DNA from: a candidate division Kazan bacterium GW2011_GWA1_50_15
Lineage (GTDB): Bacteria > Patescibacteriota > Kazan-3B-28
Direction of reading: 5' to 3'
Length of the DNA: 64,000 nt
Assembly (NCBI GenBank): GCA_001029795.1
Contig: CP011216.1
Coordinates: forward strand, 350,767 to 414,766
The stretch's first letter is position 1. Each line of letters opens with the position of its first letter. Below are positions 1 through 64,000 of this stretch, in pieces. Under the pieces are notes generated by a model. The model did not search any database and had not been told where the DNA came from. It was given only the letters and a program-made list of their open reading frames with translations. Made by a program: the position numbers and the translations under genes.

Positions 1-85
1 ATGGTTAGCCCTGGCTAAGGGCTTCCGCCGTTCGATCGAGCCGGATACACTGTGGGCTGCCAGCATCGTCGTAGCGTATATTGGA

Positions 86-778
86 TTGGATTTGTGGGCG
101 TTTGAAACCATCATCACCACAACTGTATTTGTTCTGGCTCTGGCCTATCTCGGCGGTGCCACCCCACGGTTGCGATGGCGGTGGCACGTCTCTGCTACCG
201 TCAGCCGATGGCTGGCGGGGGTGGGAGCGCTGGCGCTGGCAATCGGATTATTTGGACTGGTAGCGGCACCGTGGTTTGGTTTTCAAGTGGCGTGGCGAGC
301 CGCCGCTCGGCAAGACCTGTCTGGTTTTGACAGGGTGCTCGCTCTGGCGCCCTATCTCAAACCTGAGCTAATGTACTATCTGATCGTATCGCCAGACACC
401 CCCTTGCCCACCACCGCTCCGCCGCTCTACAGTAAGATCGCAGCATATATGGAACTGAACATCGGACACTTAAAGACACATCCTGGCTACTACTTGGCGT
501 TGGCCAATGCTTGGCAGGCCTCGGACAATACGGATAAATTGTCGCGTATGAAAAGTGCTTTGGTCAGGGCTCTAGATATCACTCACAATAACAATGGCTA
601 CTACTGGGCATATTTGGCGCAGATCGAGGTCCAATTGGGCAACACTGACGAGGCGTTAGCTGACATCGCCAAAGCCAAACTTTTAAATCCCGGTTCCCGC
701 TTTACCGAGCTAGCAGAAGAGAAAATCAACGAATGGTTGACCGGACAGTCAACTCAACCCGTCGATGAAGCAGCTTAA
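86..778 (+). CDS. membrane-anchored TPR-like repeat protein (hypothetical)
   Basis: 230-aa ORF with N-terminal hydrophobic helices followed by TPR-like helical repeats (YYLALANAW, YYWAYLAQIEVQLGNTDEALADIAKA). It overlaps the miaA start by 14 nt; the true N-terminus could lie upstream of the window. Confidence 0.4.
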   Translation: MDLWAFETIITTTVFVLALAYLGGATPRLRWRWHVSATVSRWLAGVGALALAIGLFGLVAAPWFGFQVAWRAAARQDLSGFDRVLALAPYLKPELMYYLIVSPDTPLPTTAPPLYSKIAAYMELNIGHLKTHPGYYLALANAWQASDNTDKLSRMKSALVRALDITHNNNGYYWAYLAQIEVQLGNTDEALADIAKAKLLNPGSRFTELAEEKINEWLTGQSTQPVDEAA

Positions 779-1652
779 TCTCGTGGCCATCGTGGGGGCC
801 ACTGCGTCCGGTAAATCGGCGTGGGCGGTTAAATTAGCTAAAAAATTTAACGGGGTCATCATCTCGGCCGACTCGCGGCAGGTGTATAAGGGTTTAGATG
901 TCGCCACCGCCAAAGTAACCAAAGCGGAGATGGATGGCGTTCCTCATTATTTACTTAGCGTCGTCAAGCCCGACGAGGAATTTAATGTGGCTATCTATCA
1001 AAAGATGGTAGAGAAAATTTTGGATAGATTACGCCGCAGCCACCGGCCGAAAGTTCCGTTTTTGGTTGGCGGCACGGGGTTGTATGTGGCGGCCATCACC
1101 GAGGGCTATCAACTGCCGACCGTGTCCCCCGATGCAAAATTACGGGCCAGGTTGGCTAAACAGCCGTTAACGAAGTTGATAGAGCAGTTGCGCCGGCTCG
1201 ACCCCGACACGGCCGTAGATATCAATAACCCGCGTCGGGTCATCCGGGCGATAGAAATTTTACAAGCCGGCGGCAGGCCGGCTAAGACCAAACCGTCCTT
1301 CGAGGTGCTGAAGATCGGCATCCAACTCCCCCGCGAGAAAATCTATCACAACATCGGACACAGAGTCCGCACCCTCGACTGGGACGCGCTAACTCGCGAG
1401 ACCCGCCGACTGATGCGTGCCGGCTTTGATTTTAACAGCAACCCCCTAACCGCTATCTACTACCGCCCGGTCAAGGATTTTATCGAAGGACGCCTAGACC
1501 GCGACCAGACCATCGCCAAACTCATCCGGGGTGATAAAAACTACGCCAAGCGCCAACTGACTTGGTTCAACAAAGACAAAACTATCCACTGGGTGACTAC
1601 CCTCACTGAAGCCGAACGGTTAGTCAAAAGTTTTCTTGAAACGCCAGATTAA
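765..1652 (+). CDS. miaA: tRNA dimethylallyltransferase
   Basis: P-loop GATASGKS followed by ISADSRQVYKGLDVATAK, which is the MiaA signature, at full MiaA length (295 aa). Confidence 0.85.
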   Translation: MKQLNLVAIVGATASGKSAWAVKLAKKFNGVIISADSRQVYKGLDVATAKVTKAEMDGVPHYLLSVVKPDEEFNVAIYQKMVEKILDRLRRSHRPKVPFLVGGTGLYVAAITEGYQLPTVSPDAKLRARLAKQPLTKLIEQLRRLDPDTAVDINNPRRVIRAIEILQAGGRPAKTKPSFEVLKIGIQLPREKIYHNIGHRVRTLDWDALTRETRRLMRAGFDFNSNPLTAIYYRPVKDFIEGRLDRDQTIAKLIRGDKNYAKRQLTWFNKDKTIHWVTTLTEAERLVKSFLETPD

Positions 1653-1700
1653 AATACCGCCAAAACTCACGGCCGTGGATTTTGGCGGTATTATCACCAC

Positions 1701-2471
1701 CTACTGTTGACGGGGTGGCGTGAAATCCCGAACATAACCGACCTGCCGGTACTTGCCGCGCAGTTTATTCCAAGTAATTTTAAACAAATCCTTTAGCGTA
1801 CGGATGGCCTCTCGTCCGGTGCGAACTTTGGATTCAAAATCGTTGTACCAGTTGATGCCAACCTCCTTGAACCGGTAGCCCAGTTGGCGGGCGATGGCAA
1901 AGGCCTCAATATCGAAACCGAACCTAGTTAGCCGCACATTGGCAAAAATGTTCTGGCCGGCATTGCGCTCAAATAATTTAAATCCGCACTGGGTGTCCCA
2001 CACACCGGGCACGGCCATAAACCGAATAAGGAGGTTGGATAACCGCGAGAGAATAATCCGATGGCGGGCTTGCGGGACATGGACATGCGCGCCTTTGATG
2101 TAGCGGGAGCCGAAGATAACTGGGTACTCTTTAGTAAACGGCCAAAACTTTTCAACTTCTTCGATAGGTGTGGCGTTGTCGGCGTCGGTGAATAGTACCC
2201 AGCGGCCGTGGGCGGAAAGCATCCCCCGCTTGACCACGGCGCCTTTACCCTGATTATGTGTAGCGGTCAGCAGTCGTAGCTGCGGCCAACCCTCGGCGAT
2301 AATTTTCACTATCTCGCGGGTGGTGTCGCCACTGCCATCATCCGAGACGACCACTTCGTAACCGTAACTCTGCGCGTCTAAATACGCCCGCAGTTTGGTG
2401 AGGGTCTTCCCGATGCGACGCTCTTCGTTGTAGGCCGGAATGACGACCGAAAGGTAGATATCCATATACAT
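1701..2471 (-). CDS. family 2 glycosyltransferase, GtrB / dolichol-phosphate-mannose-synthase-like (polyprenyl-phosphate sugar transferase)
   Basis: VVIPAYNEE ... SDDGSGDTT ... DAD motifs of GT2 on a 256-aa protein of GtrB/DPM1 size; adjacent to a GtrA-like gene. Confidence 0.75.
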   Translation of the reverse strand: MYMDIYLSVVIPAYNEERRIGKTLTKLRAYLDAQSYGYEVVVSDDGSGDTTREIVKIIAEGWPQLRLLTATHNQGKGAVVKRGMLSAHGRWVLFTDADNATPIEEVEKFWPFTKEYPVIFGSRYIKGAHVHVPQARHRIILSRLSNLLIRFMAVPGVWDTQCGFKLFERNAGQNIFANVRLTRFGFDIEAFAIARQLGYRFKEVGINWYNDFESKVRTGREAIRTLKDLFKITWNKLRGKYRQVGYVRDFTPPRQQ

Positions 2472-2596
2472 ACATTATGTCATTCTGAGCGATTCTGCTG
2501 CAAAAGCAGAAGAGTCGAAGAATCTAGTTTTGGCAAGCCGGAACGGCTTTGCCTAGATCCTTCGCTTCCGCTCAGGATGACCCCGGCTGGCCGGGG

Positions 2597-2971
2597 TTAT
2601 TTCTTGAACACCAATTTTTTGCTGGCGGCAAAGTTCCAAGCAAACACGATTGGAATTGAAATTAGCTTCGCCCAGTTATAATGCCATGGAACCACCTCGC
2701 TGAAGTAGTAAACCATCAAGTCAGATAACCCCAGACCGATGACCGCCACCAGCACAAACCCGCCTAACTGGAGGTAAGTGTTTCCTTCGCGAGCCCGGAA
2801 GGTCCAATATTTGTTGAAGAAAAAGCTGTTAATGACCGCCACCGAGAACGAGACCGTGTTCGCCCACAATACCGCCCAGCCAAACACCCCCGCCAATAAA
2901 TTAAGAAGCCTAAAATCAATAATAGTGTTAACCACCCCGACTATCCCGAATTTGACGACTTGTTTAAACAT
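2597..2971 (-). CDS. GtrA-family small membrane protein (putative polyprenyl-P-sugar flippase)
   Basis: 124 aa with 4 predicted TM helices and the FGIVGVVNTIIDF N-terminus typical of the GtrA family; sits next to the GT2 gene. Confidence 0.65.
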   Translation of the reverse strand: MFKQVVKFGIVGVVNTIIDFRLLNLLAGVFGWAVLWANTVSFSVAVINSFFFNKYWTFRAREGNTYLQLGGFVLVAVIGLGLSDLMVYYFSEVVPWHYNWAKLISIPIVFAWNFAASKKLVFKK

Positions 2972-3692
2972 TTTTGCGCGCTACCACGACTACACTACTC
3001 CCCCACGGGAACCCCCGGCCTTTGGCTAAATAATTTGCCTCCAATCGGCTGAAACTGATCAGGATTTTATCCACCCACGAACTAGTCGCTACATACGAAG
3101 TTTTGGGCTTAGCGCCTTTGGTCAAAAATCGCACCAACACCACCAGCGGGAAAGTAAAGAAAAAGAATGGTGAAATAAATTGCACCGCAAAGCCCGTCTC
3201 GCGGAATTTAGCTCGCAGTTCACCAACCGAATACCGCCGGAAGTGGTGCAGGGCCTTGTCGTGCGCCGACCACAACCACTGGTGGGCCGGCACGGTAATC
3301 ATCAAATAACCGCCGGGTTTCAGCGCCTGCCACCAAGACCGCAGGGCGACCTTGTCGTTTTCGATATGTTCCAACACATCAAACGCCACCGCCAAGTCAT
3401 ACTCGCTAGTAATCCCCAACTCCGTACCGTCTATCTGCAATAGTTCGTCATAGGCGTGTTGCTCGCGGCAGAACGCCAACGCTTCCGGGCTGGGATCCAC
3501 CCCCGCTACCCTACCCCATTTTTTCAGCCACCAATAGTTGACGCCAGTGCCGCAACCGATATCCAAGATCTCCAACTGGCCGCCAATCGGCAAGTGGCTG
3601 GCCAATACTTTTTGCAAAACCCGCCGCCGGCCGATGTGCCACCAGTAGTGCTGTTCCTGCTTCTCCATCTGCCCGTATTCGGCGAGCTCCAT
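2964..3692 (-). CDS. class I SAM-dependent methyltransferase
   Basis: LDIGCGTG motif I and VLEHI motif; 242 aa; overlaps the gtrA-like start by 8 nt (operon). Confidence 0.7.
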   Translation of the reverse strand: MELAEYGQMEKQEQHYWWHIGRRRVLQKVLASHLPIGGQLEILDIGCGTGVNYWWLKKWGRVAGVDPSPEALAFCREQHAYDELLQIDGTELGITSEYDLAVAFDVLEHIENDKVALRSWWQALKPGGYLMITVPAHQWLWSAHDKALHHFRRYSVGELRAKFRETGFAVQFISPFFFFTFPLVVLVRFLTKGAKPKTSYVATSSWVDKILISFSRLEANYLAKGRGFPWGSSVVVVARKNV

Positions 3693-3753
3693 AATCTAAT
3701 TATACCTGTCCCACCTTTTTCGGTATAATAAGCCCGTCTTGGACTGAATTTTT

Positions 3754-3827
3754 CGGGGCGTAGCGCAGCCCGGTAGCGCACCGCGTTTGGGACGCGGGGG
3801 TCGCAGGTTCAAATCCTGTCGCCCCGA
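3754..3827 (+). tRNA. tRNA-Pro (anticodon TGG)
   Basis: Cloverleaf read by hand: acceptor CGGGGCG/CGCCCCG with the C1:G72 pair typical of tRNA-Pro, anticodon loop TTTGGGA, T-loop GGTTCAAATCC, CCA encoded at 3828-3830. Confidence 0.8.
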
Positions 3828-3905
3828 CCAGACAACTTGCCTTCGGAGAACAATTTAATTATAGTGGAAGCGGGTTTTTAACCCGTACTTTAATATTCTA
3901 GGAGC

Positions 3906-4697
3906 GTGACCCAAATGGCAACATTACCTGTTGAATCTGCTGACGATATTACGGAGTCGGCGCCGCGCAAGCTACCAGAGAATAAAGATGCCGAATTGCG
4001 CGCAGCTCTTCAAGCGGCTCTAGCATCCGACCGGGGCGTGCTGGTTGCTGGAACAATGTGCAACAAAAAGGATTGCCCAACCCCGCCCGGCCTGCGTTGG
4101 CTGGACGAGAAGGAGCTGACTGCAGCTAAGACGCTACCTACATCATCGGGGCTGGTCATCATTCTGACTTCCACACACCACAAAACCAGTATGAAGCTCA
4201 AAGCTAATCTGCCAGAAGGCACCCAGTGCTTCGACCAGGTATCGGGCAATCAAGTGCGGCGGGCACTCAAGAATTTGGGTTATACCCCAGAACCAGTTAC
4301 GCCAGCGCCAGTCATCATGGTCGAGGTTTCACCTCCGCCAGAACCAGCACCCCAACCCAAGCGCCAGCATTACGGCATTAAACTAGTGCAGGTCATCGCT
4401 GACGCCAACGCCGATATGCTATCGTCCCTAGAGATCGAGGGGGCCGCCCAGTGGATAGCGCAATACATCCATCAGCGTAACGGCAAAGTTAATCCCAAGA
4501 CAGTCCGTAGTGTGCTGGAAAACCAACGAAGCGCCAGTGCCACCGATGCCGTGCTCCGCTCCATGGGAGATGACGACCAGGAACTAGGCCAACTCTTCAA
4601 AGAGCTGGACCGGGTCGTCAACAAATTGAAACAGCGTCTCCGCGCTATCGTCGAGGAGCGCAACCAGTACCGCGATGAGCTTTTTGCAGCCAGCTAA
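3906..4697 (+). CDS. hypothetical protein with a Pro-rich central linker
   Basis: 263-aa ORF with a PEPVTPAPVIMVEVSPPPEPAPQP linker and no recognisable catalytic motif; a terminator follows. Confidence 0.45.
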   Translation: MTQMATLPVESADDITESAPRKLPENKDAELRAALQAALASDRGVLVAGTMCNKKDCPTPPGLRWLDEKELTAAKTLPTSSGLVIILTSTHHKTSMKLKANLPEGTQCFDQVSGNQVRRALKNLGYTPEPVTPAPVIMVEVSPPPEPAPQPKRQHYGIKLVQVIADANADMLSSLEIEGAAQWIAQYIHQRNGKVNPKTVRSVLENQRSASATDAVLRSMGDDDQELGQLFKELDRVVNKLKQRLRAIVEERNQYRDELFAAS

Positions 4698-4704
4698 ACC
4701 TTTA

Positions 4705-4733
4705 CCGCCCCGATGAACATCGGGGCGTTTTTC
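4705..4733 (+). terminator. rho-independent terminator
   Basis: CGCCCCGATG-aaca-TCGGGGCG stem followed by TTTTT. Confidence 0.6.
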
Positions 4734-4811
4734 CTGTAAAATATCCTTGTCCCCCTTCTTCTTCTCCGTCCTCCATTATTCATTATTCATCCTTCATTAT
4801 TCATTATCTCG

Positions 4812-6089
4812 ATGCGCTACACCCATTCTTTTCTCAAAACCCTAAAAGACGCCCCGAAAGAGGCGGAGCTTATTAGTCACCAATATCTTCTGCGGGGTGG
4901 GTTCGTCACCCCCTTGGGCGCTGGCATCTATACCTATCTGCCGATGGGTTTTCGGGTAATGCGAAAGATCTATACCATCATTCAAGAAGAATTAAATAAA
5001 ATTGGCGTCGAAGATATTTTGATGCCGGTGGTCCACCCGGCCCGGGTGTGGAAGGAAACCGGCCGATTCTTCGAAGTCGGTCCGGAGCTCTGGAAGATCC
5101 AGAACCGCTCGGAGGAGGATTTCGTATTGGCAATGACTCACGAAGAGGTAGTCACGGACGCGGCCAAGAAAGTTATCCAGTCGTACAAAGACCTGCCGAA
5201 ATTGGTCGGCCAAATCCAACTGAAAGTCCGCGACGAAGCCCGGCCTCGCGGCGGACTCTTGCGTCTGCGCGAGTTCACGATGCAAGACGCCTATTCATTC
5301 GACAAAGACGAGAAAGAGTTAGAGATGTCTTATCAAAAATTTATCGGCGCCTACAAAAAAATATTTGAGCGGGTCGGAGTAAAAACCGTGATGATAGAAT
5401 CCGACACCGGCGCCATGGGCGGCCTGGGCGCGCATGAGTTTATGATGATTACCCCATCCGGCGAGGACAAGATAGTCACCGATGGCACACGAGCAGTGAA
5501 CGCTGAAAAACTCGGCATTGCGAAAGAAGAGGATGTCGACTCCCCCGCCGCTGCCTCCAAGATCGCTGAGTTTTTTGGCACGGCCAAAGTTGAATTTATG
5601 CGCGGCATTGAAGTTGGCAACATATTCAAACTTGGGACCAAATATTCCGACCCGCAGAAACTCAACTATTTGGATGAGAACAATCAGCAACGCCCTGTCA
5701 TTATGGGCAGTTACGGCATCGGACTCGACCGGTTAATCGCTTCCATTGTTGAAGCCAGCCACGACGACAAAGGCATGATTTGGCCGAAGGCGGTAGCCCC
5801 CTACCATATCCACCTCATCTCCATCGGCGACGACGAGAAGGTCTGGAACACCGCTAACCATATATATGAAGAGTTATGGCAGGCTGGAGCGGAGGTGTTC
5901 TTCGATGACCGTCTGGATGTCTCGGCCGGTGACAAGTTCGCCGATGCTGATTTGATCGGCATCCCCCTGAGAGTGGTCATCAGCTCAAAAACGCTAAATG
6001 ACAGTTCCGTTGAAGTCAAAGAGCGCGAGAAAAAAACTGCCAGGTTAGTCGCGCTGAACAGCTTGGTTGATAGCGTTAGGCCTAGGTAG
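4812..6089 (+). CDS. proS: prolyl-tRNA synthetase, short form lacking the bacterial editing insertion
   Basis: N-terminus MRYTHSFLKTLKDAPKEAELISHQYLLRGGF, class II motifs (FRDE-like REFTMQDAYSF) and a C-terminal anticodon-binding domain, 425 aa. No SD is visible; the leader carries CATTATTCAT repeats. Confidence 0.85.
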   Translation: MRYTHSFLKTLKDAPKEAELISHQYLLRGGFVTPLGAGIYTYLPMGFRVMRKIYTIIQEELNKIGVEDILMPVVHPARVWKETGRFFEVGPELWKIQNRSEEDFVLAMTHEEVVTDAAKKVIQSYKDLPKLVGQIQLKVRDEARPRGGLLRLREFTMQDAYSFDKDEKELEMSYQKFIGAYKKIFERVGVKTVMIESDTGAMGGLGAHEFMMITPSGEDKIVTDGTRAVNAEKLGIAKEEDVDSPAAASKIAEFFGTAKVEFMRGIEVGNIFKLGTKYSDPQKLNYLDENNQQRPVIMGSYGIGLDRLIASIVEASHDDKGMIWPKAVAPYHIHLISIGDDEKVWNTANHIYEELWQAGAEVFFDDRLDVSAGDKFADADLIGIPLRVVISSKTLNDSSVEVKEREKKTARLVALNSLVDSVRPR

Positions 6090-6185
6090 AGACTGCTCTT
6101 GTCAGAGACAAGGGTTCTCTTTACAATGACTAGGTCGATTTTTTCGGTTAGTACTTTAAAATCTTATTAAGGGAGGTGGCGGGTG

Positions 6186-7427
6186 ATGCCACTGTTGCAT
6201 GTAGGCAACCAATCGTTGGCGATATTTGCCAACCAGCGGGTAACCAACCCCGATTTCGAGCGCCAGTACGAACAGAGGCATGTTCTGCTGGCAACAGCGG
6301 AGGACGTCCTCGTGACATCCACCCCGATCGACTCTGCCTATCTGGAGTATCTCGACTCTTTAGTGGGCATCCCCGAGATCGTGGTCGCTGGGCGGCATGA
6401 CCAAGTCTGCCTCGCTAAGAACATTTTGGGGGACCCTGAAACCCTGCGGCAGCTGCGGCGGGCTATCGACGGAAGGGAGTTTATCCTCCTACCATTTATG
6501 GCCACTCCGCAGATCGATCAGGTAGCGGCGCTCTTGGGTATTGATGTGTTGGGCTCGTCGGATCTAAGCGAACATTTCAACCGCAAGAGCAATTTCAGGG
6601 ACTTAGCCCACGAGCTAGGTCTGTCGGTCGCGGATGGAGTTGGACACATGCGGGACATTGCGTGCGTGAAACAGGCTGTCTGCCAGCTCGCCAACGGCGA
6701 CGGACAAGTAGTAGTCAAAGGCGACCTGGGCACCGGCGGGATGGAGAACATCCTGCTAGCCGAACACGCATCACTCGATGATCTCGAGCGCCAGTTGGAG
6801 GCTTGGTGGGTGTCTGGAGACAATCCCTTGGGTGAAGCGTTAGTCGCGGAGAGGTGGTATCCCAAGCGATGTTCACCCAGCATCCAGCTCTGTGTCACTA
6901 ACGGCAGTTTTACGCTAGGGCCGGTGATGACACAGATCCTCAACTCGAAAAGTGAGAGCGAGTATCTTGGTTGCCGTTTCCCAGCCAGACTACCAGACGA
7001 GATCGTCGAGGCTCTGGTGACCGGGGCTGAGTCGCTCGCGACCGTCTTCCAGGCCAAGGGGCTAAAAGGCTATATCGGGTTCGATACCATTGTGCTGCCG
7101 GACGGCAGTGTGATGTGGATTGAAGCCAATATGCGCCTCTCGGCCACCAGCTTCCCTTACCAGTTCGGCCAGCGGTTCTTTGGCCACAATCAGTTCAGCA
7201 TGGTAGGGCATTCGGTCAAAACCCGCCCTAGTCTGACGACCGATGGGGTTTTGGGCCGGCTGCGCCCAATGCTGCTTAAGCCTGGGAGCACCTCGGGGGT
7301 TATCCCCTATAACCTCGGGCTGCTGGCCTGGAACAAACTGGACCTGGCGGCCTTCGCCTCACCCCAGGGAGACGACCTAGTCCAGGAGCTGATCGGCGAG
7401 GCCGAACAACGGTTGAACTGGCGCTAG
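6186..7427 (+). CDS. ATP-grasp fold ligase of unknown specificity
   Basis: C-terminal WIEANMRLS (the ExN Mg-binding motif of ATP-grasp enzymes) and a central glycine-rich KGDLGTGGMENI. SD GGGAGGTGG lies 6 nt upstream of the ATG at 6186 (the ORF track used GTG at 6183). Confidence 0.5.
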   Translation: MPLLHVGNQSLAIFANQRVTNPDFERQYEQRHVLLATAEDVLVTSTPIDSAYLEYLDSLVGIPEIVVAGRHDQVCLAKNILGDPETLRQLRRAIDGREFILLPFMATPQIDQVAALLGIDVLGSSDLSEHFNRKSNFRDLAHELGLSVADGVGHMRDIACVKQAVCQLANGDGQVVVKGDLGTGGMENILLAEHASLDDLERQLEAWWVSGDNPLGEALVAERWYPKRCSPSIQLCVTNGSFTLGPVMTQILNSKSESEYLGCRFPARLPDEIVEALVTGAESLATVFQAKGLKGYIGFDTIVLPDGSVMWIEANMRLSATSFPYQFGQRFFGHNQFSMVGHSVKTRPSLTTDGVLGRLRPMLLKPGSTSGVIPYNLGLLAWNKLDLAAFASPQGDDLVQELIGEAEQRLNWR

Positions 7428-7450
7428 CCAGTAAACCTGTACCTTTGACA

Positions 7451-7480
7451 AAAAACGCACTCTGCGAGTGCGTTTTTTTA
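7451..7480 (+). terminator. rho-independent terminator (bidirectional shape)
   Basis: AAAAA-CGCACTC-tgcg-GAGTGCG-TTTTTTT. Confidence 0.65.
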
Positions 7481-7481
7481 T

Positions 7482-7509
7482 TTGACTAGCCCCTTGGGGG
7501 GTATATAAT
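7482..7509 (+). promoter_or_regulatory. sigma70-like promoter for arcA
   Basis: TTGACT-16 nt-TATAAT; an AAGGAG SD follows at 7566. Confidence 0.5.
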
Positions 7510-7571
7510 GTGATGTCAGTTTGGCGTAAGCCAAACCCTTGAAAACTTAAAAAAATTCTCAACTAAAGGAG

Positions 7572-8918
7572 ATGATGCAGTTGGACCGAAGAATTCAGTT
7601 GCAAGTATTGTCGGAGTTCGGCCATCTCGAAACGGTCGTAGTCCACCGTCCAGGGAGAGAGCTCTTGTTGCCACCCCCCAAGGGTGATGACAAGGGAGAG
7701 TTGGATTACTATCTTTGGGATGACATTGTCAGTCTGACCGACATCCGTCGTCAGCATGCCGATTTCCTGGATGCCCTCCCCGCGAGCGGCTCGCTCGGCG
7801 CGCCCTGTCGAGTACTCTGTGTCGAAGAACTGGTCAGTGACGTTTGCGAGGACTTGACAACTCGCCAAGGGATCGCCGACACACTTATTGCCTTGGTCGA
7901 GGTCAACGGACATCGGCTGAACAAGGACCGGCTCGGATGTAACTTTTCCGCCAAGGCCATCAAAGCCATGGCTAACAAAGCCGATGGGACTACCTTCGCC
8001 CAGTGCCTTATTACCGGTTTTTGGGGTGAAGAGAGCCACGAACGGCTCATCCGCCCTATCCCCAACTTGATGTTCATGCGCGACCCCGGGGCAGTGGCTG
8101 GTGACTATCTTTTTCTTTCGACCTTTCGGAAGCCGGCCCGGTTCCGTGAAGAGTTAGTTTTAAGGCTGATGCTTCGACACCCGCTCTTATCCGACATCAA
8201 AATCTGCGATGTAGCCAAGGAGGCGGAGGAAATAGCTCGCCAGGAAGGCGGTAAACCCTCCGAGGAGCCAACGTTCGAAGGTGGCGACCTGTTGGTTGTT
8301 AACGAACGCCTGGCTATCTTGGGTAAGAGTTCACGGACGACGGAGCCGGCAATCAGCGTAATCGTTCACCGTTTGGCGACCATCGGTATGGCCGTCGCGG
8401 TGGTCGAGCTTCCGGCTTTGCGCTCGTGTATGCACATCGACACGGTACTGGGTTTCATTTCGCCGGAATTCTATCTGGCCCACGCACCGATGTTCAATGA
8501 GACGATCGACCAAAAGTTTCGCCCTACCATCAAGGTTCACCGCTCGGCCGCTGGCAAAATCAACTTGAGCGAAGAACCTGAGTATGGCATCGGCGCTCTG
8601 TTGAAAGACTACGGCTATATGGGCGAACCCATCTTCGTCGGCGGGGACAAACCCATCCATCAAAATCGCGAACAATACACAGAAGCCGCCAACGTCATTA
8701 CCGTCCGTCCGAACGCCTTCATCATGTACCAGCGCAACGAAGAAACGGCGCGGGTACTGCACGAGCATGGATTTCTCATCACGACCAGCATCGAAGAGTT
8801 TTGCAGAATCGCCAACGAACCTCGCACTTACATCGTTCTCCTCATCGAGGACAGTGAACTGGTTCGCGGCCGGGGTGGCCCACACTGCATGACCATGCCG
8901 CTATGCCGCGAGGTGTAA
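7572..8918 (+). CDS. arcA: arginine deiminase
   Basis: Motifs collinear with ADI along the whole protein: N-terminal LSEFGHLETVVVHRPG, mid FEGGDLLV, CMHIDTV (catalytic His) and C-terminal GRGGPHCMTMPL (catalytic Cys); 448 aa. Confidence 0.8.
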   Translation: MMQLDRRIQLQVLSEFGHLETVVVHRPGRELLLPPPKGDDKGELDYYLWDDIVSLTDIRRQHADFLDALPASGSLGAPCRVLCVEELVSDVCEDLTTRQGIADTLIALVEVNGHRLNKDRLGCNFSAKAIKAMANKADGTTFAQCLITGFWGEESHERLIRPIPNLMFMRDPGAVAGDYLFLSTFRKPARFREELVLRLMLRHPLLSDIKICDVAKEAEEIARQEGGKPSEEPTFEGGDLLVVNERLAILGKSSRTTEPAISVIVHRLATIGMAVAVVELPALRSCMHIDTVLGFISPEFYLAHAPMFNETIDQKFRPTIKVHRSAAGKINLSEEPEYGIGALLKDYGYMGEPIFVGGDKPIHQNREQYTEAANVITVRPNAFIMYQRNEETARVLHEHGFLITTSIEEFCRIANEPRTYIVLLIEDSELVRGRGGPHCMTMPLCREV

Positions 8919-8979
8919 TTGCCGGCCAGTGGAGTTTGTATTACGCTAGCAAAGTACACTAGCAAAGGAGAATTTAGTC

Positions 8980-10908
8980 ATGAACAGTCTCAGATATGAC
9001 CTGGAGAGGTCCCTCCGCCAGGCGTTGCGTGACGCGATAGCTACCCTCTTCCAGCTCAATCTGGAACTGGAGACTATCTCGATCAACGCCTCTGACCGCG
9101 CGGAGTTCGGCGATCTGTCGTGCCCGCTGCTTAGTCTGGCTAAACAGCTTCACACCAAACCCATCGAGATAGCGGAGAAGGTGCAAGCCGCTCTTCCGCC
9201 TATCCCTTATGTGGCCAAGACGACCGTCACGGCGCCGGGCTACGTCAACTTCTTCCTCGATTTCCCCGCCCTCTGGCGGGAGGTCACGGACAGAGTGAAC
9301 ACCACCGGCGGCGGGTTCTGGAACAAGACCGAGAAAGTTTTGATTGAGCACACCTCGGTCAACCCCAACAAGGCCGCCCATACCGGCCATCTCCGCAACG
9401 CGGTCTTGGGCGATTCGCTCGCCCGCATCTACCGTTTTGCTGGAGCGCCAGTGGAGGTACAGAACTACATCGACGATCTGGGAGTCCAGGTGGCTGATGT
9501 GGTAACGGCCCTGACGTTGCCTTCGGCTGACTACGAAGATCGTCCTCAGCGCGAACATTACGAGAAACCGGACTACTTCTATTGGGACTTGTATACGTGG
9601 TTCAACGCCCACACTGTCAAGGTCCAGCAGGAAGATGGTTCGATGAAAGACGAGCTCGACCCCAAACTCGAAACCAAGCGGAAGCAAACGATGCACGCCA
9701 TCGAAGCGGGCGACCCGGATGTCACCGCAGTGGTCGATCAGGTCGCTACCGAAGTGGTTGATGCTCACCTGGCCACCATGGCTCGGTTGGGCATCGCTTA
9801 CGATCTGCTCGTCTGGGAGAGCGACATCATCAAGTTAAAGTTGTGGGAACACGTCTTCAATCTTCTCAAGGCCAAGAAGGCCGTTCACTATCGCACCGCG
9901 GGTGTCAACCAAGGCACCTGGGTGGTGGAGTACGGCGACCCGAACCAAGAGAAGGAGGACAAGATCCTGGTCCGCAGCGATGGTTCCTTGGTGTACACAG
10001 CCAAGGACATTGCTTATCAGATGTGGAAGTTCGGTCTCGTTGATATCGACTTCCATTACAGGCTGTGGCCAACTCAATCGGGTCTCTGGTCCACCACTTC
10101 CGATGCCAACAAAGCAACGGGTGGACACCCCCACCAGTTCGGCCGTGCCGCGCGAGTCATTAATGTCATTGACAAGCGACAGGCCTATCCGCAGGAGATC
10201 GTCTACAAGTCTCTGGCCAACCTTGGCTTCTCCGAACAGTCCGCTAATTCCCTACATCTCGCATACGATGTCGTATCCCTCTCCCCCGCCACGGCGGAGC
10301 GGATGGGTATCGACACCGGCAGTGGCGCCAAGTCGTACCCCATGTCCGGTCGTAAGGGCATCGGGGTTAAGATCGATGATTTCATCGACCAGACCATCGC
10401 TGCCGTCAAGGAACGCACCCCCGAAGTTACCACCGAGATAGCGGAGGGACTGGCCATTGCCACCATCCGCTACTATATGCTAAGTTTGGGGGCGGATAAG
10501 GAGCTGACCTTTGACATTGATCAGGCTCTGAAGGCCACAGGCAACACAGGAGTGTACATTATGTACTCCTACGCCCGAGCAGCCAACATTCTGGCCAAGG
10601 TGAGTGACGATATCGGTCCGACGACGACCATGCCAGACGAGCTATCCGCCATCGAGCGGACGCTCATCTTGAAACTGGCCAGCCTGGACCAGGCCATTCG
10701 CAAAAGTATCGTCCAGGATGATCCTAATCACCTGATCCAGTACGTGTTCGAACTGGCTACGGGTTTCAGCACGTTTTACGAAAGCACGCCCATTCTGAAG
10801 GGCGATCCCCACTTGCGGCCATTCCGGCTGCAGCTCGTCGCGCTCTATCAGCAGACCTTAGCGAACGCGATGAACTGCCTCGGCATTCCGCCGCTGGACA
10901 AGATCTAA
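8980..10908 (+). CDS. argS: arginyl-tRNA synthetase
   Basis: Arg_tRNA_synt_N-like N-terminus, class I HIGH motif (AHTGHLRN) and a DALR-type C-terminal domain; 642 aa. Confidence 0.85.
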   Translation: MNSLRYDLERSLRQALRDAIATLFQLNLELETISINASDRAEFGDLSCPLLSLAKQLHTKPIEIAEKVQAALPPIPYVAKTTVTAPGYVNFFLDFPALWREVTDRVNTTGGGFWNKTEKVLIEHTSVNPNKAAHTGHLRNAVLGDSLARIYRFAGAPVEVQNYIDDLGVQVADVVTALTLPSADYEDRPQREHYEKPDYFYWDLYTWFNAHTVKVQQEDGSMKDELDPKLETKRKQTMHAIEAGDPDVTAVVDQVATEVVDAHLATMARLGIAYDLLVWESDIIKLKLWEHVFNLLKAKKAVHYRTAGVNQGTWVVEYGDPNQEKEDKILVRSDGSLVYTAKDIAYQMWKFGLVDIDFHYRLWPTQSGLWSTTSDANKATGGHPHQFGRAARVINVIDKRQAYPQEIVYKSLANLGFSEQSANSLHLAYDVVSLSPATAERMGIDTGSGAKSYPMSGRKGIGVKIDDFIDQTIAAVKERTPEVTTEIAEGLAIATIRYYMLSLGADKELTFDIDQALKATGNTGVYIMYSYARAANILAKVSDDIGPTTTMPDELSAIERTLILKLASLDQAIRKSIVQDDPNHLIQYVFELATGFSTFYESTPILKGDPHLRPFRLQLVALYQQTLANAMNCLGIPPLDKI

Positions 10909-10931
10909 ATCGCCTTTCCCCCATTCATTAA

Positions 10932-11005
10932 CCACCCGTAGCTCAGCGGACCAGAGCGTCTGACTACGGATCAGAAGGTCGTGGGTTCAAATCCCATCGG
11001 GTGGT
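10932..11005 (+). tRNA. tRNA-Arg (anticodon ACG)
   Basis: Hand-folded cloverleaf: acceptor CCACCCG/CGGGTGG, anticodon loop CTACGGA, T-loop TTCAAAT. Confidence 0.8.
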
Positions 11006-11028
11006 TATTTTCTCCGCTCTACCTCCGT

Positions 11029-11100
11029 GCGCCTATAGCTCAACGGACAGAGCATCCGCCTTCTAAGCGGGGGGTGCGGGTTCGACTCCCGCTAGGCGTA
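11029..11100 (+). tRNA. tRNA-Arg (anticodon TCT)
   Basis: Acceptor GCGCCTA/TAGGCGT, anticodon loop CTTCTAA, T-arm GCGGG-TTCGACT-CCCGC. Confidence 0.8.
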
Positions 11101-11108
11101 GGTTTACT

Positions 11109-11182
11109 GCGCTTGTAGCTCAGCGGACTAGAGCGCGAGATTCCGAATCTCGAGGGCGGGGGTTCAAATCCCCTCAAGCGCA
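11109..11182 (+). tRNA. tRNA-Arg (anticodon CCG)
   Basis: Acceptor GCGCTTG/CAAGCGC, anticodon loop TTCCGAA. Confidence 0.8.
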
Positions 11183-11195
11183 TTTGTTCTTTCTT

Positions 11196-11267
11196 GCCTC
11201 CGTAGCTCAATGGATAGAGCAGCAGTTTCCTAAACTGCGGGTACGGGTTCAACTCCCGTCGGGGGCC
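11196..11267 (+). tRNA. tRNA-Arg (anticodon CCT)
   Basis: Acceptor GCCTCCG/CGGGGGC, anticodon loop TTCCTAA, T-arm ACGGG-TTCAACT-CCCGT. Confidence 0.8.
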
Positions 11268-11291
11268 ATAACTTGCTCATTGTATCAACCA

Positions 11292-11325
11292 AATCCCCCT
11301 CTCATGAACGAGAGGGGATTTTTTA
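11292..11325 (+). terminator. rho-independent terminator after the tRNA-Arg array
   Basis: ATCCCCCTCTC-atgaac-GAGAGGGGAT followed by TTTTTT. Confidence 0.65.
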
Positions 11326-11333
11326 GATCTTGC

Positions 11334-12416
11334 TCAGTCGTTAACGTATCTCTGGAGCAGCTCCACTACCCTGACCATATCTTTGAGCTTAACCGTTTCG
11401 GTGGTCATATGCGGATTTTTGTAGCCAGCTCCGATATCTAGCGGCCGGAAGTCCTTGCCCACCAGGGTGTTGGCGTCTGAGGCTCCGCCAGAGACCTTTA
11501 GTCGTGGACGGATGCCGACCAGTTTCATCAGTTTGACCGCCTTTTTGATGTGCGGGTCGGTGTGGCTGTAGCAATACCCCTCGCACCAGAGTTCGCGGTG
11601 GATACTGGCCCTCACCCCTAGGGGCTTGGCGGCGGATTCAACAGCCGCTTTGGTCTGAGCAAATATCTTGTCTGCCCTGGAGCGCTCGTGGCTACGGATC
11701 TCGCCTTTGAAGGTGGCGCTGGCTGGCACGGCGTTGATCGCCTGGCCGGAGGCTAGGAACCCAACATTGGCCGTACTCCGGTCGTCTATCCGTCCCACCG
11801 GGATATCGGCGATAGCCCGGGCGGCGACCAGTAGAGCGTTGCGGCCCTTCTCTGGTTCGGCGCCCGAGTGAGCGGCCCGCCCGGTCAGCTCGACCTCGTA
11901 CTCAAAAATGAACGGCGCGGCTGTGGTGATCTTGCCCGACTCGCCGGCATCGAGTATCAGCATCTCGCGTCCCTTTAACCACTCGGGCCTCACCGCCCTG
12001 GCTCCAGTCGCTCCCCGTTCCTCGTCCACCGTGAAGAGTATTTCGATTGACCGTTCGTTTACGAACCCGTCTTTGATGGTAGTGAGTAGCTCTAGTATCT
12101 CCGCCACGCCGGACTTGTCATCGGCTCCTAAGATTGTCGCCCCGCGGCTAGTGAACACACCTTTTTTAAAAACCGGCACTATCCCTCGGCCCGGTTCGAC
12201 GGTATCGAGGTGGGCGCAGAGGACGAGCGGCGCTTCGCCAGTTTTGCCTGGGATGCGCGCGTAGAGATTACCGCGGCTATCTTGTTTAGCGGGTACGTTA
12301 AGCGTGCGTAAATATTTTTTAATATATTTAATTACGCGCGTTTCTTCGCCCGATGGCGAATCAATTTTTACTAAATCGGTAAATAGTTTACTTAATCTTT
12401 GCGAATTAATTTTCAT
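11334..12416 (-). CDS. M20-family metallopeptidase (PepT-like)
   Basis: CAHLDTV (HxDxV metal-binding motif) plus Gly-rich and acidic metal-ligand segments; 360 aa. Confidence 0.65.
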   Translation of the reverse strand: MKINSQRLSKLFTDLVKIDSPSGEETRVIKYIKKYLRTLNVPAKQDSRGNLYARIPGKTGEAPLVLCAHLDTVEPGRGIVPVFKKGVFTSRGATILGADDKSGVAEILELLTTIKDGFVNERSIEILFTVDEERGATGARAVRPEWLKGREMLILDAGESGKITTAAPFIFEYEVELTGRAAHSGAEPEKGRNALLVAARAIADIPVGRIDDRSTANVGFLASGQAINAVPASATFKGEIRSHERSRADKIFAQTKAAVESAAKPLGVRASIHRELWCEGYCYSHTDPHIKKAVKLMKLVGIRPRLKVSGGASDANTLVGKDFRPLDIGAGYKNPHMTTETVKLKDMVRVVELLQRYVND

Positions 12417-12471
12417 AAGTTAAATTGACCAATTAATACTGTATCATTATACCCGCAAGTCCCGGCTACCG

Positions 12472-12520
12472 CAGGGGTTAGCCCCACCCGGGGGCCCTCC
12501 GTGGTGGGTGCGGACCTGGC
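12472..12520. other. GC-rich extended hairpin in the divergent intergenic region
   Basis: GCCCCACC ... GGTGGGGC outer stem with a nested CCCACC/GGTGGG alternative pairing; the local GC is far above its surroundings. Confidence 0.3.
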
Positions 12521-12642
12521 CAGGTGGGGCAAAAAGAGGACTAAATCTGGCCCGGATTTATATCAATAAACTAGCCCTAGAGGCGATTTTAGCTCTGCCC
12601 AGTCATTCTGCCCCAGCCGCATCTAACGGGGGTGTTCTCCTA

Positions 12643-12671
12643 ACCGACTATTGACAGAGATTAGGAAGTGT
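12643..12671 (+). promoter_or_regulatory. sigma70-like promoter with extended -10
   Basis: TTGACA-17 nt-TGaTATACT, about 175 nt upstream of the WxL-like gene. Confidence 0.55.
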
Positions 12672-12786
12672 GATATACTGAAATAATTACGCTGAGACGG
12701 GTGGAGTGGGACCAGATGGCTGGCTCGTCCGGATCTGAAAAATTACTCGGTTCTGACTTGGATGCCGGCAACGAAAAAAAATTATA

Positions 12787-12816
12787 AAAAAGTGTTGCAT
12801 TAGTTTTATAAAAAAG
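12787..12816 (+). promoter_or_regulatory. second sigma70-like promoter
   Basis: TTGCAT-18 nt-TATAGT, followed by a GGGGGT SD and the ATG at 12848. Confidence 0.45.
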
Positions 12817-12847
12817 TTTATAGTCAAATTGTTGCGGGGGTAATAGC

Positions 12848-13480
12848 ATGAAAAATAAAATCACTCTCTTTCTGCGCAAGCAAGCCGAAGTCAATCGCCA
12901 AGCGTTGGTCTTGGGCGCGGTTTTGTTTTTCACTGGGTTAATGTCTACCGGCATCGTGAGCATGGTGCGAGCCGCCACAGACAACACCAATGTTTCCTTA
13001 AATGTAGCCGCTGGTGCGCTTTCCGTTACTGCTCCCGCCCAGCTGAACTTCAACCAAGGTACCTCGACTCCGGGTGGCACCGCTATTATGAACACTGGTA
13101 CGGGCAATATTATCGAAACGAACGACCCGCGAGGTACTGGAGCGGGTTGGACACTGAGCGGATATTACAACAACATCTTTGAGAATGCCGATAAGAGCGT
13201 TAACTTGAAAATAAATGACACCGGTTCCGTCCTGCGAGCGCTGTGGAAGCCTAACGATATGACCATCGAAAATAATACTGGTGTTTCTGGCGATGTCCAA
13301 GAGAGTGTTATGAACAACTTCCCCAACATTGGTTCTGGCAACAAGTTGCCCATGGCGGTGGCCGCTTCTGGTAACGGGCAAGGTACTTTCAACTATGTTA
13401 ACTTGCAGTTCAACTACAACGTTTCGACCGAAGCCACTCCAGAGGATTACACTACCGAGTTTATCTTCGAGCTTGTCTAA
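12848..13480 (+). CDS. secreted WxL-domain-like surface protein
   Basis: Signal peptide followed by a beta-rich N/T/G-rich body. It has the LxVxAPxQLNF entry motif and DPRGTGAGWTLSGYY, which matches the first WxL-domain motif (D-x-RG-x3-GW-x-L). 210 aa. Confidence 0.55.
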   Translation: MKNKITLFLRKQAEVNRQALVLGAVLFFTGLMSTGIVSMVRAATDNTNVSLNVAAGALSVTAPAQLNFNQGTSTPGGTAIMNTGTGNIIETNDPRGTGAGWTLSGYYNNIFENADKSVNLKINDTGSVLRALWKPNDMTIENNTGVSGDVQESVMNNFPNIGSGNKLPMAVAASGNGQGTFNYVNLQFNYNVSTEATPEDYTTEFIFELV

Positions 13481-13502
13481 CGGATAGTTAAATTTGCATA
13501 AA

Positions 13503-13534
13503 AAAACGGCGAGCCGATTAGCTCGCTGTTTTTA
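13503..13534 (+). terminator. rho-independent terminator
   Basis: GCGAGC-cgatta-GCTCGC followed by TGTTTTT. Confidence 0.55.
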
Positions 13535-13597
13535 AGTTTACCAGCTATACACCTCGGACATAGAGTGGTCTCGTCGCTCGTGATAGTATAAACTTGT

Positions 13598-15157
13598 ATG
13601 TCTCGTCACCCAAAACCAGAATCAACTCGGTGGTCAGCCCCATTCATCTGGGCCTGGCCTCATTTTCGGATGAGCATTGTGGAGTGGCTATTGATTCTGC
13701 CCCTACTGGCCCTAAGTGCTAGACCACTCGTTGACCCCGACTTTGGCTGGCACCTGCGCTCCGGGATGGACCTGCTGAAAAATCTGTCTGTCCCCCGGTT
13801 GGACCCGTATTCGTACACCGCTCCCCACTGGCCGTGGGTTAACCATGAATGGTTGAGCGACGGGATGGCGGCCTTCGTCTACAACATCGGAGGCCCGTTC
13901 GTCCTGATTGCTCTCTTTGCCCTAACCGTCAGCGGGGCTTTCTTGTTGGCGGCGTCTCTCGGCAAACTGGAGCTAAAATACAAACTGCTGGCCAGCGTGA
14001 TGGCCGGGTTGGCCGCCTTACCCATCCTAGGAGTGCGGATGCAGATGCTCACCCTGCTGGGAATGGCTTTGGTGCTGTGGGCGCTTTATCGTTTCCGCAA
14101 TAAAGAAATAAAAAATCTTTGGTGGCTGATACCGGTGTTCTGGCTGTGGACCAATCTGCACGGAGGATTCCTGATGGGGTTAGTTATCTTGGCGGTGTTC
14201 TTTGTGGCTGAAATCATTAAATATACCAGCGAGCGGGTTTGGCCAAAATTTTATCGGCGTCTGCATATCGCCGAAGTTGGTTTTTCGCTCCCCCAATTGC
14301 GTCATTTGATCTGGGTGGGGTTGGGTTCGGGACTAGTAACGCTCATTAACCCTTACGGCTGGGGGCTGTACTACGATTTCTACAAACTATTTTCCACGCC
14401 TTTTGCTACTGAAAGCATCGCCGAGTGGCAGCCGGTTATCCTAAGCAATATTGGCGCTCAGAACTACACCATATATATATCGGTGCTACTCTTGCTCCTG
14501 CTTTTAACCTACCGCAAGGTGGAACCGACCCGCTGGCTATTGATGGGAGTGTTCTTCTATCTTTCACTCCTGTATTGGCGGAACTTGCCGTTCTTTATGA
14601 TCGTTAGCGTGGGATTTTTGGCCGAGACCATCTATCAACATACTCATCTGGTTTTTGATGGTATGGTGCGTAACCGCTACACCCTATTGGTAATCACAGC
14701 GGTCGTAGCCAGCATGGTCGCTCAGTGGATATCGGATGTCATCCCCAAAACAGCTAATCTAGACGCGACCTTCGCGGCTGGCGGATACCCCATCAACGCA
14801 GTCAACTGGGCCAAGACCAACCCCGATAAGCTCGGGACTAAAATGTTCAATGAGTATGGCCACGGTGGCTTCCTCGTGTGGCAGTTCCCCGAACAAAAGG
14901 TGTTCATCGATGGCCGAATGCCTTATTGGAGAACGGACAATGACCGGTTAGTTTTTTATGATGAGCAATATATTTTGAACGCTCGCCCGGGGGCTATCGA
15001 GATGATGCAACAAGAGTACGGCGTGGACTGGGTGTTCATTCGGGCTGGCCTGCCATTGGACTGGGCATTAGATGGACAGGCAGACACTTGGGAAAAAGTT
15101 TACTACGATCGCTACGAGGTAATTTATCGCAAGAAGCCGGCAAATGCCGTACAATAA
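13598..15157 (+). CDS. polytopic membrane protein, putative GT-C-type (YfhO/ArnT-like) glycosyltransferase
   Basis: 519 aa with at least 10 predicted TM helices, a DPDFGWH acidic motif in the first extracytoplasmic loop and a roughly 150-aa C-terminal soluble domain. Confidence 0.35.
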   Translation: MSRHPKPESTRWSAPFIWAWPHFRMSIVEWLLILPLLALSARPLVDPDFGWHLRSGMDLLKNLSVPRLDPYSYTAPHWPWVNHEWLSDGMAAFVYNIGGPFVLIALFALTVSGAFLLAASLGKLELKYKLLASVMAGLAALPILGVRMQMLTLLGMALVLWALYRFRNKEIKNLWWLIPVFWLWTNLHGGFLMGLVILAVFFVAEIIKYTSERVWPKFYRRLHIAEVGFSLPQLRHLIWVGLGSGLVTLINPYGWGLYYDFYKLFSTPFATESIAEWQPVILSNIGAQNYTIYISVLLLLLLLTYRKVEPTRWLLMGVFFYLSLLYWRNLPFFMIVSVGFLAETIYQHTHLVFDGMVRNRYTLLVITAVVASMVAQWISDVIPKTANLDATFAAGGYPINAVNWAKTNPDKLGTKMFNEYGHGGFLVWQFPEQKVFIDGRMPYWRTDNDRLVFYDEQYILNARPGAIEMMQQEYGVDWVFIRAGLPLDWALDGQADTWEKVYYDRYEVIYRKKPANAVQ

Positions 15158-15172
15158 GGTTTGTAACAGGAC

Positions 15173-16573
15173 ATGACTGTCAAAACAAAATTTTTTAGTG
15201 GGGGGTTACTGGGGATTATTCTGCTCACTTCTTTGTCGACTCCGGTGGTGGCCTTAGAAGCCGGCGGAGCGGGTATCGCCCCGGCTAATCCCCGGCCTGA
15301 CGAGCCCCTGTCCTCTAGTTGGTTTATCTATGAAGTTAATCCCGGGGATGTATTAGAAGACGATGTCTGGGTACTCAACACTTCGGATAAACCGCTCAAG
15401 ATCAGTATCGACGCGGTCGATGCTATGTCGTTGGGCGGCGGCGGCTTTGGCTTGTTAGATAGATTCCAACCCAATCCCAATCTGGGTGACTGGGTGACAT
15501 TAGAGGCCAGAGAGCTCGAAGTGGCGCCCAAATCTAAAACCAAAGTGCATTTCAAGATTACCGTTCCGGCCGACCCGGAGGTGGGCGACCATATCGGCGG
15601 ACTGGTAGTGATGAAAATGGATAGTGCGCCTGACGCGGTCAGTAAATCGGGCGGAGCGACCGTCAATATTCGGACACGAGTAGGGGCCCGAATCTATCTG
15701 ACCGTCCTAGGGGACATTCATCGTGGCTGGAAAATTTTAGGGAAATCGTTCTTTGGCCGGGGCGATAAGATGGTACTGCGTTTCAAAGTAGCCAACTCCG
15801 GTAATGTCCGAGCTCGCTTCCAGGGTGATGTGCGGATTTATGGTTTGTTTGGCCTGTACGACAAGTGGCCTGACTTAGATGTTGGCGAAATCTGGCCCGG
15901 CAAAACTAACCTTCAAGAGATAGTTTGGCCCGGAAAACCTCGACCAATCTTTGGGCCGTATTTGATGATAGCCACCATCAAAGACACCTATACGCCCATA
16001 TTGGAAACTAGCACTATCCCACCCGCTCCGAAGCCAGTAACGGTCTGGGCGATTACTTTCTTTATCCCTTATCTGCAAAGCTTGATTTTACTGTTCCTGG
16101 TATTCATCGTTTGGTTCATCATCCAATTGCGCCGCTGGCGGCGGATGGTACGGCTGGCCCGCACCGAAGTGGTGGCATACAAGCTCAAAAAAGGCGACCA
16201 TTTGATGGACATCGCCGCCAAGTATGACATCAACTGGAAGTTCCTGGCTCAATTAAATGACATTAAGCCACCATATAGTTTGCACGGGTTGACTACCGTT
16301 TATGTCCCGGACGCTAGGGGGGCTCGGCGGAATATCCCTCTGCCCCGCTTCTGGGGCCCGCTATTTGCTTCGCTCACTCGTTGGCTAAAGTGGTTTAAGA
16401 CAGCTAAGCCATATCAGGTGATCGTGGTGGAAAAAGGCGATACTAAAAAGGTAATCGAGAACTTTACGGGGCTAACCTGGGCTGAAATTCTCCGCTATAA
16501 CAAGTTCCCGGCTACCACTAAGCCCAAAATTGGGCTAGAGATGAAGATCCCAGCGAAACGTAGAAGAAGATAA
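15173..16573 (+). CDS. DUF916/DUF3324-type cell-surface protein with a membrane anchor and two C-terminal LysM domains
   Basis: After the signal peptide, SWFIYEVNPGDVLEDDVWVLNTSDKPLKISIDA matches the DUF916 core (YFDLxVxPGQ ... NxSDKPxxV). A 30-aa hydrophobic segment is followed by RRWRR, then two LysM-like units (YKLKKGDHLMDIAAKYDINWKFLAQLN and VIVVEKGDTKKVIENFTGLTWAEILRYN). Confidence 0.6.
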   Translation: MTVKTKFFSGGLLGIILLTSLSTPVVALEAGGAGIAPANPRPDEPLSSSWFIYEVNPGDVLEDDVWVLNTSDKPLKISIDAVDAMSLGGGGFGLLDRFQPNPNLGDWVTLEARELEVAPKSKTKVHFKITVPADPEVGDHIGGLVVMKMDSAPDAVSKSGGATVNIRTRVGARIYLTVLGDIHRGWKILGKSFFGRGDKMVLRFKVANSGNVRARFQGDVRIYGLFGLYDKWPDLDVGEIWPGKTNLQEIVWPGKPRPIFGPYLMIATIKDTYTPILETSTIPPAPKPVTVWAITFFIPYLQSLILLFLVFIVWFIIQLRRWRRMVRLARTEVVAYKLKKGDHLMDIAAKYDINWKFLAQLNDIKPPYSLHGLTTVYVPDARGARRNIPLPRFWGPLFASLTRWLKWFKTAKPYQVIVVEKGDTKKVIENFTGLTWAEILRYNKFPATTKPKIGLEMKIPAKRRRR

Positions 16574-16593
16574 CAACGTTAAGCCGGGGTAGA

Positions 16594-16625
16594 GAAAAAC
16601 CTGCTTTCAGAGCAGGTTTTTCTTA
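16594..16625 (+). terminator. rho-independent terminator
   Basis: AAAACCTGCT-ttcag-AGCAGGTTTT. Confidence 0.65.
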
Positions 16626-16660
16626 TGCCCCAATTCGGCCCATCTTCCTCCTATGGGCTA

Positions 16661-16689
16661 TTGACATATACCACAAAATATGATATAAT
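16661..16689 (+). promoter_or_regulatory. consensus sigma70 promoter with extended -10
   Basis: TTGACA-17 nt-TGaTATAAT; the AAGGAGG downstream at 16713 has no start codon at the proper spacing. Confidence 0.6.
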
Positions 16690-16760
16690 GGAATGATAGC
16701 CGAAGTGAAACCAAGGAGGACATAAACTCAACTTATTAACCAAGAAAAATCAAAAATAAA

Positions 16761-17447
16761 ATGTTCCATCAGTACCGGCTTGCTCCGGAGCCACTCCAAG
16801 TAGCCAGACATCGGCAGGGGGTGCGGAATGTCCGATGGCAGTTGCGCCACCAGGCGGCGATGCATCGTCAGATGCTCGTTTTGGGCATTGCCTTGTTCGC
16901 GACCGGCACGATGCTCATGGGTATCCCCCAGTTCACTCATGCCGATCCCACCGCCGATACGAATATGGCTCTCAATGTTACCTCTGGTGCTTTGAGCTTA
17001 GACAATGCACCCACCCAGTTAAACTTCACTGCCAGCTCTCCAGGTACCACCACTACTGCCAACACCGACGACGACGGAGTGATTAGTAATGATACCCGAG
17101 GTTCCCAGGCCGGTTGGGATGTGACTGGGTATATCCTCAATAATTTCTACCGCGCGTCCGCTCCCAGCACCCAGATGGATATCATTACGCGTCTGCGCTG
17201 GTTTGCTAACGCGGCCACCATCGCCAATATTACCGGCGCAGACGGTGAGGCAGTTCAGGGCGCCAACGCCAACTTCAACTATGTGGATGAGGCGGGCAAT
17301 TCACTGACCCTAATGAGCGATTCTGGTACTGGTGAAAATGGCGCTGGCGCCTTTAATCTGACCAACCTCAAATTTAACTACGACATCCCTCCGGGTGCCA
17401 CACCGGCCAGCGACTACAAGACCACTCTGCGACTAACCATCGCTTAA
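16761..17447 (+). CDS. secreted WxL-domain-like surface protein (paralog of 12848..13480)
   Basis: Same architecture as the first one, with NDTRGSQAGWDVTGY (GW-x-V variant of the motif) and the matching C-terminal Y-K-T-T-L-R-L strand. The start is uncertain; the signal peptide is the MHRQMLVLGIALFATGT segment. Confidence 0.5.
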   Translation: MFHQYRLAPEPLQVARHRQGVRNVRWQLRHQAAMHRQMLVLGIALFATGTMLMGIPQFTHADPTADTNMALNVTSGALSLDNAPTQLNFTASSPGTTTTANTDDDGVISNDTRGSQAGWDVTGYILNNFYRASAPSTQMDIITRLRWFANAATIANITGADGEAVQGANANFNYVDEAGNSLTLMSDSGTGENGAGAFNLTNLKFNYDIPPGATPASDYKTTLRLTIA

Positions 17448-17510
17448 TGTCACAAGTCCGGCTACTTTGATAGCGGTGCGGGTGGAGTTCGGCCTCGCTT
17501 TTAAAGTACA

Positions 17511-18938
17511 ATGGATAGCGTGGGGAACAAACATCCGCAAAATCATATACAACGCGTCATTGGCCTGATTGGCCTACTTTTGGTTTTGGGCAGTGGGACA
17601 AACACCTCTCCTACCGGCGCCGCCTCCACCGGCAGTATCGGTGTCGTCCCGGCTTTTCCCGACCCTGCCATTCAGTTGTCTAAAAGTTGGTTTTTATATG
17701 AGGTTGATCCGGGGGCGACGATCGAGGACACGGCTCGAATAACTAATCGGGGTGAGAGCGAGATGCGTATCAATCTCGAGGCGCTGGATGCATTTATGAC
17801 CCCGGACGGGTCTTTCGCGTTGGCCGGCGCAACCAATGAAAATCAAGATATTGGCACTTGGGTGGAGTTGGAAACCGGAGAAGTGACCGTTCCGGCCGGA
17901 CAGGCCAAGCTGGTAAAATTTAAAATTACTGTACCTCAAGATGCCGAGGTGGGTGACCACATTGGCGGGCTGGCTGTGCAAAAAATGACCGATGAGCCGG
18001 ACATCACCTTAAAAAGCGGTGGCACCCAGCTGGGTATTGTTACGCGGGCCGGGGCGCGCATCTATCTGACCGTCAAAGGCGACATCCAGCGTAGTCTGCG
18101 TTTGACTGGCCGTTCGCTAGTCAGCCGAAACGACAAAATGGTTCTTCGCTTGCGTTGGGATAACCGTGGCAATGTCCGAGCGACTCCAGAACTGGTCGAG
18201 GGACGCATCTGGGGTATCTTTGGTCTGTACGACCGGGTGGAGAATACCGACTTGGGCGAGATATTCCCCCACAAAAGCACGATCAAAGAGACCGTCTGGC
18301 CCGGCAAGAACCGGCCGCTGTTCGGTCCGTTTTTGGCCCGGCTCACAATTCAGGATACATTTGTGGGCCTTAACCCCGCCAGCCCACTGCCTGCCACCCA
18401 GCCGATGACGGTCTGGCTGTTCGTCTTCTTTGTTCCCTACCTTCAGCTACTGGTTATTTTGGCGGTTCTCTTTCTACTCTGGTGCGCCTGGCAGTTCCGC
18501 CGCTGGCAGTATTTAATCCAACTAGCCGGATGCCCGGTAGTGGCCTATCGCGTCAAGAGGAGCGACCATCTCGTGGGTGTGGCCGAGCGATATGGTCTGA
18601 ACTGGAAACTGCTGGCCCGGCTGAATAATCTGAAGCCACCATATAGCTTGCATAATGTGGCGAATCTCTATCTCCCAGATGCTCGGGGCCGTAGGCGGCC
18701 AGCGGAGGTGCCAAACTTTTTCCGATACCTTATTGGCCCGCTAACTAATTTCATCAACCGCGGGAAATCGCATTATACTATTGTTATAGAGCGGGGTGAT
18801 ACTGCCAAAACGGTCACAAAGTTCACGCATATGCCTTGGGCTGAAATATTAGCTTATAATCACCTGAAGATCTCTGCTCGCCCAAAAGTAGGGATGGAGC
18901 TGAAAGTCCCCCGGCGACAGCGGAAGCGCTTCCGCTAG
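17511..18938 (+). CDS. DUF916/DUF3324-type cell-surface protein with a membrane anchor and two LysM domains (paralog of 15173..16573)
   Basis: SWFLYEVDPGATIEDTARITNRGESEMRINLEA DUF916 core, the same TM segment followed by RRWQ, then two LysM-like units (YRVKRSDHLVGVAERYGLNWKLLARLN and IVIERGDTAKTVTKFTHMPWAEILAYN). Confidence 0.6.
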   Translation: MDSVGNKHPQNHIQRVIGLIGLLLVLGSGTNTSPTGAASTGSIGVVPAFPDPAIQLSKSWFLYEVDPGATIEDTARITNRGESEMRINLEALDAFMTPDGSFALAGATNENQDIGTWVELETGEVTVPAGQAKLVKFKITVPQDAEVGDHIGGLAVQKMTDEPDITLKSGGTQLGIVTRAGARIYLTVKGDIQRSLRLTGRSLVSRNDKMVLRLRWDNRGNVRATPELVEGRIWGIFGLYDRVENTDLGEIFPHKSTIKETVWPGKNRPLFGPFLARLTIQDTFVGLNPASPLPATQPMTVWLFVFFVPYLQLLVILAVLFLLWCAWQFRRWQYLIQLAGCPVVAYRVKRSDHLVGVAERYGLNWKLLARLNNLKPPYSLHNVANLYLPDARGRRRPAEVPNFFRYLIGPLTNFINRGKSHYTIVIERGDTAKTVTKFTHMPWAEILAYNHLKISARPKVGMELKVPRRQRKRFR

Positions 18939-19007
18939 CGTTGTGTCATTGACGCACTAAACTGAGTAGCTGTCTTAATAACATAGTACTTTACGATAAT
19001 CATGCTA

Positions 19008-19040
19008 ATAAAAACGGCGAGTTTTAATCGCCGTTTTTTA
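19008..19040. terminator. bidirectional rho-independent terminator between convergent genes
   Basis: AAAACGGCGA-gtttta-TCGCCGTTTTTT, with an A-run on one side and a T-run on the other. Confidence 0.65.
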
Positions 19041-19107
19041 ATGAGCTAACTTCGTATCATCGGTCTGTAAGAGCCGAAAACCCCATCTGTATGATTTCAA
19101 CAACAGG

Positions 19108-21009
19108 CTAAGGGAACCTTATGAGAAGTGCTGAACTGACGCTCGTAAACTCATCCTCAACCCCAACTGGAGTATTCTCGATGCCGTTCGGAATATCCAC
19201 CGTCCCAGTTGGAATGGCTAGAATCTCGGCAGGAACGGTTTCAGCACCGCTGGGTGTGTTACCCACTACTGCATCGAGGGTGGAGAATTGACCGTAGGCA
19301 TCACTGGCTCTGCCAACCAAATAAACCTGGCCGTCTGGGGTAGACATAATGCCGAGCGCTTGGCTGCCCCATTCGCCATACCAAATCTGATGCGACAACA
19401 TGTTTCCCAGCTGCGAATACGTGGAGAGAGATATGCTACCCCCCACGTTGCCAGCGACTAAAACATTACCACCGCTTTCTATGGTCACCCCGTGTGCGTA
19501 GTCGTCACCTGCCATACCCCATGTCCTCTGCCAAACCAAATCACCAGACGGCGAATATTTCACGAGAAATGCTTCATTCTCGTAGTAATTTCTACCAAAG
19601 CTGGTAGTGTATCCTACTGCGTAGATATCTCCGCTGGGGTCAACTGTGACTGCGGTTGCCAAATCACTGATGCTACCGCCCCATGTCTTTTGCCACAGGA
19701 AATCGCCGGAGGGCGAGCACACAACCACAAATGCATCATCTTGGCCGGCCCCAAAACTCCATGTACGACCGACCACAACAATGCGATTGTTAGCGTCAAC
19801 CGCGATGCCGAACGCCCTATCATTACCGGCTCCACCCCATATGCGTTGCCAAAGCAGGTCGCCTGCCGGAGAAATTCTCACTAAAAACGCATTCTCATCG
19901 TCTGACCCTAAAACACGTGTGACGCCGGCTATGTAGATGGACCCTGATTCATCCAACGCGATGGCGTACCCCTCGTCTCGGCTATTGTTGTTACTCCACA
20001 TCCTCTGCCAAAGCAAATCGCCTGATGGTGAGTATTTGAGAATTACTACGTTGACATCACCACCGATAACGCAGCGCCCTACTACATATATATTCCCCTC
20101 TGTGTCGATTGCAATGTCACCTCCTTCATCAGCAGATGGGGTACCCCATGTTTTTACCCAAAGTAGCTGGCCATCAGACGAGTAGTTTAGCACTAGGACA
20201 TCAGAGCCACCGGCTCCAAAGCTGGACGTCCCGCCAGTTGTGCAGATATTGCCATTTATACCAACTGCAACCGCCCCGGCTCCGTCGGACAACGGCCCTC
20301 CCCATGTGTGAGCCCATGTTGGAGCAGTAATCATTGACGACTGTGTCCCAACTGCATTTTCGTCATCGGTGATACGAAGAAGCGTTGTGTAGGTACCTAC
20401 CGAAGTGTAGGTGTGGACCATTTCACCCTGAGTGCCGGTAAAGTCTAGGAAGATGCCATCACCCAAATCCCACTCCCATTTGACGATGGAACCGTCAGGG
20501 TCGTAAGAACTAGCGGCTGAAAAAGTTACTTTCAATGGAGTCGAACCGGATACCGGACCAACATTGGCAATGGCAATTGGATTGGCATTCAACCCATCAG
20601 CCAGAGTGATCTGGATGTGAGCTATGTCTTTCTTGCCTTCACTGTCCGTTACTCTTAAATGAGCGGTATAGACACCGGCTACTGTATAGGTATGCCAAGC
20701 ATCTCCCTCAGTTTCAGTATAGTCATGCCAACCACCTTGACCTTCCTCTTCATCGGCAAAGTTCCACTCCCAAGAGATAATGCTATCTCCCTCTGGGTCA
20801 TAGGAACCACCATCCATGAAGTGAACCGTCAAGGGCACTCCCCCCGAGGTGGGGGTAGCCGCTGGAACGGCAATGGGTTTGCCATTGCCGCCTTGGATGT
20901 GGCGGGTAGGAGCTGAAGCTGCCGGCTCATCCGGAACGGTCTGACGCTGGGTCTTGGAGCAAGCTCCCAGAACCAACAGACATACCAACGCAACCAATAT
21001 CTTCTTCAT
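19108..21009 (-). CDS. lipoprotein with two PKD domains and SBBP-type beta-propeller repeats
   Basis: An AAGGAGG SD sits 7 nt before MKKILVALVCLLVLGAC (lipobox LGAC). There are two PKD-like units (WEWNF..GDG.., WEWDLGDG) and then about 8 repeats of the GDLLWQ(R/K)TWGG SBBP motif. Confidence 0.6.
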   Translation of the reverse strand: MKKILVALVCLLVLGACSKTQRQTVPDEPAASAPTRHIQGGNGKPIAVPAATPTSGGVPLTVHFMDGGSYDPEGDSIISWEWNFADEEEGQGGWHDYTETEGDAWHTYTVAGVYTAHLRVTDSEGKKDIAHIQITLADGLNANPIAIANVGPVSGSTPLKVTFSAASSYDPDGSIVKWEWDLGDGIFLDFTGTQGEMVHTYTSVGTYTTLLRITDDENAVGTQSSMITAPTWAHTWGGPLSDGAGAVAVGINGNICTTGGTSSFGAGGSDVLVLNYSSDGQLLWVKTWGTPSADEGGDIAIDTEGNIYVVGRCVIGGDVNVVILKYSPSGDLLWQRMWSNNNSRDEGYAIALDESGSIYIAGVTRVLGSDDENAFLVRISPAGDLLWQRIWGGAGNDRAFGIAVDANNRIVVVGRTWSFGAGQDDAFVVVCSPSGDFLWQKTWGGSISDLATAVTVDPSGDIYAVGYTTSFGRNYYENEAFLVKYSPSGDLVWQRTWGMAGDDYAHGVTIESGGNVLVAGNVGGSISLSTYSQLGNMLSHQIWYGEWGSQALGIMSTPDGQVYLVGRASDAYGQFSTLDAVVGNTPSGAETVPAEILAIPTGTVDIPNGIENTPVGVEDEFTSVSSALLIRFP

Positions 21010-21182
21010 GTTAAAGAACCTCCTTGGGGGATTCCCCCTAGAGAACAAAACACCTAGCAGATGAGATTAGCTAGGCGAGGAGAGTATATTTTATACCCAT
21101 CAGTTCGTCAAGAGTCGAATTATTTATGTTAACTATCCCATCAAGCGACAACAATAGATAGATTTTGGTACTATAATTGTAG

Positions 21183-22772
21183 ATGATATCCAATATACGA
21201 TTGATCGATCGAAACCAGTCCTCTCATCATTGGCGATGGTTAGCTTGGTGGTTAATAATTGTGGTGATTATGGTTGCTGCTGTATTTCCGCCCCGCCCCG
21301 CTCGAGCGGCTGACCCAAATATGGTTATCTTTATGGATTGGGCGGACTTGGGTGCCACTCCGATCGGCTGGACAGTCGTATCTGATAGTGGTGACACCTT
21401 TTACAATAAGTATGTTATGGCGAGTAACACTTATGAGTCGACTGGCGGGAACCCTACTCACACTCACACCCTCGCTATCGTTGATAGCGGCGCCACCAAT
21501 GACTCCGGCAACAACATCGACAAGGGCGGTACCGGCACTACCGTTTCCGAGCAGTCCCACACTCACGCCGCGTTAGCCAGCTCCTCCATCACTCCAGACA
21601 ACAACTTGCCAAATTATCGCTCTTTGGCTGTCTTGGAATACACTACTGGCGGCATCCCCTCCACTCTGCCAGACAACGCCATTGTCATGCGAGAAGATAC
21701 TACTCTGGTTGGTAACTGGGAGCTCTATAGCGCCAACGACGCCCGTTTAGTGCGTGGTAGTAACTCTACTGCCAATGGTGGCGATAATAATCCCACCCAC
21801 ACCGTGGCTTCCGGTCTGGGAGCCGGCGGTACCAGCCGAGTCGCCGGTGCTGGCGGTACTGCCCGCGCCACCGTCACCCACACCCACGCCGCCGGCAGTG
21901 GCGTGGCAAGTAATGGGCCTGACATTATTCCGCCATATAATGAATTGGTCTTTGTCCGTGCCACTGCCGCCATCACCTCCCTCCCCGACCAGATGATAGC
22001 CGGATTCTCCGGTACCGCTTTTGATTCTGGTGATTGGACAGTAGTATCTGCATCTAGTGGCACTGCCGAACAGACCAAATACTATAGCCGATTTTTGATG
22101 GGCGATAGTTCCGGTACTTTGACTATTGATGGCGGTGGCCTCACCCATAGCCATGCCAATGTGGACATTAGCACTGGCACACCGACCGGGTCGGCCAACT
22201 ACGATGTTGCTCCGTCCAACGGCACCGCCGCCACTACCGGCCATGTCCATACGGGAGTGACTATCTCGCTGGAAGCCAATGTGAACCATGTTCCCGAATA
22301 CGCTACACTAGTGCTGGCGCAATATACCCAACCCGCCTCTTTGAGTATTAACTCTGAATCTACTCTTGTAGACTTAGGCGAGAGCAACCCAGGAGTGACC
22401 ACAGCTGACTACACTTTTAGCACTAGTGAGGAGATCATTGTGGATTCCACTGATTATGCTACTTGGAGCTTGACTGTCGATGCGACAGATTTTATTTCCG
22501 GCATTAAGATTATTGCGGATGACAGGTTTGATCTAGCCACTAACGGTAATCTTGGCACAGAACCAACCCTAATAGCCGTCGTCGGGTCAGGAACCGTGAC
22601 TGAAGTGAATAATGGTTATGCTAATTTCAATTCAACTCAATCTCTTGCTAGTCTGTCTGGCGGATCAGGATCTATTACGGCAACGGTCAGGCCTACGATT
22701 CGGGTCAGAATCCCAGCAGATGCCGAGCTTGCCAATGACTACCTATCCTTGGTGGACTTCACGGTTGTATAG
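21183..22772 (+). CDS. secreted Gly/Thr/His-rich triple-repeat protein (His-box repeats; phage tail-fibre-like or adhesin-like?)
   Basis: N-terminal signal anchor followed by three roughly 85-aa repeats, each with (N)PTHTH ... SHTHA / THTHA / HSHAN...GHVHT and ending (I/L/V)P(N/P/E)Y..L. The C-terminal roughly 150 aa is non-repetitive. Confidence 0.5.
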   Translation: MISNIRLIDRNQSSHHWRWLAWWLIIVVIMVAAVFPPRPARAADPNMVIFMDWADLGATPIGWTVVSDSGDTFYNKYVMASNTYESTGGNPTHTHTLAIVDSGATNDSGNNIDKGGTGTTVSEQSHTHAALASSSITPDNNLPNYRSLAVLEYTTGGIPSTLPDNAIVMREDTTLVGNWELYSANDARLVRGSNSTANGGDNNPTHTVASGLGAGGTSRVAGAGGTARATVTHTHAAGSGVASNGPDIIPPYNELVFVRATAAITSLPDQMIAGFSGTAFDSGDWTVVSASSGTAEQTKYYSRFLMGDSSGTLTIDGGGLTHSHANVDISTGTPTGSANYDVAPSNGTAATTGHVHTGVTISLEANVNHVPEYATLVLAQYTQPASLSINSESTLVDLGESNPGVTTADYTFSTSEEIIVDSTDYATWSLTVDATDFISGIKIIADDRFDLATNGNLGTEPTLIAVVGSGTVTEVNNGYANFNSTQSLASLSGGSGSITATVRPTIRVRIPADAELANDYLSLVDFTVV

Positions 22773-22815
22773 GCCTGCCAATATCCAGTATCTGGCCAAC
22801 CTCCCCCTAGTGCGC

Positions 22816-22879
22816 ATCCCCTCCGGACGCCGAGCTGGTCTCTGACTATCTCTCGCTCTTGACCTTCACCGTCGTCTAA
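22816..22879 (+). pseudogene. decayed orphan copy of the 3' end of the 21183..22772 gene
   Basis: About 70% nucleotide identity to 22710..22772. It opens after a TAG and encodes CASPPDAELVSDYLSLLTFTVV* versus the native IPADAELANDYLSLVDFTVV*. Confidence 0.5.
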
Positions 22880-22884
22880 CCCCA

Positions 22885-23035
22885 CCGCTGTCTCTAACCC
22901 CTCCACTGCCTCATCTGCCTCATATGCCCCCTCGTCTGTTCTGCGTCTATTGCCTCATCTGTGTCATCTGCCTCGTCTGTATCATCTGTTCTGCATCTTC
23001 TGTTCTGCATCTATGGTTATCCCCAATGGGTTTAC
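22885..23035. repeat. degenerate ~9-bp pyrimidine-rich tandem repeat (YYTCRTCTG)n
   Basis: At least 11 units such as CCTCATCTG, TGTCATCTG, CCTCGTCTG and TATCATCTG. They are responsible for the artefactual Cys-rich N-terminal extension of ORF 22924. Confidence 0.6.
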
Positions 23036-23085
23036 TCTCAAACGGCCGTTTGAGAGTAAACCCAGAGAGAGTATACTTTAGTCAT

Positions 23086-23610
23086 ATGCGGGGAAGACGA
23101 TGGGAACTCACCAAGGATATTTTACTCACTGTCGCGGCGACGGGAGGTTTTATGCTAATTGCCATGGCTGCCCCCGGCGCATTGCGCATCTTCGCTCCGC
23201 TAATCAAGAAATACCGACGAGGTGCGTTTACCCCCGCTCATTTCAGACACAAGCTACACTGCTTGCACGATCAGGGGTTGATTAACATTAGTGAAACGGG
23301 CGGCAAGACGCGTATATCTCTAACTAAAGCTGGTCGGACTCGGATATTGGAGTACGAAGTCGACACTATGGAGATACCCAAACGGGTGCCCTGGGACGGC
23401 CAGTGGCGATTTGTTATCTTTGATATCCCAGAAAAGAAAAAACTGGCCCGCAATGTGTTCAGGGAAAAACTGCGCGCTCTGGGATTTGTAAAGGTCCAAC
23501 AAAGCGTCTGGCGTCATAAATACCCCTGCCAATCTCAAATCGAGTTCCTGGTCCGCCTCTACCAAATCCATCGGTATGTCGACTTGGTGGAGGGTAAACA
23601 AACCCTTTAA
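23086..23610 (+). CDS. winged-helix plus Cas2-like-fold protein (PaaX-like architecture); orphan, no CRISPR array nearby
   Basis: The ATG at 23086 lies 8 nt after a TATACT -10 element. The N-terminus has a hydrophobic helix and a wHTH-like segment (HKLHCLHDQGLINISETGGKTRISLTKAGRTRI). The C-terminus reads FVIFDIPEKKKLARNVFREKLRALGFVKVQQSVW, matching the beta-alpha-beta core pattern of Cas2/VapD-fold proteins. Confidence 0.4.
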   Translation: MRGRRWELTKDILLTVAATGGFMLIAMAAPGALRIFAPLIKKYRRGAFTPAHFRHKLHCLHDQGLINISETGGKTRISLTKAGRTRILEYEVDTMEIPKRVPWDGQWRFVIFDIPEKKKLARNVFREKLRALGFVKVQQSVWRHKYPCQSQIEFLVRLYQIHRYVDLVEGKQTL

Positions 23611-23614
23611 CCAT

Positions 23615-23655
23615 GTGCCGTGAGGGAAAACGGCCGTTTTTCTTCACGGCACAGA
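23615..23655 (+). terminator. rho-independent terminator (nested palindrome)
   Basis: GTGCCGTGA ... AAAACGGCCGTTTT ... TCACGGCAC. Confidence 0.5.
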
Positions 23656-23799
23656 TACTCTACCGGGCGCTGGACTAGGTTCGCTGGGCCAGATTGTGGT
23701 ATCGAGCATTGTGTCAGCGTCAAGTCAAATTGTGTCAAATCAAGACAACGAGTGGGATAAATAGCATCTCGGATAGAGGTTTTTATGTAGAATAGGAGC

Positions 23800-24810
23800 A
23801 TGGGACTACACGACAAAATATATATCTATCTGGGAATACTATTGTTGCTGGGTGGGGGGTGGTTCGCGACCCGCACCGACTCGCCGCTGGGCGAGGTAGC
23901 TGGCCAGTTAACCACCACCATTACCGTCATCGCTGGCGGGGATGTGAATTTGGGGCGGCAGACCGGACAAAAGATTTTGGCCGGCGAGGTTGATTACCCA
24001 TTCGCGCTGATGGGCGACACTCTGAAATCCGCCGATATCGCTTTTGTGAACCTTGAGAGCCAGCTGGCAGACCTAGGCGGCGAGACCCAATCCCCCACCA
24101 ACGAATACCGGTTTGCCGGACCACCGGAGGGGGCGAAAAGTTTAGCCAACGCCGGGATTGATATTGTGTCGGTGGCCAACAACCATATGTGGGACTATGG
24201 TAAGACCGCCCTACAAGAGACACTGCGCAATTTGAGCGGTGCCGATGTTGCCTATGTGGGAGCGAATTTAGATCCTTCGCTGGTCTGGTCACCGAGGATT
24301 TTGGAGGTGAAGGGCAAGAAGATCGCTTTCTTGGCGATGACCAACTTACTAAACGGGTATGAGAACTCTGGCGCCGCCAACTATGTCGCCTTCCAAAATG
24401 GCTCTCGGCTAGTGGAAGAAATTCAAAAAATCAGGAACGAGGTTGACTGGGTGCTGGTGTCTCTACACAGCGGCGCCGAATATTCCGCCGCGCCGAGTTC
24501 TGCAATGGTCAAGATGGCGCACGAGTTGATTGACGCGGGCGCAGACGCGATTTTGGCCGGTCATCCCCATGTCCCCCAGCCAATCGAGATTTATAACGAA
24601 AAACCGATATTTTACTCGTTGGGTAATTTTGCTTTCTGGCAGCCATTCGATTTTTGGACTCAACACTCGTTTTTGGCCAAATTAAAACTGATTACTCCAC
24701 ACCAGGTGGAGTACGAAATTATCCTCGTTAACTCCGGCTGGCAACCCTTGGTTTTGACTGACGCTAGTACCATTGAACAACTCATGGCCCGACTGAATCA
24801 AAACGAGTAA
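23800..24810 (+). CDS. CapA-family poly-gamma-glutamate synthesis / metallophosphatase-like protein
   Basis: VANNHMWDYG, SLHSGAEY and GHPHVPQ motifs of the CapA/PgsA (YwtB) family; N-terminal TM anchor; 336 aa. Confidence 0.75.
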   Translation: MGLHDKIYIYLGILLLLGGGWFATRTDSPLGEVAGQLTTTITVIAGGDVNLGRQTGQKILAGEVDYPFALMGDTLKSADIAFVNLESQLADLGGETQSPTNEYRFAGPPEGAKSLANAGIDIVSVANNHMWDYGKTALQETLRNLSGADVAYVGANLDPSLVWSPRILEVKGKKIAFLAMTNLLNGYENSGAANYVAFQNGSRLVEEIQKIRNEVDWVLVSLHSGAEYSAAPSSAMVKMAHELIDAGADAILAGHPHVPQPIEIYNEKPIFYSLGNFAFWQPFDFWTQHSFLAKLKLITPHQVEYEIILVNSGWQPLVLTDASTIEQLMARLNQNE

Positions 24811-24824
24811 TGTAGAATAAACCT

Positions 24825-26342
24825 ATGGGGGTAGTAACGCTGGCAAAAATTCAGAGCGCGGCGGTGCTGGGACTCTCGGCCGTGCCGGTAGAGGTGGAGG
24901 TGGACATCAGCAACGGTCTGCCGTTATTTAAGATTGTCGGCCTGCCGGACAAAGCGGTGGAGGAAGCTAAAGAGCGGGTCCGCTCGGCCATTAAAAATTC
25001 GGGGATGCATATGCCGGACAAGCGCATCACGGTAAATTTAGCGCCGGCTGATGTCAAAAAAATTGGACCGGCCTATGACCTGCCCATCGCGGTGGGACTC
25101 TTGGTAGCCTCTGGCCAAATCAACTTGCCAGATGAGGACTCGGTCTTCATCGGCGAACTGGCCTTAAACGGCGCCGTGCGGCATACCAACGGAGTGCTGG
25201 CTATCGCTTCATCCACCGCTAAAATCGGCCAAGCCACGGTCTATGTCCCCCGCCCTAACGCCGACGAGGCGGCTTTGGTGAAAGGCACGACGACTATTCC
25301 TGTCACAACACTCAAGGATCTGATTTTGCACTGCCGGCAAGAGAAGATGATTTTGCCGTATCCGCACAAAGATATTGTGCCAGTCCCGCCCTCGCCTTTA
25401 TTTGATATGAGTCACATCGCCGGCCAAGAACAGGCCAAGCGAGCATTAGAAATAGCCGCGGCTGGCGGACATAATATTCTAATGACTGGCCCGCCCGGGA
25501 GCGGCAAAACAATGCTAGCCCAAGCCCTGCCCGGAATTCTACCGGATATGGCCACCGAAGAAATTTTGGAACTAACCAATATTCATAGCGTGGCGGGGAT
25601 TTTGGGCAACCAACCGTTTGTGTCTACCCGTCCATTCCGCAGTCCGCACCACACTTCGTCGTATGTGGCTCTGATCGGCGGCGGCAACTGGCCCCAGCCG
25701 GGCGAGGTGTCGCTGGCCCACCGCGGGGTGTTATTCTTGGACGAACTGCCCGAATTCCCCCGGCAGGTCTTGGAGGTCCTGCGTCAGCCGTTGGAGGAAG
25801 GAGCGGTGCATATCGCCAGAGCCGCCGGCAAAGTGTCCTTCCCGGCCCGATTTATGCTGGTGGCGGCCAAGAATCCTTGTCCTTGCGGCTACTACAATGA
25901 CCCTGAACGGCAGTGTACCTGCTCGGCCGGGCAGATCGAGACCTACAACCGTCGCATCTCTGGGCCGCTCTTGGATCGGATCGATATTCATATTGAGGTC
26001 CCGCGGGTAGAATACGACAAACTCCGCCGGCCAGAGGCGGCTGAATCGTCCACCAGCGTGCGCCAGCGGGTCAGCTCGGCTCGAGCCGTCCAAGCCAAGC
26101 GATTCGCCGGCTCCCCCACCCTGACCAATGCCGAGATGACGACAGACGAGCTGAAAGCATTCTGCGCGTTAGACGAAGCAGGGGAGAGTTTGCTCGAAAG
26201 CGCGGTGCGCACTTATTTCTTGTCGCCCAGAAGTTTCACGCGGATATTAAAATTGGCCCGCACCATCGCGGACCTATCATCCTCCCTCGCCATCCAGCCC
26301 CAGTATTTGGCAGAAGCGATCCGCTACAAAATAGTCGAATAG
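24825..26342 (+). CDS. comM: YifB/ComM-family Mg-chelatase-like AAA+ ATPase
   Basis: N-terminal Lon-like domain (AYDLPIAVGLL), Walker A GPPGSGKT, Walker B LFLDEL, and the C4 zinc cluster CPCGYY..C.C; 505 aa. Confidence 0.85.
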   Translation: MGVVTLAKIQSAAVLGLSAVPVEVEVDISNGLPLFKIVGLPDKAVEEAKERVRSAIKNSGMHMPDKRITVNLAPADVKKIGPAYDLPIAVGLLVASGQINLPDEDSVFIGELALNGAVRHTNGVLAIASSTAKIGQATVYVPRPNADEAALVKGTTTIPVTTLKDLILHCRQEKMILPYPHKDIVPVPPSPLFDMSHIAGQEQAKRALEIAAAGGHNILMTGPPGSGKTMLAQALPGILPDMATEEILELTNIHSVAGILGNQPFVSTRPFRSPHHTSSYVALIGGGNWPQPGEVSLAHRGVLFLDELPEFPRQVLEVLRQPLEEGAVHIARAAGKVSFPARFMLVAAKNPCPCGYYNDPERQCTCSAGQIETYNRRISGPLLDRIDIHIEVPRVEYDKLRRPEAAESSTSVRQRVSSARAVQAKRFAGSPTLTNAEMTTDELKAFCALDEAGESLLESAVRTYFLSPRSFTRILKLARTIADLSSSLAIQPQYLAEAIRYKIVE

Positions 26343-26638
26343 GTCGTTTCCTGCCGGCCCTTTGGAACGAGACCCTTTCTTCACGGGACCCATCGAGCAA
26401 ATTCAGATTGCCAATAGCAAAATCGCCCGGTCTGGATAAGCATGTCTGACGAGGGCTTTAGCCCGAGGAGTTTGCGGTTAAATCCAGAAAGGGTGATTTT
26501 GGTTTTTGGCAACTGAATTAGTGAGTGGGATGCCCTTTTGGCGCCACCGTTTTGGGCAAACAAAATGGTGGCAAAAACGAACGACCACCGAGAGGCGGTC
26601 TAGATTCTTCACTTCGTTCAGAATGACAAATAAAAAAA

Positions 26639-26965
26639 CTAATTAAACAACCGCCCCGCGGACAATATCCATTGCATCAGCGCGGTGTTATCGGTTGCCC
26701 ACTTGGCGACGAACAGCAAACCCACCATTCCCAGTAAAAGCGGTATTAAAACGACTAGGTCGCGCTTAACCGTTGTGTGACTCTCGCTGGCAATGGCGTC
26801 AGACGAGGCCTCTTTGGTAGAGGCCACTGATTGAACCGGAACCGCCCCCGGGGTATACGAATCCGCCAGCTGGCGGGCCGCTGTGGGAGCGGACATTCCT
26901 GCTTCGCGATGCAGGGCTTGGAGCCGCTGCAGTTCGCGGAGCTGTTTGTGGCGTTTCTTAGACAT
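26639..26965 (-). CDS. small membrane-anchored protein (hypothetical)
   Basis: 108 aa with a basic N-terminus and one C-terminal TM helix. Confidence 0.35.
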   Translation of the reverse strand: MSKKRHKQLRELQRLQALHREAGMSAPTAARQLADSYTPGAVPVQSVASTKEASSDAIASESHTTVKRDLVVLIPLLLGMVGLLFVAKWATDNTALMQWILSAGRLFN

Positions 26966-26980
26966 GTATCTCTTTTATCC

Positions 26981-27088
26981 GTCATCCTCGGGCTTGGCCC
27001 GGGGATCCAGACAGAAACACAACGCATTTTTCTGTTCTTTTCTGGATTCCCGCTTTCGCGGGAATGACGAAGTATGGGACGGGATGAC
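26981..27088. repeat. MITE-like palindromic repeat, copy 1 (TIR GTCATCC / GGATGAC)
   Basis: Its first 38 nt are near-identical to copy 2 at 34586; there is an internal GGGATCCAGA / TCTGGATTCCC inverted repeat. Confidence 0.55.
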
Positions 27089-27111
27089 GGGACAAATGAT
27101 TTGAGCGCAGA

Positions 27112-27232
27112 GTACCCGCGACGACCTACTTTTGCAGGACCTTGCGGTCCAACTATCATCGGCCCTGGAGGGCTTGACTGCTCTGTTCGGGATGGGAAGA
27201 GGTATAACCCCTCCGGTATCATCACGGGGACT
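27112..27232 (-). rRNA. rrf: 5S ribosomal RNA
   Basis: The reverse complement reads CCCATCCCGAACAGAGCAGTCAAGCCCTCCAGGGCCGATGATAGTTGG...CTGCAAAAGTAGGTCGTCGCGGG, which is collinear with E. coli 5S loop A/B/C motifs (CCGAAC...GCCGATGGTAGT...AGAGTAGG). Helix I forms between the ends. Confidence 0.75.
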
Positions 27233-27246
27233 CTAGACTCAAACTG

Positions 27247-27543
27247 TTAATGTTTGTCGGGTGAGAAAAATTCGCGAAGCCGCCGCATATTTTCTTCCAG
27301 CGAGACCAATAGCAGGATCTGTTCGGCAACGGCCAGGAAGAGAATGGTGTACAAAACACTGATCAGCAGCACCCCTAGCGCGGTGACCCAGGCCGATCCT
27401 TGGGCCAGCTGAACCCCATAGTTGGACAAAATGTTTGGACTGAACATAGCGACAACGGCCAGTGCGATCCCGCTGGCAAACACCAGCCAGCCGATGGCCC
27501 GTAGAACATATACCAAAGTTCTTAACATTTTGAACTTTTTCAT
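27247..27543 (-). CDS. small two-TM membrane protein encoded in the 23S-5S spacer
   Basis: 98-aa ORF on the same strand as the rRNAs, with a GGGGGAGA SD 5 nt before the ATG and two hydrophobic helices. Confidence 0.45.
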   Translation of the reverse strand: MKKFKMLRTLVYVLRAIGWLVFASGIALAVVAMFSPNILSNYGVQLAQGSAWVTALGVLLISVLYTILFLAVAEQILLLVSLEENMRRLREFFSPDKH

Positions 27544-27631
27544 GGAGTCTCCCCCGATAGTTATTAATCTACAGATACACCATAACTGAAAAATTTTCAG
27601 TTGGCAAAACCGATGCCAGACTTGGATCGTC

Positions 27632-27650
27632 GATCTAAAAGCGTTAGCAC
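27632..27650 (-). promoter_or_regulatory. 3' half of the 23S precursor processing stem (RNase III-type)
   Basis: Perfect 19-nt complement of 32098..32116, bracketing the 23S gene. Confidence 0.7.
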
Positions 27651-27803
27651 TTATCTCTTGGGAAAAAGAGTAGATGTAAGTAATTAACTTATTAGTACGA
27701 CTCGGCTGAACCCATTACTGGGCTTACACCTGTCGCCTATCAACCAAGTGGTCTCCTTGGAGTTTCTCCCCCCTTGCGGGGGATGGAAATCTATCTTGGG
27801 GTG

Positions 27804-27836
<33 letters not shown>

Positions 27837-27970
27837 CATCCGCACGTAGCTACCCGACAATGCTCTTGGTAGAACAGCCGGTACACCAGAGGTGCGTTCG
27901 CTTCGGTCCTCTCGTACTAGAAGCGACTTCCCTCAAATTTCCTTCGTCCACAGCAGATAGAGACCGACAA

Positions 27971-28747
27971 TTTGTTACTTTGCAAACCACATCCAATACT
28001 GATGTTGCTCTGTGGTGACCATACCTTTCGGTAGGATTCTACATATCGCTATGCAGTTCGGACTATATCTTTCCTGCCGTGTGGCAGGACTTGGCATATA
28101 GTCTCTGAGGATTCTAAATTGGCAAGAATTTTGTCTTTGTCTAGCTTGCGATACCTCCCTCCCCCATTCATCGAGAAGGCCTTAATAATAATTTTCTTGA
28201 GGCCATTCTTTTCAAGATGGTGGTTGGTTCGCATAGCGGAGACGATTTCAGCAAACTTTTGAAAATCAGTTTGTTTGGAAGACAAGAGGGGATAGTGTCG
28301 AAAAAACGGGATTACTTTAGTCAGCAAATCGTGACGATCCCTAACTACCAGCACCTGACTTTTGTCAGTTAGGCTGGTCCGGTGATTATCCTTGATGTAG
28401 CCACAACCCAGCAACTGCTGGATCTCGCGCAACATCGAAGCCCGTTCCTGGTTCTGGCTGACATGAAATTCGGGAATCACCTGATACCCAAGCTTCACAT
28501 TCGGGCTTTTTTGGATAGCCACATGAAAGCTACCTTCTCCATCAACATATCCCGCAACATACCAACTTAGTCTTTCCTGCTGATTGTCTGCACTCATACA
28601 TTTTCACTTTGCCAATCTTGATCTCATTATAAAATATAGAGACCATATTGGCAATAGTAGTATAGAGATACTCAGAGTTTCCAGCATTTAGCCAAGTTTA
28701 TAGACAGCGCAGTCATACATTATTCGCTCCTAGAGCGAATAATTACC
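27971..28747 (-). mobile_element. group I intron in 23S domain V/VI, at or next to the I-CreI-type homing region after GAGACAGT
   Basis: Exon sequence is continuous with E. coli up to GTCGTGAGACAGT and resumes at TTGTCGGTCTCTATCTG. The intervening roughly 777 nt carry a LAGLIDADG ORF. Boundaries are +/-15 nt. Confidence 0.6.
28049..28597 (-). CDS. LAGLIDADG homing endonuclease (single-motif, I-CreI-like size)
   Basis: WYVAGYVDGEGSFHV is the LAGLIDADG motif; 182 aa; same orientation as the rRNA, inside the intron. Confidence 0.8.
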   Translation of the reverse strand: MSADNQQERLSWYVAGYVDGEGSFHVAIQKSPNVKLGYQVIPEFHVSQNQERASMLREIQQLLGCGYIKDNHRTSLTDKSQVLVVRDRHDLLTKVIPFFRHYPLLSSKQTDFQKFAEIVSAMRTNHHLEKNGLKKIIIKAFSMNGGGRYRKLDKDKILANLESSETICQVLPHGRKDIVRTA

Positions 28748-28748
28748 C

Positions 28749-28814
<66 letters not shown>

Positions 28815-28828
28815 AACCTGCTCCAGCT

Positions 28829-28859
<31 letters not shown>

Positions 28860-28891
28860 AAACCGCTTCGTCGATATGGACTCTTGGAAGC

Positions 28892-28923
<32 letters not shown>

Positions 28924-29382
28924 TCGTTGAGCTTCGGCGCACCCATGTGCAACCGTCGGATCACTATATCCTGCTTTCGCATCTGCTTGACTTGTAGGTC
29001 TCGCAGTTAAGCTCCCATATACTATTGCGCTATCGTCCCGATTTCCATCCGGGACTAGGGAACCTTTGAACGCCTCCGTTACTTTTTGGGAGGCAACCGC
29101 CCCAGTTAAACTACCCACCAAACGCTGTCCCCCTGCCAGATAATGGCTAGAGGTTAGGATTAAGAAATAGTCAGGGTGGTATTTCACCGTTGACTCCACC
29201 CCGACTAGCGTCGGGGCTTCACAGTCTCCCACCTATCCTACACAAACCAGCTCCTAACCCAGCGTCAAGTTGTAGTAAAGCTCCACGGGGTCTTTTTGTC
29301 TTGCTGCGGATAGCCGGCATCTTCACCGGCAATGTAGTTTCGCCGAGTCCCTCTTTGAGACAGTCATCAGACCGTTACGCTA

Positions 29383-29457
<75 letters not shown>

Positions 29458-29479
29458 AGGGCTTAGTGTTGGAGCTTCT

Positions 29480-29541
29480 CCCGCCAATTTAAAGTTCGTA
29501 CTCGTGTGCTGCTACGCGAATACCAGCTCTAAATTGGCGGG
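29480..29541 (-). mobile_element. TIR-bounded IVS-like insertion A in 23S (domain IV helix tip)
   Basis: 62 nt bounded by CCCGCCAATTTAAAG ... CTCTAAATTGGCGGG. It replaces the GCGCAAGC loop between GGGGTTA and GAAGCTC. Confidence 0.6.
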
Positions 29542-30067
29542 ATAACCCCTCTACGTGACCTTCTGGCACCGGGCAAGCGTCAGCCCCTATACCTCCTCTT
29601 TCGAGTTAGCAGAGACCTGTGTTTTTGCTAAACAGTCGCCTGATGTCTTTAGCTGCGGCCCCCCACTTTCTACGCACCAACTTGCGTTGCTTAGCGCATG
29701 AGCGCTATGCGCAGAAAGTGGGGGGCAGTCCTTATTCCGAAGTTACGGACGCTATTTTGCCGAGTTCCTTAAAGAGGGTTCTCTCGTGCGCCTTAGGCTA
29801 CTCGCCCTATCCACCTGTGTCGGTTTAGGTACGGATGCTCAATGTTCTCGCTAGAGGTTTTTCTGGTCAACTTAGATCAGCCAAATCGCCTTGTCCCGAA
29901 AGACTCAACTTTCCATTACAACTCGCGGTTCTCCGATTGCTCGGACGTTCCCCGGATTTGCCAAAGGAACCCACTTGTTGCTTAGACTGAGAAACCTATC
30001 TCAGCTCGGCCTACCAACTTGCGTCACCCCATTGCTAGACGTGCAGACCAGCAGAACCAGCATCCAT

Positions 30068-30169
30068 CCCGCCAATTTAACGCTTGTACCTATGGTTATC
30101 TCTCGACCAATTACATATAAACGTAAAACGATTAAGAAACTACCAAGATACCAGCCCTAAATTGGCGGG
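30068..30169 (-). mobile_element. TIR-bounded IVS-like insertion B in 23S (domain III variable helix)
   Basis: 102 nt bounded by CCCGCCAATTTAA ... CCCTAAATTGGCGGG. Confidence 0.6.
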
Positions 30170-30537
30170 ACGATCATCTGGCCTACCAGTTTGCTTGTCT
30201 TGGGCGAACATTAAGCAGTACAGGAATATTAACCTGTTGTCCATCGCCTACGCCTTGCGGCCTCGGCTTAGGACCGACTAACCCTGGGTCGAAAACCGTC
30301 GCCCAGGAAACCTCGGATAAATCGGCGTTAGAGTTTTTCACTCTAATCTCGCTACTCGTGCCAACATTCTCACTTCTGCGCGCTCCATCCAACCTCGCGG
30401 TTAAACTTCACTGCTGCGCAGAACGCTCCCCTACCGCTCTGCCTTACGGCAGAGCCCGCATCTTCGGTATTCAGCTTAGCCCCGTTAAATTTTCGGCGCA
30501 GACACACATCGACCAGTGAGCTGTTACGCTTTCTTTG

Positions 30538-30568
<31 letters not shown>

Positions 30569-31066
30569 TTGTTCATGTGTCTCCACTTCCTTTCACACTT
30601 AGCTGAATTTAGGGACCTTAGATGGCGGTCTGGGCTGTTTCCCTTTCGACATACGACGCTTAGCCGCCGTTTTCTGACTCCCGGGCTTAACCGGACAGTA
30701 TTCGGAGTTTAATTGGACGCGGTACGGTAAACCGCCCGAATCCATTCAGTAGCTCTACCACTGCCGGGAACGCTCTGAGGCTATACCTAAATATATTTCG
30801 GGGAGAACCAGCTATCTCCGGGTTCGATTGGAATTTCTCCGCTAACCACAGTTCATCCCCCCACTTTTCAACGTAGGTGGGTGCGGCCCTCCACTGCTTT
30901 TTACGGCAGCTTCAGCCTGACCATGGTTAGGTCACCCGGTTTCGGGTCTAATCCCTGCTACTTCAATCGCGCTATTCGCACTTGCTTTCGCTTCGGCTGC
31001 GAACGATAAGTTCTTAGCCTTGCAACAGAAATTAACTCGTTGGCTCATTCTACAAAAGGCACGCCG

Positions 31067-31330
31067 TCACCCCGCCATTTTAAAGCTCGTATCTAAACGC
31101 TGTTTCAACCTAGTCCAAGTTGTTCCATAATTTTTCAGCAGTTTTTCTCGTTTGTAAGCCGCGTGGGGGTCACGATAGGCTTCATAATATACGAGGTTAA
31201 AACTGCCATGCCCTTGATGGGCTGAAAACCTCTGGCGCAGGCTTTTGGTCTGGCCAATGTATGGTTTATGGGTTTTTAGATTGAGTAAGACATAGACATA
31301 GTGCATGTCTACATCATATAGCGTCGACAC
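31067..31330 (-). CDS. minimal GIY-YIG nuclease (87 aa) encoded inside 23S insertion C
   Basis: YVYVLLNLKTHKPYIGQTKSLRQRFSAHQ is GIY-(10 aa)-YIG with the conserved Arg and His; a downstream YYEAY Glu is present. The C-terminal FKMAG* is encoded by the TIR itself, and the gene has the same orientation as the rRNA. Confidence 0.65.
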   Translation of the reverse strand: MSTLYDVDMHYVYVLLNLKTHKPYIGQTKSLRQRFSAHQGHGSFNLVYYEAYRDPHAAYKREKLLKNYGTTWTRLKQRLDTSFKMAG

Positions 31331-31349
31331 CAGCGCTAAAATGGCGGGG
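31071..31349 (-). mobile_element. TIR-bounded insertion C in 23S helix 25, carrying a GIY-YIG ORF (putative autonomous copy)
   Basis: 279 nt bounded by CCCGCCATTTTAAAGCTCGTAT ... GCGCTAAAATGGCGGG (an A/T compensatory pair keeps the ends complementary). It replaces the helix-25 hairpin, which is the classic IVS site. Confidence 0.6.
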
Positions 31350-31408
31350 CTCCGACTTTTAGATGGGCATTCGGTTTCAGGTACTATTTCACTCCCCTCG
31401 CCGGGGGA

Positions 31409-31447
<39 letters not shown>

Positions 31448-31829
31448 GAGAAGTGATATTTAGCCTTACCAGATGGTCCTGGCACATTCCGGCGGGATTT
31501 CACGGGTCCCACCGTACTTAAGAAATAACGCTCAGAGTGATCTTCTTTTCGCTTACGGGACTATCACCCTCTTTGGTTGCCCTTTCCAGGGACCTTTAGC
31601 TAAGAAAATCATTTGTAACTCCTCATTTGGTCTACCGCCCAAAATGCATTATCCTTGTAACCCCCTCCTGCGCAACGCCAGTAGGCTTTAACACGCAAGA
31701 GAGTTTAGACTTCTCCCTTTTCGCTCGCCACTACTTAGGGAATAACATTTGTTCTATTTTCCTCGTGCTACTAAGATGTTTCAGTTCGCACGGTTTCCTC
31801 CACATCGCCTATGTATTCAGCAATGGGTT

Positions 31830-31929
31830 CCCGCCAATTTAAAGCTCGTATATCGCTACTGCCCACCCGACTAATTAACGAATTATTTATCGGTTGGGAT
31901 ATTTGATATACCAGCCCTAAATTGGCGGG
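31830..31929 (-). mobile_element. TIR-bounded IVS-like insertion D in 23S (helix 9 tip)
   Basis: 100 nt bounded by CCCGCCAATTTAAAGCTCGTAT ... ATACCAGCCCTAAATTGGCGGG. It replaces the hairpin between GATTTCCGAATGG and GAACTGAAACATCT. Confidence 0.6.
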
Positions 31930-32097
31930 AGGATTGCTCCATTCGGAAATCCCCGGATCACAGGTTGCTTGACACCTACCCGAGGCCTAACGCGGTCTGC
32001 TACGTCCTTCTTCGGTCACTTCTCCCAAGGCATCCACCGCATGCCCTTGAGTAACTTACACGCTCTTTTATCTCAAGAGACGAGTGCCTTACACTTT

Positions 32098-32116
32098 AGA
32101 TCGACGATCCAAGAAA
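32098..32116 (-). promoter_or_regulatory. 5' half of the 23S precursor processing stem
   Basis: Perfect 19-nt complement of 27632..27650. Confidence 0.7.
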
Positions 32117-32299
32117 ATCATCGGCTGCTTGGATCATCGGCCATTTGTCAATGAACTAAACATCCAAAGGTGTAACTGGAGTCCGCCAGCTGGCGGAGTA
32201 AAAAATGGTTGACCCATCCTGCGCATGATCTCTTCTCGAACTAGGATATCTATCCTCTTCTCGAAGTAGATAATGCTTTGGAGGGTGATTTTTACTGGC

Positions 32300-32334
32300 G
32301 TAAAAATCAAAAAGGCAGGGCGTTCACCCTGCTG
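32300..32334 (-). terminator. rho-independent terminator upstream of the rRNA operon (insulates it from the 33280..34005 gene)
   Basis: Minus-sense GCAGGG-tgaacg-CCCTGC followed by CTTTTTGATTTTT. Confidence 0.5.
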
Positions 32335-32593
32335 GTCAAAAATCAGTCAGTCAGGTGAACCTATGTTCGCAGCAGGTTTTGCAAATATAAAATAGCCAAG
32401 TCGTACAGGCCAGATGCAAGATTAAAAATTAGATGCCCCAAAAGCTTACAAAATGTAGTATAGCGAGTGTCTGGCGGCGTGCCAGAAGCACTAGTTGCAA
32501 GAGTACTATATACAGAGGTGGCTTGCAAGAGATATTCTGCCACCTTTTTCTAGCAGGGTCAAGAGTGGGCCCAAGGTGGGATATAATCAGAGG

Positions 32594-32878
32594 GTGGAAG
32601 ACATCAAAACCACCTTAGGCAAGGTCAAGAATAAGGTTCGCAATCCCCATCTCCACTCCGAGCTACACACTTTGGTAGACGAGGCCCGAACTCGCTTCGG
32701 CGAGACCGCGACCAAGGGCAAGGGCTCCTTCGCCTTTTACCTCGGGTTCTTTAAGCGGCTAGGGGTGCAAAAGGTGCGCCAACTGCTGGGTGAGGTAGTC
32801 GAGTCGGACGCCAGCGATCCAAAGCGACTCTTTTGGTACAAAGTAGCAAAAGAGTCCAAAACTGATTCAAAGAATTAG
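32594..32878 (+). CDS. hypothetical small protein
   Basis: The track ORF from 32495 runs through a terminator-like hairpin (32514..32549), so I use the in-frame GTG at 32594 as the start. About 95 aa, basic, no recognised motif. Low confidence. Confidence 0.3.
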   Translation: MEDIKTTLGKVKNKVRNPHLHSELHTLVDEARTRFGETATKGKGSFAFYLGFFKRLGVQKVRQLLGEVVESDASDPKRLFWYKVAKESKTDSKN

Positions 32879-33279
32879 TTTTGGGGACTGTGGCGCCTGT
32901 CCCGCATATAACGCTACTGAAATAACAGAAGGTACTTCGTTTTTCAGTAAGGAATTGTGCGGGAGTGGAAAATTAAAAATGAGGGGGGCCCTTCAACCCC
33001 CTCCAAACGCTAGCTGGCGTTTGATCCAGCGGCACTTTTGTCTTGCTAAAAGTGCCCAAAAGCGTGGCCCGCAACTGCGGGTCTATTCAATGGCAAAATC
33101 ATCTTTCCGTTAATGGTCGAAACTCGTCGCTTACCAGCTCCTCAAACATCTCCCCACGGCGATAGTTTTGCTCATTTCAAGACGACCCTCCGTTGAAGAG
33201 CCGAGTTAAAGAGCGGAGCAATTTGCTCGATGGGGTTATGGGATGGGGCGCTCAAGCTCCGATGGCGGAATGTCTACAG

Positions 33280-34005
33280 TTATTTGTTTGCATCTTTACC
33301 CCAAGCGCTGACTTCTTCTGGACTAGCTCCTCTGTACATGTACGCAGGGATAAGATATCTGTCACCATTATGGAGTAATAATGAATATGCCCCAGCTGGT
33401 TTTTGAGAACGAATCATGAACATTGGTTCTAGACCGCGTCTTTTCTCAACTGGTTTTTGCGTGTAGCTTTTTTGGAACCGAAATTGCTTCAGCATGATGA
33501 AGGTTCCCATCCTGGATAGATTGATTGGACGTGAAGTGATTTCATCAAAGAGCCATTTAAATAGATTGTCTGGACTATGCTTGATGAGAACTTCATGAAT
33601 TTGGTGGTTATCAGTGAAGAGCTGGAGCTCATCGGTGAATCGTTTAACCCCAACGAATGCCCGTACAGCATTGGTAACCGGGTTGGTCGGCAAGTCTCGT
33701 CTAATCCCCATATCCAAATTTGTATGCCCACTCTTTATCCTCTGGCGGTCTAATTGTATAAGCCGTCCTTCGAGGTGCTGCATTAAGGCTTTGGTGCCCC
33801 GCCTCGGCGGGTTACTAAGACCACCGTGGCCTAAACAGTTGAGGTAGAACCATAGTGTCGGATAAATGTCCTGCCGTTTCTCGCCATCTATCACGGCGCG
33901 GATAAGACTCAAGGCACGCACTAAATCACTGGGGCTAGATAGGCCCATCCGAAACATAGCGTTCAGTTTGGATAGTGCACTTTTTGTTGCCCTAGTCACC
34001 ATCAC
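33280..34005 (-). CDS. hypothetical protein (possible accessory or defence-type gene; family not recognised)
   Basis: 241-aa ORF in a locally AT-richer segment between the rRNA operon and def. Confidence 0.4.
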   Translation of the reverse strand: MMVTRATKSALSKLNAMFRMGLSSPSDLVRALSLIRAVIDGEKRQDIYPTLWFYLNCLGHGGLSNPPRRGTKALMQHLEGRLIQLDRQRIKSGHTNLDMGIRRDLPTNPVTNAVRAFVGVKRFTDELQLFTDNHQIHEVLIKHSPDNLFKWLFDEITSRPINLSRMGTFIMLKQFRFQKSYTQKPVEKRRGLEPMFMIRSQKPAGAYSLLLHNGDRYLIPAYMYRGASPEEVSAWGKDANK

Positions 34006-34062
34006 TCTAGTTTACCACTTGATAAAATCCGCCTCCAGAGCTATAATCTGGACTAATGTAAA

Positions 34063-34581
34063 ATGGAAGGGATGAAGCGAAAGATTTTACTAGCTTCGGT
34101 GCCGAAAGAACTAACTGTCCTGCGTGAAGTTAGTACTCCAGTAAAGAAAGTTGACGACAAAATTCGTGCCTTAGTTTTGGATATGTTTGATTCAATGCGC
34201 GCCGACAACGGCATTGGTTTGTCCGCTCCGCAAGTCGGCGAATTGAAGCGGATTATTATCACTGAATATCCACATGGCAAAGATCAAGTCCCTCGGACTG
34301 CGATTATTAATCCGGAAATTATTTGGACATCAAAAAAACAAGTAGTGGATGAAGAGGGCTGTTTATCATTCCCTGATTTGTTTGGAATGGTGAAACGACC
34401 AGAAAAAATTCGTTATCGCGGGCTGGACGAGACCGGCAAGCCCATCGAGGGCAAAGCCGGCGGATTACTGGCGCGCGTCATCCAGCATGAAACCGATCAT
34501 TTAGATGGTGTACTATTCATCGATCAGTTGGAGGGTGATTTGTATACCTACGAAAAACAGGATGATACAGAGAAGCTCTAA
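34063..34581 (+). CDS. def: peptide deformylase
   Basis: GIGLSAPQVG, EGCLSFP and QHETDHLDG, the three PDF motifs. Confidence 0.85.
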   Translation: MEGMKRKILLASVPKELTVLREVSTPVKKVDDKIRALVLDMFDSMRADNGIGLSAPQVGELKRIIITEYPHGKDQVPRTAIINPEIIWTSKKQVVDEEGCLSFPDLFGMVKRPEKIRYRGLDETGKPIEGKAGGLLARVIQHETDHLDGVLFIDQLEGDLYTYEKQDDTEKL

Positions 34582-34585
34582 TATT

Positions 34586-34668
34586 GTCATCCTCGGGCTT
34601 GACCCGGGGATCCAGACCGAAACAGATTTTGTTTTCTTTTCTGGGTCCCCAATCAAGTTGGGGATGAC
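34586..34668. repeat. MITE-like palindromic repeat, copy 2 (TIR GTCATCC / GGATGAC)
   Basis: GTCATCCTCGGGCTTGACCCGGGGATCCAGACCGAAACA ... TTCTTTTCTGGGTCCCC ... GGGGATGAC; lies between def and fmt. Confidence 0.55.
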
Positions 34669-34676
34669 CCGATGAA

Positions 34677-35612
34677 ATGAACAAATCAAGCACACATCGG
34701 GTCATTTTCATGGGGACGCCGGAGTTTGCGGTGCCTTCTTTGCGGGCGCTGATAGATAGCCCGCAATTTGAAGTGGTGGCTGTGGTCACCCAGCCGGATA
34801 AGCCGACTGGACGCAAACAGGTCATCACCCCCTCCCCCGTCAAAGCCCTAGCCCAAGAACAGGGGATAGCGGTACTGCAACCGGATAAAGTAAAAACTAA
34901 TCCGGATTTCTGGCAGAAACTACGAGGACTTAATCCCGATGTAATGGTGGTGGCCGCCTACGGCAAAATCCTGCCGCAGGAGGTTTTGGATATCCCGCCA
35001 AAGGGCATCGTCAATGTTCACGCTTCACTTTCGCCCAAATATCGCGGGGCCTCCCCCATTGCTTCAGCCATTCTGAACGGCGACACCCAAACTGGCGTGA
35101 CCATTATGAAGCTGGTTCTGGCAATGGATAAAGGGCCGATTATCGGCCAGAGCGAACCGGTTGATATCGACCCGACCGACACGACCGGCAGTTTAACCGC
35201 CAAATTAGCTCAGACCGGTGCCGATGCTCTACTGAGATATCTCAGTAGATATTTAGACGGTGAACTCACGCCCACCCCCCAAGATGACAGCCAAGCTACG
35301 TATACCAAACTGCTCGACAAATCCGTGGGTCAAATAGATTGGCATGAAAATGAAGAGCTCATCGCCCGCCAAGTGCGGGCTTATTCCCCGTGGCCATCGG
35401 CTTATACCACATTAGGCGGCATGTCAGTTAAAATCCTATCCGCCGAAGTGGCTCCCATCGACAATCCGACAGGGCATATCACTAAAATCGGCCAAGATAT
35501 GTTTATCGGCCGACTGAAAATCAGTCAATTACAGCCTGCGGGCGGCAAAGCAATGGCCGGTAGCGCATTTTTAGCCGGCCACTCCGAAATTATTAGCACC
35601 TTCGTGCTATAA
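34677..35612 (+). CDS. fmt: methionyl-tRNA formyltransferase
   Basis: N-terminal RVIFMGTPEFAVPSL, NVHASLSPKYRGASPI (formyltransferase SLLP-like motif) and a C-terminal domain; 311 aa. Confidence 0.85.
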   Translation: MNKSSTHRVIFMGTPEFAVPSLRALIDSPQFEVVAVVTQPDKPTGRKQVITPSPVKALAQEQGIAVLQPDKVKTNPDFWQKLRGLNPDVMVVAAYGKILPQEVLDIPPKGIVNVHASLSPKYRGASPIASAILNGDTQTGVTIMKLVLAMDKGPIIGQSEPVDIDPTDTTGSLTAKLAQTGADALLRYLSRYLDGELTPTPQDDSQATYTKLLDKSVGQIDWHENEELIARQVRAYSPWPSAYTTLGGMSVKILSAEVAPIDNPTGHITKIGQDMFIGRLKISQLQPAGGKAMAGSAFLAGHSEIISTFVL

Positions 35613-35679
35613 TGAAAACGGTTTTATTGACAACTTTAACCACGAAGAAGTTATATTATTAACTTCCCCGGAGGATGCC

Positions 35680-35823
35680 ATGGCATATCTTTACCTCCTC
35701 ATCGGTATTGTGGACCTGATTCTGGTCTTCATTAACCGCGACTGGGGTTTCACGCTGGCCGTGATCCTCGGTATCGTCTATGTGGTGTTTGGCCTCTACG
35801 AGGTCTTTATGCCACGCAAATAG
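35680..35823 (+). CDS. small membrane protein (47 aa), not in the ORF track
   Basis: GGAGGA SD 5 nt before the ATG; MAYLYLLIGIVDLILVFINRDWGFTLAVILGIVYVVFGLYEVFMPRK gives two TM helices; a strong terminator follows. Confidence 0.35.
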   Translation: MAYLYLLIGIVDLILVFINRDWGFTLAVILGIVYVVFGLYEVFMPRK

Positions 35824-35882
35824 CCCCAGTACCATTCGGTACAGGGCATAGGATTCTTCCTGTTATTATCTTTTGGATCCAC

Positions 35883-35915
35883 AAAAGCCCCCGTCAGCTG
35901 ACGGGGGCTTTTGGT
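35883..35915. terminator. bidirectional terminator (perfect palindrome)
   Basis: AAAGCCCCCGTCAG/CTGACGGGGGCTTTT. Confidence 0.65.
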
Positions 35916-35962
35916 GTCCGTATGGAGTATGGAACTTGCCCACTCTGGAGACGGCCGTCGTC

Positions 35963-36409
35963 CTAGTGGGCAAGCAAATAAATTAATCCCCCCACCAATA
36001 ATCCTTGCGGCAGCAGCCCGATGAACCATCCTCTTGGTTCACGGGCGTACTGCAGCACGTCGGTGTGCCAGACGTGAAACTGTTTCATAAGCGGAATGGC
36101 ATTCCACTTCGGCCAAAACAGTCCGGGAATCTCGATGAAGTCCGGCGCGTTAGCTGCCAGCCCAAGAGTTAACGCGTACCAGCGAATTGATTCCGGTATC
36201 AACCACCACCACAGCCCCAGCGCCAGCAGCCCATCCCCCGCCACTAGCAAGATGTTGGCGGTATTTAAATGATGCCCGCCGATGGTATCTCGATGAGGCA
36301 CGGCGTCCAAAACAAAATGGGAACTGACTGCCGCGATAGCGGCTGGTGCGGCTTCGGGGATACCTTTAGCGATAGCCAGCCCGGTTAGAAAATGCGGCGT
36401 GATCAGCAT
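35963..36409 (-). CDS. membrane-bound metal-dependent hydrolase, YdjM/DUF457-like
   Basis: 148 aa with 4 TM helices and SSHFVLDAVPH (H..D..H) at the first helix end. Confidence 0.45.
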   Translation of the reverse strand: MLITPHFLTGLAIAKGIPEAAPAAIAAVSSHFVLDAVPHRDTIGGHHLNTANILLVAGDGLLALGLWWWLIPESIRWYALTLGLAANAPDFIEIPGLFWPKWNAIPLMKQFHVWHTDVLQYAREPRGWFIGLLPQGLLVGGLIYLLAH

Positions 36410-36675
36410 TACTTCAACAGAGTGTGGTCCAACACTTCGTTAATCCTGCCAAAGAATCCGCCAACGACTGGCAGCACCCCAAGTCTGTCTAAGATCAAGC
36501 CCGCCAACCCCAAGACCAACGCCAGCCCGATGGTCGCCCCCAACGCGGTAAAGAGACCGCTGACAAATGAGCGGGCCATCAAACTACTCCAACTGGTGTA
36601 GTACTTCTCAAGCGCCCGAGCAAAATCGCCCAACACCCGGTCTTTGCCAGTCAGCATCTTTTTCATCTCCCCCAT
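36409..36675 (-). CDS. small membrane protein (hypothetical)
   Basis: 88 aa with two hydrophobic helices (GLFTALGATIGLALVLGLAGLIL); its start overlaps the downstream gene by 1 nt. Confidence 0.4.
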   Translation of the reverse strand: MGEMKKMLTGKDRVLGDFARALEKYYTSWSSLMARSFVSGLFTALGATIGLALVLGLAGLILDRLGVLPVVGGFFGRINEVLDHTLLK

Positions 36676-36683
36676 TATATCAA

Positions 36684-37154
36684 CTAAACCGTGATGTTCT
36701 CGCTGATGTCGTAGAGAGAGTAGGCCACATTATTGACCCAATGACCGTAGGGCCGAACATACTTCCAAGTCGCCACCATCTGTTTGGGATCGGGCTCGCC
36801 GTCCTCAGGGTCGTATTTATACAACAGTTCGGAGGTGTACTTGATGGATTCTTCCCAGGAAGCGAAGTCGCGAGTCCGGCCGTACTTGACGCTACCCGAA
36901 GTGTAGTCCTTAATCCCCCACGCGTTGAAGGCCCCGCCCAGGTGTTTGCCGTAGCTAGATTCCGCGGCTGAGACGGCGACGATGCTTTTCCAATTCGAGT
37001 ACTGAATAAGTTCCTCAGCAGGCAGAGGACTGCCTTTTTCGCTCAAAAAATCCCGCAACGCTAAAGTCGCCGGGTCCTCCACTGGCACCGGGCTGTGTAC
37101 GCTCATAATCGCGGACGCAAAAAGGGCCACTAGGGCCCCCAATAATCCATTCAT
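36684..37154 (-). CDS. secreted GH73-type N-acetylglucosaminidase domain protein (peptidoglycan hydrolase)
   Basis: Signal peptide; AVSAAESSYGKHLGGAFNAWGIKDY matches the E-x-x-G ... N-x-(F/W)GIK motif of the glucosaminidase family. Confidence 0.5.
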   Translation of the reverse strand: MNGLLGALVALFASAIMSVHSPVPVEDPATLALRDFLSEKGSPLPAEELIQYSNWKSIVAVSAAESSYGKHLGGAFNAWGIKDYTSGSVKYGRTRDFASWEESIKYTSELLYKYDPEDGEPDPKQMVATWKYVRPYGHWVNNVAYSLYDISENITV

Positions 37155-37285
37155 AGGCGGTTTTTAAGTAGCCGCCCCCAGATGTTCGACTGCCTCCTAC
37201 TCTACCTTAAAACCCCTTCTCGGTCAAGGCGCCAGAGACCAAGAAAAAATCGCTTTACGTAGACGTAAAACGATTTAGTGGGGGT

Positions 37286-37651
37286 TCATATCCGCTGGGA
37301 GTGGGCAGCCAGACCAACCGATCCCTTTTGACGGGATAACCCGACAAATATCAGGTGCGGCCAAGATTCGGTCAGATGGCGCATCCCTGCAGCATTGAGA
37401 CAGTTGTCGTTGTACTCGGCGTTGGAGAAGTTGATATGGTAGCTGTGGCACTTAGGACACCTAAGGCGGTGGCAGACAGTGCCCGATATTTCGAAGTCCT
37501 GCCCCAGACCAGTGAAGCCACAGTCCATGCATTCCATCGGTCCCACACTTTCCACCGACTGTAATTCTTCTTCTGGCAGCTCCGGGTTCCCCACCGGCTC
37601 TGCCGGATCCTCGGGAATCCGAGTTAGAGCGCCTGGCCCCATTAATGACAT
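37286..37651 (-). CDS. zinc-ribbon protein (hypothetical)
   Basis: AGGGAGGTGG SD before MSLMGP at 37651; the cysteine pairs CMDCGF ... CPKCHS give a C4 ribbon. Confidence 0.4.
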   Translation of the reverse strand: MSLMGPGALTRIPEDPAEPVGNPELPEEELQSVESVGPMECMDCGFTGLGQDFEISGTVCHRLRCPKCHSYHINFSNAEYNDNCLNAAGMRHLTESWPHLIFVGLSRQKGSVGLAAHSQRI

Positions 37652-37797
37652 AACCCACCTCCCTAGTAAAGTTGCGCCGAGAAGAACCTCGGTAGACGAG
37701 CCCACTCCACCTTCAAATCCGTTCTAGGTCAACTCTCTTTGGAACATAAAAAAGCCGTTTTGTCGCGCGACAAAACGGCTTTGGCTAGTGGTACAAG

Positions 37798-39162
37798 CTA
37801 TCCTCCGGAAGGGGTGGAAGTTGGAAAACGCTCAAAGATGGCCTCGATGCCATCTTTGGTGTACTCCCAGGCGTCGAAGAAACGCTCAACGCGGACCGCC
37901 CAACCCCCCAGCAGGTTAATGATGTCAATATGCTGACCATTAAGCTGGATCGAGGAAGCATCAAGGCACTGATTCAAGTGCTTGCCGTCTTGCGTAGCGG
38001 CGAAACAGCGTTCTTGCATAAACCGATAGGCCTCTTCGTAGCTGACGCCTGCGTCAATGAGCGCGATGCGAATTTGCTGGCTGGCCCAAACCCCCAGTGT
38101 ACGCTCAAGATTTTCCTTCATCTTGCCCTGAGAGACCTCCAGCCCACGCACGATATTGGTCATCTTCACGATCATGTAGTGCGTATAACTGGTGGCATCG
38201 GGGTAGACCTCTCGCTCCACGCACGACTGACTAATGTCTCTGCACTCGGGGGTGCTAATGACTTCCATCAGCGTCTGGGATTTAGCCCGGACCATCTTGG
38301 CCATGCCTATCATCCGTTCGAGCATGATCGGGTTTTTCTTGTGCGCCATCGCGCTGCTCCCCTTCTGCTTTTTGCCGAACGGCTCCCGTACTTCGCCGAC
38401 ATCCGAACGGGACATCTCCCAGAGTGTCCGGGCCAGCTGTTCGATCGTGGAGGCGATAACGGCCAATACATTAAGATAGCTGGCGTGGTGATCACGCTGT
38501 ACGATCTGCGTCGAGACGTCGACCGGCATCAACCCAAGCTCCTCCAAAACCAACCGTTCCAGCTCCGGGTCGAGTCCGGCATAGTTACCGATAGCTCCGG
38601 AAAACTTGGCCCAGATCAGCTCCTCGTCGATACAGCTCCGTAGCCGCATCAGGTTATTGTGCTGCTGGTCGGCAAAGACCAAGCAGAGCCGGCCGAAGGA
38701 GTCGGGCTCGGCATACTGGCCGTGGGTGCGAGCTATCATCATTGTAGTTTTGTGTTTGTGAGCCAGATTTAGCAGCTCGACATACAGCCGATCCAACGCT
38801 GCGAGAATGATCCGCGCGCTTTCGCCGAGCCGGAGCATCAGAGCAGGGTCCTCGGTGTCAAACGAGGTGATGCCCTTATGCACCTCCCTACTATACTCAC
38901 CATAACCTGCCGCTGTCAGACTCTCTTGAACCGTTTGGACGAGGCTGATAAGGTCGTGGTTGATCTCAGTGTCAATCGCTTCGACCCGCTCAACCGAGAA
39001 ACTTGCGTGCTGAGCGATAGACTCGTAGACGCCGGGTTCAAGCTGGCCTAGCTTAACTCGGGCGCGCAAGAGAGCTAGCTCGACATCCAACCATCCTTGG
39101 TACTTCCTCTGTTCGCTCCAGAGATCCTTCATCTCTGGCAAAGTATATCGTGGTATCGACAT
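37798..39162 (-). CDS. purB: adenylosuccinate lyase
   Basis: N-terminal RYTLPEMKDLWSEQRKYQGWLDVELALL and the fumarate-lyase signature GSSAMAHKKNP; 454 aa. Confidence 0.85.
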   Translation of the reverse strand: MSIPRYTLPEMKDLWSEQRKYQGWLDVELALLRARVKLGQLEPGVYESIAQHASFSVERVEAIDTEINHDLISLVQTVQESLTAAGYGEYSREVHKGITSFDTEDPALMLRLGESARIILAALDRLYVELLNLAHKHKTTMMIARTHGQYAEPDSFGRLCLVFADQQHNNLMRLRSCIDEELIWAKFSGAIGNYAGLDPELERLVLEELGLMPVDVSTQIVQRDHHASYLNVLAVIASTIEQLARTLWEMSRSDVGEVREPFGKKQKGSSAMAHKKNPIMLERMIGMAKMVRAKSQTLMEVISTPECRDISQSCVEREVYPDATSYTHYMIVKMTNIVRGLEVSQGKMKENLERTLGVWASQQIRIALIDAGVSYEEAYRFMQERCFAATQDGKHLNQCLDASSIQLNGQHIDIINLLGGWAVRVERFFDAWEYTKDGIEAIFERFPTSTPSGG

Positions 39163-39500
39163 CTCTAATACCTCCTCGTAGAATGTAAAGATTCACCGAA
39201 AAGTTACCTCGGTAAGACGAGGCTACTATACTGCATATTCAAATAGCTAGCAACCAGAGCTAGTTTTGGCATAAGCCAGGCTTAGTCCGTCAGCTGACGG
39301 ACGGAGACTGGTGGACCTAGGCAGAATTGAACTGCCGTCTCAGCAATGCGAATGCTGCGTACTACCGCTGTACTATAGGCCCTTCGTCAGAATGGACTCG
39401 ACTTGATGCACTCCCCTCGATAAGCTCGGGGCGGCTTTTGGGTCTCGTCATTCCTCCTCTTAAAATCACAAACACAAGCTTAGTTTGTAATTTTGGTTTT

Positions 39501-41853
<2,353 letters not shown>

Positions 41854-41912
41854 TTTTAGTTTTGAGAGGTCCCCACCGTATTATTTTATTATACTACAAT
41901 TTCCTTTTTTTG

Positions 41913-42800
41913 TCAAGAGGTGGGTGTCTCACCTCCTAAGGCCCCTGCCGCTTCCTGGAACTTCTCGATAAAGATAGAGTAGTCCAAGACATCTACCGTA
42001 CCGTCCTGGTTCAGGTCGGCAGTTGGCTCTGTTACCACAGGTGCATCGGTATCGGTCAAATTTGAAAGTAAATCCACGGGCGCTTCTTCGCCGTTACCGC
42101 TCGTCCCCTCGTAAATAATATTCATCTCGGCTACGGCTGGACGATCACTGGCCACATAATCGGTGAAGATAAATTTGAACTGGACGAACTGCGGCAGGCT
42201 GTTCTCCCACGCCACCTGCTGACGGCGATAGCCATTGAAAGTATCTGTCGGAATAAATTCCAACGTTCTAAATGACGCAGCTTGCGCTTCGGCCACGGTT
42301 GCCCCCGCCCGGTAGGCATAAGCGATCGTTGAGCCCGCCGGTTGGTAGTCCATGACTTGCAACGCTTTGATAAATAGGTCACTGTCGCCCAGATCAACTA
42401 TCGGCGAGATATAACTGGCGGGACGCGTTACCACTCCGGTCAACTCTTCCGCGCTTACCAGCGGCATCACAAACCCAGCTTTGGCGCCAGGGTCTTGCGG
42501 CTGACCTGTAAAGTAATAAAAGGCGGCTGTGTTATCCAGTACAGCGTCGTTACGATCGCCGAGATCAGCCAGCCACACGGCAGTACTAGTTCCAAAGAAG
42601 TCATCATCGCTACTCATACTGATAACTTGCAGCCGGGCGGCGCCGGCGCCGATCAGCTTCAAAAATCCTTCCAAGAAGTTGCTTCTTGCGATCAAGGTAA
42701 TGGCCACTACTAAGCCGGCGATCGAAACCAGAGCCGTAACAAGCCAGCGATAGTCCCTGGGTTGTGGTTGCAATGGGGGTTGTGGAGCAATAGGTTCCAT
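41913..42800 (-). CDS. membrane-anchored surface protein with C-terminal dockerin-like Ca-binding module
   Basis: Start taken at MEPIAPQ (ATG 42800) to avoid overlapping the upstream gene. The C-terminal DLNQDGTVDVLDYSIFIEKF matches dockerin / EF-hand-like D-x-N-x-D-G-x-V-D. Confidence 0.4.
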   Translation of the reverse strand: MEPIAPQPPLQPQPRDYRWLVTALVSIAGLVVAITLIARSNFLEGFLKLIGAGAARLQVISMSSDDDFFGTSTAVWLADLGDRNDAVLDNTAAFYYFTGQPQDPGAKAGFVMPLVSAEELTGVVTRPASYISPIVDLGDSDLFIKALQVMDYQPAGSTIAYAYRAGATVAEAQAASFRTLEFIPTDTFNGYRRQQVAWENSLPQFVQFKFIFTDYVASDRPAVAEMNIIYEGTSGNGEEAPVDLLSNLTDTDAPVVTEPTADLNQDGTVDVLDYSIFIEKFQEAAGALGGETPTS

Positions 42801-42813
42801 ATGTATATGTAAG

Positions 42814-45800
42814 TTAACCGGCTGGCGGTGCGTCTGGCGGCCGCGGGATACCATCGGCACGCAAGGCACCCGACTCCAACCAGTGGCTATAGCCGCCAAC
42901 AAATGGGAATACATCCAAAGAATCGACCGAGTTACTGTTGTCAAAGTCGGCTAGCTTAGTCAGTAAGGTCTGGGCTATCTCACCCAAGAATTGGCTCCAG
43001 TCGGTAGAGTCGACCTTATCCCACGAACCGTAAGGGGTGGGGGCTTCAGTTGGACTGCCGGGCATAATGTCTCCGGCCGGCAGCTCGGGGAAGGTCAACG
43101 CGACAGTGATAATGTCACCGCTAATTGGAGGCGTGAATCTTACATCCTCATTAGCTTTGCGGGAGAGATGCTTGGGAGTTTTAATGTAGGCCGTATAAGT
43201 TTCATTGAATTTAAGCGTGGTTGTATCGCTGATCGGGCTAGTTGTCAGCGTCCCTTGGTCGTTGGCATCGGTTGAAGTTGTGCCGCTATATAGCCGCTCC
43301 AAGCCCTGGTACAGCGAGAGGGTAAATGACAGGTTGGGATCTTTTTCTGGCCCGCGCTGGACCGGGGCGGTAAAGTTGAGGATCGCTTGGGCGATGGTTT
43401 CACCATCGCTGGTTGACTGGACTATGAGGGTAGCGGGAGGGCTCACCGCTTCCCACTCCCCGCTCGTGCCTTTCACGGTAAATGTATAGGTCCCAACCGT
43501 GGCGGAGTGCAGCCGCAACTTAACGCTGCCCGTCTGCACATCAGCGGTAGCGGGGATAAACTCGCCGTCGAACTTACCGGCGGCATCTTGGCCGTTGCTA
43601 TCGATCCGACTCGCCAGCGCGAATGTAACCTGGCCGGCGAACTCGGGCGTATTGGGGGACAAGAACAGGTTGATCGTATATTCGGCGTAAGCTTGCAAAT
43701 TATCGTCGGTCGTCCCCGTGGTCGGCGGGCCGACTGTGATCATGAATGGCGCAGTAGCAAAATCTGTAGTATAGGCAATGCTGACGCTCCGGACTTTGGG
43801 CCGCGTATCCAGAGTGATTGGTTGGGTGATCTCAAAGGCTATCTCAATACCAAAGGATTTAGTTGCGGCCAAATCGGCTGGCGTGTCGCCCGTGATCGAT
43901 TGGCCCGATTGGATTGGCAAACGCTTGATCAGCTGTTGATCGGCATTATAGAGCGCCACCCAGTAGTGCATCGTTACACCCGGGACAGTCAGGTTACTGC
44001 CGGCCACTCCGACAGTCGCCAGATCTTTTAGGCTGGCGTTACCGGCTACTTCTGGGGGAGTGTATCTAGTAGAAGTGTAGTAAGCGGCGTAGTCAGATGG
44101 TTGGGTACCATCCCCACCAGTACGGCCGGCAGATATCACCGAGAAGGCGCTGGACTTAAAACTGCCGCCATCATAGCTGCTGGTCTTGTTTAGTTCGACC
44201 TTGATCTTCACTAGCCGGCCGGCCAATTGCGGGCGCACCGTCCAAGTGGCCGAGAAGTCGGTGGCCTCGGGATTGAACGGCACTTCAAAACCAGGCGCGG
44301 TGATAACCCCCGTCAGCAATGGAAGACTGTCAGCGGTCTCGTAACTGACCGTCATTTGTAATCCCGTCAGGTCCCAGCCTTGCGGGTCCACCGTCCAACG
44401 GGTGGTCATAGAACTATTAATCGGGTAAACCTCACCGGCCGTTGGCTTGGTGAAGTTAACCAACGGACCGCTCCCCGCCACCATGAAGGTGGCTGGCGGG
44501 AAACTACTTTTGGCGTATAACGTCTGGCCACCGACTAATGCCGAGAGGTTATAGACCCAAGTGAAGCTAAATTGATACTGCGCTCCGGGGACTAGGTCGG
44601 AGGGAACTGCCCAATCGTACGAGGTAACTTTGGTAACGTCCTTGACCGTGATAACATCTGGCTCCAGATCAACTATCGTCTTCCAAGCAGTTGCCGGCTC
44701 TGACAGAGCCTTGTAAGAAATTCTTAAGTAGCGAGTGTTGGCGTGAACGGTCGTGAGGATGTCGGCGTAAGCCGAAGGGTACGACCAACGGATCGTGTAC
44801 CGGCCGCCGGCTCTAACCTCATTGAGCTGAGGCTGGGTAACGGTTAGGCACCCGCCGAAGACCACCGGGTAACTAGTGTAAACGAATGAACCGTTGATGG
44901 GACGAAAAACTAAACTAGCTTCCTTGCCGATGAAGTAGGCCGACCCTCGTTCGCCGCCTACGCCCGTGACGTTTTCTAATGGATTAATCCAAGTGTATGA
45001 ACCGGACGCTAGGTCCACACTCCCGACAAAGGCGCCTTCGACTGAGCCATCCTTTAGTGTGTAGCTGATCTGCGCTAACGTGTTGGCCGGGACACTGCCA
45101 GCGTCCCATGTTAATGTAAATGACCGTTGGCCGCCGACAATTTCCGGCTTGATCACCCCGTTGTCCGGACTAGTCCCGATCGGCGTAGGGCTGGTGAGTG
45201 TAATGGGAGCGGCAACGGTGCTGATAGATAGATCGCCTGAACTGGTTACGCTGTACTGCACCCCGCCCAGTTTGGTCGTGATAGAGAACTTCATCTTACT
45301 GCCCAGCTTAACGTTGGCCGGGATGGTCCAGGCCCGAGTACCGATAAAGGCGTCCATGCCAGATACCACCGGAACATTCACCCAAATCCCGCTTTGGTTG
45401 TAGTAGCTAGCCGTAATGTCGGCGAGTAAGCCGACCGGCGGTTTAGCCTCTGGGTCAACTGTCCATTTAAGCGTGTAGGTTGAACCGGGGTAGACCGGGC
45501 CGGCATTGCCGGCCGGGGCTGTCCAAGTCACAAAACTGCCTAACTGCATTGAGACTGCGTCTGTATAGGTCTTGTCCCCGCCAACAAATGTACCGCGGCC
45601 ATCGGTGCCATAACCAGTGAACTCCATCCCTACCGCTGGTCCGCTGGTGCGATTCCAAAACTGCGATCCAATGTTAGACCAAATATAGTCGCCGCTGATG
45701 GGCCAGCCGTTAGCTCCCCAAGGAACATCTTTTTGGATGTCGATCTTGGGATCAGTTTGGCCGTCCATAAAGTAAACTGCATTGGCCTTAGCGTTGTTAT

Positions 45801-46470
45801 AAAATCCTGCTGCTGACATCGGCGGGAGCATTTTGCCTCCGCGCCAGAGTAACGCCAGCGCTCTTTGGTCGCTGCCAAAAATCTGACGGGGTTGGGATAT
45901 GGGTTTATCCCAGTCGGTAGCGCCAGCGGTGCTGATCACCCCGCCCGTGATCGGCACCCAGACACTAATAGAGCGAGTAGTAACAACAGTGGAGGTCTGA
46001 TCGGTATTGTTAATGTAAATAGCCTGCAGAGTTACATTGTTCAAGCCTTCCTTCCCAAAGAAGCTGAGTGGGAGAGAACTTAGATCCCAGTCGAACTGGC
46101 CCTTTACCAGATCATCGCCGATAATATCGCCGTCGTTGGGCTGACGCTGATAAAAGAACAAATCTACCTCGTCTGCGCTACTGACGGCTTTAACCCGCAG
46201 TACATCTCCTGGGTTGCCCGGGCGCAATGCGTTGTAGTGGTATTGAAATTCGATACGGTAGTGCGACCGCCACAGGAGAACCTCGTTTTGGACAGGAGCG
46301 TTGAAGTTGGCGCCCAAGCCGGTTTGGGCATTCACTTGCTGACTGACACCCTGATAAACCATCCAGCCAGTGAAAGAGATGGCTAACATTAATATCAGCG
46401 CCCAGTGGACGTAGGTCGTGTTGGACCGCGGCTGATGGTCCTGCAACTGTTTGGTTAGCCGATCGAGCAT
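42814..46470 (-). CDS. giant (1218 aa) membrane-anchored cell-surface protein
   Basis: N-terminal signal anchor, a long beta-rich extracellular body with Ig-like periodicity, and a C-terminal DFDNSNSVDSLDVFPFVGG dockerin-like segment. Confidence 0.55.
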   Translation of the reverse strand: MLDRLTKQLQDHQPRSNTTYVHWALILMLAISFTGWMVYQGVSQQVNAQTGLGANFNAPVQNEVLLWRSHYRIEFQYHYNALRPGNPGDVLRVKAVSSADEVDLFFYQRQPNDGDIIGDDLVKGQFDWDLSSLPLSFFGKEGLNNVTLQAIYINNTDQTSTVVTTRSISVWVPITGGVISTAGATDWDKPISQPRQIFGSDQRALALLWRGGKMLPPMSAAGFYNNAKANAVYFMDGQTDPKIDIQKDVPWGANGWPISGDYIWSNIGSQFWNRTSGPAVGMEFTGYGTDGRGTFVGGDKTYTDAVSMQLGSFVTWTAPAGNAGPVYPGSTYTLKWTVDPEAKPPVGLLADITASYYNQSGIWVNVPVVSGMDAFIGTRAWTIPANVKLGSKMKFSITTKLGGVQYSVTSSGDLSISTVAAPITLTSPTPIGTSPDNGVIKPEIVGGQRSFTLTWDAGSVPANTLAQISYTLKDGSVEGAFVGSVDLASGSYTWINPLENVTGVGGERGSAYFIGKEASLVFRPINGSFVYTSYPVVFGGCLTVTQPQLNEVRAGGRYTIRWSYPSAYADILTTVHANTRYLRISYKALSEPATAWKTIVDLEPDVITVKDVTKVTSYDWAVPSDLVPGAQYQFSFTWVYNLSALVGGQTLYAKSSFPPATFMVAGSGPLVNFTKPTAGEVYPINSSMTTRWTVDPQGWDLTGLQMTVSYETADSLPLLTGVITAPGFEVPFNPEATDFSATWTVRPQLAGRLVKIKVELNKTSSYDGGSFKSSAFSVISAGRTGGDGTQPSDYAAYYTSTRYTPPEVAGNASLKDLATVGVAGSNLTVPGVTMHYWVALYNADQQLIKRLPIQSGQSITGDTPADLAATKSFGIEIAFEITQPITLDTRPKVRSVSIAYTTDFATAPFMITVGPPTTGTTDDNLQAYAEYTINLFLSPNTPEFAGQVTFALASRIDSNGQDAAGKFDGEFIPATADVQTGSVKLRLHSATVGTYTFTVKGTSGEWEAVSPPATLIVQSTSDGETIAQAILNFTAPVQRGPEKDPNLSFTLSLYQGLERLYSGTTSTDANDQGTLTTSPISDTTTLKFNETYTAYIKTPKHLSRKANEDVRFTPPISGDIITVALTFPELPAGDIMPGSPTEAPTPYGSWDKVDSTDWSQFLGEIAQTLLTKLADFDNSNSVDSLDVFPFVGGYSHWLESGALRADGIPRPPDAPPAG

Positions 46471-46497
46471 AGGATTTGTGTTTGTTTGAACCGCCCT

Positions 46498-46743
46498 TTA
46501 TTGGGCTGTCTCTGGTACCGTAATGGTGGCGTAGTCGCCCTGGGCGTCTGCGCCGGCCTCAGTCCCCACGTGAGTCCCGCCGTCCCAAGTATTGAAGACT
46601 GCCGCTGGCCCCACCTCGGCTTTGGAGCCAAAGAACTTCAGTAGGTTACCGATCTGTTCAGAGAAGAGTACAACCAAAACCACCGCGACTACCGCGGCGA
46701 TGACGAGACCGATCTTGAACCCCCGAGTCTGGAAAAAGTACAT
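46498..46743 (-). CDS. small secreted or membrane protein; first gene of the surface operon
   Basis: 81 aa with an N-terminal hydrophobic segment FKIGLVIAAVVAVVLVVLF; downstream of a TTGACA-17-TACAAT promoter. Confidence 0.4.
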   Translation of the reverse strand: MYFFQTRGFKIGLVIAAVVAVVLVVLFSEQIGNLLKFFGSKAEVGPAAVFNTWDGGTHVGTEAGADAQGDYATITVPETAQ

Positions 46744-46779
46744 ATTTTTCAGGTTTGTTTTTGTTTTAGGTATTAGTTC

Positions 46780-46808
46780 ATTGTAGCATAAAAATTAGAT
46801 TATGTCAA
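46780..46808 (-). promoter_or_regulatory. sigma70-like promoter for the minus-strand surface operon
   Basis: Minus-sense TTGACA-17 nt-TACAAT. Confidence 0.55.
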
Positions 46809-46858
46809 CCCCAAAGAAAGGGCCGTGGCTTGACCACCTCGGGGTGGCGTGATAATGT

Positions 46859-47110
46859 TTGTCTGTTATGAAAAAGGATATTCACCCAAAATACTTCCCT
46901 AAAGCCAAGATCGCCTGCGCCTGCGGCAACATCTTGGAGGTGGGTTCAACGACCGAAACTATGCGGGTGGATATCTGTGCCAAGTGCCATCCGTTCTACA
47001 CCGGCAAGCAAAAGTTGATCGATAAGGCCGGACGGGTAGAGAAGTTCCAGGAGCGGATAGCTAAAGCTGCCCAGGTGAAGACCGGTAAGAAGCCGGCCAA
47101 GAAAAGCTAA
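46859..47110 (+). CDS. rpmE: 50S ribosomal protein L31
   Basis: MKKDIHPKY ... CACGN ... [10 protein letters not shown], the zinc-ribbon L31 signature. Confidence 0.85.
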
Positions 47111-47161
47111 TGTGCTAGAGACTAAACTTTATGCCACAATGGGAGTGGCCGGGTTTTACTT

Positions 47162-48217
47162 ATGAAGTTAGACGACATTAAATCTGAGTATCAACAGATC
47201 CAGCAGCGGTTGGCTGGTTTGGCCGCACTCCCCCCCGCAGAACAGACCAAACTTCTGAAACGCGAGGGCGAACTAAAGGAGGTAGTAACGATCGCCGAAC
47301 AGGTTGACCGGTGGCGAAAGGCGGTGGCCGACCACCGACAAACTGCCGCTGATGGCGATCCGGAGTTAACCCAGCTAGCCAACGAAGAGTTGCCAGAGCT
47401 TGAAGCCAAGCTAGCCCAAGCCGAGGCTAAACTTGAGACTTTGTTGGTCCCCAAGGACCCCAACAACGAACGGGACGCACTGATCGAGATCCGGGCCGGG
47501 GCAGGAGGCGATGAAGCCGCTATTTTTGCCGGCGAACTCTTTCGGATGTATAGCCGGTTCGCGGTCGAAAAAGGCTGGCAGTTAGAACTGATCGGGAGTG
47601 CGCCCACCAGCGATGATGGGTTCAAGGAAGTTATCTTCCAGGTGCTTGGGCCAGGGGCCTACGGCACATATAAATTCGAGAGTGGTGTTCATCGGGTTCA
47701 GCGGGTGCCGGTAACCGAAGCCAAGGGACGGGTTCACACCTCTACCGCTACCGTGGCCGTTTTGCCCGTAGCGGAGGAGTTCGATCTCGAGATCAAACCA
47801 GAAGATATTCGGATGGATGTGTTTAGGTCCAGCGGCCATGGCGGCCAATCGGTCAACACAACCGACTCAGCAGTTCGGATCACTCATATCCCTACGGGGT
47901 TAGTGGTAACCTGCCAAGATGAAAAATCTCAGACCCAGAATCGGCTCAAGGCGATGAACGTATTAAGGTCCAGGCTGTTAGCCCAAGAAGAGGATAAACG
48001 GCGCCAGGCCCGGTCGGAGGCCCGACTCCAGCAAATTGGGACCGGTGACCGGAGTGAGAAGATCAGAACCTACAACTTTCCTCAAGACCGGGTAACTGAT
48101 CACCGCATCGGGACAAGTTGGCACAATCTCGAATCGATCATGAACGGCCACCTGGCCCCGATCGTGGATGCCTTGCAGGCAGCCCAGCGTGCGTTGGACC
48201 AGCAAGCACCGTCATGA
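47162..48217 (+). CDS. prfA: peptide chain release factor 1
   Basis: GGQ motif ([23 protein letters not shown]) and a PVT tripeptide (RF1-type PxT); 351 aa. Confidence 0.9.
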
Positions 48218-49062
48218 CCTCAGTACTCAAACTCACTCGCTGGGGGGCGGCGCGATTGACCGCGAGTCCGACCCCGCAGTTGGACAGCGAGGTGCTTTTG
48301 GCACACGTTTTGAACTGCAATCGAGCCGAACTCTACGCTCGCATCGACCCACCAAGTTGGTGGCAGACTTGGCGTTTCCGCCGGCTTATAGCCCAGCGGG
48401 GTCGGGGGGTACCCGCGGCCTACTTGACCGGGCACAAAGAGTTTTTCGGATTGGATTTTTTAGTTAATCGCCATGTCCTCATCCCTAGACCCGAGACTGA
48501 GACGATAGTCAAACGCGCTCTGCGGCTAATCCAGGAGTGGCATTTGCCGATAGTCTACGAAGTTGGGACTGGCAGCGGGAATATCGCCGTAGCCCTAGCC
48601 CATCATCTGCCTGGTTTGCGTGTCGTAGCCAGTGATGCGTTCAAAGAAACATTAGCAGTTGCCCGCCGTAATGCCAGACGTCATGGCGTGGAAGACCGCA
48701 TCGAGTTGGTACATGCCGATCTGGGCCAACATATCACGGAGGCTGACTTGGTAGTGGCTAATCTGCCGTATGTCCCAACCGACTACAAAGCCCGACGGGA
48801 GATATTTTTTGAACCGGCCCAGGCAGTGTTCGTTAAGGACGATGGGTTGGCTCTGTATAAACAATTCTTGATCCAAACTAAATTCCGCCTAGCTGTGATC
48901 GAGCTGGGCCCGTGGCAGTTGGACCGGTTACTGCCTTGGCTGACTAGCAACTTACCCCACCACGCAGTGGAGGTTGTCCGTGATGAGAGCGGATATGTCT
49001 GCGGTCTGCAGCTTACTGCGCCTGGATCCGGCGACGGATCAGACCAGCTACCTCGTCAATAA
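48214..49062 (+). CDS. prmC: release-factor glutamine N5-methyltransferase
   Basis: ATGA overlap with the prfA stop; VGTGSGNIA (motif I) and NLPYVP (NPPY-type motif IV). Confidence 0.8.
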
Positions 49063-49585
49063 TTTTGGGCATCTGTCCATCGTAGTTGATCACCCGCACG
49101 TCGAAGCGCGGGGCTTGGACGAGTTCGTCGCGGGCGATCGCCAGCCGGCGTCTGATCTCGTTTTCGGCCATGCCGCGCTTTTCTAGGCGTCTGCGCAAGA
49201 TGTCGAACGCCCCTGGCATAAGAAAAATAACATAGGTACTAGGGTATCGACTCTTCAAAGCGTCCGCGCCAGTTACATCAACCACCCAGAGAGGAGACTG
49301 GCCGGCGGCTAAGATACCATCCACATCCCGGTGCTGACTGCCGTAAAAGTTGCCGGCATACTCAGCCCATTCAAACATTTGGTCTCGGCTAATTAGCGAT
49401 TCAAATTCGGGACGAGAGACAAAGTGGTAGCTCACGCCCTCTACCTCATCGGCACGCGGAGCCCGGGTAGTAGTGGTCACCACTTTCGCGACCGGCAGAC
49501 CCAGGGCCAGCACACCTTTGGTAATAGCCGTCTTCCCCACCGCGGATGGTCCCGTAATAACAAAATATGGTTTAGTGGTGTCCAT
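49013..49585 (-). CDS. gmk: guanylate kinase
   Basis: GPSAVGKT P-loop, TTRAPRADEVEGVSYHFV and YAGNFYGS; the 3' end overlaps the prmC 3' end (convergent). Confidence 0.75.
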   Translation of the reverse strand: MDTTKPYFVITGPSAVGKTAITKGVLALGLPVAKVVTTTTRAPRADEVEGVSYHFVSRPEFESLISRDQMFEWAEYAGNFYGSQHRDVDGILAAGQSPLWVVDVTGADALKSRYPSTYVIFLMPGAFDILRRRLEKRGMAENEIRRRLAIARDELVQAPRFDVRVINYDGQMPKIIDEVAGLIRRRIQAQ

Positions 49586-50252
49586 TGAGGTAGTGAGTTA
49601 GATCGGCCGGCAGCGGCGAAGCGAATGTGCGCCGATGCCCCTGCAGGTCTACAAATGACACTTTATGGGCGTGAAGGAATTGGCGCGGCAGGTCATCTTT
49701 CCGACCATAAGTTTTATCGCCGACTAGTGGGTAGCCCAAGCCGCTAAAATGGACCCTGATCTGATGCGTACGACCGGTAGCGGGCAGCGCGCGAACGTAG
49801 GTCAACCCAGGCAGATAGCGAATCACTTCATAGCGAGTCTCGGCGACTTTCCCTGAGCTGGATGGAGAGACCCGAGTGCGATGAACTAGGTCACGGCCCA
49901 GCGGGATCTGGATCACCCCTCGCTTTGGCGTGAGCCGACCGTGTAGCAGAGCCAGATACTCTTTGTGGATTTGGCGCAGACGAAATAGATTTCTAAGATA
50001 AGTAAAACTGTCTCGGGTCTTAGCTACCAGCAAGACCCCCGACGTGTCTTTGTCGAGACGGTGGACTAGACCGTAGTGCTCCGTCTTTAGGGGAGATCTG
50101 GGAAGATGTTTGGCGAGCCAGTCGGTTAGAGTAGCTTCGGTCTGGCCGCTGCCTTCGTGGACTGACAGTCCAGCCGGTTTATCAACAACCAACATCTGTT
50201 CGTCCTCGTAAATAATATTGGGCTGTTTCATGGATGCCGCCACATCAACCAA
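49572..50252 (-). CDS. RluA-family pseudouridine synthase
   Basis: HRLDKDTSGVLLVAK catalytic-Asp motif; 226 aa. Confidence 0.8.
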   Translation of the reverse strand: MVDVAASMKQPNIIYEDEQMLVVDKPAGLSVHEGSGQTEATLTDWLAKHLPRSPLKTEHYGLVHRLDKDTSGVLLVAKTRDSFTYLRNLFRLRQIHKEYLALLHGRLTPKRGVIQIPLGRDLVHRTRVSPSSSGKVAETRYEVIRYLPGLTYVRALPATGRTHQIRVHFSGLGYPLVGDKTYGRKDDLPRQFLHAHKVSFVDLQGHRRTFASPLPADLTHYLNGHH

Positions 50253-50632
50253 AGAGCGTACACTATACCGATAAATATAAGTAGGTCAGCTGCGTTGGCC
50301 GTGCTGATATGCCAGATATTAATATAGTCAGCCACTGCGCCGTTGAACTGGAACCGCTCCCAAAGATTACTGGCACCCCCGCCAAAGATCAGCCCGCACG
50401 CCGTTGCCCAGGCTGGCCCAAGTTGGCGATAACGATAGAACCAGACGGTCACCAGCACTAAAAATCCGCCCGATACAAGTATCGCGCCAACCCCCGGCAG
50501 AACCCAACTAAATGCGATGCCCGGATTATAAATAATCTGACCTTGCCAAAACCAGCGGGCCATCTGCGCCACGCCAAAGACTATCGCTGCGGTTACCCAG
50601 AACTGACTAACTAGGTGTGGTCTTCCGTGCAT
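50228..50632 (-). CDS. lspA: lipoprotein signal peptidase II (short form)
   Basis: 4 TM helices and GGGASNLWERF ... AVADYINIW, matching the LspA GGALGN..DR..VVDF motifs. Confidence 0.65.
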   Translation of the reverse strand: MHGRPHLVSQFWVTAAIVFGVAQMARWFWQGQIIYNPGIAFSWVLPGVGAILVSGGFLVLVTVWFYRYRQLGPAWATACGLIFGGGASNLWERFQFNGAVADYINIWHISTANAADLLIFIGIVYALWLMWRHP

Positions 50633-50985
50633 GTCCTGGCGGCTGGATAAACTTTCAGACGCTCCTCATTGATCCAATCCCCAGTCGTTTCGCACCGTCC
50701 GTAGGCCCCCTCGTCGATTTTTTTGAGGGCCACGGTTACCTCCGCTAGTGACTTTTCTAGATCGGACACCTGCGCCTCACGTTCTTGGAAAACTTCGGAC
50801 TCGCCACTGTTGTCAGCCGAGTCTTCGACCGTACCAGAATCATAATCCGGCTGCAGAGCGATGTAGGTGCCGGAGGCCTCGTCGTAACGAGAAATCTGAC
50901 CTAACTGCTCTTCGAGAGATGCCTTCTGCTGCAACAGAATCTTCTGCTGTTCATCCAAAAATGCTTGGGAATAACGCGAATGCAT
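50611..50985 (-). CDS. DksA/TraR-family protein
   Basis: Coiled-coil N-terminus and a C-terminal GRCETTG ... ARTCTEDH zinc-finger remnant. Confidence 0.5.
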   Translation of the reverse strand: MHSRYSQAFLDEQQKILLQQKASLEEQLGQISRYDEASGTYIALQPDYDSGTVEDSADNSGESEVFQEREAQVSDLEKSLAEVTVALKKIDEGAYGRCETTGDWINEERLKVYPAARTCTEDHT

Positions 50986-51008
50986 AAGTATACTCCTTGA
51001 TTAAACCG

Positions 51009-52022
51009 TTACCTCGCCCCTAGTAATTTTACCACGCTGACGAGTTTGTCCTTAGTCCCCAGTAGGATGAGCCGGTCGCCTGCCTCGACTACCGCGTCGC
51101 CGATCGGATTGATCAGCGCGGTACCGTCTGGTTTGTGGATGGCCAACACCGACACTCCATAGACACGATTAGAGAGTTTGCTCGCTATACTGTGACCAGC
51201 CGCGGGCGAGGTGTTAGCTACGATCACGTCATCGATCTGTACTTCGCGGTTGCCTAGATCTTGCACGTCATCCAAAAAGTCAGCTACTTCTGGGTTTAAA
51301 GCAAAGCTGGCCATCCGGAAACCTCCGATCTGATGAGGCGAGACAACTCGGTTGGCCCCGACTTGGGCTAGTTTGGCAGCGGTGTTATCTCGGTTAGCCC
51401 GAGCGACGATGAACAGATCATTATTCAGACCTCGAGCGGTGATGATAGCCAGCACGGTATCACTGTCCCTACCCAGGCAAATAATCAGCCCTCGGGCGTT
51501 CATCACCCCGGCTCTTTTGAGCGTAACTTCGTCCGTAGCGTCCCCGGCGATACACAGAAATCCCTCCCTCTCACATTCGTCGACCAGGGCTGGTTCACGT
51601 TCGATCACCACAAAATCGACCGGCTCCTTGGTCAGCTCGTGAGCCACCTGGCTGCCCACCCGGCCAAAACCGCAGATGATAAAGTGACCCGATAACGCTT
51701 TAAGACTCTTTTCCATTTTCTTTGATTTCAGATGCTCTTCTAGTTTATCTTCTATTAGATATTCCCCCAATAGACGCACCACATAGTAGATGGTGACTAA
51801 CCCGAAAATGATCAATAGGATAGTAAAAACTTCGCCAGCCGGGCTCAGTGGATGGACCTCCTTGAACCCAACCGTAGCCAGCGTGATCACCACCATGTAG
51901 ATAGCATCAAGTAAACTCCACCCCTCGATGAACATGTAGCCGATCGTACCGACCACTACCAGGGTGGCGATCAGAAACAATAGCCCCCAAAAATTTACTT
52001 GTCGTGATTTATCCGTCATCAC
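51009..52022 (-). CDS. two-TM potassium channel with RCK (TrkA-N/TrkA-C) domains
   Basis: Two N-terminal TM helices with TLATVGF pore-like signature, Rossmann GFGRVGSQVAHEL, and a C-terminal TrkA-C-like domain. Confidence 0.65.
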   Translation of the reverse strand: MMTDKSRQVNFWGLLFLIATLVVVGTIGYMFIEGWSLLDAIYMVVITLATVGFKEVHPLSPAGEVFTILLIIFGLVTIYYVVRLLGEYLIEDKLEEHLKSKKMEKSLKALSGHFIICGFGRVGSQVAHELTKEPVDFVVIEREPALVDECEREGFLCIAGDATDEVTLKRAGVMNARGLIICLGRDSDTVLAIITARGLNNDLFIVARANRDNTAAKLAQVGANRVVSPHQIGGFRMASFALNPEVADFLDDVQDLGNREVQIDDVIVANTSPAAGHSIASKLSNRVYGVSVLAIHKPDGTALINPIGDAVVEAGDRLILLGTKDKLVSVVKLLGAR

Positions 52023-52023
52023 T

Positions 52024-52434
52024 CTAAGTAAAGCGTAATAAGTTAGTTACTACAATCACCACGACTACAATCCAGAGAAGGATATACAGCCCCCAACCAC
52101 CCAGCCATAAACTATTGGCTAGCGGCAGGAACCGCCATTTTTTAAATCGGGGTATCCACCAACTCAGCAGCAGGTACACCGTGATCCCGATCGAAACTAA
52201 CATTATCAGCCATGCCCAGAGCGATGGCCGGTTGGCAATGATCTGTTGCGCGAACTGATCGGGGTTGTCCGACAGGATAGGACTCGTGAGCGCTAGTCTA
52301 GCCGCCGCGTAAGCTTGGTACATCTGCCAACCATTCCAGACGAACAGCAGCAATAGAACTGAGTTGCCTACCATAAACCAGCCTCGAGCCCGCGGCGAGA
52401 TCGGTCGCTCCCCCAACTGCGGCTTAGTCGTCAT
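52024..52434 (-). CDS. membrane protein (hypothetical)
   Basis: 136 aa with 4 hydrophobic helices. Confidence 0.35.
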   Translation of the reverse strand: MTTKPQLGERPISPRARGWFMVGNSVLLLLFVWNGWQMYQAYAAARLALTSPILSDNPDQFAQQIIANRPSLWAWLIMLVSIGITVYLLLSWWIPRFKKWRFLPLANSLWLGGWGLYILLWIVVVVIVVTNLLRFT

Positions 52435-53410
52435 GATGCGATACCAACTCCTTGTGGCCTGTCTGATGCAGGGCTAACGAATCCCCCCGCACTTTGCTCA
52501 CGATTTGCTTATATTCGTTATAGGCATTTTGGATCATCACATTACCCTTAGCCACTTTATTGTCGAGGATCTCATCCATTTTAGATAGAGAGTGACCCAA
52601 CTCGACCAAGAAGGCCTTGACTCGCTCCTCGTCCAGATGCACGGCATGCTTGCGATGCAGGTCCAGGAAGGTTAGTAAATAAGGTACCGTCATCCCGTAG
52701 GGGATGATGATGACATGATGGTCGCGGTAGGCTCGCATAATGGAATCCTTCAGCAGATAGTGAAGCGAGTCGGGTACCGCCATGATCGCCCACTCGTAGG
52801 TGGCTGGCGGGGAGATGTATTCACTCACCTCCCGAGCTTGACGCAAAACTAACTGTTCGATCTTGGGAATGATACGCAATTTAGCCGCTTCGTCCTCGGA
52901 CTGATCCAGGGCCGCCAATTCGTCCACAGCCAGGATCTTGGAGTCGATCGGAACGATCCGCCCATCCGGCAGCTTGAGACCGAACTCGACTACCTTAGAG
53001 CCAACCTTGGCGTTGTAGGCCATAGCATCCTGGGGAAAGATCTTGAGAATCTCGCGAATGATGTTCTCCCCCGCCATCCCCTTGGTCTTGGACCCGCGCA
53101 TCACGCTTTCGACGTTCCTGATAATAGTAGTGATATTGCGCTGATGTTCCTGGTCTCGCTTCTCGCGCTCTTGCGACTCAGTAAAAAGATTTTTTAAACT
53201 ATCCGAAGTGCCTCGCAGTTCGGCTTTCAGGTCGCGTTGGACTTCTTGGGTAGCCCGCTGTTCGGCTTGTACTTTCTGTACAGCTTGAGCAATGATATCC
53301 ACGGTTTTGCCCATACCGGCGTCGGTGGTGGTGGGCTTACGGATAAGCAATATCATCAAGGCGATAGTCAGAGCTACCCCTAAGACTGCGATAATAATCA
53401 GTTCAAGCAT
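52424..53410 (-). CDS. RmuC-like DNA recombination protein
   Basis: N-terminal TM helix, a long coiled coil and a C-terminal alpha/beta domain; the architecture fits RmuC but no motif-level proof. Confidence 0.4.
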   Translation of the reverse strand: MLELIIIAVLGVALTIALMILLIRKPTTTDAGMGKTVDIIAQAVQKVQAEQRATQEVQRDLKAELRGTSDSLKNLFTESQEREKRDQEHQRNITTIIRNVESVMRGSKTKGMAGENIIREILKIFPQDAMAYNAKVGSKVVEFGLKLPDGRIVPIDSKILAVDELAALDQSEDEAAKLRIIPKIEQLVLRQAREVSEYISPPATYEWAIMAVPDSLHYLLKDSIMRAYRDHHVIIIPYGMTVPYLLTFLDLHRKHAVHLDEERVKAFLVELGHSLSKMDEILDNKVAKGNVMIQNAYNEYKQIVSKVRGDSLALHQTGHKELVSHHDD

Positions 53411-54266
53411 GGGTTTTGCGGTTAAGCCAATATGCCCCGATCAATACTATTGCTAAACTTGCCCACTGGGCGATAGTGAGAAACCCCAGCGTGTCGCTAT
53501 CGACCCGGAAAAACTCCACTCCAAATCTAACGCTACTATATAGTACCAGATACCAAGCCAAGCGCCGCCCGGACTGGCCCGGGTTAACATCTACCCTCAG
53601 TATCAGAGTGAGTACCAGTAGGTTAAGTAGCGATTCGTAGAGAAAAGTTGGGTGGTAGTACGGTTCCTGCAGAAACTGCAATGGCCGATAGCCCGGCGCG
53701 ACGAACATCTTCCACGGCAACTCGGTCGGGCCACCGAAGGCTTCTTGATTAAAGAAGTTGCCCCAGCGGCCGATCGCTTGTCCCAGCGCCACACCCGGCA
53801 CCGCCAGATCGGCCAGGTGCCAAAAATTTAGTTTATGGTTTTTAGCGTACCACCACAGCCCAATGGCTCCGCCGAGGATGGCGCCGTGGATACTCAAACC
53901 CCCTCTCCCGATCAGCAATATCTCGATCGGGTCAGCGAGGTACAGCGGTAATTTTAGAACTACGAACAGTAACCTAGCCCCCAACAACCCACCGATCAGC
54001 ATCCAGATGATCATATCGAGCGCCTGATCTTGGGTAATACTCCATCGGCTACTCAGCCGCGCCATTAGCCAACTGCCAGCCGCTATCCCGCTAGCCAGCA
54101 GCAGCCCGTACCAATGTATCGTGATCGCCCCCGCCTGCCACAGTACGGAACTAATCGGCTTGGCCCCCTGCCAGTACGGTTGTAACAGATACCAGCCCAA
54201 AAAAACAATTACCGCTACCAGAGCCGATTTTACCAATAAACGAGGCCAAGTGGTCTTGTTTTTCAT
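53403..54266 (-). CDS. lgt: prolipoprotein diacylglyceryl transferase
   Basis: HWYGLLLASGIAAG, GRWGNFFNQE (Lgt signature GRxGNFxNxE) and 7 TM helices. Confidence 0.8.
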   Translation of the reverse strand: MKNKTTWPRLLVKSALVAVIVFLGWYLLQPYWQGAKPISSVLWQAGAITIHWYGLLLASGIAAGSWLMARLSSRWSITQDQALDMIIWMLIGGLLGARLLFVVLKLPLYLADPIEILLIGRGGLSIHGAILGGAIGLWWYAKNHKLNFWHLADLAVPGVALGQAIGRWGNFFNQEAFGGPTELPWKMFVAPGYRPLQFLQEPYYHPTFLYESLLNLLVLTLILRVDVNPGQSGRRLAWYLVLYSSVRFGVEFFRVDSDTLGFLTIAQWASLAIVLIGAYWLNRKTHA

Positions 54267-54409
54267 GCGCTCTCATTTTATCATAGGGCGTTAAGGGGGA
54301 TGGTGACTGGGGGCTGCTGGATAGAAGTGATTTAGACGCGCGGAGATAGTTTGTCATTTCTTGGACACCCCCTATATAATGAGAGTGATTTAGCAAAACA
54401 AACTGCCTG

Positions 54410-56746
54410 ATGGCGAATTCAACCATTGCCCCAGAAATTAGCAAGCGGCTAGCCACCCGCGTCGGCAAGGTTTTGTCCCACGACAAGGCCAAGGGTGGAT
54501 TTTCGACTTGCCTTGTCTATGAATCGGATGACGTGGCGCAGAAGACACACGGCGCGCTGTATTTTGTGGTAGATATCGGCAGCCCATCGCCGCTCTCCCC
54601 CGACATCGCCTACAACTTGATCGATATTATCAAGGAAGAGTACTACAGCGAATTAGAGCTAACGGCGGGAGAGAGTTTTGAAAACGCTCTCAAAGCCGCC
54701 AATGAAGAGTTGGCCGCTATCGCCAAGGAGGGCGAGAAGGATTGGATCGGAAAATTGAATGTAATAGTGGCGGCGGTCGCGGGACCGGAGCTGCATGTTG
54801 TTCAGCGCGGCACGGCTGAGGCCCACCTTTTGCGCGGTAACAACATGATGAATTTGTCGAAGGGCATGTACACGCCGGGTGAGGCCTATCGCCCCGAGGA
54901 GACTTTGGTGAATCTGATCGAAGGCGAGTTAGAGGTGAACGACAAGCTGATCGTGAGTACCTCGGAACTGTTTTACTATATTTCGATCGAGAAACTGCGC
55001 CGGATGATGGACGGTCAGACCCCCGCCCAAGCGGCTAAACGACTGGCTGGGGCGTTAGAACAAGAGGACGAAATCCATCGGACTAGTGTTTTGATAGTCG
55101 AGTTCGCTACACCGGAGTTATTAGCTCAAGAAGAAGAGACCGCCCCAGCCGAGAACTGGATCGGCGAGCCCCAGGAAGCGCCACGCCGGACAAAGAAGTT
55201 AAGTTTCTTGAAAAAGGGTCCCACACCGGTAGTTGAAGACCAGACCCAAACGGTGGAGGAGGCAATGGAATCAGCCGAAACCGAGCTGGCCGAGCTCCCA
55301 ACAGCAGTCACCCCTCCCGAAGTTCAACCCATCATGGAGCGTGAGGCAGAAGTGATCGACGAAGCCAAAGAAAGACCGCTGCCGCCAAGTCGGATCATGC
55401 GGCCAAGTTTGGGTCAGATCAAACCGGCTATTAATATCAGCGACTATCAGAAAAAACTCAGACTGGACGGCAATCAACTCAAGAGCGCTGGTTCGATCCT
55501 CTGGAGGATCGCCCGGGTAGTTGGCCTGTTTGTTGTGGCGGCGGTTGATATTGTGGTGACAGTGGTAGGCAACGCCGTCCGCAATATCAAGAAGCGGCCT
55601 GGGGGTAACCGCATCTTGTTAGGGATAGTGGCTGTGCTGGTGCTTGCCGTCGTGGCTTCGACCCTGGCTTTCGCCGGCGGTCAGAGCAACCGGGTTGGTT
55701 CCAAGAAAGCCACCACCGCTCTGGCTGAGGCACAGCAGAAACGGGACGCAGCCCAAGCTGCATTGATATATGAGGATACGGCGAAAGCTCGAGAGCTATT
55801 AGCCGAAGCTTACGCCGCGGCTGAATCCGCTACCCACAACAAGCGGACCCAGACCGAGGCAACCGCACTATTGGTTGACTTGCAAAAACAGTTAGACGAT
55901 GTCAGCAATGTCAAACGCTTCACTGACGTCCAACCCGTAGCCGACTTTGGCATCCTGCAGCCGCAGTTGGCGACCAGCAACGGCGCGGAGGCGCAAATCA
56001 AGTTAGGTAATCTGGCGGTAGTGGGTGGGAACGTCTATACCGCTGACCCAGACAATAACAAGATCTATAAATACAAAGCCAATAGCGGAGAGGTAGCTAT
56101 TGTCAACTCTCTAGTCTCGACCGATAAAAAGTTCAAGCTCGGCGCAGCGGTCAGTGAAACCGACCTAATGTTCTACACTACCCCGCCACAGGTCTACACT
56201 CTGAATCTCGATAGCAATAGCCTAACCGTCAAAGCATTGGATGCTGGCAACTGGAATAACGCCGAAGCCATTATCCCCTACACCGACCGGCTATACTTCT
56301 TAGACGCGGCCAACAATCAAATTTGGAAGTATAAGACAGTACCTGAAGGCTACACCCAGATTGCGCCTTTCTTTGAGAACAATGTCGGCATTGATATCAA
56401 GGGCGCGGTAAGCTTCGGCATCGATGGCAACGTGTTCGTCCTGATATCGGGCGGGGCGATCAAGAAGTTCAGTGGTGGTGGCGAGGCGCCTTTTCAGCTT
56501 GGGGCTCTACCTAGCGTCTATCCTATTCTTGGTACCATTACCGACCTCTACACCTCCGCTGATACTTATCTCTATCTGTTAGATACTGCCAACCATCGGG
56601 TGGTGGTCTACGACAACGAGGGAGCCTACATCGCTCAATACTTCTACGACAACATCGATAACCCCACTGACTTGGTGGTGGATCAGGCCAACGGATTTAT
56701 CTATCTAGCAGCGGGGACCAAGGTTTACCGGTTGCCGATAAAATAA
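54410..56746 (+). CDS. membrane protein with an N-terminal cytoplasmic domain, TM helix and C-terminal NHL/YVTN-type beta-propeller
   Basis: 778 aa with central TM VVGLFVVAAVDIVVTVVG and C-terminal repeats YTADPDNNKIYKY / LDAANNQIWKY / LLDTANHRVVVYD. Confidence 0.45.
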   Translation: MANSTIAPEISKRLATRVGKVLSHDKAKGGFSTCLVYESDDVAQKTHGALYFVVDIGSPSPLSPDIAYNLIDIIKEEYYSELELTAGESFENALKAANEELAAIAKEGEKDWIGKLNVIVAAVAGPELHVVQRGTAEAHLLRGNNMMNLSKGMYTPGEAYRPEETLVNLIEGELEVNDKLIVSTSELFYYISIEKLRRMMDGQTPAQAAKRLAGALEQEDEIHRTSVLIVEFATPELLAQEEETAPAENWIGEPQEAPRRTKKLSFLKKGPTPVVEDQTQTVEEAMESAETELAELPTAVTPPEVQPIMEREAEVIDEAKERPLPPSRIMRPSLGQIKPAINISDYQKKLRLDGNQLKSAGSILWRIARVVGLFVVAAVDIVVTVVGNAVRNIKKRPGGNRILLGIVAVLVLAVVASTLAFAGGQSNRVGSKKATTALAEAQQKRDAAQAALIYEDTAKARELLAEAYAAAESATHNKRTQTEATALLVDLQKQLDDVSNVKRFTDVQPVADFGILQPQLATSNGAEAQIKLGNLAVVGGNVYTADPDNNKIYKYKANSGEVAIVNSLVSTDKKFKLGAAVSETDLMFYTTPPQVYTLNLDSNSLTVKALDAGNWNNAEAIIPYTDRLYFLDAANNQIWKYKTVPEGYTQIAPFFENNVGIDIKGAVSFGIDGNVFVLISGGAIKKFSGGGEAPFQLGALPSVYPILGTITDLYTSADTYLYLLDTANHRVVVYDNEGAYIAQYFYDNIDNPTDLVVDQANGFIYLAAGTKVYRLPIK

Positions 56747-56908
56747 TCCCTGAGGAAGGCACGAGGTGTGTTCCTCCCTCAACGGGCAGTGGGCAAAGCC
56801 CAGTTCCGGCAAGCCGGAACCAAGCTCCCCTGCTCTCACCTCCACCCATATAAGAGATACCGTCATTCTGAACTTGTTTCAGAATCTGTTCGTGTATAGG
56901 ATGGGACT

Positions 56909-57349
56909 ATGTCGACCCTTAATCGTCAGGCGCGGTTTGATTACACTATCCTTGAAACCCTCGAGGCCGGTTTGGTGTTGACCGGGGCCGAGGTGAAAAG
57001 TATCCGGGCCGGGCAGGTCAGCTTGCAGGATGCTTTTGTGAAAGTGCGTGATGGTGAGGCGTGGCTGATGAACTGCCATATCGCTCCCTATTCCCAAGCG
57101 GCCGACCAAACTTACGAGCCGACCCGGGCACGGAAACTTTTGTTATCCAAAAAAGAGATTACCTCGCTGGGCCATAAATTGGCGACCGAAGGGCTGGCCT
57201 TGGTGCCGCTAAAAATTTACTTCACCCGCAACCGGGCCAAAGTTGAACTGGGACTTGGGCGAGGTAAAAAGAAATACGATAAACGGGAGAGTATCAAAAA
57301 GCGGGAGACGGAAAGAGAGACCCGCCGGAAAATCGGAAAAAAGATATAA
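56909..57349 (+). CDS. smpB: SsrA-binding protein
   Basis: ARFDYTILETLEAGLVLTGAEVKSIRAG ... basic C-terminal tail; 146 aa. Confidence 0.85.
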   Translation: MSTLNRQARFDYTILETLEAGLVLTGAEVKSIRAGQVSLQDAFVKVRDGEAWLMNCHIAPYSQAADQTYEPTRARKLLLSKKEITSLGHKLATEGLALVPLKIYFTRNRAKVELGLGRGKKKYDKRESIKKRETERETRRKIGKKI

Positions 57350-57350
57350 G

Positions 57351-57381
57351 AAAAAGCCGCCCTTGTGAGGGCGGCTTTAGT
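57351..57381. terminator. bidirectional terminator
   Basis: AAAAAGCCGCCC-ttgtga-GGGCGGCTTT. Confidence 0.6.
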
Positions 57382-57392
57382 AGTCCGAAAGG

Positions 57393-58154
57393 TCATGCGG
57401 TACTCGCCCGAAAGGCGGCTTTGAGCTTCCGGTAAAACTCACTTTTGCCGCGATCGACTTGATAGAGAGTTACCGTTTTGCCGTCAGGCATCGACTTGGC
57501 CTTGGTCTCGATCACTGCGTCTGGTTCGGGCCAAGCTCCGAGTGTGTCCTCCAGAGCAATGTGATAGTAACGGATCGGTTTGTCACTAGCGAATACCGGG
57601 GACAAGTCCACTGGCGGAACAGCTGGTTTAGCCCGGTCATAGGACGGGAAGCCGTGGGCAATCAAGGTCTTGAGGTTGCCTTGGTCATCAAGGCTAAGAA
57701 ATACATACTGAAAGTAATTGGTGTCGTATGTCCCGCGATGCTGCTTGCGCTCCATCGGATCCGATGGTAGTGGAAAGAGATCTACTCTCATCCACATCTC
57801 TCCGTTCTGGTCTAAATCCAGCGATACACCCTTGAGTTGCAACGGCCACGAAGGGTCTGGAGTTAGGATGGGAAGACGCTCGGTGTGCCCATCCGCCCAT
57901 GTGGCCGTACTGTATCGAAGCGCAGAACCCAAGGCACTTTGGTAAGTCGCGACTGTCTGTGCGCGGTAAGCAGCATAATCAGCATTGAGTTGCCAGACCA
58001 CCCATCCGAGCACCAATACGAGCGCCAGGATGAGGACCTGTCCCAAGTCAATCGTCCAAAAACTTCTTTTCAATGAACTCACTCCTCTGGCCAAAGTATT
58101 GGCGTCTCCAATATAGCAAACCGGATGAGGGGGGTCAATCGGTGCCCAGAACAA
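57393..58154 (-). CDS. hypothetical membrane-anchored secreted protein
   Basis: 253-aa ORF with a TM anchor (VLILALVLVLGWVVW); start uncertain. Confidence 0.35.
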   Translation of the reverse strand: MFWAPIDPPHPVCYIGDANTLARGVSSLKRSFWTIDLGQVLILALVLVLGWVVWQLNADYAAYRAQTVATYQSALGSALRYSTATWADGHTERLPILTPDPSWPLQLKGVSLDLDQNGEMWMRVDLFPLPSDPMERKQHRGTYDTNYFQYVFLSLDDQGNLKTLIAHGFPSYDRAKPAVPPVDLSPVFASDKPIRYYHIALEDTLGAWPEPDAVIETKAKSMPDGKTVTLYQVDRGKSEFYRKLKAAFRASTA

Positions 58155-58184
58155 GAAAAAGCCGCCCTTAACGGGCGGCTTTGT
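58155..58184 (-). terminator. rho-independent terminator (near-duplicate of 57351 hairpin)
   Basis: AAAAAGCCGCCC-ttaac-GGGCGGCTTTGTG. Confidence 0.55.
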
Positions 58185-58214
58185 GCGATGGCCACTGGGA
58201 TTGGGGCAGTGGGG

Positions 58215-58592
58215 CTACTGGCTGAGTAGCACTACAGCCTTCTGAGCTCGGTCCTGAGCATCAGACAGCTTGCGTTTGGTCTCCGCTAACTCTTCCGCGA
58301 GTTTGATAACCCCGGGGTCCACCTGCTTGAGCTTCTGTTCGGCGGTATATGCCCGACTCGCCAGATCCCGGATCCGCCGCTCCACGATAATCGCTAAATC
58401 ACGATTACCGCCGAGGCGGTGGCCGTCCTCTGGGTTGTTAGAGCACTCGCCACCGGGGTCGAGCCCGGGCGGGCCACCGGAACGGGCTGGGCCCATCCAA
58501 CAGCCGCACCCATGTTCGCAGTTGGATGTTCCGTCATGACCAGCGTACTTATGACCTCCATACCTCTTGTTAGGGTCATCTCCGTTGGGCAT
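58215..58592 (-). CDS. hypothetical protein with Cys/His/Gly-rich N-terminus and coiled-coil C-terminus
   Basis: 125-aa ORF. Confidence 0.3.
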   Translation of the reverse strand: MPNGDDPNKRYGGHKYAGHDGTSNCEHGCGCWMGPARSGGPPGLDPGGECSNNPEDGHRLGGNRDLAIIVERRIRDLASRAYTAEQKLKQVDPGVIKLAEELAETKRKLSDAQDRAQKAVVLLSQ

Positions 58593-58652
58593 AGTGTAAC
58601 CCTCCTTGTAAATGAACTTCTCGGGTACCCCCGAGATGCCATCATTGTAGCA

Positions 58653-58681
58653 TTGACACCTCCACTGTCAAGTTATATGCT
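58653..58681 (+). promoter_or_regulatory. sigma70-like promoter upstream of tmRNA
   Basis: TTGACA followed 15-17 nt later by TTATAT/TATGCT. Confidence 0.4.
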
Positions 58682-58697
58682 CCCAGTGCAAAATATG

Positions 58698-59069
58698 GGG
58701 CTGTCTAGCTTTCGACAGCGAACCTTGATAGCTGTTGGTCGCATACCGTTGCTGGTACCGTAACGCAAAATCGTACCAAACTACAAATGCCAACAAAGCA
58801 TTTAGCGGAAGCTCTGCTTTCGCGCCAGCGCTAGCCTAATTGCCAGCGCCATCGTTCCCGTCTCTGCTCGGATGGGCGGAATAACGGTGTCATATTATTC
58901 GAGCCGCTTTCCGGCAGGCCATTTGCCGGGACTAAGACCATAGTGGCTTAAGTTATTATCGCTTTGTCGGTTTGAGGATAATAACGGATACCCAACAAAC
59001 CGGCTATGTATGTAGAAGCCGACAGTTATCGTTCGCTGGACGGGGGTGCGAATCCCCCCAGCTCCACCA
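58698..59069 (+). ncRNA. ssrA: tmRNA (SsrA)
   Basis: 5' GGGGCTG pairs with 3' CAGCTCC-A-CCA. The 3' tRNA-like T-arm is GGACGGGGGTGCGAATCCCCC. The candidate tag ORF GCC AAC AAA GCA TTT AGC GGA AGC TCT GCT TTC GCG CCA GCG CTA GCC TAA reads ANKAFSGSSAFAPALA*. smpB lies 1.3 kb upstream. Confidence 0.7.
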
Positions 59070-59168
59070 GTAAAACTCTGTCCCAGAGCGGCTTTTCGGT
59101 TGACAAAAGGGATCAATTGACTTACCATCAACCAGTACCTTTCTATCTCATCCAGGAGGTGAACCAAG

Positions 59169-59762
59169 ATGGATTTAGCAGTCGCACTCGGCTGGCTAAC
59201 CGCCATCACACACATCTCCGGGTTCGCAATATATACCCAGTCGATGTTAAAGGGCAAAACCGTGCTCTATACAGCGACCTGGGCATCGTGGGCTTTTATT
59301 TCAACAACCAATGCCATTACCTACTTGGTGATGACACACGATGTTGTTAAGTCCGCTGCCCCCATTTCCAGCACCTCGGCTTGTCTCATTGTGTTTTTGA
59401 TTGCTCTGTCCCAAAGACGGGCAACCAAACTGGACCCCAAAGACAAGCTTGTGGTGGCGATTGGTCTACTTTCCCTTGCGGTATGGTTGGTGTTCAAGAA
59501 TGCGGCGTCGGCTAATCTCATCCTTCAACCGGCAATCGCAATCTCGTTCATCCCTACCTATCGCGGAGTATGGGCAAAACCGGAAACGGAGAATGCTTTA
59601 CCTTGGTTCATTTGGACATTCGCTTATGTGATAAGCATAACGGTTGTCTTAATGCGCTGGGATAATTGGCTCTCTCTCGTTTATCTGGCGATGTGTCTCA
59701 TCCTCCACGGGGGAGTGGGTATCATTGCATCAACTCGGAGACACTTGCCCGACCAGAGATAA
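59169..59762 (+). CDS. polytopic membrane protein (hypothetical)
   Basis: 197 aa with 6-7 hydrophobic helices and a GGAGG SD at 59154. Confidence 0.4.
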   Translation: MDLAVALGWLTAITHISGFAIYTQSMLKGKTVLYTATWASWAFISTTNAITYLVMTHDVVKSAAPISSTSACLIVFLIALSQRRATKLDPKDKLVVAIGLLSLAVWLVFKNAASANLILQPAIAISFIPTYRGVWAKPETENALPWFIWTFAYVISITVVLMRWDNWLSLVYLAMCLILHGGVGIIASTRRHLPDQR

Positions 59763-59890
59763 CATCAACGGAAGGGCTTTTTCTTTACCCAGCCCCCACC
59801 CAAACTCCCTTATCCAAGTTCCCACTCCATCCAGAATGCACCACCAGTCTTCGTCCTGCTGTCCAGCAGGACTACGCCTGGCCCTCGCCA

Positions 59891-62131
59891 CTATTTCTTC
59901 TTCCGCTTGCGGTTCACAAAAATTAGTATCCCACCCAACACCAATTGGGTGATTTGGAGTAGGATGAACCACCACAACCAGTCCACGCGAACGGGATGGC
60001 CGAGAAAGCCGGGCACTGGCCCACCCAGCGGCGTATACATCTCCACGACTTTTTCATCTAGTGGGGTTTGGCCTTCCGCCACGGTCGGACTCTTGCCATA
60101 AGCCGTCGCTAATCTTCCATCATTCAACTGCACAACTTGCTGGAACCAATTGTAGCTAGACGAGGTGAGGTAGGGGTTAGATGCCGGGTAGGTCTTGTGG
60201 TTAACATAATCTAAAATCTCACTAAACTCTGCCGATGCTCCGGGAGTTCCCTTCGCCACTGGATCGATGTAGGCGGTGCGGTTGGGCAATAAAAACGCCT
60301 TAGAGATGGTGTGGGTTCCCATCAACACGCTCTCATAAAACTCCGACTGGCCGGTCTTGATATCAAATATCTCATACGAGGGCCTCGAGTTGGCGTCCAC
60401 TTCTAAACCGTCAGCCAGCGAGCTGCTGGAGCTGCCTTGGATGAACCTCGCCTGTTCCTCTCCCCCGATCACTAGCGCCTTGTTATTAGGCAATAGCAGA
60501 ACCGACTGATAAGCCCGACCGACTTTCAGTTGACCGATAACTTTGCTGGTCATCGTTTTGGGGTCAAAGAGCTCCACACTGCGGGTCAGTCCTAAAATGT
60601 GCCAACCGGTGATGTCGGTACCGCTAGCGTTGTAGTTACGTAAGTACCTGCCCTCGCCGAACGGTTCATTGGCTGGCAAATCTTCGATGAAACTGTGACC
60701 GCCGATTATCAGTAGCTTGCCGTTGGGGAGCTTGGTTACTGACTGCCCGGCCAGCCGAGGATTTTGCAGTTGAACTCGATTACTGGAACTAGCCGACGAT
60801 TTTTTATCCTGCGTCACATTCTGCCACTGACTGGTCTTGGCGTTCCAGCGGCTGACTCCGCTCCCTGCGACCGCGGTAGCGACGATGCTTTTGGCGTCCC
60901 CTTGACTTGCGCCCAAACCGACTGGGACTGCCATCCCGCCAGTCGAAAAATCCCATGGCGTTGCCACACCGGCTAACCCGCTAAACGGTAGTTGGGTTGG
61001 ATTATAAACTTGGGGTATCGTGATGTCCCCCTGCCCGCTCCGCGTATATTTAGTAATATCCGGCCAGTCGTCACCAAGCTTAAGATTCCCGGCTTTGGTC
61101 GTGACCGTGTAGCGCCCGTCCTCGATGGTCTGCGCGAACACTTGTTTATCGTAGCGCCAGCGGCTGAACCAATTGTCTTTAACTAGCCCCACCGCACCGG
61201 TGTTGGGATTAAAGAGCTGGCCGTAGACATGGTCGTCATTTTTGCTCCATTTAAATAGAATCTTGCCGTTAGTGAGCCGCACCGCCACCTCCACTCCGGT
61301 GACATGGTTTTGGACGGCTGTTTTGGGATAGATGAGCTGGCCGTTATTTTGCCAAATCCCCTCGTCCTGCCAGTTGGTAGCAAGACTTAGCGGCAGATTT
61401 GACTGGTGGTCGCGGGCGCGCTGCTGATCTGCCGAAAGTGAGGTCGGCGGAGTATAGGTCCAGACCTCTCCCCCGACCAAGTTCTCATGCTGGATATCCC
61501 ATTGGCCGATTCTAAAGATGAGCCGGCCATCGCTGGCTAACATATATTCAATGCGTCCCAGCGGATCATACGCACCTAAGCCTGGAATCGCCGGGGTGTC
61601 ATCCGGAGTATTAAAGACACTCAAATCGTACAAACTATAGTAAAGAGTTTTTAGTTCACCCCCGGCTAGCAGCATCAAGCCGTTGCCCGTGTAGAAAGCT
61701 CTATAACCGATGGTGCGAACTTTGAAACTGCGCTGGAGAGTCGGCGAATAGAGCGCGAATTGGTCTCCCCCGCCAGTGAGTAGGACCAGACCGTTATCCA
61801 ATTGGAAGGTATTGGTGGACTGGATGTCTTGGCCAAGAGCAACCTCGATCTTTTTTGCACTAGCTGAAAGGGTATCAAATTCTGATGCCAGAGGCTCGTA
61901 CTGGTCGTGTTGCCCCATCACATACACTGGCGAGAACTCGCCGAAGTCGGCCGTGCCACCAATGGCACCAGCCTCGTAGAGTCTGGGTGATACCGGCCGG
62001 GACAGCCACCACCACAAAAAGCCCCCAATCAAGAGCAGTAGCAAACCCAAGAGCCACCAGCGATGATGCGGTTTGGGGGCTGGGAGCATTAGAGGTAACT
62101 TTTTTAGCAGAAGCGGAGTTGATTTTTGGGG
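59891..62131 (-). CDS. large surface protein with Kelch/galactose-oxidase-like beta-propeller repeats and C-terminal TM anchor
   Basis: Repeats with LLAGG / LTGGG / VIGGE glycine doublets. C-terminal WLWWFILLQITQLVLGGILIFVNRKRKKK. The start is ambiguous (TTG 62209, ATG 62185, 62131 or 62089). Confidence 0.45.
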   Translation of the reverse strand, partial: PQKSTPLLLKKLPLMLPAPKPHHRWWLLGLLLLLIGGFLWWWLSRPVSPRLYEAGAIGGTADFGEFSPVYVMGQHDQYEPLASEFDTLSASAKKIEVALGQDIQSTNTFQLDNGLVLLTGGGDQFALYSPTLQRSFKVRTIGYRAFYTGNGLMLLAGGELKTLYYSLYDLSVFNTPDDTPAIPGLGAYDPLGRIEYMLASDGRLIFRIGQWDIQHENLVGGEVWTYTPPTSLSADQQRARDHQSNLPLSLATNWQDEGIWQNNGQLIYPKTAVQNHVTGVEVAVRLTNGKILFKWSKNDDHVYGQLFNPNTGAVGLVKDNWFSRWRYDKQVFAQTIEDGRYTVTTKAGNLKLGDDWPDITKYTRSGQGDITIPQVYNPTQLPFSGLAGVATPWDFSTGGMAVPVGLGASQGDAKSIVATAVAGSGVSRWNAKTSQWQNVTQDKKSSASSSNRVQLQNPRLAGQSVTKLPNGKLLIIGGHSFIEDLPANEPFGEGRYLRNYNASGTDITGWHILGLTRSVELFDPKTMTSKVIGQLKVGRAYQSVLLLPNNKALVIGGEEQARFIQGSSSSSLADGLEVDANSRPSYEIFDIKTGQSEFYESVLMGTHTISKAFLLPNRTAYIDPVAKGTPGASAEFSEILDYVNHKTYPASNPYLTSSSYNWFQQVVQLNDGRLATAYGKSPTVAEGQTPLDEKVVEMYTPLGGPVPGFLGHPVRVDWLWWFILLQITQLVLGGILIFVNRKRKKK

Positions 62132-62202
62132 CATCCTATCTTTTATTCTAGCGACAAACAGAAGTGAAGGCGAGACCACCGGCATATCCGAACTGGCTAC
62201 TC

Positions 62203-62231
62203 TTGACAATCAAGGTATTTTGTAGTATAAT
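62203..62231 (+). promoter_or_regulatory. consensus sigma70 promoter
   Basis: TTGACA-17 nt-TATAAT, 48 nt upstream of the ATG at 62279. Confidence 0.6.
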
Positions 62232-62278
62232 GAAATAATAGAGTTTGACCGCGCTGACCTGAAATCAAAACAAAAACT

Positions 62279-64000
62279 ATGGTGAGTAATCGTTTAGCTA
62301 GCAAACTGCGCCGTCCCCTGTCTCTCGCTACGGCTATAACTTTGGCACTCCAAAGTATTGTCTTGGGCGGCATTTTTGGCGGGAACCCGGCCATGGCCGC
62401 TACCGCCACTTTCAACTTTACTACCCCGGGAGATTATTCTCCGACCGCCAACTTTGCTATTCACGGCGGGGCGGCGCATTTCAAAGTCAGCTGGAGCGAT
62501 ACCTCCTCTGGCCTACCTACTACTGACCCGTTGACCGACCTGATCAGCCCAAGCAGTGCCGGGTTGGCCTGGGCGGCAACTGGCGGTACGGACGGAGCGT
62601 ACAAATCAACAGACTATGGCGCCACTTGGAGCAATATTAGTATCGACGCCAATTTTATCCCTGACGATTTTGAGGTAACTCCCGGGGACGGAGGCAGTAA
62701 CGCCGTTAACCTATTTGTGGGCGGGCAAGATTCCAGCGCCGCCGCTTACGCCTATTCAACCGATAACGGCACTAACTGGACATATGACGATACTACCTTG
62801 GCCCCATTTCAAGGTATCGCTTCGGTCGCCCACAAAAGTAGCGCTACCAGCTATACTTGGGTGTTGCACAAAAACGGGGCTATTAGTCGCACCGAGGATG
62901 TCGACACATTGATGGCGTGGGGTGCGCAACTACCCCCCGCATTTGGTACCGGTCGTCAGCTGCTATGGGACGCTACCGACAGTACGTTGATAGTCTCTGG
63001 CGGCAACGCGGGGACAGGAAAGGTTCTATTCTCTAGTGACAATGGTGACAACTGGACCGCGGCAACCCTGCCGGGCAGTCCGCCGGCTACCATCGACCAG
63101 ATGGTTTACAGTAATGGTTCCCTATTTGTAGGGGGTTCGGGGTATGTGGCGGTAGGAGATGTTTCGGCCGGGTTGGACCAAGCCGGTTCATGGACAGATG
63201 TTTCGGCCAATATAAACAGTGGTAACTTCACCACAGTAGCCGGTTTTGTGAGTGCCGCCAGCGGTGTGGTGCTGGTGTCGGTAGACGCCACTACGGGAAT
63301 AAGCAATGGCCAGGTCTATAGCACTATCGACGACGGTGCTAACTGGCTTACCCATGGTACCCCTGGTGCCGATGTTACGCCGGGACCATTGGTTCGCATG
63401 TTTGGCGACGGCCGATTCCTGTGGGGGCTGACTGAAGACACGGGAGCCCAGAACGAAGCGTACTTGGGTGACTTTGATACCGACAGCGCTTCGGTGATCC
63501 CCCTGACTGGCATCTCCGCTGCCACACTTTCGGCTATTGATATCACCTACAATGCCAAGAGTGAAGAGACTGACGTTGGCGTAGCTTTTGGGTTTGGAAC
63601 CGACCCGGCTGGCACCTGGTACTATGTCTCCGTCGTTGGCGGAGGCGGCGATGCCGTCTGGGAATCGACCACGACTGATGACTATCAAAAATCGAACACC
63701 GAGACTTTACTTGACGCTGAGTTGGAGGAATTCGCCACCGATGTCGAGATCACGGGCGACATCTATTTAAAGATCTACAGCAAGTCGGCTAGCGAGGTTA
63801 TCAATGATTATACCCACGACTTATTTATAATCAACCAGATCGATGTCACCTACACGGCCGGCACCCTAACTGTCACGGCCCCGAATGGTGGTGAAAATTG
63901 GACTATTGGTAGCACCCAGGACATCACCTGGGACAGTACAGGGTTCGGTGGCGGGAACATTATCGACATAGACTATTCGACTAATGCTGGAGGCGGTTGG
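62279..64000 (+). CDS. secreted BNR/Asp-box repeat protein (sialidase-like / Ycf48-like beta-propeller); 3'-truncated by the window end, absent from the ORF track
   Basis: An open frame of 574 codons runs to the window edge. Signal peptide MVSNRLASKLRRPLSLATAITLALQ. Repeated S-x-D-x-G-x-(T/N)-W motifs (KSTDYGATW, STDNGTNW, SSDNGDNW, TIDDGANW). Confidence 0.55.
   Translation, partial: MVSNRLASKLRRPLSLATAITLALQSIVLGGIFGGNPAMAATATFNFTTPGDYSPTANFAIHGGAAHFKVSWSDTSSGLPTTDPLTDLISPSSAGLAWAATGGTDGAYKSTDYGATWSNISIDANFIPDDFEVTPGDGGSNAVNLFVGGQDSSAAAYAYSTDNGTNWTYDDTTLAPFQGIASVAHKSSATSYTWVLHKNGAISRTEDVDTLMAWGAQLPPAFGTGRQLLWDATDSTLIVSGGNAGTGKVLFSSDNGDNWTAATLPGSPPATIDQMVYSNGSLFVGGSGYVAVGDVSAGLDQAGSWTDVSANINSGNFTTVAGFVSAASGVVLVSVDATTGISNGQVYSTIDDGANWLTHGTPGADVTPGPLVRMFGDGRFLWGLTEDTGAQNEAYLGDFDTDSASVIPLTGISAATLSAIDITYNAKSEETDVGVAFGFGTDPAGTWYYVSVVGGGGDAVWESTTTDDYQKSNTETLLDAELEEFATDVEITGDIYLKIYSKSASEVINDYTHDLFIINQIDVTYTAGTLTVTAPNGGENWTIGSTQDITWDSTGFGGGNIIDIDYSTNAGGGW

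What the first reader, a model, noticed from the sequence alone, without database searches (positions are those of the whole stretch)
7572..11267. Arginine-centred neighbourhood: arcA - argS - complete set of four tRNA-Arg isoacceptors in a head-to-tail array; tRNA-Pro similarly sits upstream of proS
Seen: arginine deiminase, then arginyl-tRNA synthetase, then tRNA-Arg ACG, TCT, CCG and CCT within 340 nt. Those four anticodons suffice to read all six Arg codons if A34 is deaminated to inosine. A single terminator closes the array. tRNA-Pro(TGG) lies about 1 kb upstream of proS.

Inference: co-transcription of a synthetase with all of its cognate tRNAs, next to the enzyme that catabolises the same amino acid for ATP (the ADI pathway is a major energy route in CPR-like reduced genomes), would couple Arg charging capacity and Arg catabolism. 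It also raises the question of where tadA (A34 deaminase) is.
Basis: partly seen in the sequence, partly recalled or inferred. Interest (0 to 1): 0.5.

Follow-up and report, generated by a model that had tools for sequence, protein, structure and literature searches.

The report
Arginine deiminase–ArgRS–four tRNA-Arg operon
In a tiny-genome Kazan (CPR) bacterium, the arginine-degrading enzyme, the enzyme that loads arginine onto tRNA and all four kinds of arginine tRNA lie head to tail between one promoter-like site and one terminator, an unusual layout also found in its only known relative.

Summary
ARAGORN and Rfam both find tRNA-Arg ACG, TCT, CCG and CCT at 10931-11267. They start 22 nt after argS (8980-10908), which follows a divergent arginine deiminase with intact active-site motifs (7572-8918). 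A terminator plus a strong promoter-like site lie upstream of arcA, and one terminator closes the array, so a single arcA-argS-tRNA transcription unit is plausible but unproven.

The window comes from the public candidate division Kazan genome LCQY01000001.1. The only close relative I could reach (ArgRS 51% identical, 43% GC) has the same order: ATP-grasp, ADI, argS, then at least three tRNA-Arg genes. None of 80 argS loci from other phyla has a tRNA-Arg nearby, and none of 58 ADI loci has argS nearby.

The tRNA-Pro/proS pairing is weaker. An ORF and a terminator separate the two genes, and the relative keeps tRNA-Pro but has no proS there. No arcB, arcC, arcD or tadA lies in the 64 kb window, and the rest of the genome could not be read.

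Unexpectedly, distant homologues of the upstream PGM1/BesA-type ATP-grasp ligase also sit next to ArgRS or tRNA-Arg(TCT) in two other lineages. I rate this a new variant of a known kind, of moderate interest.

The parts
3754..3830 (+). tRNA-Pro(TGG), with CCA encoded
   Evidence: ARAGORN and Rfam at 66 bits. A syntenic copy, cut at its 5' end by the contig edge, sits at the start of L007.
3906..4697 (+). Hypothetical ORF (263 aa) between tRNA-Pro and proS
   Evidence: No Pfam or NCBIfam match. No homologue in any related locus. Absent from this position in L007.
4706..4727 (+). Intrinsic terminator that separates the tRNA-Pro/ORF unit from proS
   Evidence: 9-bp stem with 7 GC pairs, followed by TTTTT.
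4812..6089 (+). proS: short bacterial-type prolyl-tRNA synthetase (425 aa) without the INS editing domain
   Evidence: TIGR00409 scores 451 bits against a cut-off of 307. The match comes in two stretches that skip the insertion. Pfam finds tRNA-synt_2b plus HGTP_anticodon.
6183..7427 (+). PGM1/BesA-type ATP-grasp amide ligase; conserved neighbour of arcA-argS
   Evidence: Pfam PreAtp-grasp plus ATP-grasp_3. PDB sequence matches: 8ynd E 4.5e-15, PGM1 3wvq E 6.6e-9. AlphaFold model with pLDDT 93.5. Foldseek TM-scores: 0.83 to 8ynd, 0.82 to BesA, 0.81 to PGM1. Same position in L007.
7450..7480 (+). Intrinsic terminator after the ATP-grasp gene
   Evidence: 13-bp hairpin at -16 kcal/mol, z-score -4.8, followed by a U-run. 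L007 has an equivalent hairpin.
7482..7509 (+). Best sigma-70-like promoter site in the region: TTGACT, 16 nt, TATAAT
   Evidence: 11 of 12 consensus matches, the top hit in 3400-12600.
7572..8918 (+). arcA: divergent arginine deiminase (the start codon is uncertain by up to 3 codons)
   Evidence: Pfam ADI over profile positions 4-377 of 377, E 5e-45. TIGR01078 over 2-406 of 408 at 174 bits. End-to-end alignment to solved ADIs 4bof, 1rxx and 1s9r. The motifs FMRDP, PARFRE, EGGD, SSRTT, MHIDTV and RGRGGPHCMT line up with the catalytic and guanidinium-binding residues.
8980..10908 (+). argS: arginyl-tRNA synthetase (642 aa)
   Evidence: Pfam Arg_tRNA_synt_N, tRNA-synt_1d and DALR_1. TIGR00456 above its cut-off. 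AAGGAG lies 9 nt before the ATG.
10931..11006 (+). tRNA-Arg(ACG), anticodon loop CUACGGA
11028..11101 (+). tRNA-Arg(TCT)
11108..11183 (+). tRNA-Arg(CCG)
11196..11267 (+). tRNA-Arg(CCT)
11296..11325 (.). Intrinsic terminator that closes the array; the same hairpin also scores on the - strand for the convergent M20 gene
   Evidence: One search lists it on both strands. Fold energy -16.6 kcal/mol, z-score -3.2.
11334..12416 (-). Convergent M20 peptidase, PepT-like; whether it belongs to the module is uncertain
   Evidence: TIGR01883 PepT-like at 251 bits against a cut-off of 274. It belongs to a different M20 subfamily from the ArgE/DapE-like M20 genes next to the ATP-grasp homologues in L150, L154 and L160.

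Best explanation
This is a lineage-conserved arginine operon in a reduced-genome Kazan (CPR/Patescibacteria) bacterium.

The proposed transcription unit runs from a sigma-70-like promoter (7482-7509) through arcA (arginine deiminase), argS and tRNA-Arg(ACG), tRNA-Arg(UCU), tRNA-Arg(CCG) and tRNA-Arg(CCU), to one intrinsic terminator (11296-11325).

The primary transcript would then be cut by RNase P and 3'-end processing enzymes. CCA would be added afterwards, because it is not encoded. This would release the four tRNAs and leave the arcA-argS mRNA.

The result would be that ArgRS is made together with its entire set of substrate tRNAs, and together with the enzyme that destroys free arginine. 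The two fates of imported arginine, charging and deimination, would rise and fall together.

Shown: the identities, order, spacing and signals of the genes, the conservation in a second lineage, and the rarity elsewhere.

Inferred: the single transcript, the processing route, TadA editing of A34, and any selective benefit.
For: - The tRNA identities agree between two programs.
- ArgRS scores above its curated cut-off.
- The ADI aligns end to end with solved ADIs, and all catalytic motifs are present.
- Signals: a terminator followed at once by the top promoter-like site upstream of arcA, no terminator inside the unit, Shine-Dalgarno sequences before arcA and argS, a 22-nt unstructured gap from argS to the first tRNA, spacers of 6-21 nt, and one closing terminator.
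- Contig L007 comes from a different organism (43% against 53% GC; ArgRS 51%, ADI 44%, ATP-grasp 42% identical). It has ATP-grasp, a terminator, a -35-like TTGACA, ADI, argS, then tRNA-Arg(TCT) 13 nt after argS, tRNA-Arg(CCT), and a tRNA cut by the contig end whose loop reads CTACG.
- Backgrounds: 0 of 80 argS loci from other phyla have a tRNA-Arg within 6 kb. 0 of 58 ADI loci have ArgRS or tRNA-Arg nearby.
- ADI directly followed by argS also occurs in L149, where the ArgRS is of a different type (25% identical).
- All six Arg codons are in use.
Against: - There are no transcript data. The promoter scan uses the E. coli consensus, which has not been validated for CPR bacteria.
- Conservation rests on only two lineages, and L007 is cut off by its contig ends.
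- L007 has promoter-like sites inside the 3' end of argS (4918-4946) and between its second and third tRNA (5204-5233). The tRNAs could therefore be transcribed separately.
- The order of the tRNAs differs between the two lineages.
- Retained synteny between relatives can be neutral.
- The ADI scores well below NCBIfam's curated arcA cut-off (174 against 489), and no arcB, arcC or arcD lies in the window.
Confidence: 0.6

Rival explanations
1. Neutral synteny in a compact genome. The tRNA-Arg array happens to lie after argS and is kept only because rearrangements are rare. The tRNAs have their own promoter, and there is no regulatory coupling with argS or arcA.
For: - Only two related lineages share the full layout.
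- L007 has promoter-like sites just upstream of, and inside, its array.
- The order of the tRNAs differs between lineages.
- Arrays of tRNA genes are common in bacteria (PMC8421152).
Against: - The tRNA order was reshuffled and the proS/ORF segment was gained or lost, yet the array stayed 13-22 nt from argS in both lineages.
- 0 of 80 background argS loci have a tRNA-Arg nearby.
- ADI-argS adjacency recurs with a non-orthologous ArgRS type in L149.
- No promoter-like site lies in the last 300 nt of the window's argS.
Confidence: 0.28
2. A wider arginine island. The PGM1/BesA-type ATP-grasp ligase, possibly with an M20 amidohydrolase, works with ADI, ArgRS and tRNA-Arg in a pathway not yet described. 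The ligase would make, and the hydrolase would break, an amide of arginine, citrulline or ornithine. This would resemble the protect/deprotect pairs LysX/LysK or BesA, or the Arg-specific ligase RizA. The genes would cluster because they share the arginine pool.
For: - The ATP-grasp gene is syntenic in the window and in L007.
- Distant homologues (26-30% identical) lie next to Arg translation genes in other lineages. L154 has ArgRS, M20, ATP-grasp (opposite strand) and AspRS. L160 has tRNA-Arg(TCT), then the ATP-grasp 25 nt later, then M20.
- L150, L154 and L160 all pair the ligase with an ArgE/DapE-family M20.
- The family is rare: 786 representatives among 1.84 billion proteins.
- 0 of 80 argS loci contain such a ligase.
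Against: - A strong terminator separates the ATP-grasp gene from arcA.
- Other homologues sit in unrelated contexts: YcaO plus nitroreductase, or a GATase/C26 hydrolase.
- The window's M20 is PepT-like, a different subfamily from the ligase-linked M20s.
- In the window and in L154 the ligase is flanked by two different aaRS genes. The link may therefore be to translation genes in general rather than to arginine.
- The substrates are unknown.
Confidence: 0.2
3. The ADI here is not part of an ATP-yielding ADI pathway. It would be a stand-alone deiminase that produces ammonia and buffers pH, supplies citrulline, or drains arginine. The energy-coupling idea would then be wrong even if the operon is real.
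For: - No OTCase, carbamate kinase or arginine/ornithine antiporter domain occurs in any of the window ORFs scanned, and no OTC motif pair occurs in any frame.
- arcA-only genomes are reported among environmental Saccharibacteria (PMC8764695).
- The ADI loci L007 and L149 also lack arcB and arcC next to arcA.
Against: The other roughly 540 kb of the genome could not be read, so arcB and arcC may be encoded elsewhere.
Confidence: 0.45
4. The array is a mobile or horizontally inserted tRNA cassette, or an integration hotspot, rather than a native operon component.
For: - A 16-nt inverted repeat (10894-10909 and 11322-11337) brackets the array exactly.
- The Kazan ArgRS is of the Bacillota/Acidobacteriota type rather than the type seen in other Patescibacteria MAGs.
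Against: - There is no integrase or transposase, no direct repeats, and no GC anomaly.
- Each arm of the repeat consists of the last codons and the stop codon of a gene, and 26 similar pairs occur in the same 9.2 kb.
- The array is conserved in a divergent relative.
Confidence: 0.03

Closest known systems
Mixed mRNA-tRNA operons of E. coli (secG-leuU, metY-rimP-nusA-infB, thrU-tyrU-glyT-thrT-tufB); from my own knowledge
   Same: tRNA genes and protein-coding genes of the translation apparatus lie on one strand with short gaps. They are transcribed together, and the tRNAs are cut out by RNase P and other nucleases.
   Different: In those operons the tRNAs are not the cognate substrates of the encoded protein. 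Here a synthetase is followed by all four of its isoacceptor types. Co-transcription is only inferred here.
Lactococcus lactis arc cluster: argR, argS-arcA-arcB-arcD1-arcC1-arcC2-arcT-arcD2 (PMC5300872, PMC6586332)
   Same: argS lies directly next to arcA, so the arginine-charging gene and the arginine-catabolic gene are neighbours.
   Different: In L. lactis argS is upstream of arcA, the cluster carries the full pathway (arcB, arcC, arcD), and it has no tRNA genes. Here the order is arcA then argS, no arcB, arcC or arcD is nearby, and four tRNA-Arg genes follow.
Bacterial tRNA gene arrays (PMC8421152)
   Same: Head-to-tail tRNA genes with very short spacers, closed by one terminator.
   Different: Known arrays mix many amino-acid specificities or repeat one anticodon; an example from my own knowledge is E. 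coli argQ-argZ-argY-argV, all ACG. This array holds exactly one gene for each of the four Arg anticodons and is attached to the cognate synthetase gene.
pylS-pylT, a synthetase gene next to its cognate tRNA gene; from my own knowledge
   Same: An aaRS gene and the gene for its tRNA substrate are adjacent and inherited together.
   Different: pylS-pylT is an orthogonal, transferable code-expansion cassette. Here the genes are the housekeeping ArgRS and standard tRNA-Arg genes.
Arginine deiminase system of mammal-associated Saccharibacteria (PMC8764695)
   Same: A CPR bacterium encodes an arcA homologue.
   Different: Saccharibacteria carry a four-gene arcA-arcB-arcE-arcC operon acquired from Firmicutes, and its function has been shown. 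The Kazan ADI is only about 30% identical to any other ADI and has no pathway partners in the window.
PGM1, BesA and Streptomyces ATP-grasp peptide ligases (PDB 3wvq, 8yi6, 8ynd)
   Same: The upstream ATP-grasp protein shares their fold (TM-score 0.81-0.83) and the PreATP-grasp domain.
   Different: Sequence identity is only 18-22%. Those enzymes belong to actinomycete natural-product clusters, whereas this one sits among translation genes in a 0.6-Mb genome. Its substrate is unknown.

Membership tests
Arginine deiminase (ArcA, EC 3.5.3.6; Pfam PF02274, TIGR01078) | Full-length homology to the ADI fold, including the inserted helical domain | tested here: met
   Pfam ADI covers profile positions 4-377 of 377. 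TIGR01078 covers 2-406 of 408. The protein aligns over residues 9-447 to solved ADIs 4bof, 1rxx and 2a9g.
Arginine deiminase (ArcA, EC 3.5.3.6; Pfam PF02274, TIGR01078) | Score above the curated equivalog threshold | tested here: not met
   TIGR01078 scores 174 bits against a cut-off of 489. NF002381 scores 185 against 414. The protein is a divergent member.
Arginine deiminase (ArcA, EC 3.5.3.6; Pfam PF02274, TIGR01078) | Catalytic Cys, His and Asp/Glu, and the Asp/Arg residues that bind the guanidinium and carboxylate groups (P. aeruginosa D166, R185, E224, R243, H278, D280, R401, C406; numbering from my own knowledge) | tested here: met
   The motifs FMRD, PARFRE, EGGD, SSRT, MHIDT and RGRGGPHC align with the corresponding motifs of 1rxx and 4bof.
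Complete ADI pathway (arc cluster) | arcB (OTCase), arcC (carbamate kinase) and arcD or arcE (antiporter) present, usually adjacent to arcA | tested here: not met
   None was found among the ORFs of the 64-kb window that were scanned. None is next to arcA in L007 or L149. The rest of the genome was not testable.
Arginyl-tRNA synthetase (class Ia) | N-terminal Arg_tRNA_synt_N domain, catalytic Rossmann domain and DALR anticodon-binding domain, with a score above the curated cut-off | tested here: met
   All three Pfam domains are present. TIGR00456 scores 311.6 bits against a cut-off of 261.65. An HTGH motif lies at residues 134-137.
Bacterial tRNA-Arg isoacceptors | Cloverleaf structure, an Arg anticodon, and the identity elements A20 and C35 (identity rules from my own knowledge) | tested here: met
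   ARAGORN structures and Rfam scores. The D-loops read AGCGGACCA, AACGGACA, AGCGGACUA and AAUGGAUA, each with an A after GG. All four anticodons have C at position 35.
Complete, non-redundant tRNA-Arg set of the genome | No other tRNA-Arg gene elsewhere in the genome | not testable with these tools
   Only the 64-kb window was readable, plus about 1 kb more from L001. The genome-contig scan did not return the Kazan genome.
Mixed mRNA-tRNA operon | Same strand, short gaps, and no internal terminator between a promoter and a terminator | tested here: met
Mixed mRNA-tRNA operon | A single primary transcript demonstrated | not testable with these tools
   No transcriptome data were available.
T-box- or riboswitch-regulated aaRS gene | A T-box or other known leader RNA upstream of argS, arcA or proS | tested here: not met
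   No Rfam match other than the tRNAs, either at gathering thresholds or at E <= 1, in 3400-12600.
TadA-dependent I34 decoding | A tRNA-Arg(ACG) anticodon loop that matches the TadA substrate (C32 U33 A34 C35 G36 G37 A38; from my own knowledge) | tested here: met
   The loop reads CUACGGA on a 5-bp stem.
TadA-dependent I34 decoding | A tadA gene present in the genome | tested here: inconclusive
   No deaminase Pfam hit in the window, and no (H/C)AE...PCxxC motif in any frame.
PGM1/BesA-type ATP-grasp ligase | PreATP-grasp plus ATP-grasp fold, homologous to PGM1 | tested here: met
   Pfam, PDB sequence search, and the model with fold search at TM-scores 0.81-0.83. The substrate was not testable.

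The most novel reading that the evidence does not exclude
The arcA-argS-tRNA-Arg operon may be the core of an undescribed arginine-handling module of CPR bacteria. The module would also include a PGM1/BesA-type ATP-grasp amide ligase and, in other lineages, an ArgE/DapE-like M20 hydrolase.

The ligase and hydrolase would make and break an amide of arginine, citrulline or ornithine. Their genes would be kept next to ArgRS and tRNA-Arg because all of them draw on one scavenged arginine pool, or because the ligase product acts on the Arg-charging step.

The evidence that does not exclude this reading is the recurrent adjacency in three deeply separated lineages: window/L007, L154 and L160.
Probability: 0.2. 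Interest if true: 0.7.

Novelty: new variant of a known kind. Interest (0 to 1): 0.47.

Why it matters
If the unit is transcribed as one RNA, it would be a clear natural case of a synthetase co-expressed with its complete set of cognate tRNAs. That is a simple stoichiometric alternative to T-box or attenuation control. It would sit in an organism that must import arginine and also encodes an enzyme that destroys it.

It offers a concrete way to ask how ultra-small symbionts divide a scavenged amino acid between translation and catabolism. It also makes a testable prediction: one precursor spanning arcA, argS and the four tRNAs.

The recurring link between a rare ATP-grasp ligase family and ArgRS or tRNA-Arg points to an uncharacterised enzyme pair in CPR bacteria that is worth a systematic survey. 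If none of this holds, the locus is simply a tidy piece of gene order in a genome that is already public.

Tried and rejected
1. Whole-genome tRNA set, tadA, arcB and arcC. The genome-contig scan with an ArgRS alignment returned 80 loci from other phyla but not the Kazan genome. Contig look-ups give at most 10 kb of flank. These questions remain open.

2. More Kazan-lineage loci. The metagenome scan with the ADI alignment found nothing above 32% identity. The ArgRS and ADI protein searches found only one relative above 45%.

3. T-box or other leader RNAs. None was found.

4. arcB, arcC, arcD or tadA in the window. Pfam scans of the window ORFs and motif scans of all six frames were negative. 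The Lyase_1 gene at 37798-39162 is purB, not argH.

5. The M20 gene as part of a conserved ligase/M20 pair. The window's M20 is PepT-like and only 24-25% identical over its full length to the ArgE/DapE-like M20s next to the ligase homologues (28% to the partial L160 copy). Orthology is rejected.

6. ORF 3906-4697 as a conserved member. It has no homologue in any fetched context.

7. Mobile cassette. No integrase and no GC anomaly were found, and the 16-nt inverted repeat is made of gene ends.

8. The amidinotransferase reading of the ADI-family protein, which I considered because PGM1-type ligases pair with amidinotransferases in natural-product clusters (own knowledge). Only true ADIs match in the PDB, and the arcA model matches end to end.

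9. Literature searches for synthetase-plus-cognate-tRNA operons found no description.

Full report
**Observation**

ARAGORN finds seven RNA genes in the window. Four of them are head-to-tail tRNA-Arg genes on the + strand: ACG 10931-11006, TCT 11028-11101, CCG 11108-11183 and CCT 11196-11267. Rfam's tRNA model finds the same four at 65-70 bits, against a gathering score of 29.

The array spans 337 nt with spacers of 21, 6 and 12 nt. Each tRNA folds as a normal cloverleaf. Each has an A after the D-loop GG (A20) and C35 in the anticodon, which are the canonical ArgRS identity elements (own knowledge). None encodes CCA.

The ORF 22 nt upstream (8980-10908) has the three ArgRS domains and passes the curated argS model. 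The ORF before it (7572-8918) is an ADI-family protein. tRNA-Pro(TGG) is at 3754-3830 and proS at 4812-6089.

**Source**

The ArgRS is 100% identical to a protein of 'candidate division Kazan bacterium'. The locus lies on GCA_001004375.1, contig LCQY01000001.1 (601,557 bp), and appears in several other assemblies of the same species. The genome is public and its genes are already annotated. Any novelty lies in the arrangement.

**Is the ADI real?**

It scores far below NCBIfam's arcA cut-off (174 against 489 bits), and its nearest non-lineage homologues are only about 31% identical. However, it aligns end to end with three solved ADIs. All motifs that carry the catalytic and substrate-binding residues are present: FMRD, PARFRE, EGGD, SSRT, MHIDT and RGRGGPHCMT. 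No amidinotransferase or DDAH matched in the PDB. I call it a divergent but probably active arginine deiminase.

**Transcription signals**

The ATP-grasp gene upstream ends in a strong hairpin with a U-run (7450-7480; -16 kcal/mol; z-score -4.8). The best sigma-70-like site in the 9-kb region follows immediately: TTGACT, 16 nt, TATAAT at 7482-7509.

AAAGGAG precedes arcA, and AAGGAG lies 9 nt before argS. The arcA-argS and argS-tRNA gaps contain no significant structure. No terminator-like site of comparable strength lies inside the unit. One terminator (11296-11325) closes the array and also faces the convergent M20 gene.

Rfam finds no T-box or other leader. These signals fit a single arcA-argS-tRNA unit, but they remain consensus matches without transcript data.

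**Conservation**

Only one relative above 45% identity exists for ArgRS or ADI among 5.8 billion proteins. Its contig, L007 (5,326 bp, 43% GC against 53% in the window), carries the following, in order:
- a tRNA-Pro(TGG) cut at its 5' end by the contig edge;
- the ATP-grasp gene (42% identical);
- a terminator hairpin followed by TTGACA;
- ADI (44% identical);
- argS (51% identical);
- 13 nt later, tRNA-Arg(TCT), then tRNA-Arg(CCT);
- at the contig end, the first 34 nt of a tRNA whose anticodon loop reads CTACG, which I take to be tRNA-Arg(ACG).

The order of the tRNAs differs from the window (ACG, TCT, CCG, CCT), but the attachment to argS is kept.

**Backgrounds**

- None of 80 argS loci from Bacillota, Armatimonadota, Acidobacteriota and others (36-43% identical ArgRS, 6-kb flanks) has any tRNA-Arg. 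None has an ADI, ATP-grasp or M20 homologue either.
- None of 58 ADI loci from metagenomes has ArgRS, the ligase or a tRNA-Arg.
- Two ArgRS relatives at 44-45% identity sit in ordinary flagellar or signalling contexts.
- ADI-argS adjacency does recur once more, in L149, where ADI overlaps the start of an ArgRS of a different type (25% identical to the Kazan enzyme).
- argS next to arcA is also known in Lactococcus lactis (PMC5300872, PMC6586332).

**tRNA-Pro and proS**

A 263-aa ORF with no known family and a strong terminator (4706-4727) lie between them. In L007 the tRNA-Pro is retained directly upstream of the ATP-grasp gene, with no proS or ORF between them. The proximity in the window is therefore not a conserved synthetase-tRNA coupling and does not look co-transcribed.

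**Decoding and the ADI pathway**

All six Arg codons are used in 41 window genes: CGT 108, CGC 225, CGA 90, CGG 245, AGA 68, AGG 61. The four anticodons are the standard bacterial set (own knowledge). The ACG tRNA has the loop CUACGGA that TadA recognises (own knowledge), so I34 editing is expected.

No deaminase domain or signature is present in the window. No OTCase, carbamate kinase or antiporter is present either. The remaining roughly 540 kb could not be read with these tools. Complete ADI systems are rare among environmental Saccharibacteria, the CPR group surveyed, and arcA-only genomes occur there (PMC8764695).

**The unexpected neighbour**

The gene between proS and arcA (6183-7427) encodes an ATP-grasp enzyme with a PreATP-grasp domain. 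Its confident model (pLDDT 93.5) superposes on a Streptomyces ATP-grasp peptide ligase, on BesA and on PGM1 at TM-scores of 0.81-0.83 (sequence matches). The family is rare: 786 representatives among 1.84 billion proteins.

The contexts of its 26-30% identical homologues vary:
- YcaO plus nitroreductase;
- a C26 glutamine amidotransferase-type hydrolase;
- FemAB, a second ligase and an M20;
- L154: ArgRS, M20, ATP-grasp (opposite strand) and AspRS;
- L160: tRNA-Arg(TCT), 25 nt later the ATP-grasp, then M20.

The last two again involve arginine translation genes. The M20 partners there are ArgE/DapE-like, whereas the window's convergent M20 is PepT-like, so they are not orthologues. I cannot explain this recurrent link. 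I record it as the most novel reading that the evidence does not exclude.

**Verdict**

The best explanation is a lineage-conserved arcA-argS-tRNA-Arg(x4) operon, of which the single transcript is inferred, not shown. Neutral synteny is the main rival.

It resembles known mixed mRNA-tRNA operons and the lactococcal argS-arc neighbourhood. It differs in joining a synthetase to one gene for each of its isoacceptor types. I rate it a new variant of a known kind, of moderate interest.

Noticed in passing
L154:24-5495 and L160:81-1855 (compare window 6183-7427): Distant homologues of the window's ATP-grasp ligase lie next to arginine translation genes in other lineages. L154 has ArgRS, an ArgE/DapE-like M20, the ATP-grasp gene and AspRS. 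L160 has tRNA-Arg(TCT), then the ATP-grasp gene 25 nt later, then M20.
   Followed up: partly
window 28626-32060 (-), 28049-28597 (-), 27113-27229 (-): The 23S rRNA match spans 3,435 nt against a model of 2,925, so it carries about 500 nt of insertions. A LAGLIDADG endonuclease ORF lies in the 1.4-kb stretch between the 23S 3' end and the 5S gene. No 16S rRNA gene is in the window.
   Followed up: no
window 10894-10909 and 11322-11337: A 16-nt inverted repeat (CTGGACAAGATCTAAA / TTTAGATCTTGCTCAG) brackets the tRNA array plus terminator exactly. Its arms are the last codons and stop codons of argS and of the convergent M20 gene. It is probably chance.
   Followed up: partly
window 4812-6089: ProRS has only 425 aa. 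It matches the bacterial-type model in two stretches that skip the INS editing domain, so the enzyme apparently lacks cis-editing.
   Followed up: no
window 3754-3830 versus 10931-11267: tRNA-Pro encodes its 3' CCA, here and in L007. None of the four tRNA-Arg genes does.
   Followed up: no
L007:85-150: A degenerate partial copy of the 3' half of tRNA-Pro lies just downstream of the truncated tRNA-Pro(TGG). It looks like a tRNA remnant.
   Followed up: no
window 8980-10908, compared with L149, L154 and L155: The Kazan ArgRS (642 aa) is about 43% identical to Bacillota, Armatimonadota and Acidobacteriota enzymes. It is only about 25% identical to the ArgRS type found in MAGs named 'Patescibacteria group'. 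This suggests replacement or horizontal acquisition of argS in the Kazan lineage.
   Followed up: partly
window 56909-57349 (+) and 58697-59069 (+): smpB and the tmRNA gene (tag ANKAFSGSSAFAPALA) lie about 1.3 kb apart, with two - strand ORFs of unknown family between them.
   Followed up: no
window 12848-21048: A run of probable cell-surface proteins lies downstream of the M20 gene, with WxL-like, LysM, WxLIP_PGBD and PKD domains and several ORFs with no family.
   Followed up: no

What the first reader, a model, noticed from the sequence alone, without database searches (positions are those of the whole stretch)
12848..18938. Duplicated WxL-like / DUF916-DUF3324 surface-protein module with novel LysM-LysM tails and an embedded GT-C-like membrane protein
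Seen: two paralogous secreted beta-rich proteins (210 and 228 aa) carrying DPRGTGAGWTLS / NDTRGSQAGWDVT, which matches the first WxL-domain motif, plus the LxVxAPxQLNF entry strand. Each is followed (one of them after an intervening 519-aa polytopic membrane protein) by a 466/475-aa protein. Those larger proteins have an N-terminal domain matching the DUF916 core (SWF(I/L)YEV(N/D)PG ... N(T/R)(S/G)(D/E)) and a DUF3324-like C-terminal region.

New relative to the Firmicute WxL loci I know: after the roughly 30-aa hydrophobic anchor and RRWRR, each large protein continues with two LysM-like units. Taken at face value, this places peptidoglycan-binding LysM domains on the cytoplasmic side of a single-pass protein, or else requires the anchor to be a helical hairpin.

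Inference: WxL-type cell-wall attachment loci are described mainly in Lactobacillales, Listeria and Bacillus. A duplicated, LysM-fused version in a CPR-like genome suggests adaptation for binding a host or partner cell wall (episymbiosis).
Basis: partly seen in the sequence, partly recalled or inferred. Interest (0 to 1): 0.7.

Follow-up and report, generated by a model that had tools for sequence, protein, structure and literature searches.

The report
WxL-type surface operon with glycosyltransferase
An ultra-small "Kazan" (CPR) bacterium carries its own version of the Gram-positive WxL surface-protein gene cluster, in which the membrane scaffold protein has LysM sugar-binding domains placed inside the cell and is always partnered with an oligosaccharyltransferase-like membrane enzyme.

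Summary
All five ORFs and the quoted motifs are present, and the window is candidate division Kazan bacterium GW2011_GWA1_50_15.

- **B1/B2:** these pass Pfam WxLIP_PGBD (DUF916) and LysM (two units each). An AlphaFold model of B2 best matches the crystal structure of E. faecium WxLIP bound to long WxL.
- **A1/A2:** these are divergent WxL domains. They fall below the Pfam cut-off, but 58 of 72 remote relatives match Pfam WxL.
- **A missed fourth component:** the 529-aa protein at 21183-22772 ends in a homologous WxL-like domain. It is the "large WxL" partner.
- **The 519-aa membrane protein (M):** it is not an insertion. It is the best-conserved gene of a recurrent A-M-B-L operon. It has a GT-C fold, closest to AglB/STT3/PglB and DPY19. 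It accompanies B only when B carries LysM.
- **Topology:** one transmembrane helix, the charge bias, and relatives built TM-LysM-TM-LytR_C all put the LysM domains in the cytoplasm. No DUF3324 HMM hit was found.

Verdict: a new variant of a known kind. The role of the cytoplasmic LysM tail and the acceptor of the GT-C enzyme remain inferred.

The parts
12651..12679 (+). Sigma-70-like promoter candidate upstream of A1 (TTGACA-17-TATACT with a TG extension).
   Evidence: 11 of 12 matches. It is the second-best of 13 sites in 12300-23000, and the total count does not exceed chance. This is a consensus match only.
12848..13480 (+). A1, a small WxL-like secreted protein (210 aa). It has a long conserved n-region plus a signal peptide (aa 1-42, ending ...VRA|A). 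The first WxL motif, GAGW-T-L, is at aa 98-103. The C-terminal strand DYTTEFIFELV stands where the second WxL motif would be, and it has no Trp.
   Evidence: WxL 20.8 bits, cut-off 25; 58 of 72 remote relatives match Pfam WxL; UniRef name 'WxL domain-containing protein'.
13598..15157 (+). M, a polytopic GT-C-fold glycosyltransferase (519 aa; NCBI aa). An invariant DPDFGW motif lies at the start of the first external loop (aa 46-51). A C-terminal alpha/beta domain covers aa 399-519.
15173..16573 (+). B1, a WxLIP-like type I membrane protein (466 aa). Layout: signal peptide aa 1-29, DUF916 aa 47-146, a second beta-sandwich to about aa 297, TM helix aa 300-319, RRWRR, LysM1 aa 333-380, LysM2 aa 414-460, then a basic tail.
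16661..16689 (+). Sigma-70-like promoter candidate upstream of A2 (TTGACA-17-TATAAT with a TG extension).
   Evidence: 12 of 12 matches, the best site in the region. This is a consensus match only.
16761..17447 (+). A2, a second small WxL-like protein (228 aa as the ORF is read). Its motif is AGW-D-V at aa 117-121.
   Evidence: (WxL 13.7 bits).
17511..18938 (+). B2, a second WxLIP-like protein (475 aa). Layout: beta-sandwich 1 (DUF916) aa 43-176, beta-sandwich 2 aa 180-307, one helix aa 310-339 (membrane part aa 310-329), LysM1 aa 343-389, amphipathic helix aa 403-415, LysM2 aa 421-467.
   Evidence: AF2 pLDDT 84. Foldseek 9i25_C E 7e-14, 278 columns..
21183..22772 (+). L, a large WxL-like protein (529 aa). 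The N-terminal half is variable and carries HxH...PxYxxL repeats. The C-terminal domain (about aa 301-529) is conserved, homologous to the A domain, and ends DYLSLVDFTVV.
   Evidence: E 3e-10 to L001_L.; hhalign of A against the L C-terminus, probability 90%, E 1.5e-6. L C-terminal HMM E 1e-84..
1701..3692 (-). GT2 (1701-2471), GtrA-family membrane protein (2597-2971) and methyltransferase (2964-3692). These are candidate suppliers of a polyprenyl-phosphate-sugar donor for M. The link rests on conserved synteny only.
   Evidence: One search gives the Pfam hits. The same trio lies upstream in L001, L006, L007 and L010. In L024, GT2, DUF2079 and a methyltransferase sit inside the operon.

Best explanation
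This is a Kazan/CPR variant of the Gram-positive WxL cell-surface protein cluster. It is built from four gene families.
- **A:** a small WxL-like secreted protein. There are two copies here.
- **L:** a large protein with a variable, adhesin-like N-terminus and a C-terminal WxL-like domain.
- **B:** a WxLIP-like type I membrane protein. There are two copies here.
- **M:** a GT-C glycosyltransferase.

Most likely mechanism:
- **Tethering (inferred by homology to 9i25).** The two Ig-like ectodomains of B capture the WxL-like domains of A and L by beta-strand complementation, as in the E. faecium WxLIP-long WxL complex. This holds A and L at the cell surface.
- **Glycosylation (fold shown; donor and acceptor inferred).** M has an oligosaccharyltransferase/DPY19-like fold. 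It probably transfers sugar from a polyprenyl-linked donor, made by the nearby GT2/GtrA genes, onto an extracytoplasmic acceptor. The likeliest acceptors are the Asn/Ser/Thr-rich A and L proteins or the wall around them.
- **LysM tail (location supported; ligand inferred).** The two LysM domains of B lie in the cytoplasm, held close to the inner membrane face. They couple B to this glycosylation pathway. They would do so by binding either a GlcNAc-bearing lipid-linked precursor, as the SpoVID LysM binds lipid II, or a protein partner such as M or the conserved n-region of pre-A.

The window holds two transcription units, A1-M-B1 and A2-B2. L is displaced downstream by an inserted minus-strand lipoprotein gene.
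For: **Identity of B**
- PF06030 and LysM pass the Pfam cut-offs in B1 and B2, and both hit in 23 of 23 family members.
- A profile of the family hits EfmWxLIP1 in the PDB.
- The AF2 model best matches 9i25_C, 'WxLIP bound to long WxL', over 278 columns (E 7e-14, TM 0.57). The next matches are chaperone-usher chaperones.

**Identity of A and L**
- WxL is the only recurrent Pfam hit.
- An A-family profile finds 94 proteins among 1.84 billion. Of the 72 distant ones scanned, 58 match Pfam WxL (best E 2e-18).
- A Thermoleophilia neighbour of a B homologue scores 45.6 bits on Pfam WxL.
- hhalign of A against the L C-terminus gives probability 90%.

**Operon**
- The order A-M-B-L recurs in at least 11 distinct Kazan-like loci.
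- M is 55-80% identical across these loci.
- The A and B trees are congruent.

**M**
- The AF2 model has pLDDT 93.
- Other glycosylation genes lie in or next to the operon: GT2, GtrA, DUF2079, PMT_2 and a methyltransferase.

**Coupling of M with LysM**
- LysM-bearing B genes with M in the same locus: 22. Without M, with flanks visible: 1.
- LysM-less B genes with M: 0. Without M, with flanks visible: 6.
- Fisher p = 1.5e-5.
- M lies on either side of B in different lineages (L050).

**Topology**
- B has a signal peptide and one predicted helix.
- Flanking charge is 0 to -2 on the outer side and +2 to +5 on the inner side. The tail is net +10 to +24.
- Relatives with TM-LysM-TM (L024, L043, L050) include one that ends in LytR_C.

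**Precedent for cytosolic LysM**
- SpoVID binds lipid II and SpoVK (PMC11513918).
- Kbp is a further precedent (PMC9481166).
Against: - No A or L protein reaches the Pfam WxL cut-off. The second WxL motif has no Trp. The fold of A was not modelled.
- No DUF3324 HMM hit was found.
- B-A/L binding is extrapolated from a 15-16% identical homologue. No complex was predicted.
- M's acceptor is unknown. Sequon density in A is no higher than its composition predicts.
- M homologues at 40% identity occur in Nitrospirota without A or B, so M is not intrinsically dedicated to this system.
- The A2-B2 pair has no M of its own, and L027 has a LysM-bearing B with no M in view.
- The co-occurrence statistic is not corrected for phylogeny. 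It rests on perhaps 4-6 independent lineages, all CPR.
- Nothing tested here shows what the LysM tail binds.
- Topology is predicted, not measured.
Confidence: 0.6

Rival explanations
1. The LysM tails are extracellular. This would require an unusual topology, such as a re-entrant or hairpin anchor or post-translational exposure. The tails would bind the bacterium's own or a host's peptidoglycan and so serve as the wall anchor of the complex.
For: - Almost all characterised bacterial LysM domains are extracytoplasmic and bind peptidoglycan (established knowledge).
- Both units keep canonical LysM signatures and pass Pfam.
- A high pI is typical of wall-binding LysM.
- If M makes a GlcNAc-containing surface glycan, an external LysM would explain the M-LysM co-occurrence neatly.
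Against: - AF2 gives one continuous 30-residue helix. The preceding hydrophobic stretch is a beta-strand of the ectodomain.
- The charge bias is strongly positive on the tail side.
- In L024, L043 and L050 the LysM lies between two TM helices. DUF916 is on one side and, in L043, LytR_C is on the other. This places LysM on the face opposite the ectodomain.
Confidence: 0.12
2. M is a general envelope GT-C enzyme, for instance one that decorates a wall polymer. On this reading it merely sits next to the WxL-like genes by descent. The LysM tail and M are not functionally coupled.
For: - M homologues occur in Nitrospirota next to a carbamoyltransferase and a GT2, without A or B.
- The family has more than 1000 members.
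- A2-B2 lacks its own M.
- L027 has a LysM-bearing B with no M in view.
- All LysM-bearing loci are CPR, so shared ancestry could produce the correlation.
Against: - Adjacency is kept down to about 30% identity of B across several CPR lineages, with gaps of 0-186 nt. M can lie upstream or downstream of B.
- CPR loci with a LysM-less B (L026, L028, L049, L051, L054) lack M.
- M is the most conserved gene of the unit.
Confidence: 0.2
3. A and B are not WxL/WxLIP relatives at all. They would be members of another secreted beta-sandwich family, such as TasA/camelysin or pilus chaperone/subunit proteins, that only resemble WxL motifs.
For: - A1 and A2 are below the Pfam WxL cut-off.
- There is no PDB sequence hit for A.
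- Chaperone-usher chaperones are the next-best structural matches for B.
Against: - DUF916 is above the cut-off in 23 of 23 B members.
- WxLIP structures are the top three fold matches.
- WxL is the only recurrent Pfam hit for A-like proteins. It is above the cut-off in L032, and it hits 58 of 72 remote relatives.
- No TasA or camelysin hit appeared in any scan.
Confidence: 0.03

Closest known systems
WxL gene clusters of Lactobacillales, Listeria and Enterococcus: L. plantarum csc clusters, E. faecium WxL loci A-C, and the E. faecalis elr operon (Siezen 2006 PMC1534035; Hassan & Williamson 2022 PMC9772566; Hassan et al. 2023 PMC10599100).
   Same: - The cluster logic is the same: small WxL plus large WxL, with the WxL domain C-terminal, plus a DUF916 membrane protein, all with signal peptides.
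[quoted passage not shown]
   Different: - The host is a CPR bacterium, not a Firmicute.
- The WxL domains are below the Pfam cut-off, and the second motif has lost its Trp.
- No LPxTG partner is seen.
- A GT-C enzyme is a core member of the cluster.
- The WxLIP-like protein carries a 130-150 aa LysM tail.
WxLIP (DUF916-DUF3324-TMH), for example EfmWxLIP1. PDB 9i1y, and 9i25 in complex with long WxL.
   Same: - Signal peptide, two tandem Ig-like domains and a single TM helix.
- PF06030 passes the cut-off.
- It is the best structural match (E 7e-14, 278 columns).
   Different: - Only 15-16% identity.
- The second domain is not recognised by PF11797.
- Canonical WxLIPs are 337-365 aa and end with the 22-residue TMH. 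Here two LysM domains follow the TM helix.
GT-C glycosyltransferases that modify proteins: the oligosaccharyltransferases AglB, STT3 and PglB, the C-mannosyltransferase DPY19, and PMT. Also ArnT.
   Same: - An invariant acidic DPD motif lies at the start of the first external loop.
   Different: - Only 8-13% identity.
- No hit to any Pfam, NCBIfam or PDB sequence model.
- M is smaller, at 519 aa.
- An OST-type WWDYG motif could not be established.
- The donor and acceptor are unknown.
Three-component lipid-carrier glycosylation systems: GtrA/GtrB/GtrC, and CsbB-GtcA-YfhO of Bacillus and Listeria. Recalled from general knowledge, not tested here.
   Same: A GT2, a GtrA-family protein and a GT-C enzyme are encoded in the same conserved neighbourhood.
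   Different: - In the window the GT2 and GtrA genes lie about 10 kb away on the other strand.
- No evidence shows that they feed M.
- M is not a YfhO or GtrC family member by HMM.
Cytosolic LysM proteins: B. subtilis SpoVID (also SafA), and E. coli Kbp.
   Same: LysM acts on the cytoplasmic side. SpoVID binds lipid II and a protein partner (PMC11513918). In Kbp, LysM stabilises a BON domain (PMC9481166).
   Different: - Those are soluble or coat proteins, not the tail of a type I surface-protein scaffold.
- The SpoVID LysM is acidic (pI 4.8). These tails have pI 10-11.

Membership tests
WxL domain (PF13731): A1, A2 and the L C-terminus | Score at or above the Pfam gathering cut-off (25 bits). 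| tested here: not met
   - A1 scores 20.8 bits and A2 13.7 bits.
- 5 of 10 family members hit, and none reaches the cut-off.
- L has no hit.
WxL domain (PF13731): A1, A2 and the L C-terminus | Demonstrable homology to bona fide WxL domains. | tested here: met
   - The A profile finds 94 proteins among 1.84e9. Of the 72 distant ones scanned, 58 match PF13731 at E<=0.01, best 2e-18.
- The L032 protein scores 45.6 bits on WxL and E 7e-8 on the A HMM.
- hhalign of A against the L C-terminus gives probability 90%.
WxL domain (PF13731): A1, A2 and the L C-terminus | Two Trp-x-Leu motifs, with the domain at the C-terminus. | tested here: not met
   - First motif: W-T-L in A1, W-D-V in A2, W-S-L in L.
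- The second motif position has F, L or I in place of Trp: FIFELV, LRLTIA, VDFTVV.
- The C-terminal location is met.
WxL domain (PF13731): A1, A2 and the L C-terminus | WxL beta-sandwich fold. | not tested
WxLIP (DUF916 + DUF3324 + TMH) | DUF916/WxLIP_PGBD (PF06030) at or above the cut-off. | tested here: met
   35.2 and 48.9 bits against 27.3. 23 of 23 members hit.
WxLIP (DUF916 + DUF3324 + TMH) | DUF3324/WxLIP_HBD (PF11797) as the second domain. | tested here: not met
   - 0 of 23 members hit at E<=1.
- A second beta-sandwich does occupy the same position (aa 180-307). It is included in the 278-column alignment to 9i25_C.
WxLIP (DUF916 + DUF3324 + TMH) | Two-domain fold like the solved WxLIP. 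| tested here: met
   Foldseek: 9i25_C E 7.3e-14 with TMt 0.57, and 9i1y_A E 1.5e-13. These take ranks 1-3.
WxLIP (DUF916 + DUF3324 + TMH) | The protein ends with a single C-terminal TM helix (337-365 aa in total). | tested here: not met
   The TM helix is present, but 129-206 further residues carrying 2-3 LysM domains follow it.
WxLIP (DUF916 + DUF3324 + TMH) | Binds the WxL domain by strand insertion. | not testable with these tools
   No multimer prediction is available. The inference rests on 9i25 and.
WxL gene cluster (Hassan et al. 2023 definition) | [quoted passage not shown] | tested here: met
   The window order is A1, M, B1, A2, B2, (646-aa gene), L. The divergent domains are accepted as WxL-like and WxLIP-like.
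LysM (PF01476) | HMM score above the cut-off and a beta-alpha-alpha-beta fold. | tested here: met
   - 46.5 and 46.8 bits against 20.9, with two stretches each.
- The AF2 model shows E-H-H-E units at aa 343-389 and 421-467.
- PDB hits include Ecp6, LytE and SafA.
LysM (PF01476) | Binds GlcNAc-containing glycan. | not testable with these tools
   The signature residues are largely kept: GDxL...N...P in unit 1 and GDT...N...GQELKxP in unit 2.
GT-C glycosyltransferase superfamily | GT-C membrane fold. | tested here: met
   [not shown]
GT-C glycosyltransferase superfamily | Conserved acidic residue(s) at the start of the first extracytoplasmic loop. | tested here: met
   P47, D48, G50 and W51 are invariant in 52 sequences, directly after TM1 (helix 27-40). 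The catalytic role is inferred.
Oligosaccharyltransferase (STT3/AglB/PglB, PF02516) | An STT3-family HMM hit and the WWDYG and DK/MI motifs in the C-terminal domain. | tested here: inconclusive
   - There is no Pfam or PDB sequence hit, even for the C-terminal domain alone.
- An invariant N-x-Y-G-x-G-G (aa 418-424) sits just after the last TM helix, where WWDYG would be. That equivalence is from memory and was not tested.

The most novel reading that the evidence does not exclude
The LysM tail is a true cytoplasmic glycan-sensing or docking module of a cell-surface scaffold. It would bind a lipid-linked, GlcNAc-bearing precursor, or the GT-C enzyme itself, at the inner leaflet. Through the conserved n-region of pre-A it would couple export, glycosylation by a previously undescribed OST-like GT-C family, and capture of WxL-like adhesins into one trans-membrane assembly line. 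If so, this would be a CPR-specific way of building a glycosylated attachment organelle, and the first case of LysM used for inside-out coupling of a surface complex.
Probability: 0.2. Interest if true: 0.75.

Novelty: new variant of a known kind. Interest (0 to 1): 0.55.

Why it matters
**Extension of the WxL system.** WxL clusters are regarded as a Firmicute, largely gut-commensal, adhesion system (PMC9772566). This finding extends the system to CPR bacteria, which depend on surface contact with other cells. Divergent forms also occur in Actinomycetota.

**Two additions not mentioned in the WxL papers read here.**
- An obligatory GT-C partner from a family of more than 1000 members that has no Pfam model. 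Its nearest structural relatives glycosylate proteins.
- LysM domains that sit on the cytoplasmic side of the scaffold.

**Candidate system for protein glycosylation.** If M glycosylates the WxL-like proteins, this would be a compact, genetically linked system for surface-protein glycosylation in a 0.6-Mb genome.

**Model for cytosolic LysM.** If the tail binds a lipid-linked precursor, it offers a simple model for cytosolic LysM function beyond sporulation.

**Testability.** Both ideas can be tested directly with recombinant proteins.

Tried and rejected
- **DUF3324 (PF11797).** It was sought in B1, B2 and 21 relatives at E<=1 and not found.
- **A-family profile against PDB sequences.** This gave only noise (TLR3). 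The WxL chain of 9i25 is out of reach by sequence.
- **BLAST of A1 against the 529-aa protein.** Nothing was found. The relationship appeared only with orthologous L proteins and with profiles.
- **M against sequence libraries.** Pfam, NCBIfam and PDB sequences were searched with the single protein, with the family profile and with the C-terminal domain alone. There were no meaningful hits. Only fold comparison identified it.
- **Sequon enrichment as evidence that A is M's substrate.** Density is 4.5-8 times that of 24 other window proteins. However, it equals the expectation from A's Asn/Ser/Thr-rich composition, so it is not evidence.
- **The hairpin-anchor idea.** Rejected on the AF2 model and on the TM-LysM-TM relatives.
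- **The TasA/camelysin alternative.** No hit appeared in any scan.
- **The afdb50 fold library.** It was unavailable.
- **Promoter and terminator scan.** Overall counts were at chance level. Only the positions of the two best promoter matches are noted.

Full report
**1. What is in the sequence**

| Name | Coordinates | Length |
|---|---|---|
| A1 | 12848-13480 | 210 aa |
| M | 13598-15157 | 519 aa |
| B1 | 15173-16573 | 466 aa |
| A2 | 16761-17447 | 228 aa |
| B2 | 17511-18938 | 475 aa |

The quoted motifs are all there, with one exception: RRWRR occurs only in B1, and B2 reads RRWQY. A1 and A2 are 43% identical (E 3e-35). B1 and B2 are 46% identical.

B2, A1 and M are 100% identical to proteins VE98_C0001G0381, 0377 and 0378 of candidate division Kazan bacterium GW2011_GWA1_50_15. 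The 'CPR-like genome' guess is therefore right. Placing Kazan inside the CPR/Patescibacteria is general knowledge. Many related contigs are labelled Patescibacteria.

**2. The B proteins are WxLIP-like scaffolds with two LysM domains**

*Pfam and PDB sequence searches.*
- Pfam gives WxLIP_PGBD (formerly DUF916) at 35.2 and 48.9 bits against a cut-off of 27.3.
- Pfam gives LysM at 46.5 and 46.8 bits against a cut-off of 20.9, with two stretches each.
- Both families hit in 23 of 23 aligned homologues.
- A family profile finds EfmWxLIP1 (9i1y/9i25) in the PDB, over the DUF916 part only.

*AlphaFold model of B2 (mean pLDDT 84).*
- Two beta-sandwiches: aa 43-176 and aa 180-307.
- One continuous helix: aa 310-339.
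- A LysM unit with beta-alpha-alpha-beta topology: aa 343-389.
- A short amphipathic helix: aa 403-415.
- A second LysM unit: aa 421-467.

*Fold comparison.* Foldseek ranks 9i25_C first ('WxLIP from E. faecium locus A bound to long WxL'; E 7e-14, 278 columns, TM 0.57 on the target). The two chains of 9i1y come second and third. After them come the two-domain chaperones of chaperone-usher pili.

*DUF3324.* PF11797 is not detected in any of the 23 members at E<=1. 'DUF3324-like' therefore holds only for position and fold.

*Departure from the canonical form.* Canonical WxLIPs are 337-365 aa and end with a 22-residue TM helix (PMC10599100). The 129-206-residue LysM tail is a real departure. It is conserved in about 40 homologues, and two of them carry three LysM units.

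**3. The A proteins are divergent WxL domains, and there is a missed 'large WxL' partner**

*Pfam.*
- A1 and A2 score 20.8 and 13.7 bits on Pfam WxL. This is below the cut-off of 25.
- WxL is nonetheless the only family that recurs among A-like proteins from many lineages.
- One such protein, encoded next to a B homologue in a Thermoleophilia MAG, scores 45.6 bits. It is also hit by the A-family HMM (E 7e-8).

*Representative search.* An exhaustive search of 1.84 billion representatives with an A-family profile gave 94 hits at E<=1e-3. Of the 72 distant ones scanned, 58 match Pfam WxL at E<=0.01 (best 2e-18). UniRef already names A1 'WxL domain-containing protein'.

*Motifs.*
- The first WxL motif is present: W-T-L in A1, and W-D-V in A2.
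- The second motif position is the very C-terminal strand. It has lost its Trp: DYTTEFIFELV in A1, and DYKTTLRLTIA in A2.

*The missed partner.* In related genomes the gene after B encodes a protein of 342-1105 aa. Its N-terminus is variable and its last 150-200 residues are conserved.
- The window's 529-aa protein at 21183-22772 carries this domain (E 3e-10 to its orthologue; HMM E 1e-84).
- hhalign relates this domain to the A domain, right to the C-terminus (probability 90%, E 1.5e-6).

The window thus meets the published cluster definition of at least one WxLIP plus a small and a large WxL within four genes.

**4. The membrane protein is a core component and a GT-C enzyme**

*Conserved operon.* The order A-M-B-L recurs in at least 11 distinct Kazan-like loci, next to the same proS/argS and PGA_cap/ComM neighbours as in the window. 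M is the best-conserved gene of the unit, at 55-80% identity.

*The window's arrangement.* The window has an A1-M-B1 unit and an extra A2-B2 pair. L is pushed downstream by a minus-strand PKD/SBBP lipoprotein gene.
- The two best sigma-70-like matches in the region lie just upstream of A1 and A2 (consensus matches only).
- In the A and B trees, A1/B1 group with one lineage and A2/B2 with another, congruently. The pairs are therefore old paralogues that evolve as cognate pairs.

*Sequence and fold of M.*
- M has more than 1000 homologues. None has a Pfam domain on record. Nothing was found by sequence in Pfam, NCBIfam or the PDB.
- Its AlphaFold model is confident (pLDDT 93.3, pTM 0.90).
- Foldseek gives the same picture.
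- An invariant DPDFGW follows TM1, where GT-C enzymes carry their catalytic acidic residues.
- UniRef calls it 'Glycosyltransferase RgtA/B/C/D-like'.
- Resemblances to the STT3 loop-1 motif and to WWDYG are recalled from memory and could not be tested.

*Neighbouring glycosylation genes.*
- A GT2, a GtrA-family protein and a methyltransferase lie upstream in the window and in four related loci.
- In more distant CPR loci, a GT2, DUF2079, a methyltransferase or a PMT_2-type GT-C sit inside the operon.

**5. M travels with the LysM tail**

I scored 59 related loci from genomes and metagenomes with HMMs for A, M, the B ectodomain, the B tail and the L C-terminus.

| B gene type | M in the same locus | No M, with at least 2.5 kb visible on both sides |
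|---|---|---|
| LysM-bearing | 22 | 1 (L027) |
| LysM-less (Parcubacteria and other CPR, Actinomycetes, Streptomyces, Thermoleophilia) | 0 | 6 |

- Of the 22 LysM-bearing B genes with M, 19 have M within 0-186 nt.
- Fisher p = 1.5e-5.
- The test is not corrected for phylogeny, and a few loci are near-duplicates. Perhaps 4-6 independent lineages contribute.
- The linkage persists at about 30% identity of B. It survives a change of order, since M lies downstream of B in L050.

A third trait seems to co-vary. In M/LysM systems, A has a long conserved n-region before its hydrophobic core (K..LL..QAE.NRQ.LVLG, or ENQxRQ in distant lineages). A-like proteins of LysM-less CPR systems have short, ordinary signal peptides.

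**6. Topology**

- Both B proteins start with a standard signal peptide.
- The 'roughly 30-aa hydrophobic segment' splits in the model into the last beta-strand of the ectodomain and a single helix.
- The flanks carry 0 to -2 charges on the N-side and +2 to +5 on the C-side. The tails are net +10 to +24 with pI 10-11.
- Independently, three distant relatives have the LysM between two TM helices. One of them (L043) continues into two LytR_C domains, a typically extracytoplasmic module.

All of this puts the LysM units on the face opposite the DUF916 ectodomain, which is the cytoplasm. The hairpin alternative is not supported.

Cytosolic LysM has precedents:
- E. coli Kbp uses LysM to stabilise a BON domain (PMC9481166).

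**7. Most likely mechanism**

*Shown.*
- The components are homologous to WxL and WxLIP.
- M has the GT-C fold.
- The operon is conserved.
- M associates with the LysM tail.
- The predicted topology places LysM in the cytoplasm.

*Inferred.*
- B tethers A and L at the surface by strand complementation, as in 9i25.
- M transfers sugar from a polyprenyl-linked donor to an external acceptor. The Asn/Ser/Thr-rich A and L proteins are the obvious candidates. An invariant Asn142 followed by x-Thr/Ser occurs in 8 of 10 A sequences, but overall sequon density only reflects composition.
- The cytoplasmic LysM tail docks B onto this pathway, through a lipid-linked GlcNAc-bearing precursor or a protein partner.

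I give about 0.85 to the identity of the system and about 0.4-0.5 to the full mechanism.

**8. Rivals**

- M as a functionally unrelated neighbour: about 0.2. This is supported by Nitrospirota homologues that lack A and B.
- A non-WxL beta-sandwich family: about 0.03.

**9. Novelty**

Public databases already attach automatic names to each protein: WxL, RgtA/B/C/D-like GT and LysM. Full-text searches found no paper among the top-ranked results linking WxL clusters with CPR bacteria. The WxL/WxLIP papers read here describe WxLIP as ending at the TM helix, and 91% of WxL sequences as being in Firmicutes.

I rate this a new variant of a known kind. It is of moderate interest. The cytoplasmic LysM tail and its strict partnership with an OST-like GT-C are the unexpected parts.

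Noticed in passing
window 21183-22772 (+): The N-terminal half of the large WxL-like protein has 3-4 repeats of G..(T/S)H(T/S)H followed by P.Y..L. The HxH sites are at aa 92, 125, 232 and 321, and the PxYxxL sites at aa 143, 250 and 371. From memory, these resemble phage tail-collar (MdpB-type) receptor-binding repeats. Pfam finds nothing. Some orthologues carry DUF7483 instead.
   Followed up: partly
window 12848-12973 and 16761-16943 (N-termini of A1 and A2): The A-family signal peptides have an unusually long n-region (17-28 aa) with invariant residues (A13, R17, Q18: 'QAExNRQ'). The motif recurs as ENQxRQ in CPR lineages that are only 30% identical and that also have M and LysM. It is absent from A-like proteins of LysM-less systems.
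   Followed up: partly
window 19108-21048 (-): A 646-aa lipoprotein with two PKD domains and SBBP beta-propeller repeats sits on the opposite strand between B2 and L. In the other loci L follows B directly.
   Followed up: no
window 13598-15157 and loci L009, P0108-P0164: The M family has more than 1000 members, none with a Pfam domain on record. It extends to Nitrospirota at about 40% identity. In Nitrospira sp. Kam-Ns4a it lies next to a carbamoyltransferase and a GT2.
   Followed up: partly
L043 2715-4814; L024 5941-7686; L050 6440-7864: Distant B relatives have the architecture signal peptide-DUF916-TM-LysM-TM. L043 adds two C-terminal LytR_C domains (70.9 bits).
   Followed up: yes
window 27113-32060 (-): The 23S rRNA match spans 3435 nt against a 2925-nt model, so it contains insertions. 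A LAGLIDADG endonuclease ORF (28049-28597, 90 bits) lies between the 23S end and the 5S gene (27113-27229). No 16S gene is in the window.
   Followed up: no
window 7572-11267 (+): An arginine deiminase (PF02274) is followed by argS and then four tRNA-Arg genes in a row, with anticodons ACG, TCT, CCG and CCT.
   Followed up: no
window 22924-26342 (+): A PaaX_M/Cas2-like domain protein, a PGA_cap protein and a ComM-type Mg-chelatase ATPase follow the cluster. The same trio flanks the cluster in other Kazan genomes.
   Followed up: no
L026, L028, L030-L032, L048, L054: Compact WxL-like clusters, with A-like proteins next to a 318-345-aa B that ends at its TM helix, occur in Parcubacteria and other CPR. 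They also occur in Actinomycetes, Streptomyces and Thermoleophilia. This lies outside the Firmicute range usually quoted for WxL clusters.
   Followed up: partly

What the first reader, a model, noticed from the sequence alone, without database searches (positions are those of the whole stretch)
21183..22879. Secreted protein with three His-box repeats and a decayed orphan copy of its own C-terminus 100 nt downstream
Seen: three roughly 85-aa repeats each containing two HxH(x)H boxes (PTHTHT / SHTHA; PTHTV / THTHA; THSHA / GHVHT) and ending (I/L/V)P.Y..L. This is reminiscent of metal-ion-binding His boxes in phage long-tail-fibre tips and beta-helical fibres. Downstream, 22816..22879 is a roughly 70%-identical duplicate of the gene's last 63 nt, opening right after a TAG and encoding ...PPDAELVSDYLSLLTFTVV*.

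Inference: this is a remnant of C-terminal cassette exchange or of a deleted tandem paralog, as seen for variable tail-fibre/adhesin tips and polymorphic-toxin orphan modules. Together with the tandem-repeat tract that follows, this is a recombination-prone spot.
Basis: partly seen in the sequence, partly recalled or inferred. Interest (0 to 1): 0.55.

Follow-up and report, generated by a model that had tools for sequence, protein, structure and literature searches.

The report
Surface protein gene with fossil tail
A tiny symbiotic (CPR, Kazan-group) bacterium encodes a secreted surface protein whose head is three fused copies of a phage tail-fibre-like histidine-box unit; the short look-alike of the gene's end just downstream is a fixed, non-coding relic of a related gene, not an active switching system.

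Summary
Both observations are real. ORF 21183-22772 (529 aa) has a signal peptide, three homologous units of about 110 aa (not 85) carrying 11 conserved His in HxH boxes, and a 145-aa C-terminal domain.

**His-box module.** It has no Pfam or NCBIfam match. A profile search finds 475 cluster representatives, and units always occur in threes or sixes. One unit aligns end to end with small phage "tail collar fibre" proteins. The AlphaFold model matches phage phiAsp2 Pas28/Pas29. I infer a single-chain pseudo-trimer of a phage-fibre metal-binding head; metal binding is untested.

**C-terminal domain.** It is WxL-like, and the gene lies in a cluster with WxLIP+LysM proteins, so this is a cell-wall-displayed protein and not a prophage fibre.

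**Orphan (22817-22879).**
- It is significant (z about 10) and identical in 7 of 8 assemblies, with one SNP in the eighth.
- It has sharp boundaries.
- It differs from the gene mostly at synonymous sites (pS 0.73, pN 0.19).

It is therefore a relic of a diverged homologue's 3' end, not a decayed self-copy. Relatives do have tandem paralogues. I found no alternative 3' ends, other cassettes or repeat-number variation, so "recombination-prone" is not supported for the present population.

The parts
21183..22772 (+). Gene for the 529-aa secreted His-box / WxL-like surface protein. The same protein is deposited as a hypothetical protein of candidate division Kazan bacterium, VE98_C0001G0383.
   Evidence: ORF; homologues; identity to deposited proteins.
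21183..21308 (+). Predicted Sec signal peptide (aa 1-42), with cleavage after A40-R41-A42.
   Evidence: Read from the sequence; PAxAADPDM is conserved in homologues. Inference only; no predictor was run.
21312..21662 (+). Tail-collar-like unit 1 (aa 44-160), with boxes H93-T-H95 and H126-T-H128. It ends with NLPNYRSL.
21663..21986 (+). Tail-collar-like unit 2 (aa 161-268). Its first box is degenerate (P-T-H206); the second is H233-T-H235. It ends with IPPYNEL.
21987..22337 (+). Tail-collar-like unit 3 (aa 269-385), with boxes H322-S-H324 and H354-V-H356. It ends with VPEYATL.
22338..22769 (+). C-terminal WxL-like domain (aa 386-529). It carries a W-S-L motif and the terminal strand DYLSLVDFTVV.
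   Evidence: hhalign against six small WxL-like proteins: 95% probability, E 4e-8, reversed control E 0.44. tblastn to the protein at 16761-17447: E 0.009.
22773..22816 (.). Spacer of 44 nt with no detectable homology to the gene. It contains the in-frame TAG (22808-22810) that closes the orphan frame upstream.
22817..22879 (+). Orphan 3'-end fragment encoding SPPDAELVSDYLSLLTFTVV*. It is the relic of the last beta-strand and stop codon of a diverged homologue. It has no start codon.
   Evidence: identical in other assemblies.
22875..23012 (.). C/T-rich tandem-repeat tract (18-nt x2, 9-nt CTGCCTCAT x about 9, 14-nt x2.6). It is intergenic and begins inside the orphan's last codons.
   Evidence: An analogous C/T-rich tract occurs in L007.
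23027..23064 (.). Perfect 38-nt palindrome with core AAACGGCCGTTT. It overlaps a promoter-like -35 hexamer upstream of the PaaX-like gene.
23086..23610 (+). PaaX_M (Cas2-like) regulator-like gene. It is present in the window and L007 but absent from the syntenic loci L010 and L017. The longer ORF from 22924 is probably a spurious extension.
23615..23652 (.). Second palindrome with the same AAACGGCCGTTT core (17/19 arm matches), immediately after the PaaX-like stop codon.
12848..13480 (+). Small secreted WxL-like protein (210 aa) of the same cluster. It ends with EDYTTEFIFELV.
   Evidence: Pfam WxL E 4e-4, 20.8 bits, below the cutoff of 25.
15173..16573 (+). WxLIP_PGBD + LysM protein (466 aa).
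   Evidence: Pfam 35.2 and 46.5 bits, both above cutoff.
16761..17447 (+). Small WxL-like protein (228 aa). It ends with SDYKTTLRLTIA.
17511..18938 (+). WxLIP_PGBD + LysM protein (475 aa).
   Evidence: Pfam 48.9 and 46.8 bits, both above cutoff.

Best explanation
**The gene.** It encodes a Sec-secreted cell-surface protein of a Kazan-group CPR (Patescibacteria) bacterium.
- Its head (aa 44-385) is three fused, homologous tail-collar-like units, each with two HxH boxes.
- I infer that the three units fold around a pseudo-threefold axis. That would stack two axial His clusters (5 and 6 His) that bind a metal ion. This would be a single-chain version of the homotrimeric metal-binding receptor-binding heads of phage fibres (T4 gp12 Zn, gp37 Fe), and it would serve as a ligand-binding or adhesin module.
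- Its tail (aa 386-529) is a WxL-like domain. I infer that it holds the protein non-covalently on the cell wall together with the WxLIP_PGBD+LysM proteins encoded upstream.

**The orphan.** The 63-nt fragment at 22817-22879 is a non-functional relic of the last beta-strand and stop codon of a diverged homologue of this same WxL-like domain. An old illegitimate recombination left it there. The candidates are:
- deletion of a tandem paralogue;
- displacement of an older 3' end;
- co-transfer with the neighbouring PaaX-like cassette.

The relic is now fixed in the population.

**Shown:** the repeats, His conservation, units in multiples of three, homology to phage tail-collar-type proteins, the WxL-like homology and cluster context, and the orphan's significance, boundaries, substitution pattern and invariance.

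**Inferred:** the pseudo-trimer geometry, metal binding, adhesin role, wall anchoring, and which recombination event occurred.
For: **Repeats**
- Searches show three homologous units.
- His residues are 86-99% conserved over 159 modules.
- The family has 475 representatives at E<=1e-3, and the module is always matched whole.
- Unit counts: 132 proteins have 3 units, 16 have 6, and 3 N-terminally truncated fragments have 2. There are 153 arrays of three units and 5 of six.

**Link to phage proteins**
- The single-unit profile aligns end to end with the 148-aa S-SKS1 'tail collar fiber protein' (38.4 bits) and with Venkman gp50 'tail collar protein' (26.4 bits).
- Those two proteins, and the stand-alone unit P0167, have Pfam Collar as their only hit, and it is sub-threshold.
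- The module HMM hits phiAsp2 Pas28 (69.6 bits) and Pas29 (67.1 bits).
- The module model (pLDDT 79, pTM 0.75) matches Pas28/Pas29 in BFVD at E 4e-15 and 2e-14, with TM 0.58 and 0.54. It also matches a 'Phage tail collar domain containing protein' at E 6e-4.
- HxH motifs of gp37 coordinate Fe ions on the trimer axis (PMC11705849).

**WxL-like tail**
- hhalign gives 95% probability and E 4e-8 end to end, with a reversed control at E 0.44.
- All six small cluster proteins tested have WxL as a sub-threshold Pfam hit (13.7-24 bits); it is the best hit for five of them.
- WxLIP_PGBD+LysM genes lie upstream here and in relatives.

**Orphan**
- z is about 10, and homology is sharply bounded.
- Differences by codon position are 5/3/12 (binomial p = 0.013). 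pS is 0.73 against pN 0.19.
- The orphan is closer to the resident gene (65% nt, 15/21 aa) than any orthologue's 3' end is (43-52% nt).
- Its LTFTVV is closer to the family consensus than the gene's VDFTVV.
- Tandem paralogues exist in relatives.
- The sequence is identical in 8 assemblies apart from one SNP.
Against: **Head**
- Neither the protein nor 21 relatives has a direct Pfam Collar or PHROG match.
- I could not inspect model coordinates, so the His geometry and pseudo-threefold packing are untested.
- The loops between the two boxes of each unit have low confidence.

**Tail**
- The C-terminal domain itself has no Pfam WxL hit.
- Its terminal motif is F-T-V rather than W-x-L.

**Orphan**
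- It covers only 20 codons, so pN/pS has wide error.
- The syntenic loci L007, L010 and L017 have a single gene and no orphan. A former tandem paralogue at this locus is therefore not directly evidenced.
Confidence: 0.6

Rival explanations
1. The orphan is an in-situ tandem duplication of the gene's own last 60 nt or so. The copy has since decayed neutrally while the gene copy stayed under selection.
For: The two copies lie 107 nt apart on the same strand. They share the lineage-specific DAEL..DYLSL signature that no orthologue has. Syntenic loci in relatives have only one gene. A 60% share of third-position differences could also arise from a mixture of constrained and neutral branches.
Against: - pN/pS is about 0.26. 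A neutral orphan branch predicts at least about 0.5. pS is 0.73, near saturation, yet 15/21 residues and the stop position are retained.
- Similarity is about 67% across 60 nt and then drops to background within a few bases on both sides. It does not fade evenly over a duplicated block.
- The orphan keeps the family-consensus LTFTVV where the resident gene has diverged.
Confidence: 0.15
2. The orphan and the repeat tract are parts of an active variation system that alters the protein's C-terminus. Candidate mechanisms are cassette switching, DGR-like mutagenesis, phase variation by repeat slippage, or recoding.
For: A tandem-repeat tract directly follows the orphan. Tail-fibre-like and adhesin genes are classic targets of such systems. 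The flanking PaaX cassette is present in some relatives and absent in others.
Against: - The gene, orphan and repeat copy number are identical in 8 assemblies from different samples; the only change is one SNP.
- The substitutions are of all types, not adenine-specific.
- The orphan is in the +2 frame, preceded by an in-frame TAG, and has no start codon.
- It covers only the last structural strand and no variable ligand-binding part.
- No other cassette lies in the window.
- The repeats are intergenic.
Confidence: 0.03
3. The gene is a prophage or tailocin tail-fibre gene, and the orphan is a leftover of fibre-tip swapping between phages.
For: The units are homologous to phage tail-collar-type proteins and to phiAsp2 Pas28/29.
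Against: - The protein has a signal peptide and a WxL-like C-terminal domain.
- Its neighbours are WxLIP+LysM, PKD/SBBP lipoprotein, PaaX-like, PGA_cap and ComM-like genes. rRNA and tRNA genes are also in the window. No phage structural genes were seen among the ten neighbours scanned.
- Synteny is conserved in three distant CPR genomes.
- The protein has no PHROG hit.
Confidence: 0.03
4. The downstream similarity is chance, or an assembly chimera of two strains.
For: The matching segment is short (60 nt) and the region is repeat-rich. Several Logan contigs end within or just after it.
Against: The alignment score is about 10 SD above shuffles, and tblastn gives E 1e-5. The frame and stop codon are aligned. 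The junctions are identical in 8 assemblies made with different assemblers and samples, and several of those run through the whole region.
Confidence: 0.01

Closest known systems
Phage tail collar domain proteins and the T4 short tail fibre gp12 receptor-binding domain (Pfam PF07484; 'knitted' trimeric metal-binding fold, PDB 1ocy/1h6w)
   Same: - Each unit has the same linear signature: I-x-x-F/W-x...P-x-G-W, then GG-x-x-H-x-H, a second H-x-H, and a terminal N-L-P-x-Y-x-x-L/V.
- The unit profile aligns end to end with small phage proteins annotated as tail collar (fibre) proteins. Their only Pfam hit is a sub-threshold Collar match.
- From my own knowledge, gp12 binds Zn through HxH from three chains on the threefold axis.
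   Different: - Three units are fused in one chain, where phages use three identical chains.
- The protein is bacterial and chromosomal, has a signal peptide, and carries a cell-wall-anchor-like domain.
T4 long tail fibre tip gp37 (PDB 2xgf): HxH 'His boxes' coordinating Fe ions
   Same: Both have repeated, strongly conserved HxH motifs embedded in Gly/Ser/Thr-rich beta structure. In gp37, six His from three chains bind each Fe octahedrally (PMC11705849).
Actinoplanes phage phiAsp2 Pas28 / Pas29 (Pas29 is the putative receptor-recognising protein with HXHY motifs)
   Same: These are the best structural matches (Foldseek E 4e-15 and 2e-14; TM 0.58 and 0.54). They also match at sequence-profile level (about 67-70 bits). 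They contain several of the same units in tandem.
   Different: Identity is 18-19%. They are much larger phage structural proteins, uncharacterised experimentally, with no WxL-like domain and no signal peptide context.
WxL / Csc surface-protein clusters of Enterococcus and Lactobacillus (WxL domain PF13731 with WxLIP/DUF916 partners)
   Same: - The C-terminal domain is homologous to small secreted proteins whose recurrent Pfam hit is WxL.
- Two partner genes score above threshold for WxLIP_PGBD.
- The cluster organisation is conserved in relatives.
   Different: - All WxL hits are below the gathering threshold.
- The C-terminal motif is F-T-V(V) at the very end, not W-x-L.
- The partner proteins carry LysM.
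- The host is a CPR bacterium, not a Firmicute.
- No paper in the searched library links WxL with Patescibacteria.
Orphan C-terminal modules of polymorphic toxin loci (CDI, Rhs) and displaced 3' ends after cassette replacement
   Same: A 3'-terminal fragment of a homologous gene sits just downstream of the intact gene, on the same strand and without a start codon.
   Different: The fragment is only 63 nt and encodes a conserved structural strand, not a variable effector. There is no immunity gene and no upstream homology block for recombination. It is invariant in the population.

Membership tests
Phage tail collar domain (Pfam PF07484 Collar) | Match to the Pfam model at or above the gathering score (24 bits) | tested here: not met
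   No hit at E<=10 for the window protein. None among 21 relatives at E<=1. The intermediates reach only 16-19 bits.
Phage tail collar domain (Pfam PF07484 Collar) | Homology of one unit to proteins annotated as tail collar proteins, covering the P-x-G-W start, the HxH boxes and the NLPPY end | tested here: met
   The pooled unit HMM against the S-SKS1 148-aa protein scores 38.4 bits over hmm 1-108 of 120. Venkman gp50 scores 26.4 bits. BFVD gives a tail-collar-domain protein at E 5.7e-4. The E-values are for targeted searches.
Phage tail collar domain (Pfam PF07484 Collar) | Three units arranged around a threefold axis, with HxH His residues binding a metal on that axis | not testable with these tools
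Indirect support: unit number is always 3 or 6 and the His residues are 86-99% conserved.
gp37-type HxH iron-binding fibre tip | Sequence or fold similarity to PDB 2xgf | tested here: inconclusive
gp37-type HxH iron-binding fibre tip | Conserved HxH motifs | tested here: met
   11 His residues are invariant in the close family and 86-99% conserved over 159 modules.
WxL domain (Pfam PF13731) | Match to the Pfam model at or above the gathering score (25 bits) | tested here: not met
   The C-terminal domain has no WxL hit at E<=1. The small cluster proteins score 13.7-24.0 bits.
WxL domain (Pfam PF13731) | Homology of the C-terminal domain to WxL-type proteins of the same clusters | tested here: met
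   hhalign gives 95% probability and E 4e-8 over 133 columns to the very C-terminus; the reversed control gives E 0.44. tblastn gives E 0.009.
WxL domain (Pfam PF13731) | Gene cluster with WxL-interacting proteins (WxLIP_PGBD, PF06030) | tested here: met
   The proteins at 15173-16573 and 17511-18938 score 35.2 and 48.9 bits (cutoff 27.3). The same association occurs in L001-L005 and L019.
WxL domain (Pfam PF13731) | Two W-x-L motifs, the second near the C-terminus | tested here: inconclusive
   The first motif is present (T-W-S-L-T; G-W-S/T-L in five of the eight aligned family members). The C-terminal position reads F-T-V-V, with the family consensus L-T-F-T-V-V.
WxL domain (Pfam PF13731) | Non-covalent binding to peptidoglycan or the cell wall | not testable with these tools
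   This needs a biochemical experiment.
Orphan modules of polymorphic toxin systems (CDI/Rhs) | The orphan encodes a variable toxin C-terminus followed by a cognate immunity gene, and is preceded by a homology block | tested here: not met
   The orphan is 20 codons of a conserved structural strand. Homology ends sharply at 22817. Downstream lie a repeat tract and a PaaX-like gene.
Diversity-generating retroelement target (VR/TR) | Template and variable repeats differ only at template adenines, with a reverse transcriptase nearby | tested here: not met
   The 20 differences are of many types. None of the ten neighbouring genes scanned, the nearest on either side of the gene, is a reverse transcriptase. 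The rest of the window was not scanned for one.

The most novel reading that the evidence does not exclude
The triple His-box module is a previously undescribed, single-chain pseudo-trimeric form of the phage tail-collar / fibre-tip metal-binding head. It is used widely by CPR bacteria (Kazan, Saccharibacteria), both in WxL-anchored proteins of about 500-700 aa and in giant surface proteins of up to 7,246 aa, as the receptor-binding adhesin for attaching to host cells. On this reading the window also shows a WxL-type wall-display system outside the Firmicutes. The orphan records past exchange of the anchor end.
Probability: 0.3. Interest if true: 0.7.

Novelty: new variant of a known kind. Interest (0 to 1): 0.42.

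Why it matters
CPR bacteria are obligate episymbionts, and their attachment machinery is largely unknown. This work points to a large, unannotated domain family: 475 cluster representatives, no Pfam model, always three or six units, and strictly conserved His boxes. The family is homologous to phage receptor-binding 'tail collar' units, and here it is fused to a WxL-like wall anchor.

If the pseudo-trimer and metal-site model holds, three things follow:
- It gives a concrete candidate adhesin for CPR-host contact.
- It is an example of a homotrimeric phage fold converted into a single chain.
- It gives a reason to build a Pfam or InterPro model.

The orphan fragment matters less. It is a fixed fossil showing that the 3' end of this gene, next to an indel-variable PaaX-like cassette, was once rearranged. 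It does not indicate ongoing variation.

Tried and rejected
- **Family libraries.** Pfam, NCBIfam and PHROGs on the protein gave nothing. Pfam on 8 and then 21 relatives gave nothing recurrent.
- **First structure model.** The whole protein with 8 sequences gave pLDDT 42 and was unusable.
- **PDB profile searches.** The module and single-unit profiles gave only non-significant hits: gp37 at E 1.6, and a phage structural protein 7z47 at E 6.5.
- **Phage collection.** tblastn of the window module against 50,697 phage records found no match.
- **Word-indexed search.** The unit profile returned only 13 short, unannotated proteins.
- **Search for an intact donor.** A degenerate pattern for DYLSLLTFTVV* found 0 hits in metagenome contigs. 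The metagenome scan for close relatives found only homologues at 51-52% identity.
- **Extending the orphan.** I looked for extension upstream or past the stop codon, and for similarity between the 44-nt spacer and the post-orphan tract. Neither exceeded shuffles.
- **Mechanisms considered and rejected.**
  - DGR: the substitutions are not adenine-specific.
  - Stop-codon readthrough or frameshifting: wrong frame, with an intervening TAG.
  - Assembly artefact: 8 assemblies agree.
  - Prophage: the genomic context does not fit.
- **Literature.** Searches for WxL with Patescibacteria, tail collar with Saccharibacteria, and phiAsp2/HXHY found nothing relevant.
Full report
**1. What is there**

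ORF 21183-22772 (+) encodes 529 aa. The window is a CPR-type genome. It has a 23S rRNA gene about 500 nt longer than the model and not next to a 16S gene, plus 5S rRNA, tmRNA and tRNA genes. The identical protein is deposited as a hypothetical protein of a candidate division Kazan (Kazan-3B-28) bacterium, VE98_C0001G0383, on a 602,646-bp contig, and under 'Patescibacteria group bacterium'.

The N-terminus has a basic n-region, a hydrophobic core and A-R-A|A. The cleavage-site region PAxAADPDM is conserved in homologues. I read this as a Sec signal peptide from the sequence; no predictor was run.

**2. The His-box repeats**

The protein contains three homologous units, aa 44-160, 161-268 and 269-385.
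- Pairwise alignments score z = 12.1 (units 1 and 3), 5.5 and 4.4 above shuffles.
- Profiles of the three units, built from 159 modules, match each other at E 7e-23 to 2e-31.
- The period is about 107-121 aa, not 85.

Each unit reads I-x-x-F...P-x-G-W ... GG-x-x-H-x-H ... H-x-H ... (N)-L-P-x-Y-x-x-L/V. Eleven box His residues are invariant among the eight closest homologues and 86-99% conserved across 159 modules. The family consensus has six HxH boxes. The window subfamily has lost the first His of box 2a (P-T-H-T).

**3. Size and shape of the family**

The word-indexed search found only 8 homologues. An exhaustive profile search of 1.84 billion cluster representatives found 475 at E<=1e-3 and 188 at E<=1e-30. 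These include proteins of up to 7,246 aa.
- The module of about 330 aa is always matched as a whole, once or twice per protein.
- Counting single units gives 132 proteins with 3 units, 16 with 6, and 3 with 2. The last three are N-terminally truncated fragments. There are 153 arrays of three units and 5 of six.
- No Pfam, NCBIfam or PHROG model matches the window protein or its relatives.
- Genomes that encode relatives are Kazan and Saccharibacteria MAGs.

**4. What the units are related to**

The first AlphaFold model, of the whole protein with 8 sequences, was poor (pLDDT 42). A model of aa 44-385 with 21 sequences was usable (pLDDT 79, pTM 0.75). Its low-confidence parts are the loops between the two boxes of each unit.

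Searches against solved structures gave little:
- Foldseek found nothing.
- Profile-sequence searches of the PDB gave only a biased, non-significant gp37 hit (E 1.6).

Searches against predicted viral structures were clearer. The model matched phiAsp2 Pas28 and Pas29 (E 4e-15 and 2e-14; TM 0.58 and 0.54) and a 'Phage tail collar domain containing protein' (E 5.7e-4). Pas29 is annotated as a possible receptor-recognising protein with HXHY motifs, similar to a T-even fibre.

The link also holds at sequence level:
- The module HMM scores 69.6 and 67.1 bits on Pas28 and Pas29.
- A Pas28 segment that aligns to the start of a unit finds phage proteins annotated as tail collar proteins.
- The pooled single-unit HMM aligns end to end with the 148-aa S-SKS1 'tail collar fiber protein' (38.4 bits) and with Venkman gp50 (26.4 bits).
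- Those two proteins, and a stand-alone unit P0167 found with the unit profile, have Pfam Collar as their only hit, and it is sub-threshold.

So one unit corresponds to one small phage tail-collar-type protein. Pfam membership as such is not met.

HxH motifs in phage fibre tips bind metal on the trimer axis. For gp37 and Fe this is cited in PMC11705849; for gp12 and Zn it is from my own knowledge. Three fused units, a unit count that is strictly a multiple of three, and invariant His residues make a single-chain pseudo-trimer with two axial His clusters the most economical model. I could not inspect coordinates, so this remains an inference.

**5. The C-terminal domain and the gene cluster**

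Residues 386-529 carry a W-S-L motif and end DYLSLVDFTVV. The family consensus is DYTGTLTFTVV at the very C-terminus.

The window has a cluster upstream:

| Coordinates | Product | Pfam evidence |
|---|---|---|
| 12848-13480 | small secreted protein | WxL, E 4e-4, below cutoff |
| 15173-16573 | 466-aa protein | WxLIP_PGBD + LysM, both above cutoff |
| 16761-17447 | second small protein | WxL, E 0.065 |
| 17511-18938 | 475-aa protein | WxLIP_PGBD + LysM, both above cutoff |

- All six small proteins tested, from four loci, have WxL as a Pfam hit at 13.7-24 bits against a cutoff of 25; it is the best hit for five of them.
- The C-terminal domain profile aligns to these proteins end to end at 95% probability and E 4e-8. 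The reversed control gives E 0.44.
- The association of WxLIP/LysM genes with His-box genes recurs in relatives.

The protein is therefore best read as the large, ligand-binding member of a WxL-type surface-display cluster. The context is housekeeping, not prophage.

**6. The orphan**

*Significance and limits*
- Gene 22713-22772 and 22820-22879 share 40/60 nt at a fixed offset of 107 nt. The score is 22 against 9.2 +/- 1.2 in shuffles.
- Identity falls to background within a few bases on both sides.
- The frame is +2 relative to the gene, is closed upstream by TAG 22808-22810, and has no start codon.

*Substitution pattern*
- Differences fall 5/3/12 on codon positions 1/2/3 (binomial p = 0.013).
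- pS is 0.73 and pN is 0.19. Eleven codons differ only synonymously (the stop codon included) and five change the residue.
- A copy that had decayed neutrally since duplication should give pN/pS of at least about 0.5 and a uniform loss of identity.
- The pattern instead fits two sequences that diverged while both were coding.
- The orphan shares the lineage-specific DAEL..DYLSL signature with the resident gene (65% nt identity). Orthologue 3' ends are only 43-52% identical to the gene.
- The orphan also keeps the consensus LTFTVV that the gene has lost.
- It is therefore the last strand of a diverged close homologue.

*Possible sources*
- Relatives do carry tandem paralogues (L001/L002: P0005 + P0008; L011).
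- The three syntenic loci L007, L010 and L017 have one gene and no orphan.
- The neighbouring PaaX-like gene is present only here and in L007.
- With these data I cannot choose between paralogue deletion, displacement of an older 3' end, and co-transfer of donor flank with the PaaX cassette.

*Population data*
- The gene, orphan and repeat tract are identical in 8 assemblies from different samples, apart from one SNP in the orphan in L006.
- No other cassette is in the window.
- No intact gene with the orphan-type end was found by a degenerate exact-pattern scan.
- No close variants were found in the metagenome scan.
- The site is a fossil, not a currently variable locus.

**7. Verdict**

The more interesting result is the unannotated, CPR-wide, phage-related triple His-box module fused to a WxL-like anchor. 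The orphan is a minor, fixed relic.

Noticed in passing
window 23027-23064 and 23615-23652; L007 about 3818-3855 and 4415-4452: Two palindromic hairpins sharing the core AAACGGCCGTTT bracket the PaaX_M (Cas2-like) gene. The core occurs only twice in the 64 kb (expected 0.35). The first hairpin is a perfect 38-nt palindrome that overlaps a promoter-like -35 hexamer. The same arrangement flanks the PaaX-like gene in L007, a locus whose His-box protein (P0002) is only about 50% identical. The whole gene is absent from the syntenic loci L010 and L017. It could be an operator/terminator pair or the ends of a small mobile cassette.
   Followed up: partly
window 22875-23012; L007 3761-3812: A C/T-rich tandem-repeat tract (18-, 9- and 14-nt units) fills the space between the orphan and the palindrome. 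Its copy number is identical in all assemblies that span it. The orthologous position in L007 is also a C/T-rich tract, but with a different sequence. Its function is unknown.
   Followed up: partly
window 12848-18938: A WxL-type surface-protein cluster sits in a CPR (Kazan) genome: two small WxL-like proteins, two WxLIP_PGBD+LysM proteins and a 519-aa protein that looks hydrophobic and membrane-associated by eye. The library search found no relevant paper linking WxL systems with Patescibacteria.
   Followed up: partly
window 19108-21048 (-): A PKD/SBBP beta-propeller lipoprotein gene lies on the opposite strand, between the WxLIP gene and the His-box gene. In L007, L010 and L017 the WxLIP/LysM gene directly precedes the His-box gene, so this looks like a lineage-specific insertion.
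   Followed up: no
window 28626-32060 (-) and 27113-27229 (-): The 23S rRNA gene spans 3,435 nt against a 2,925-position model, so it carries about 500 nt of insertions. No 16S gene is adjacent, and the 5S gene lies about 1.4 kb away. Short ORFs lie inside the 23S span (28894-29232, 29190-29492).
   Followed up: no
L001 10007-10565, L002 5017-5575, L011 8086-8250: In relatives, the tandem 700-aa paralogues are separated by a DUF559 (Vsr-like endonuclease) ORF. It is flanked by repeated palindromic elements (CCCCTCTTAAGATAAGAGGGG...GGGGAGTTATAA), and similar elements occur in the Kazan RBG_13_50_9 genome. This may be a small mobile element between the paralogues.
   Followed up: no
P0158, P0160, P0162, P0165, P0167: Stand-alone single-unit proteins of 105-210 aa carry 2 to about 8 H-x-H boxes, have phage-fibre-like N-termini and lack a signal peptide. 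They are probably homotrimeric phage counterparts of the fused module.
   Followed up: partly
L003 end (window 22867), L004/L005 end (window 23058): Logan contigs stop inside the orphan or exactly at the centre of the 38-nt palindrome. This suggests the palindrome and the repeats break short-read assemblies at this point.
   Followed up: no
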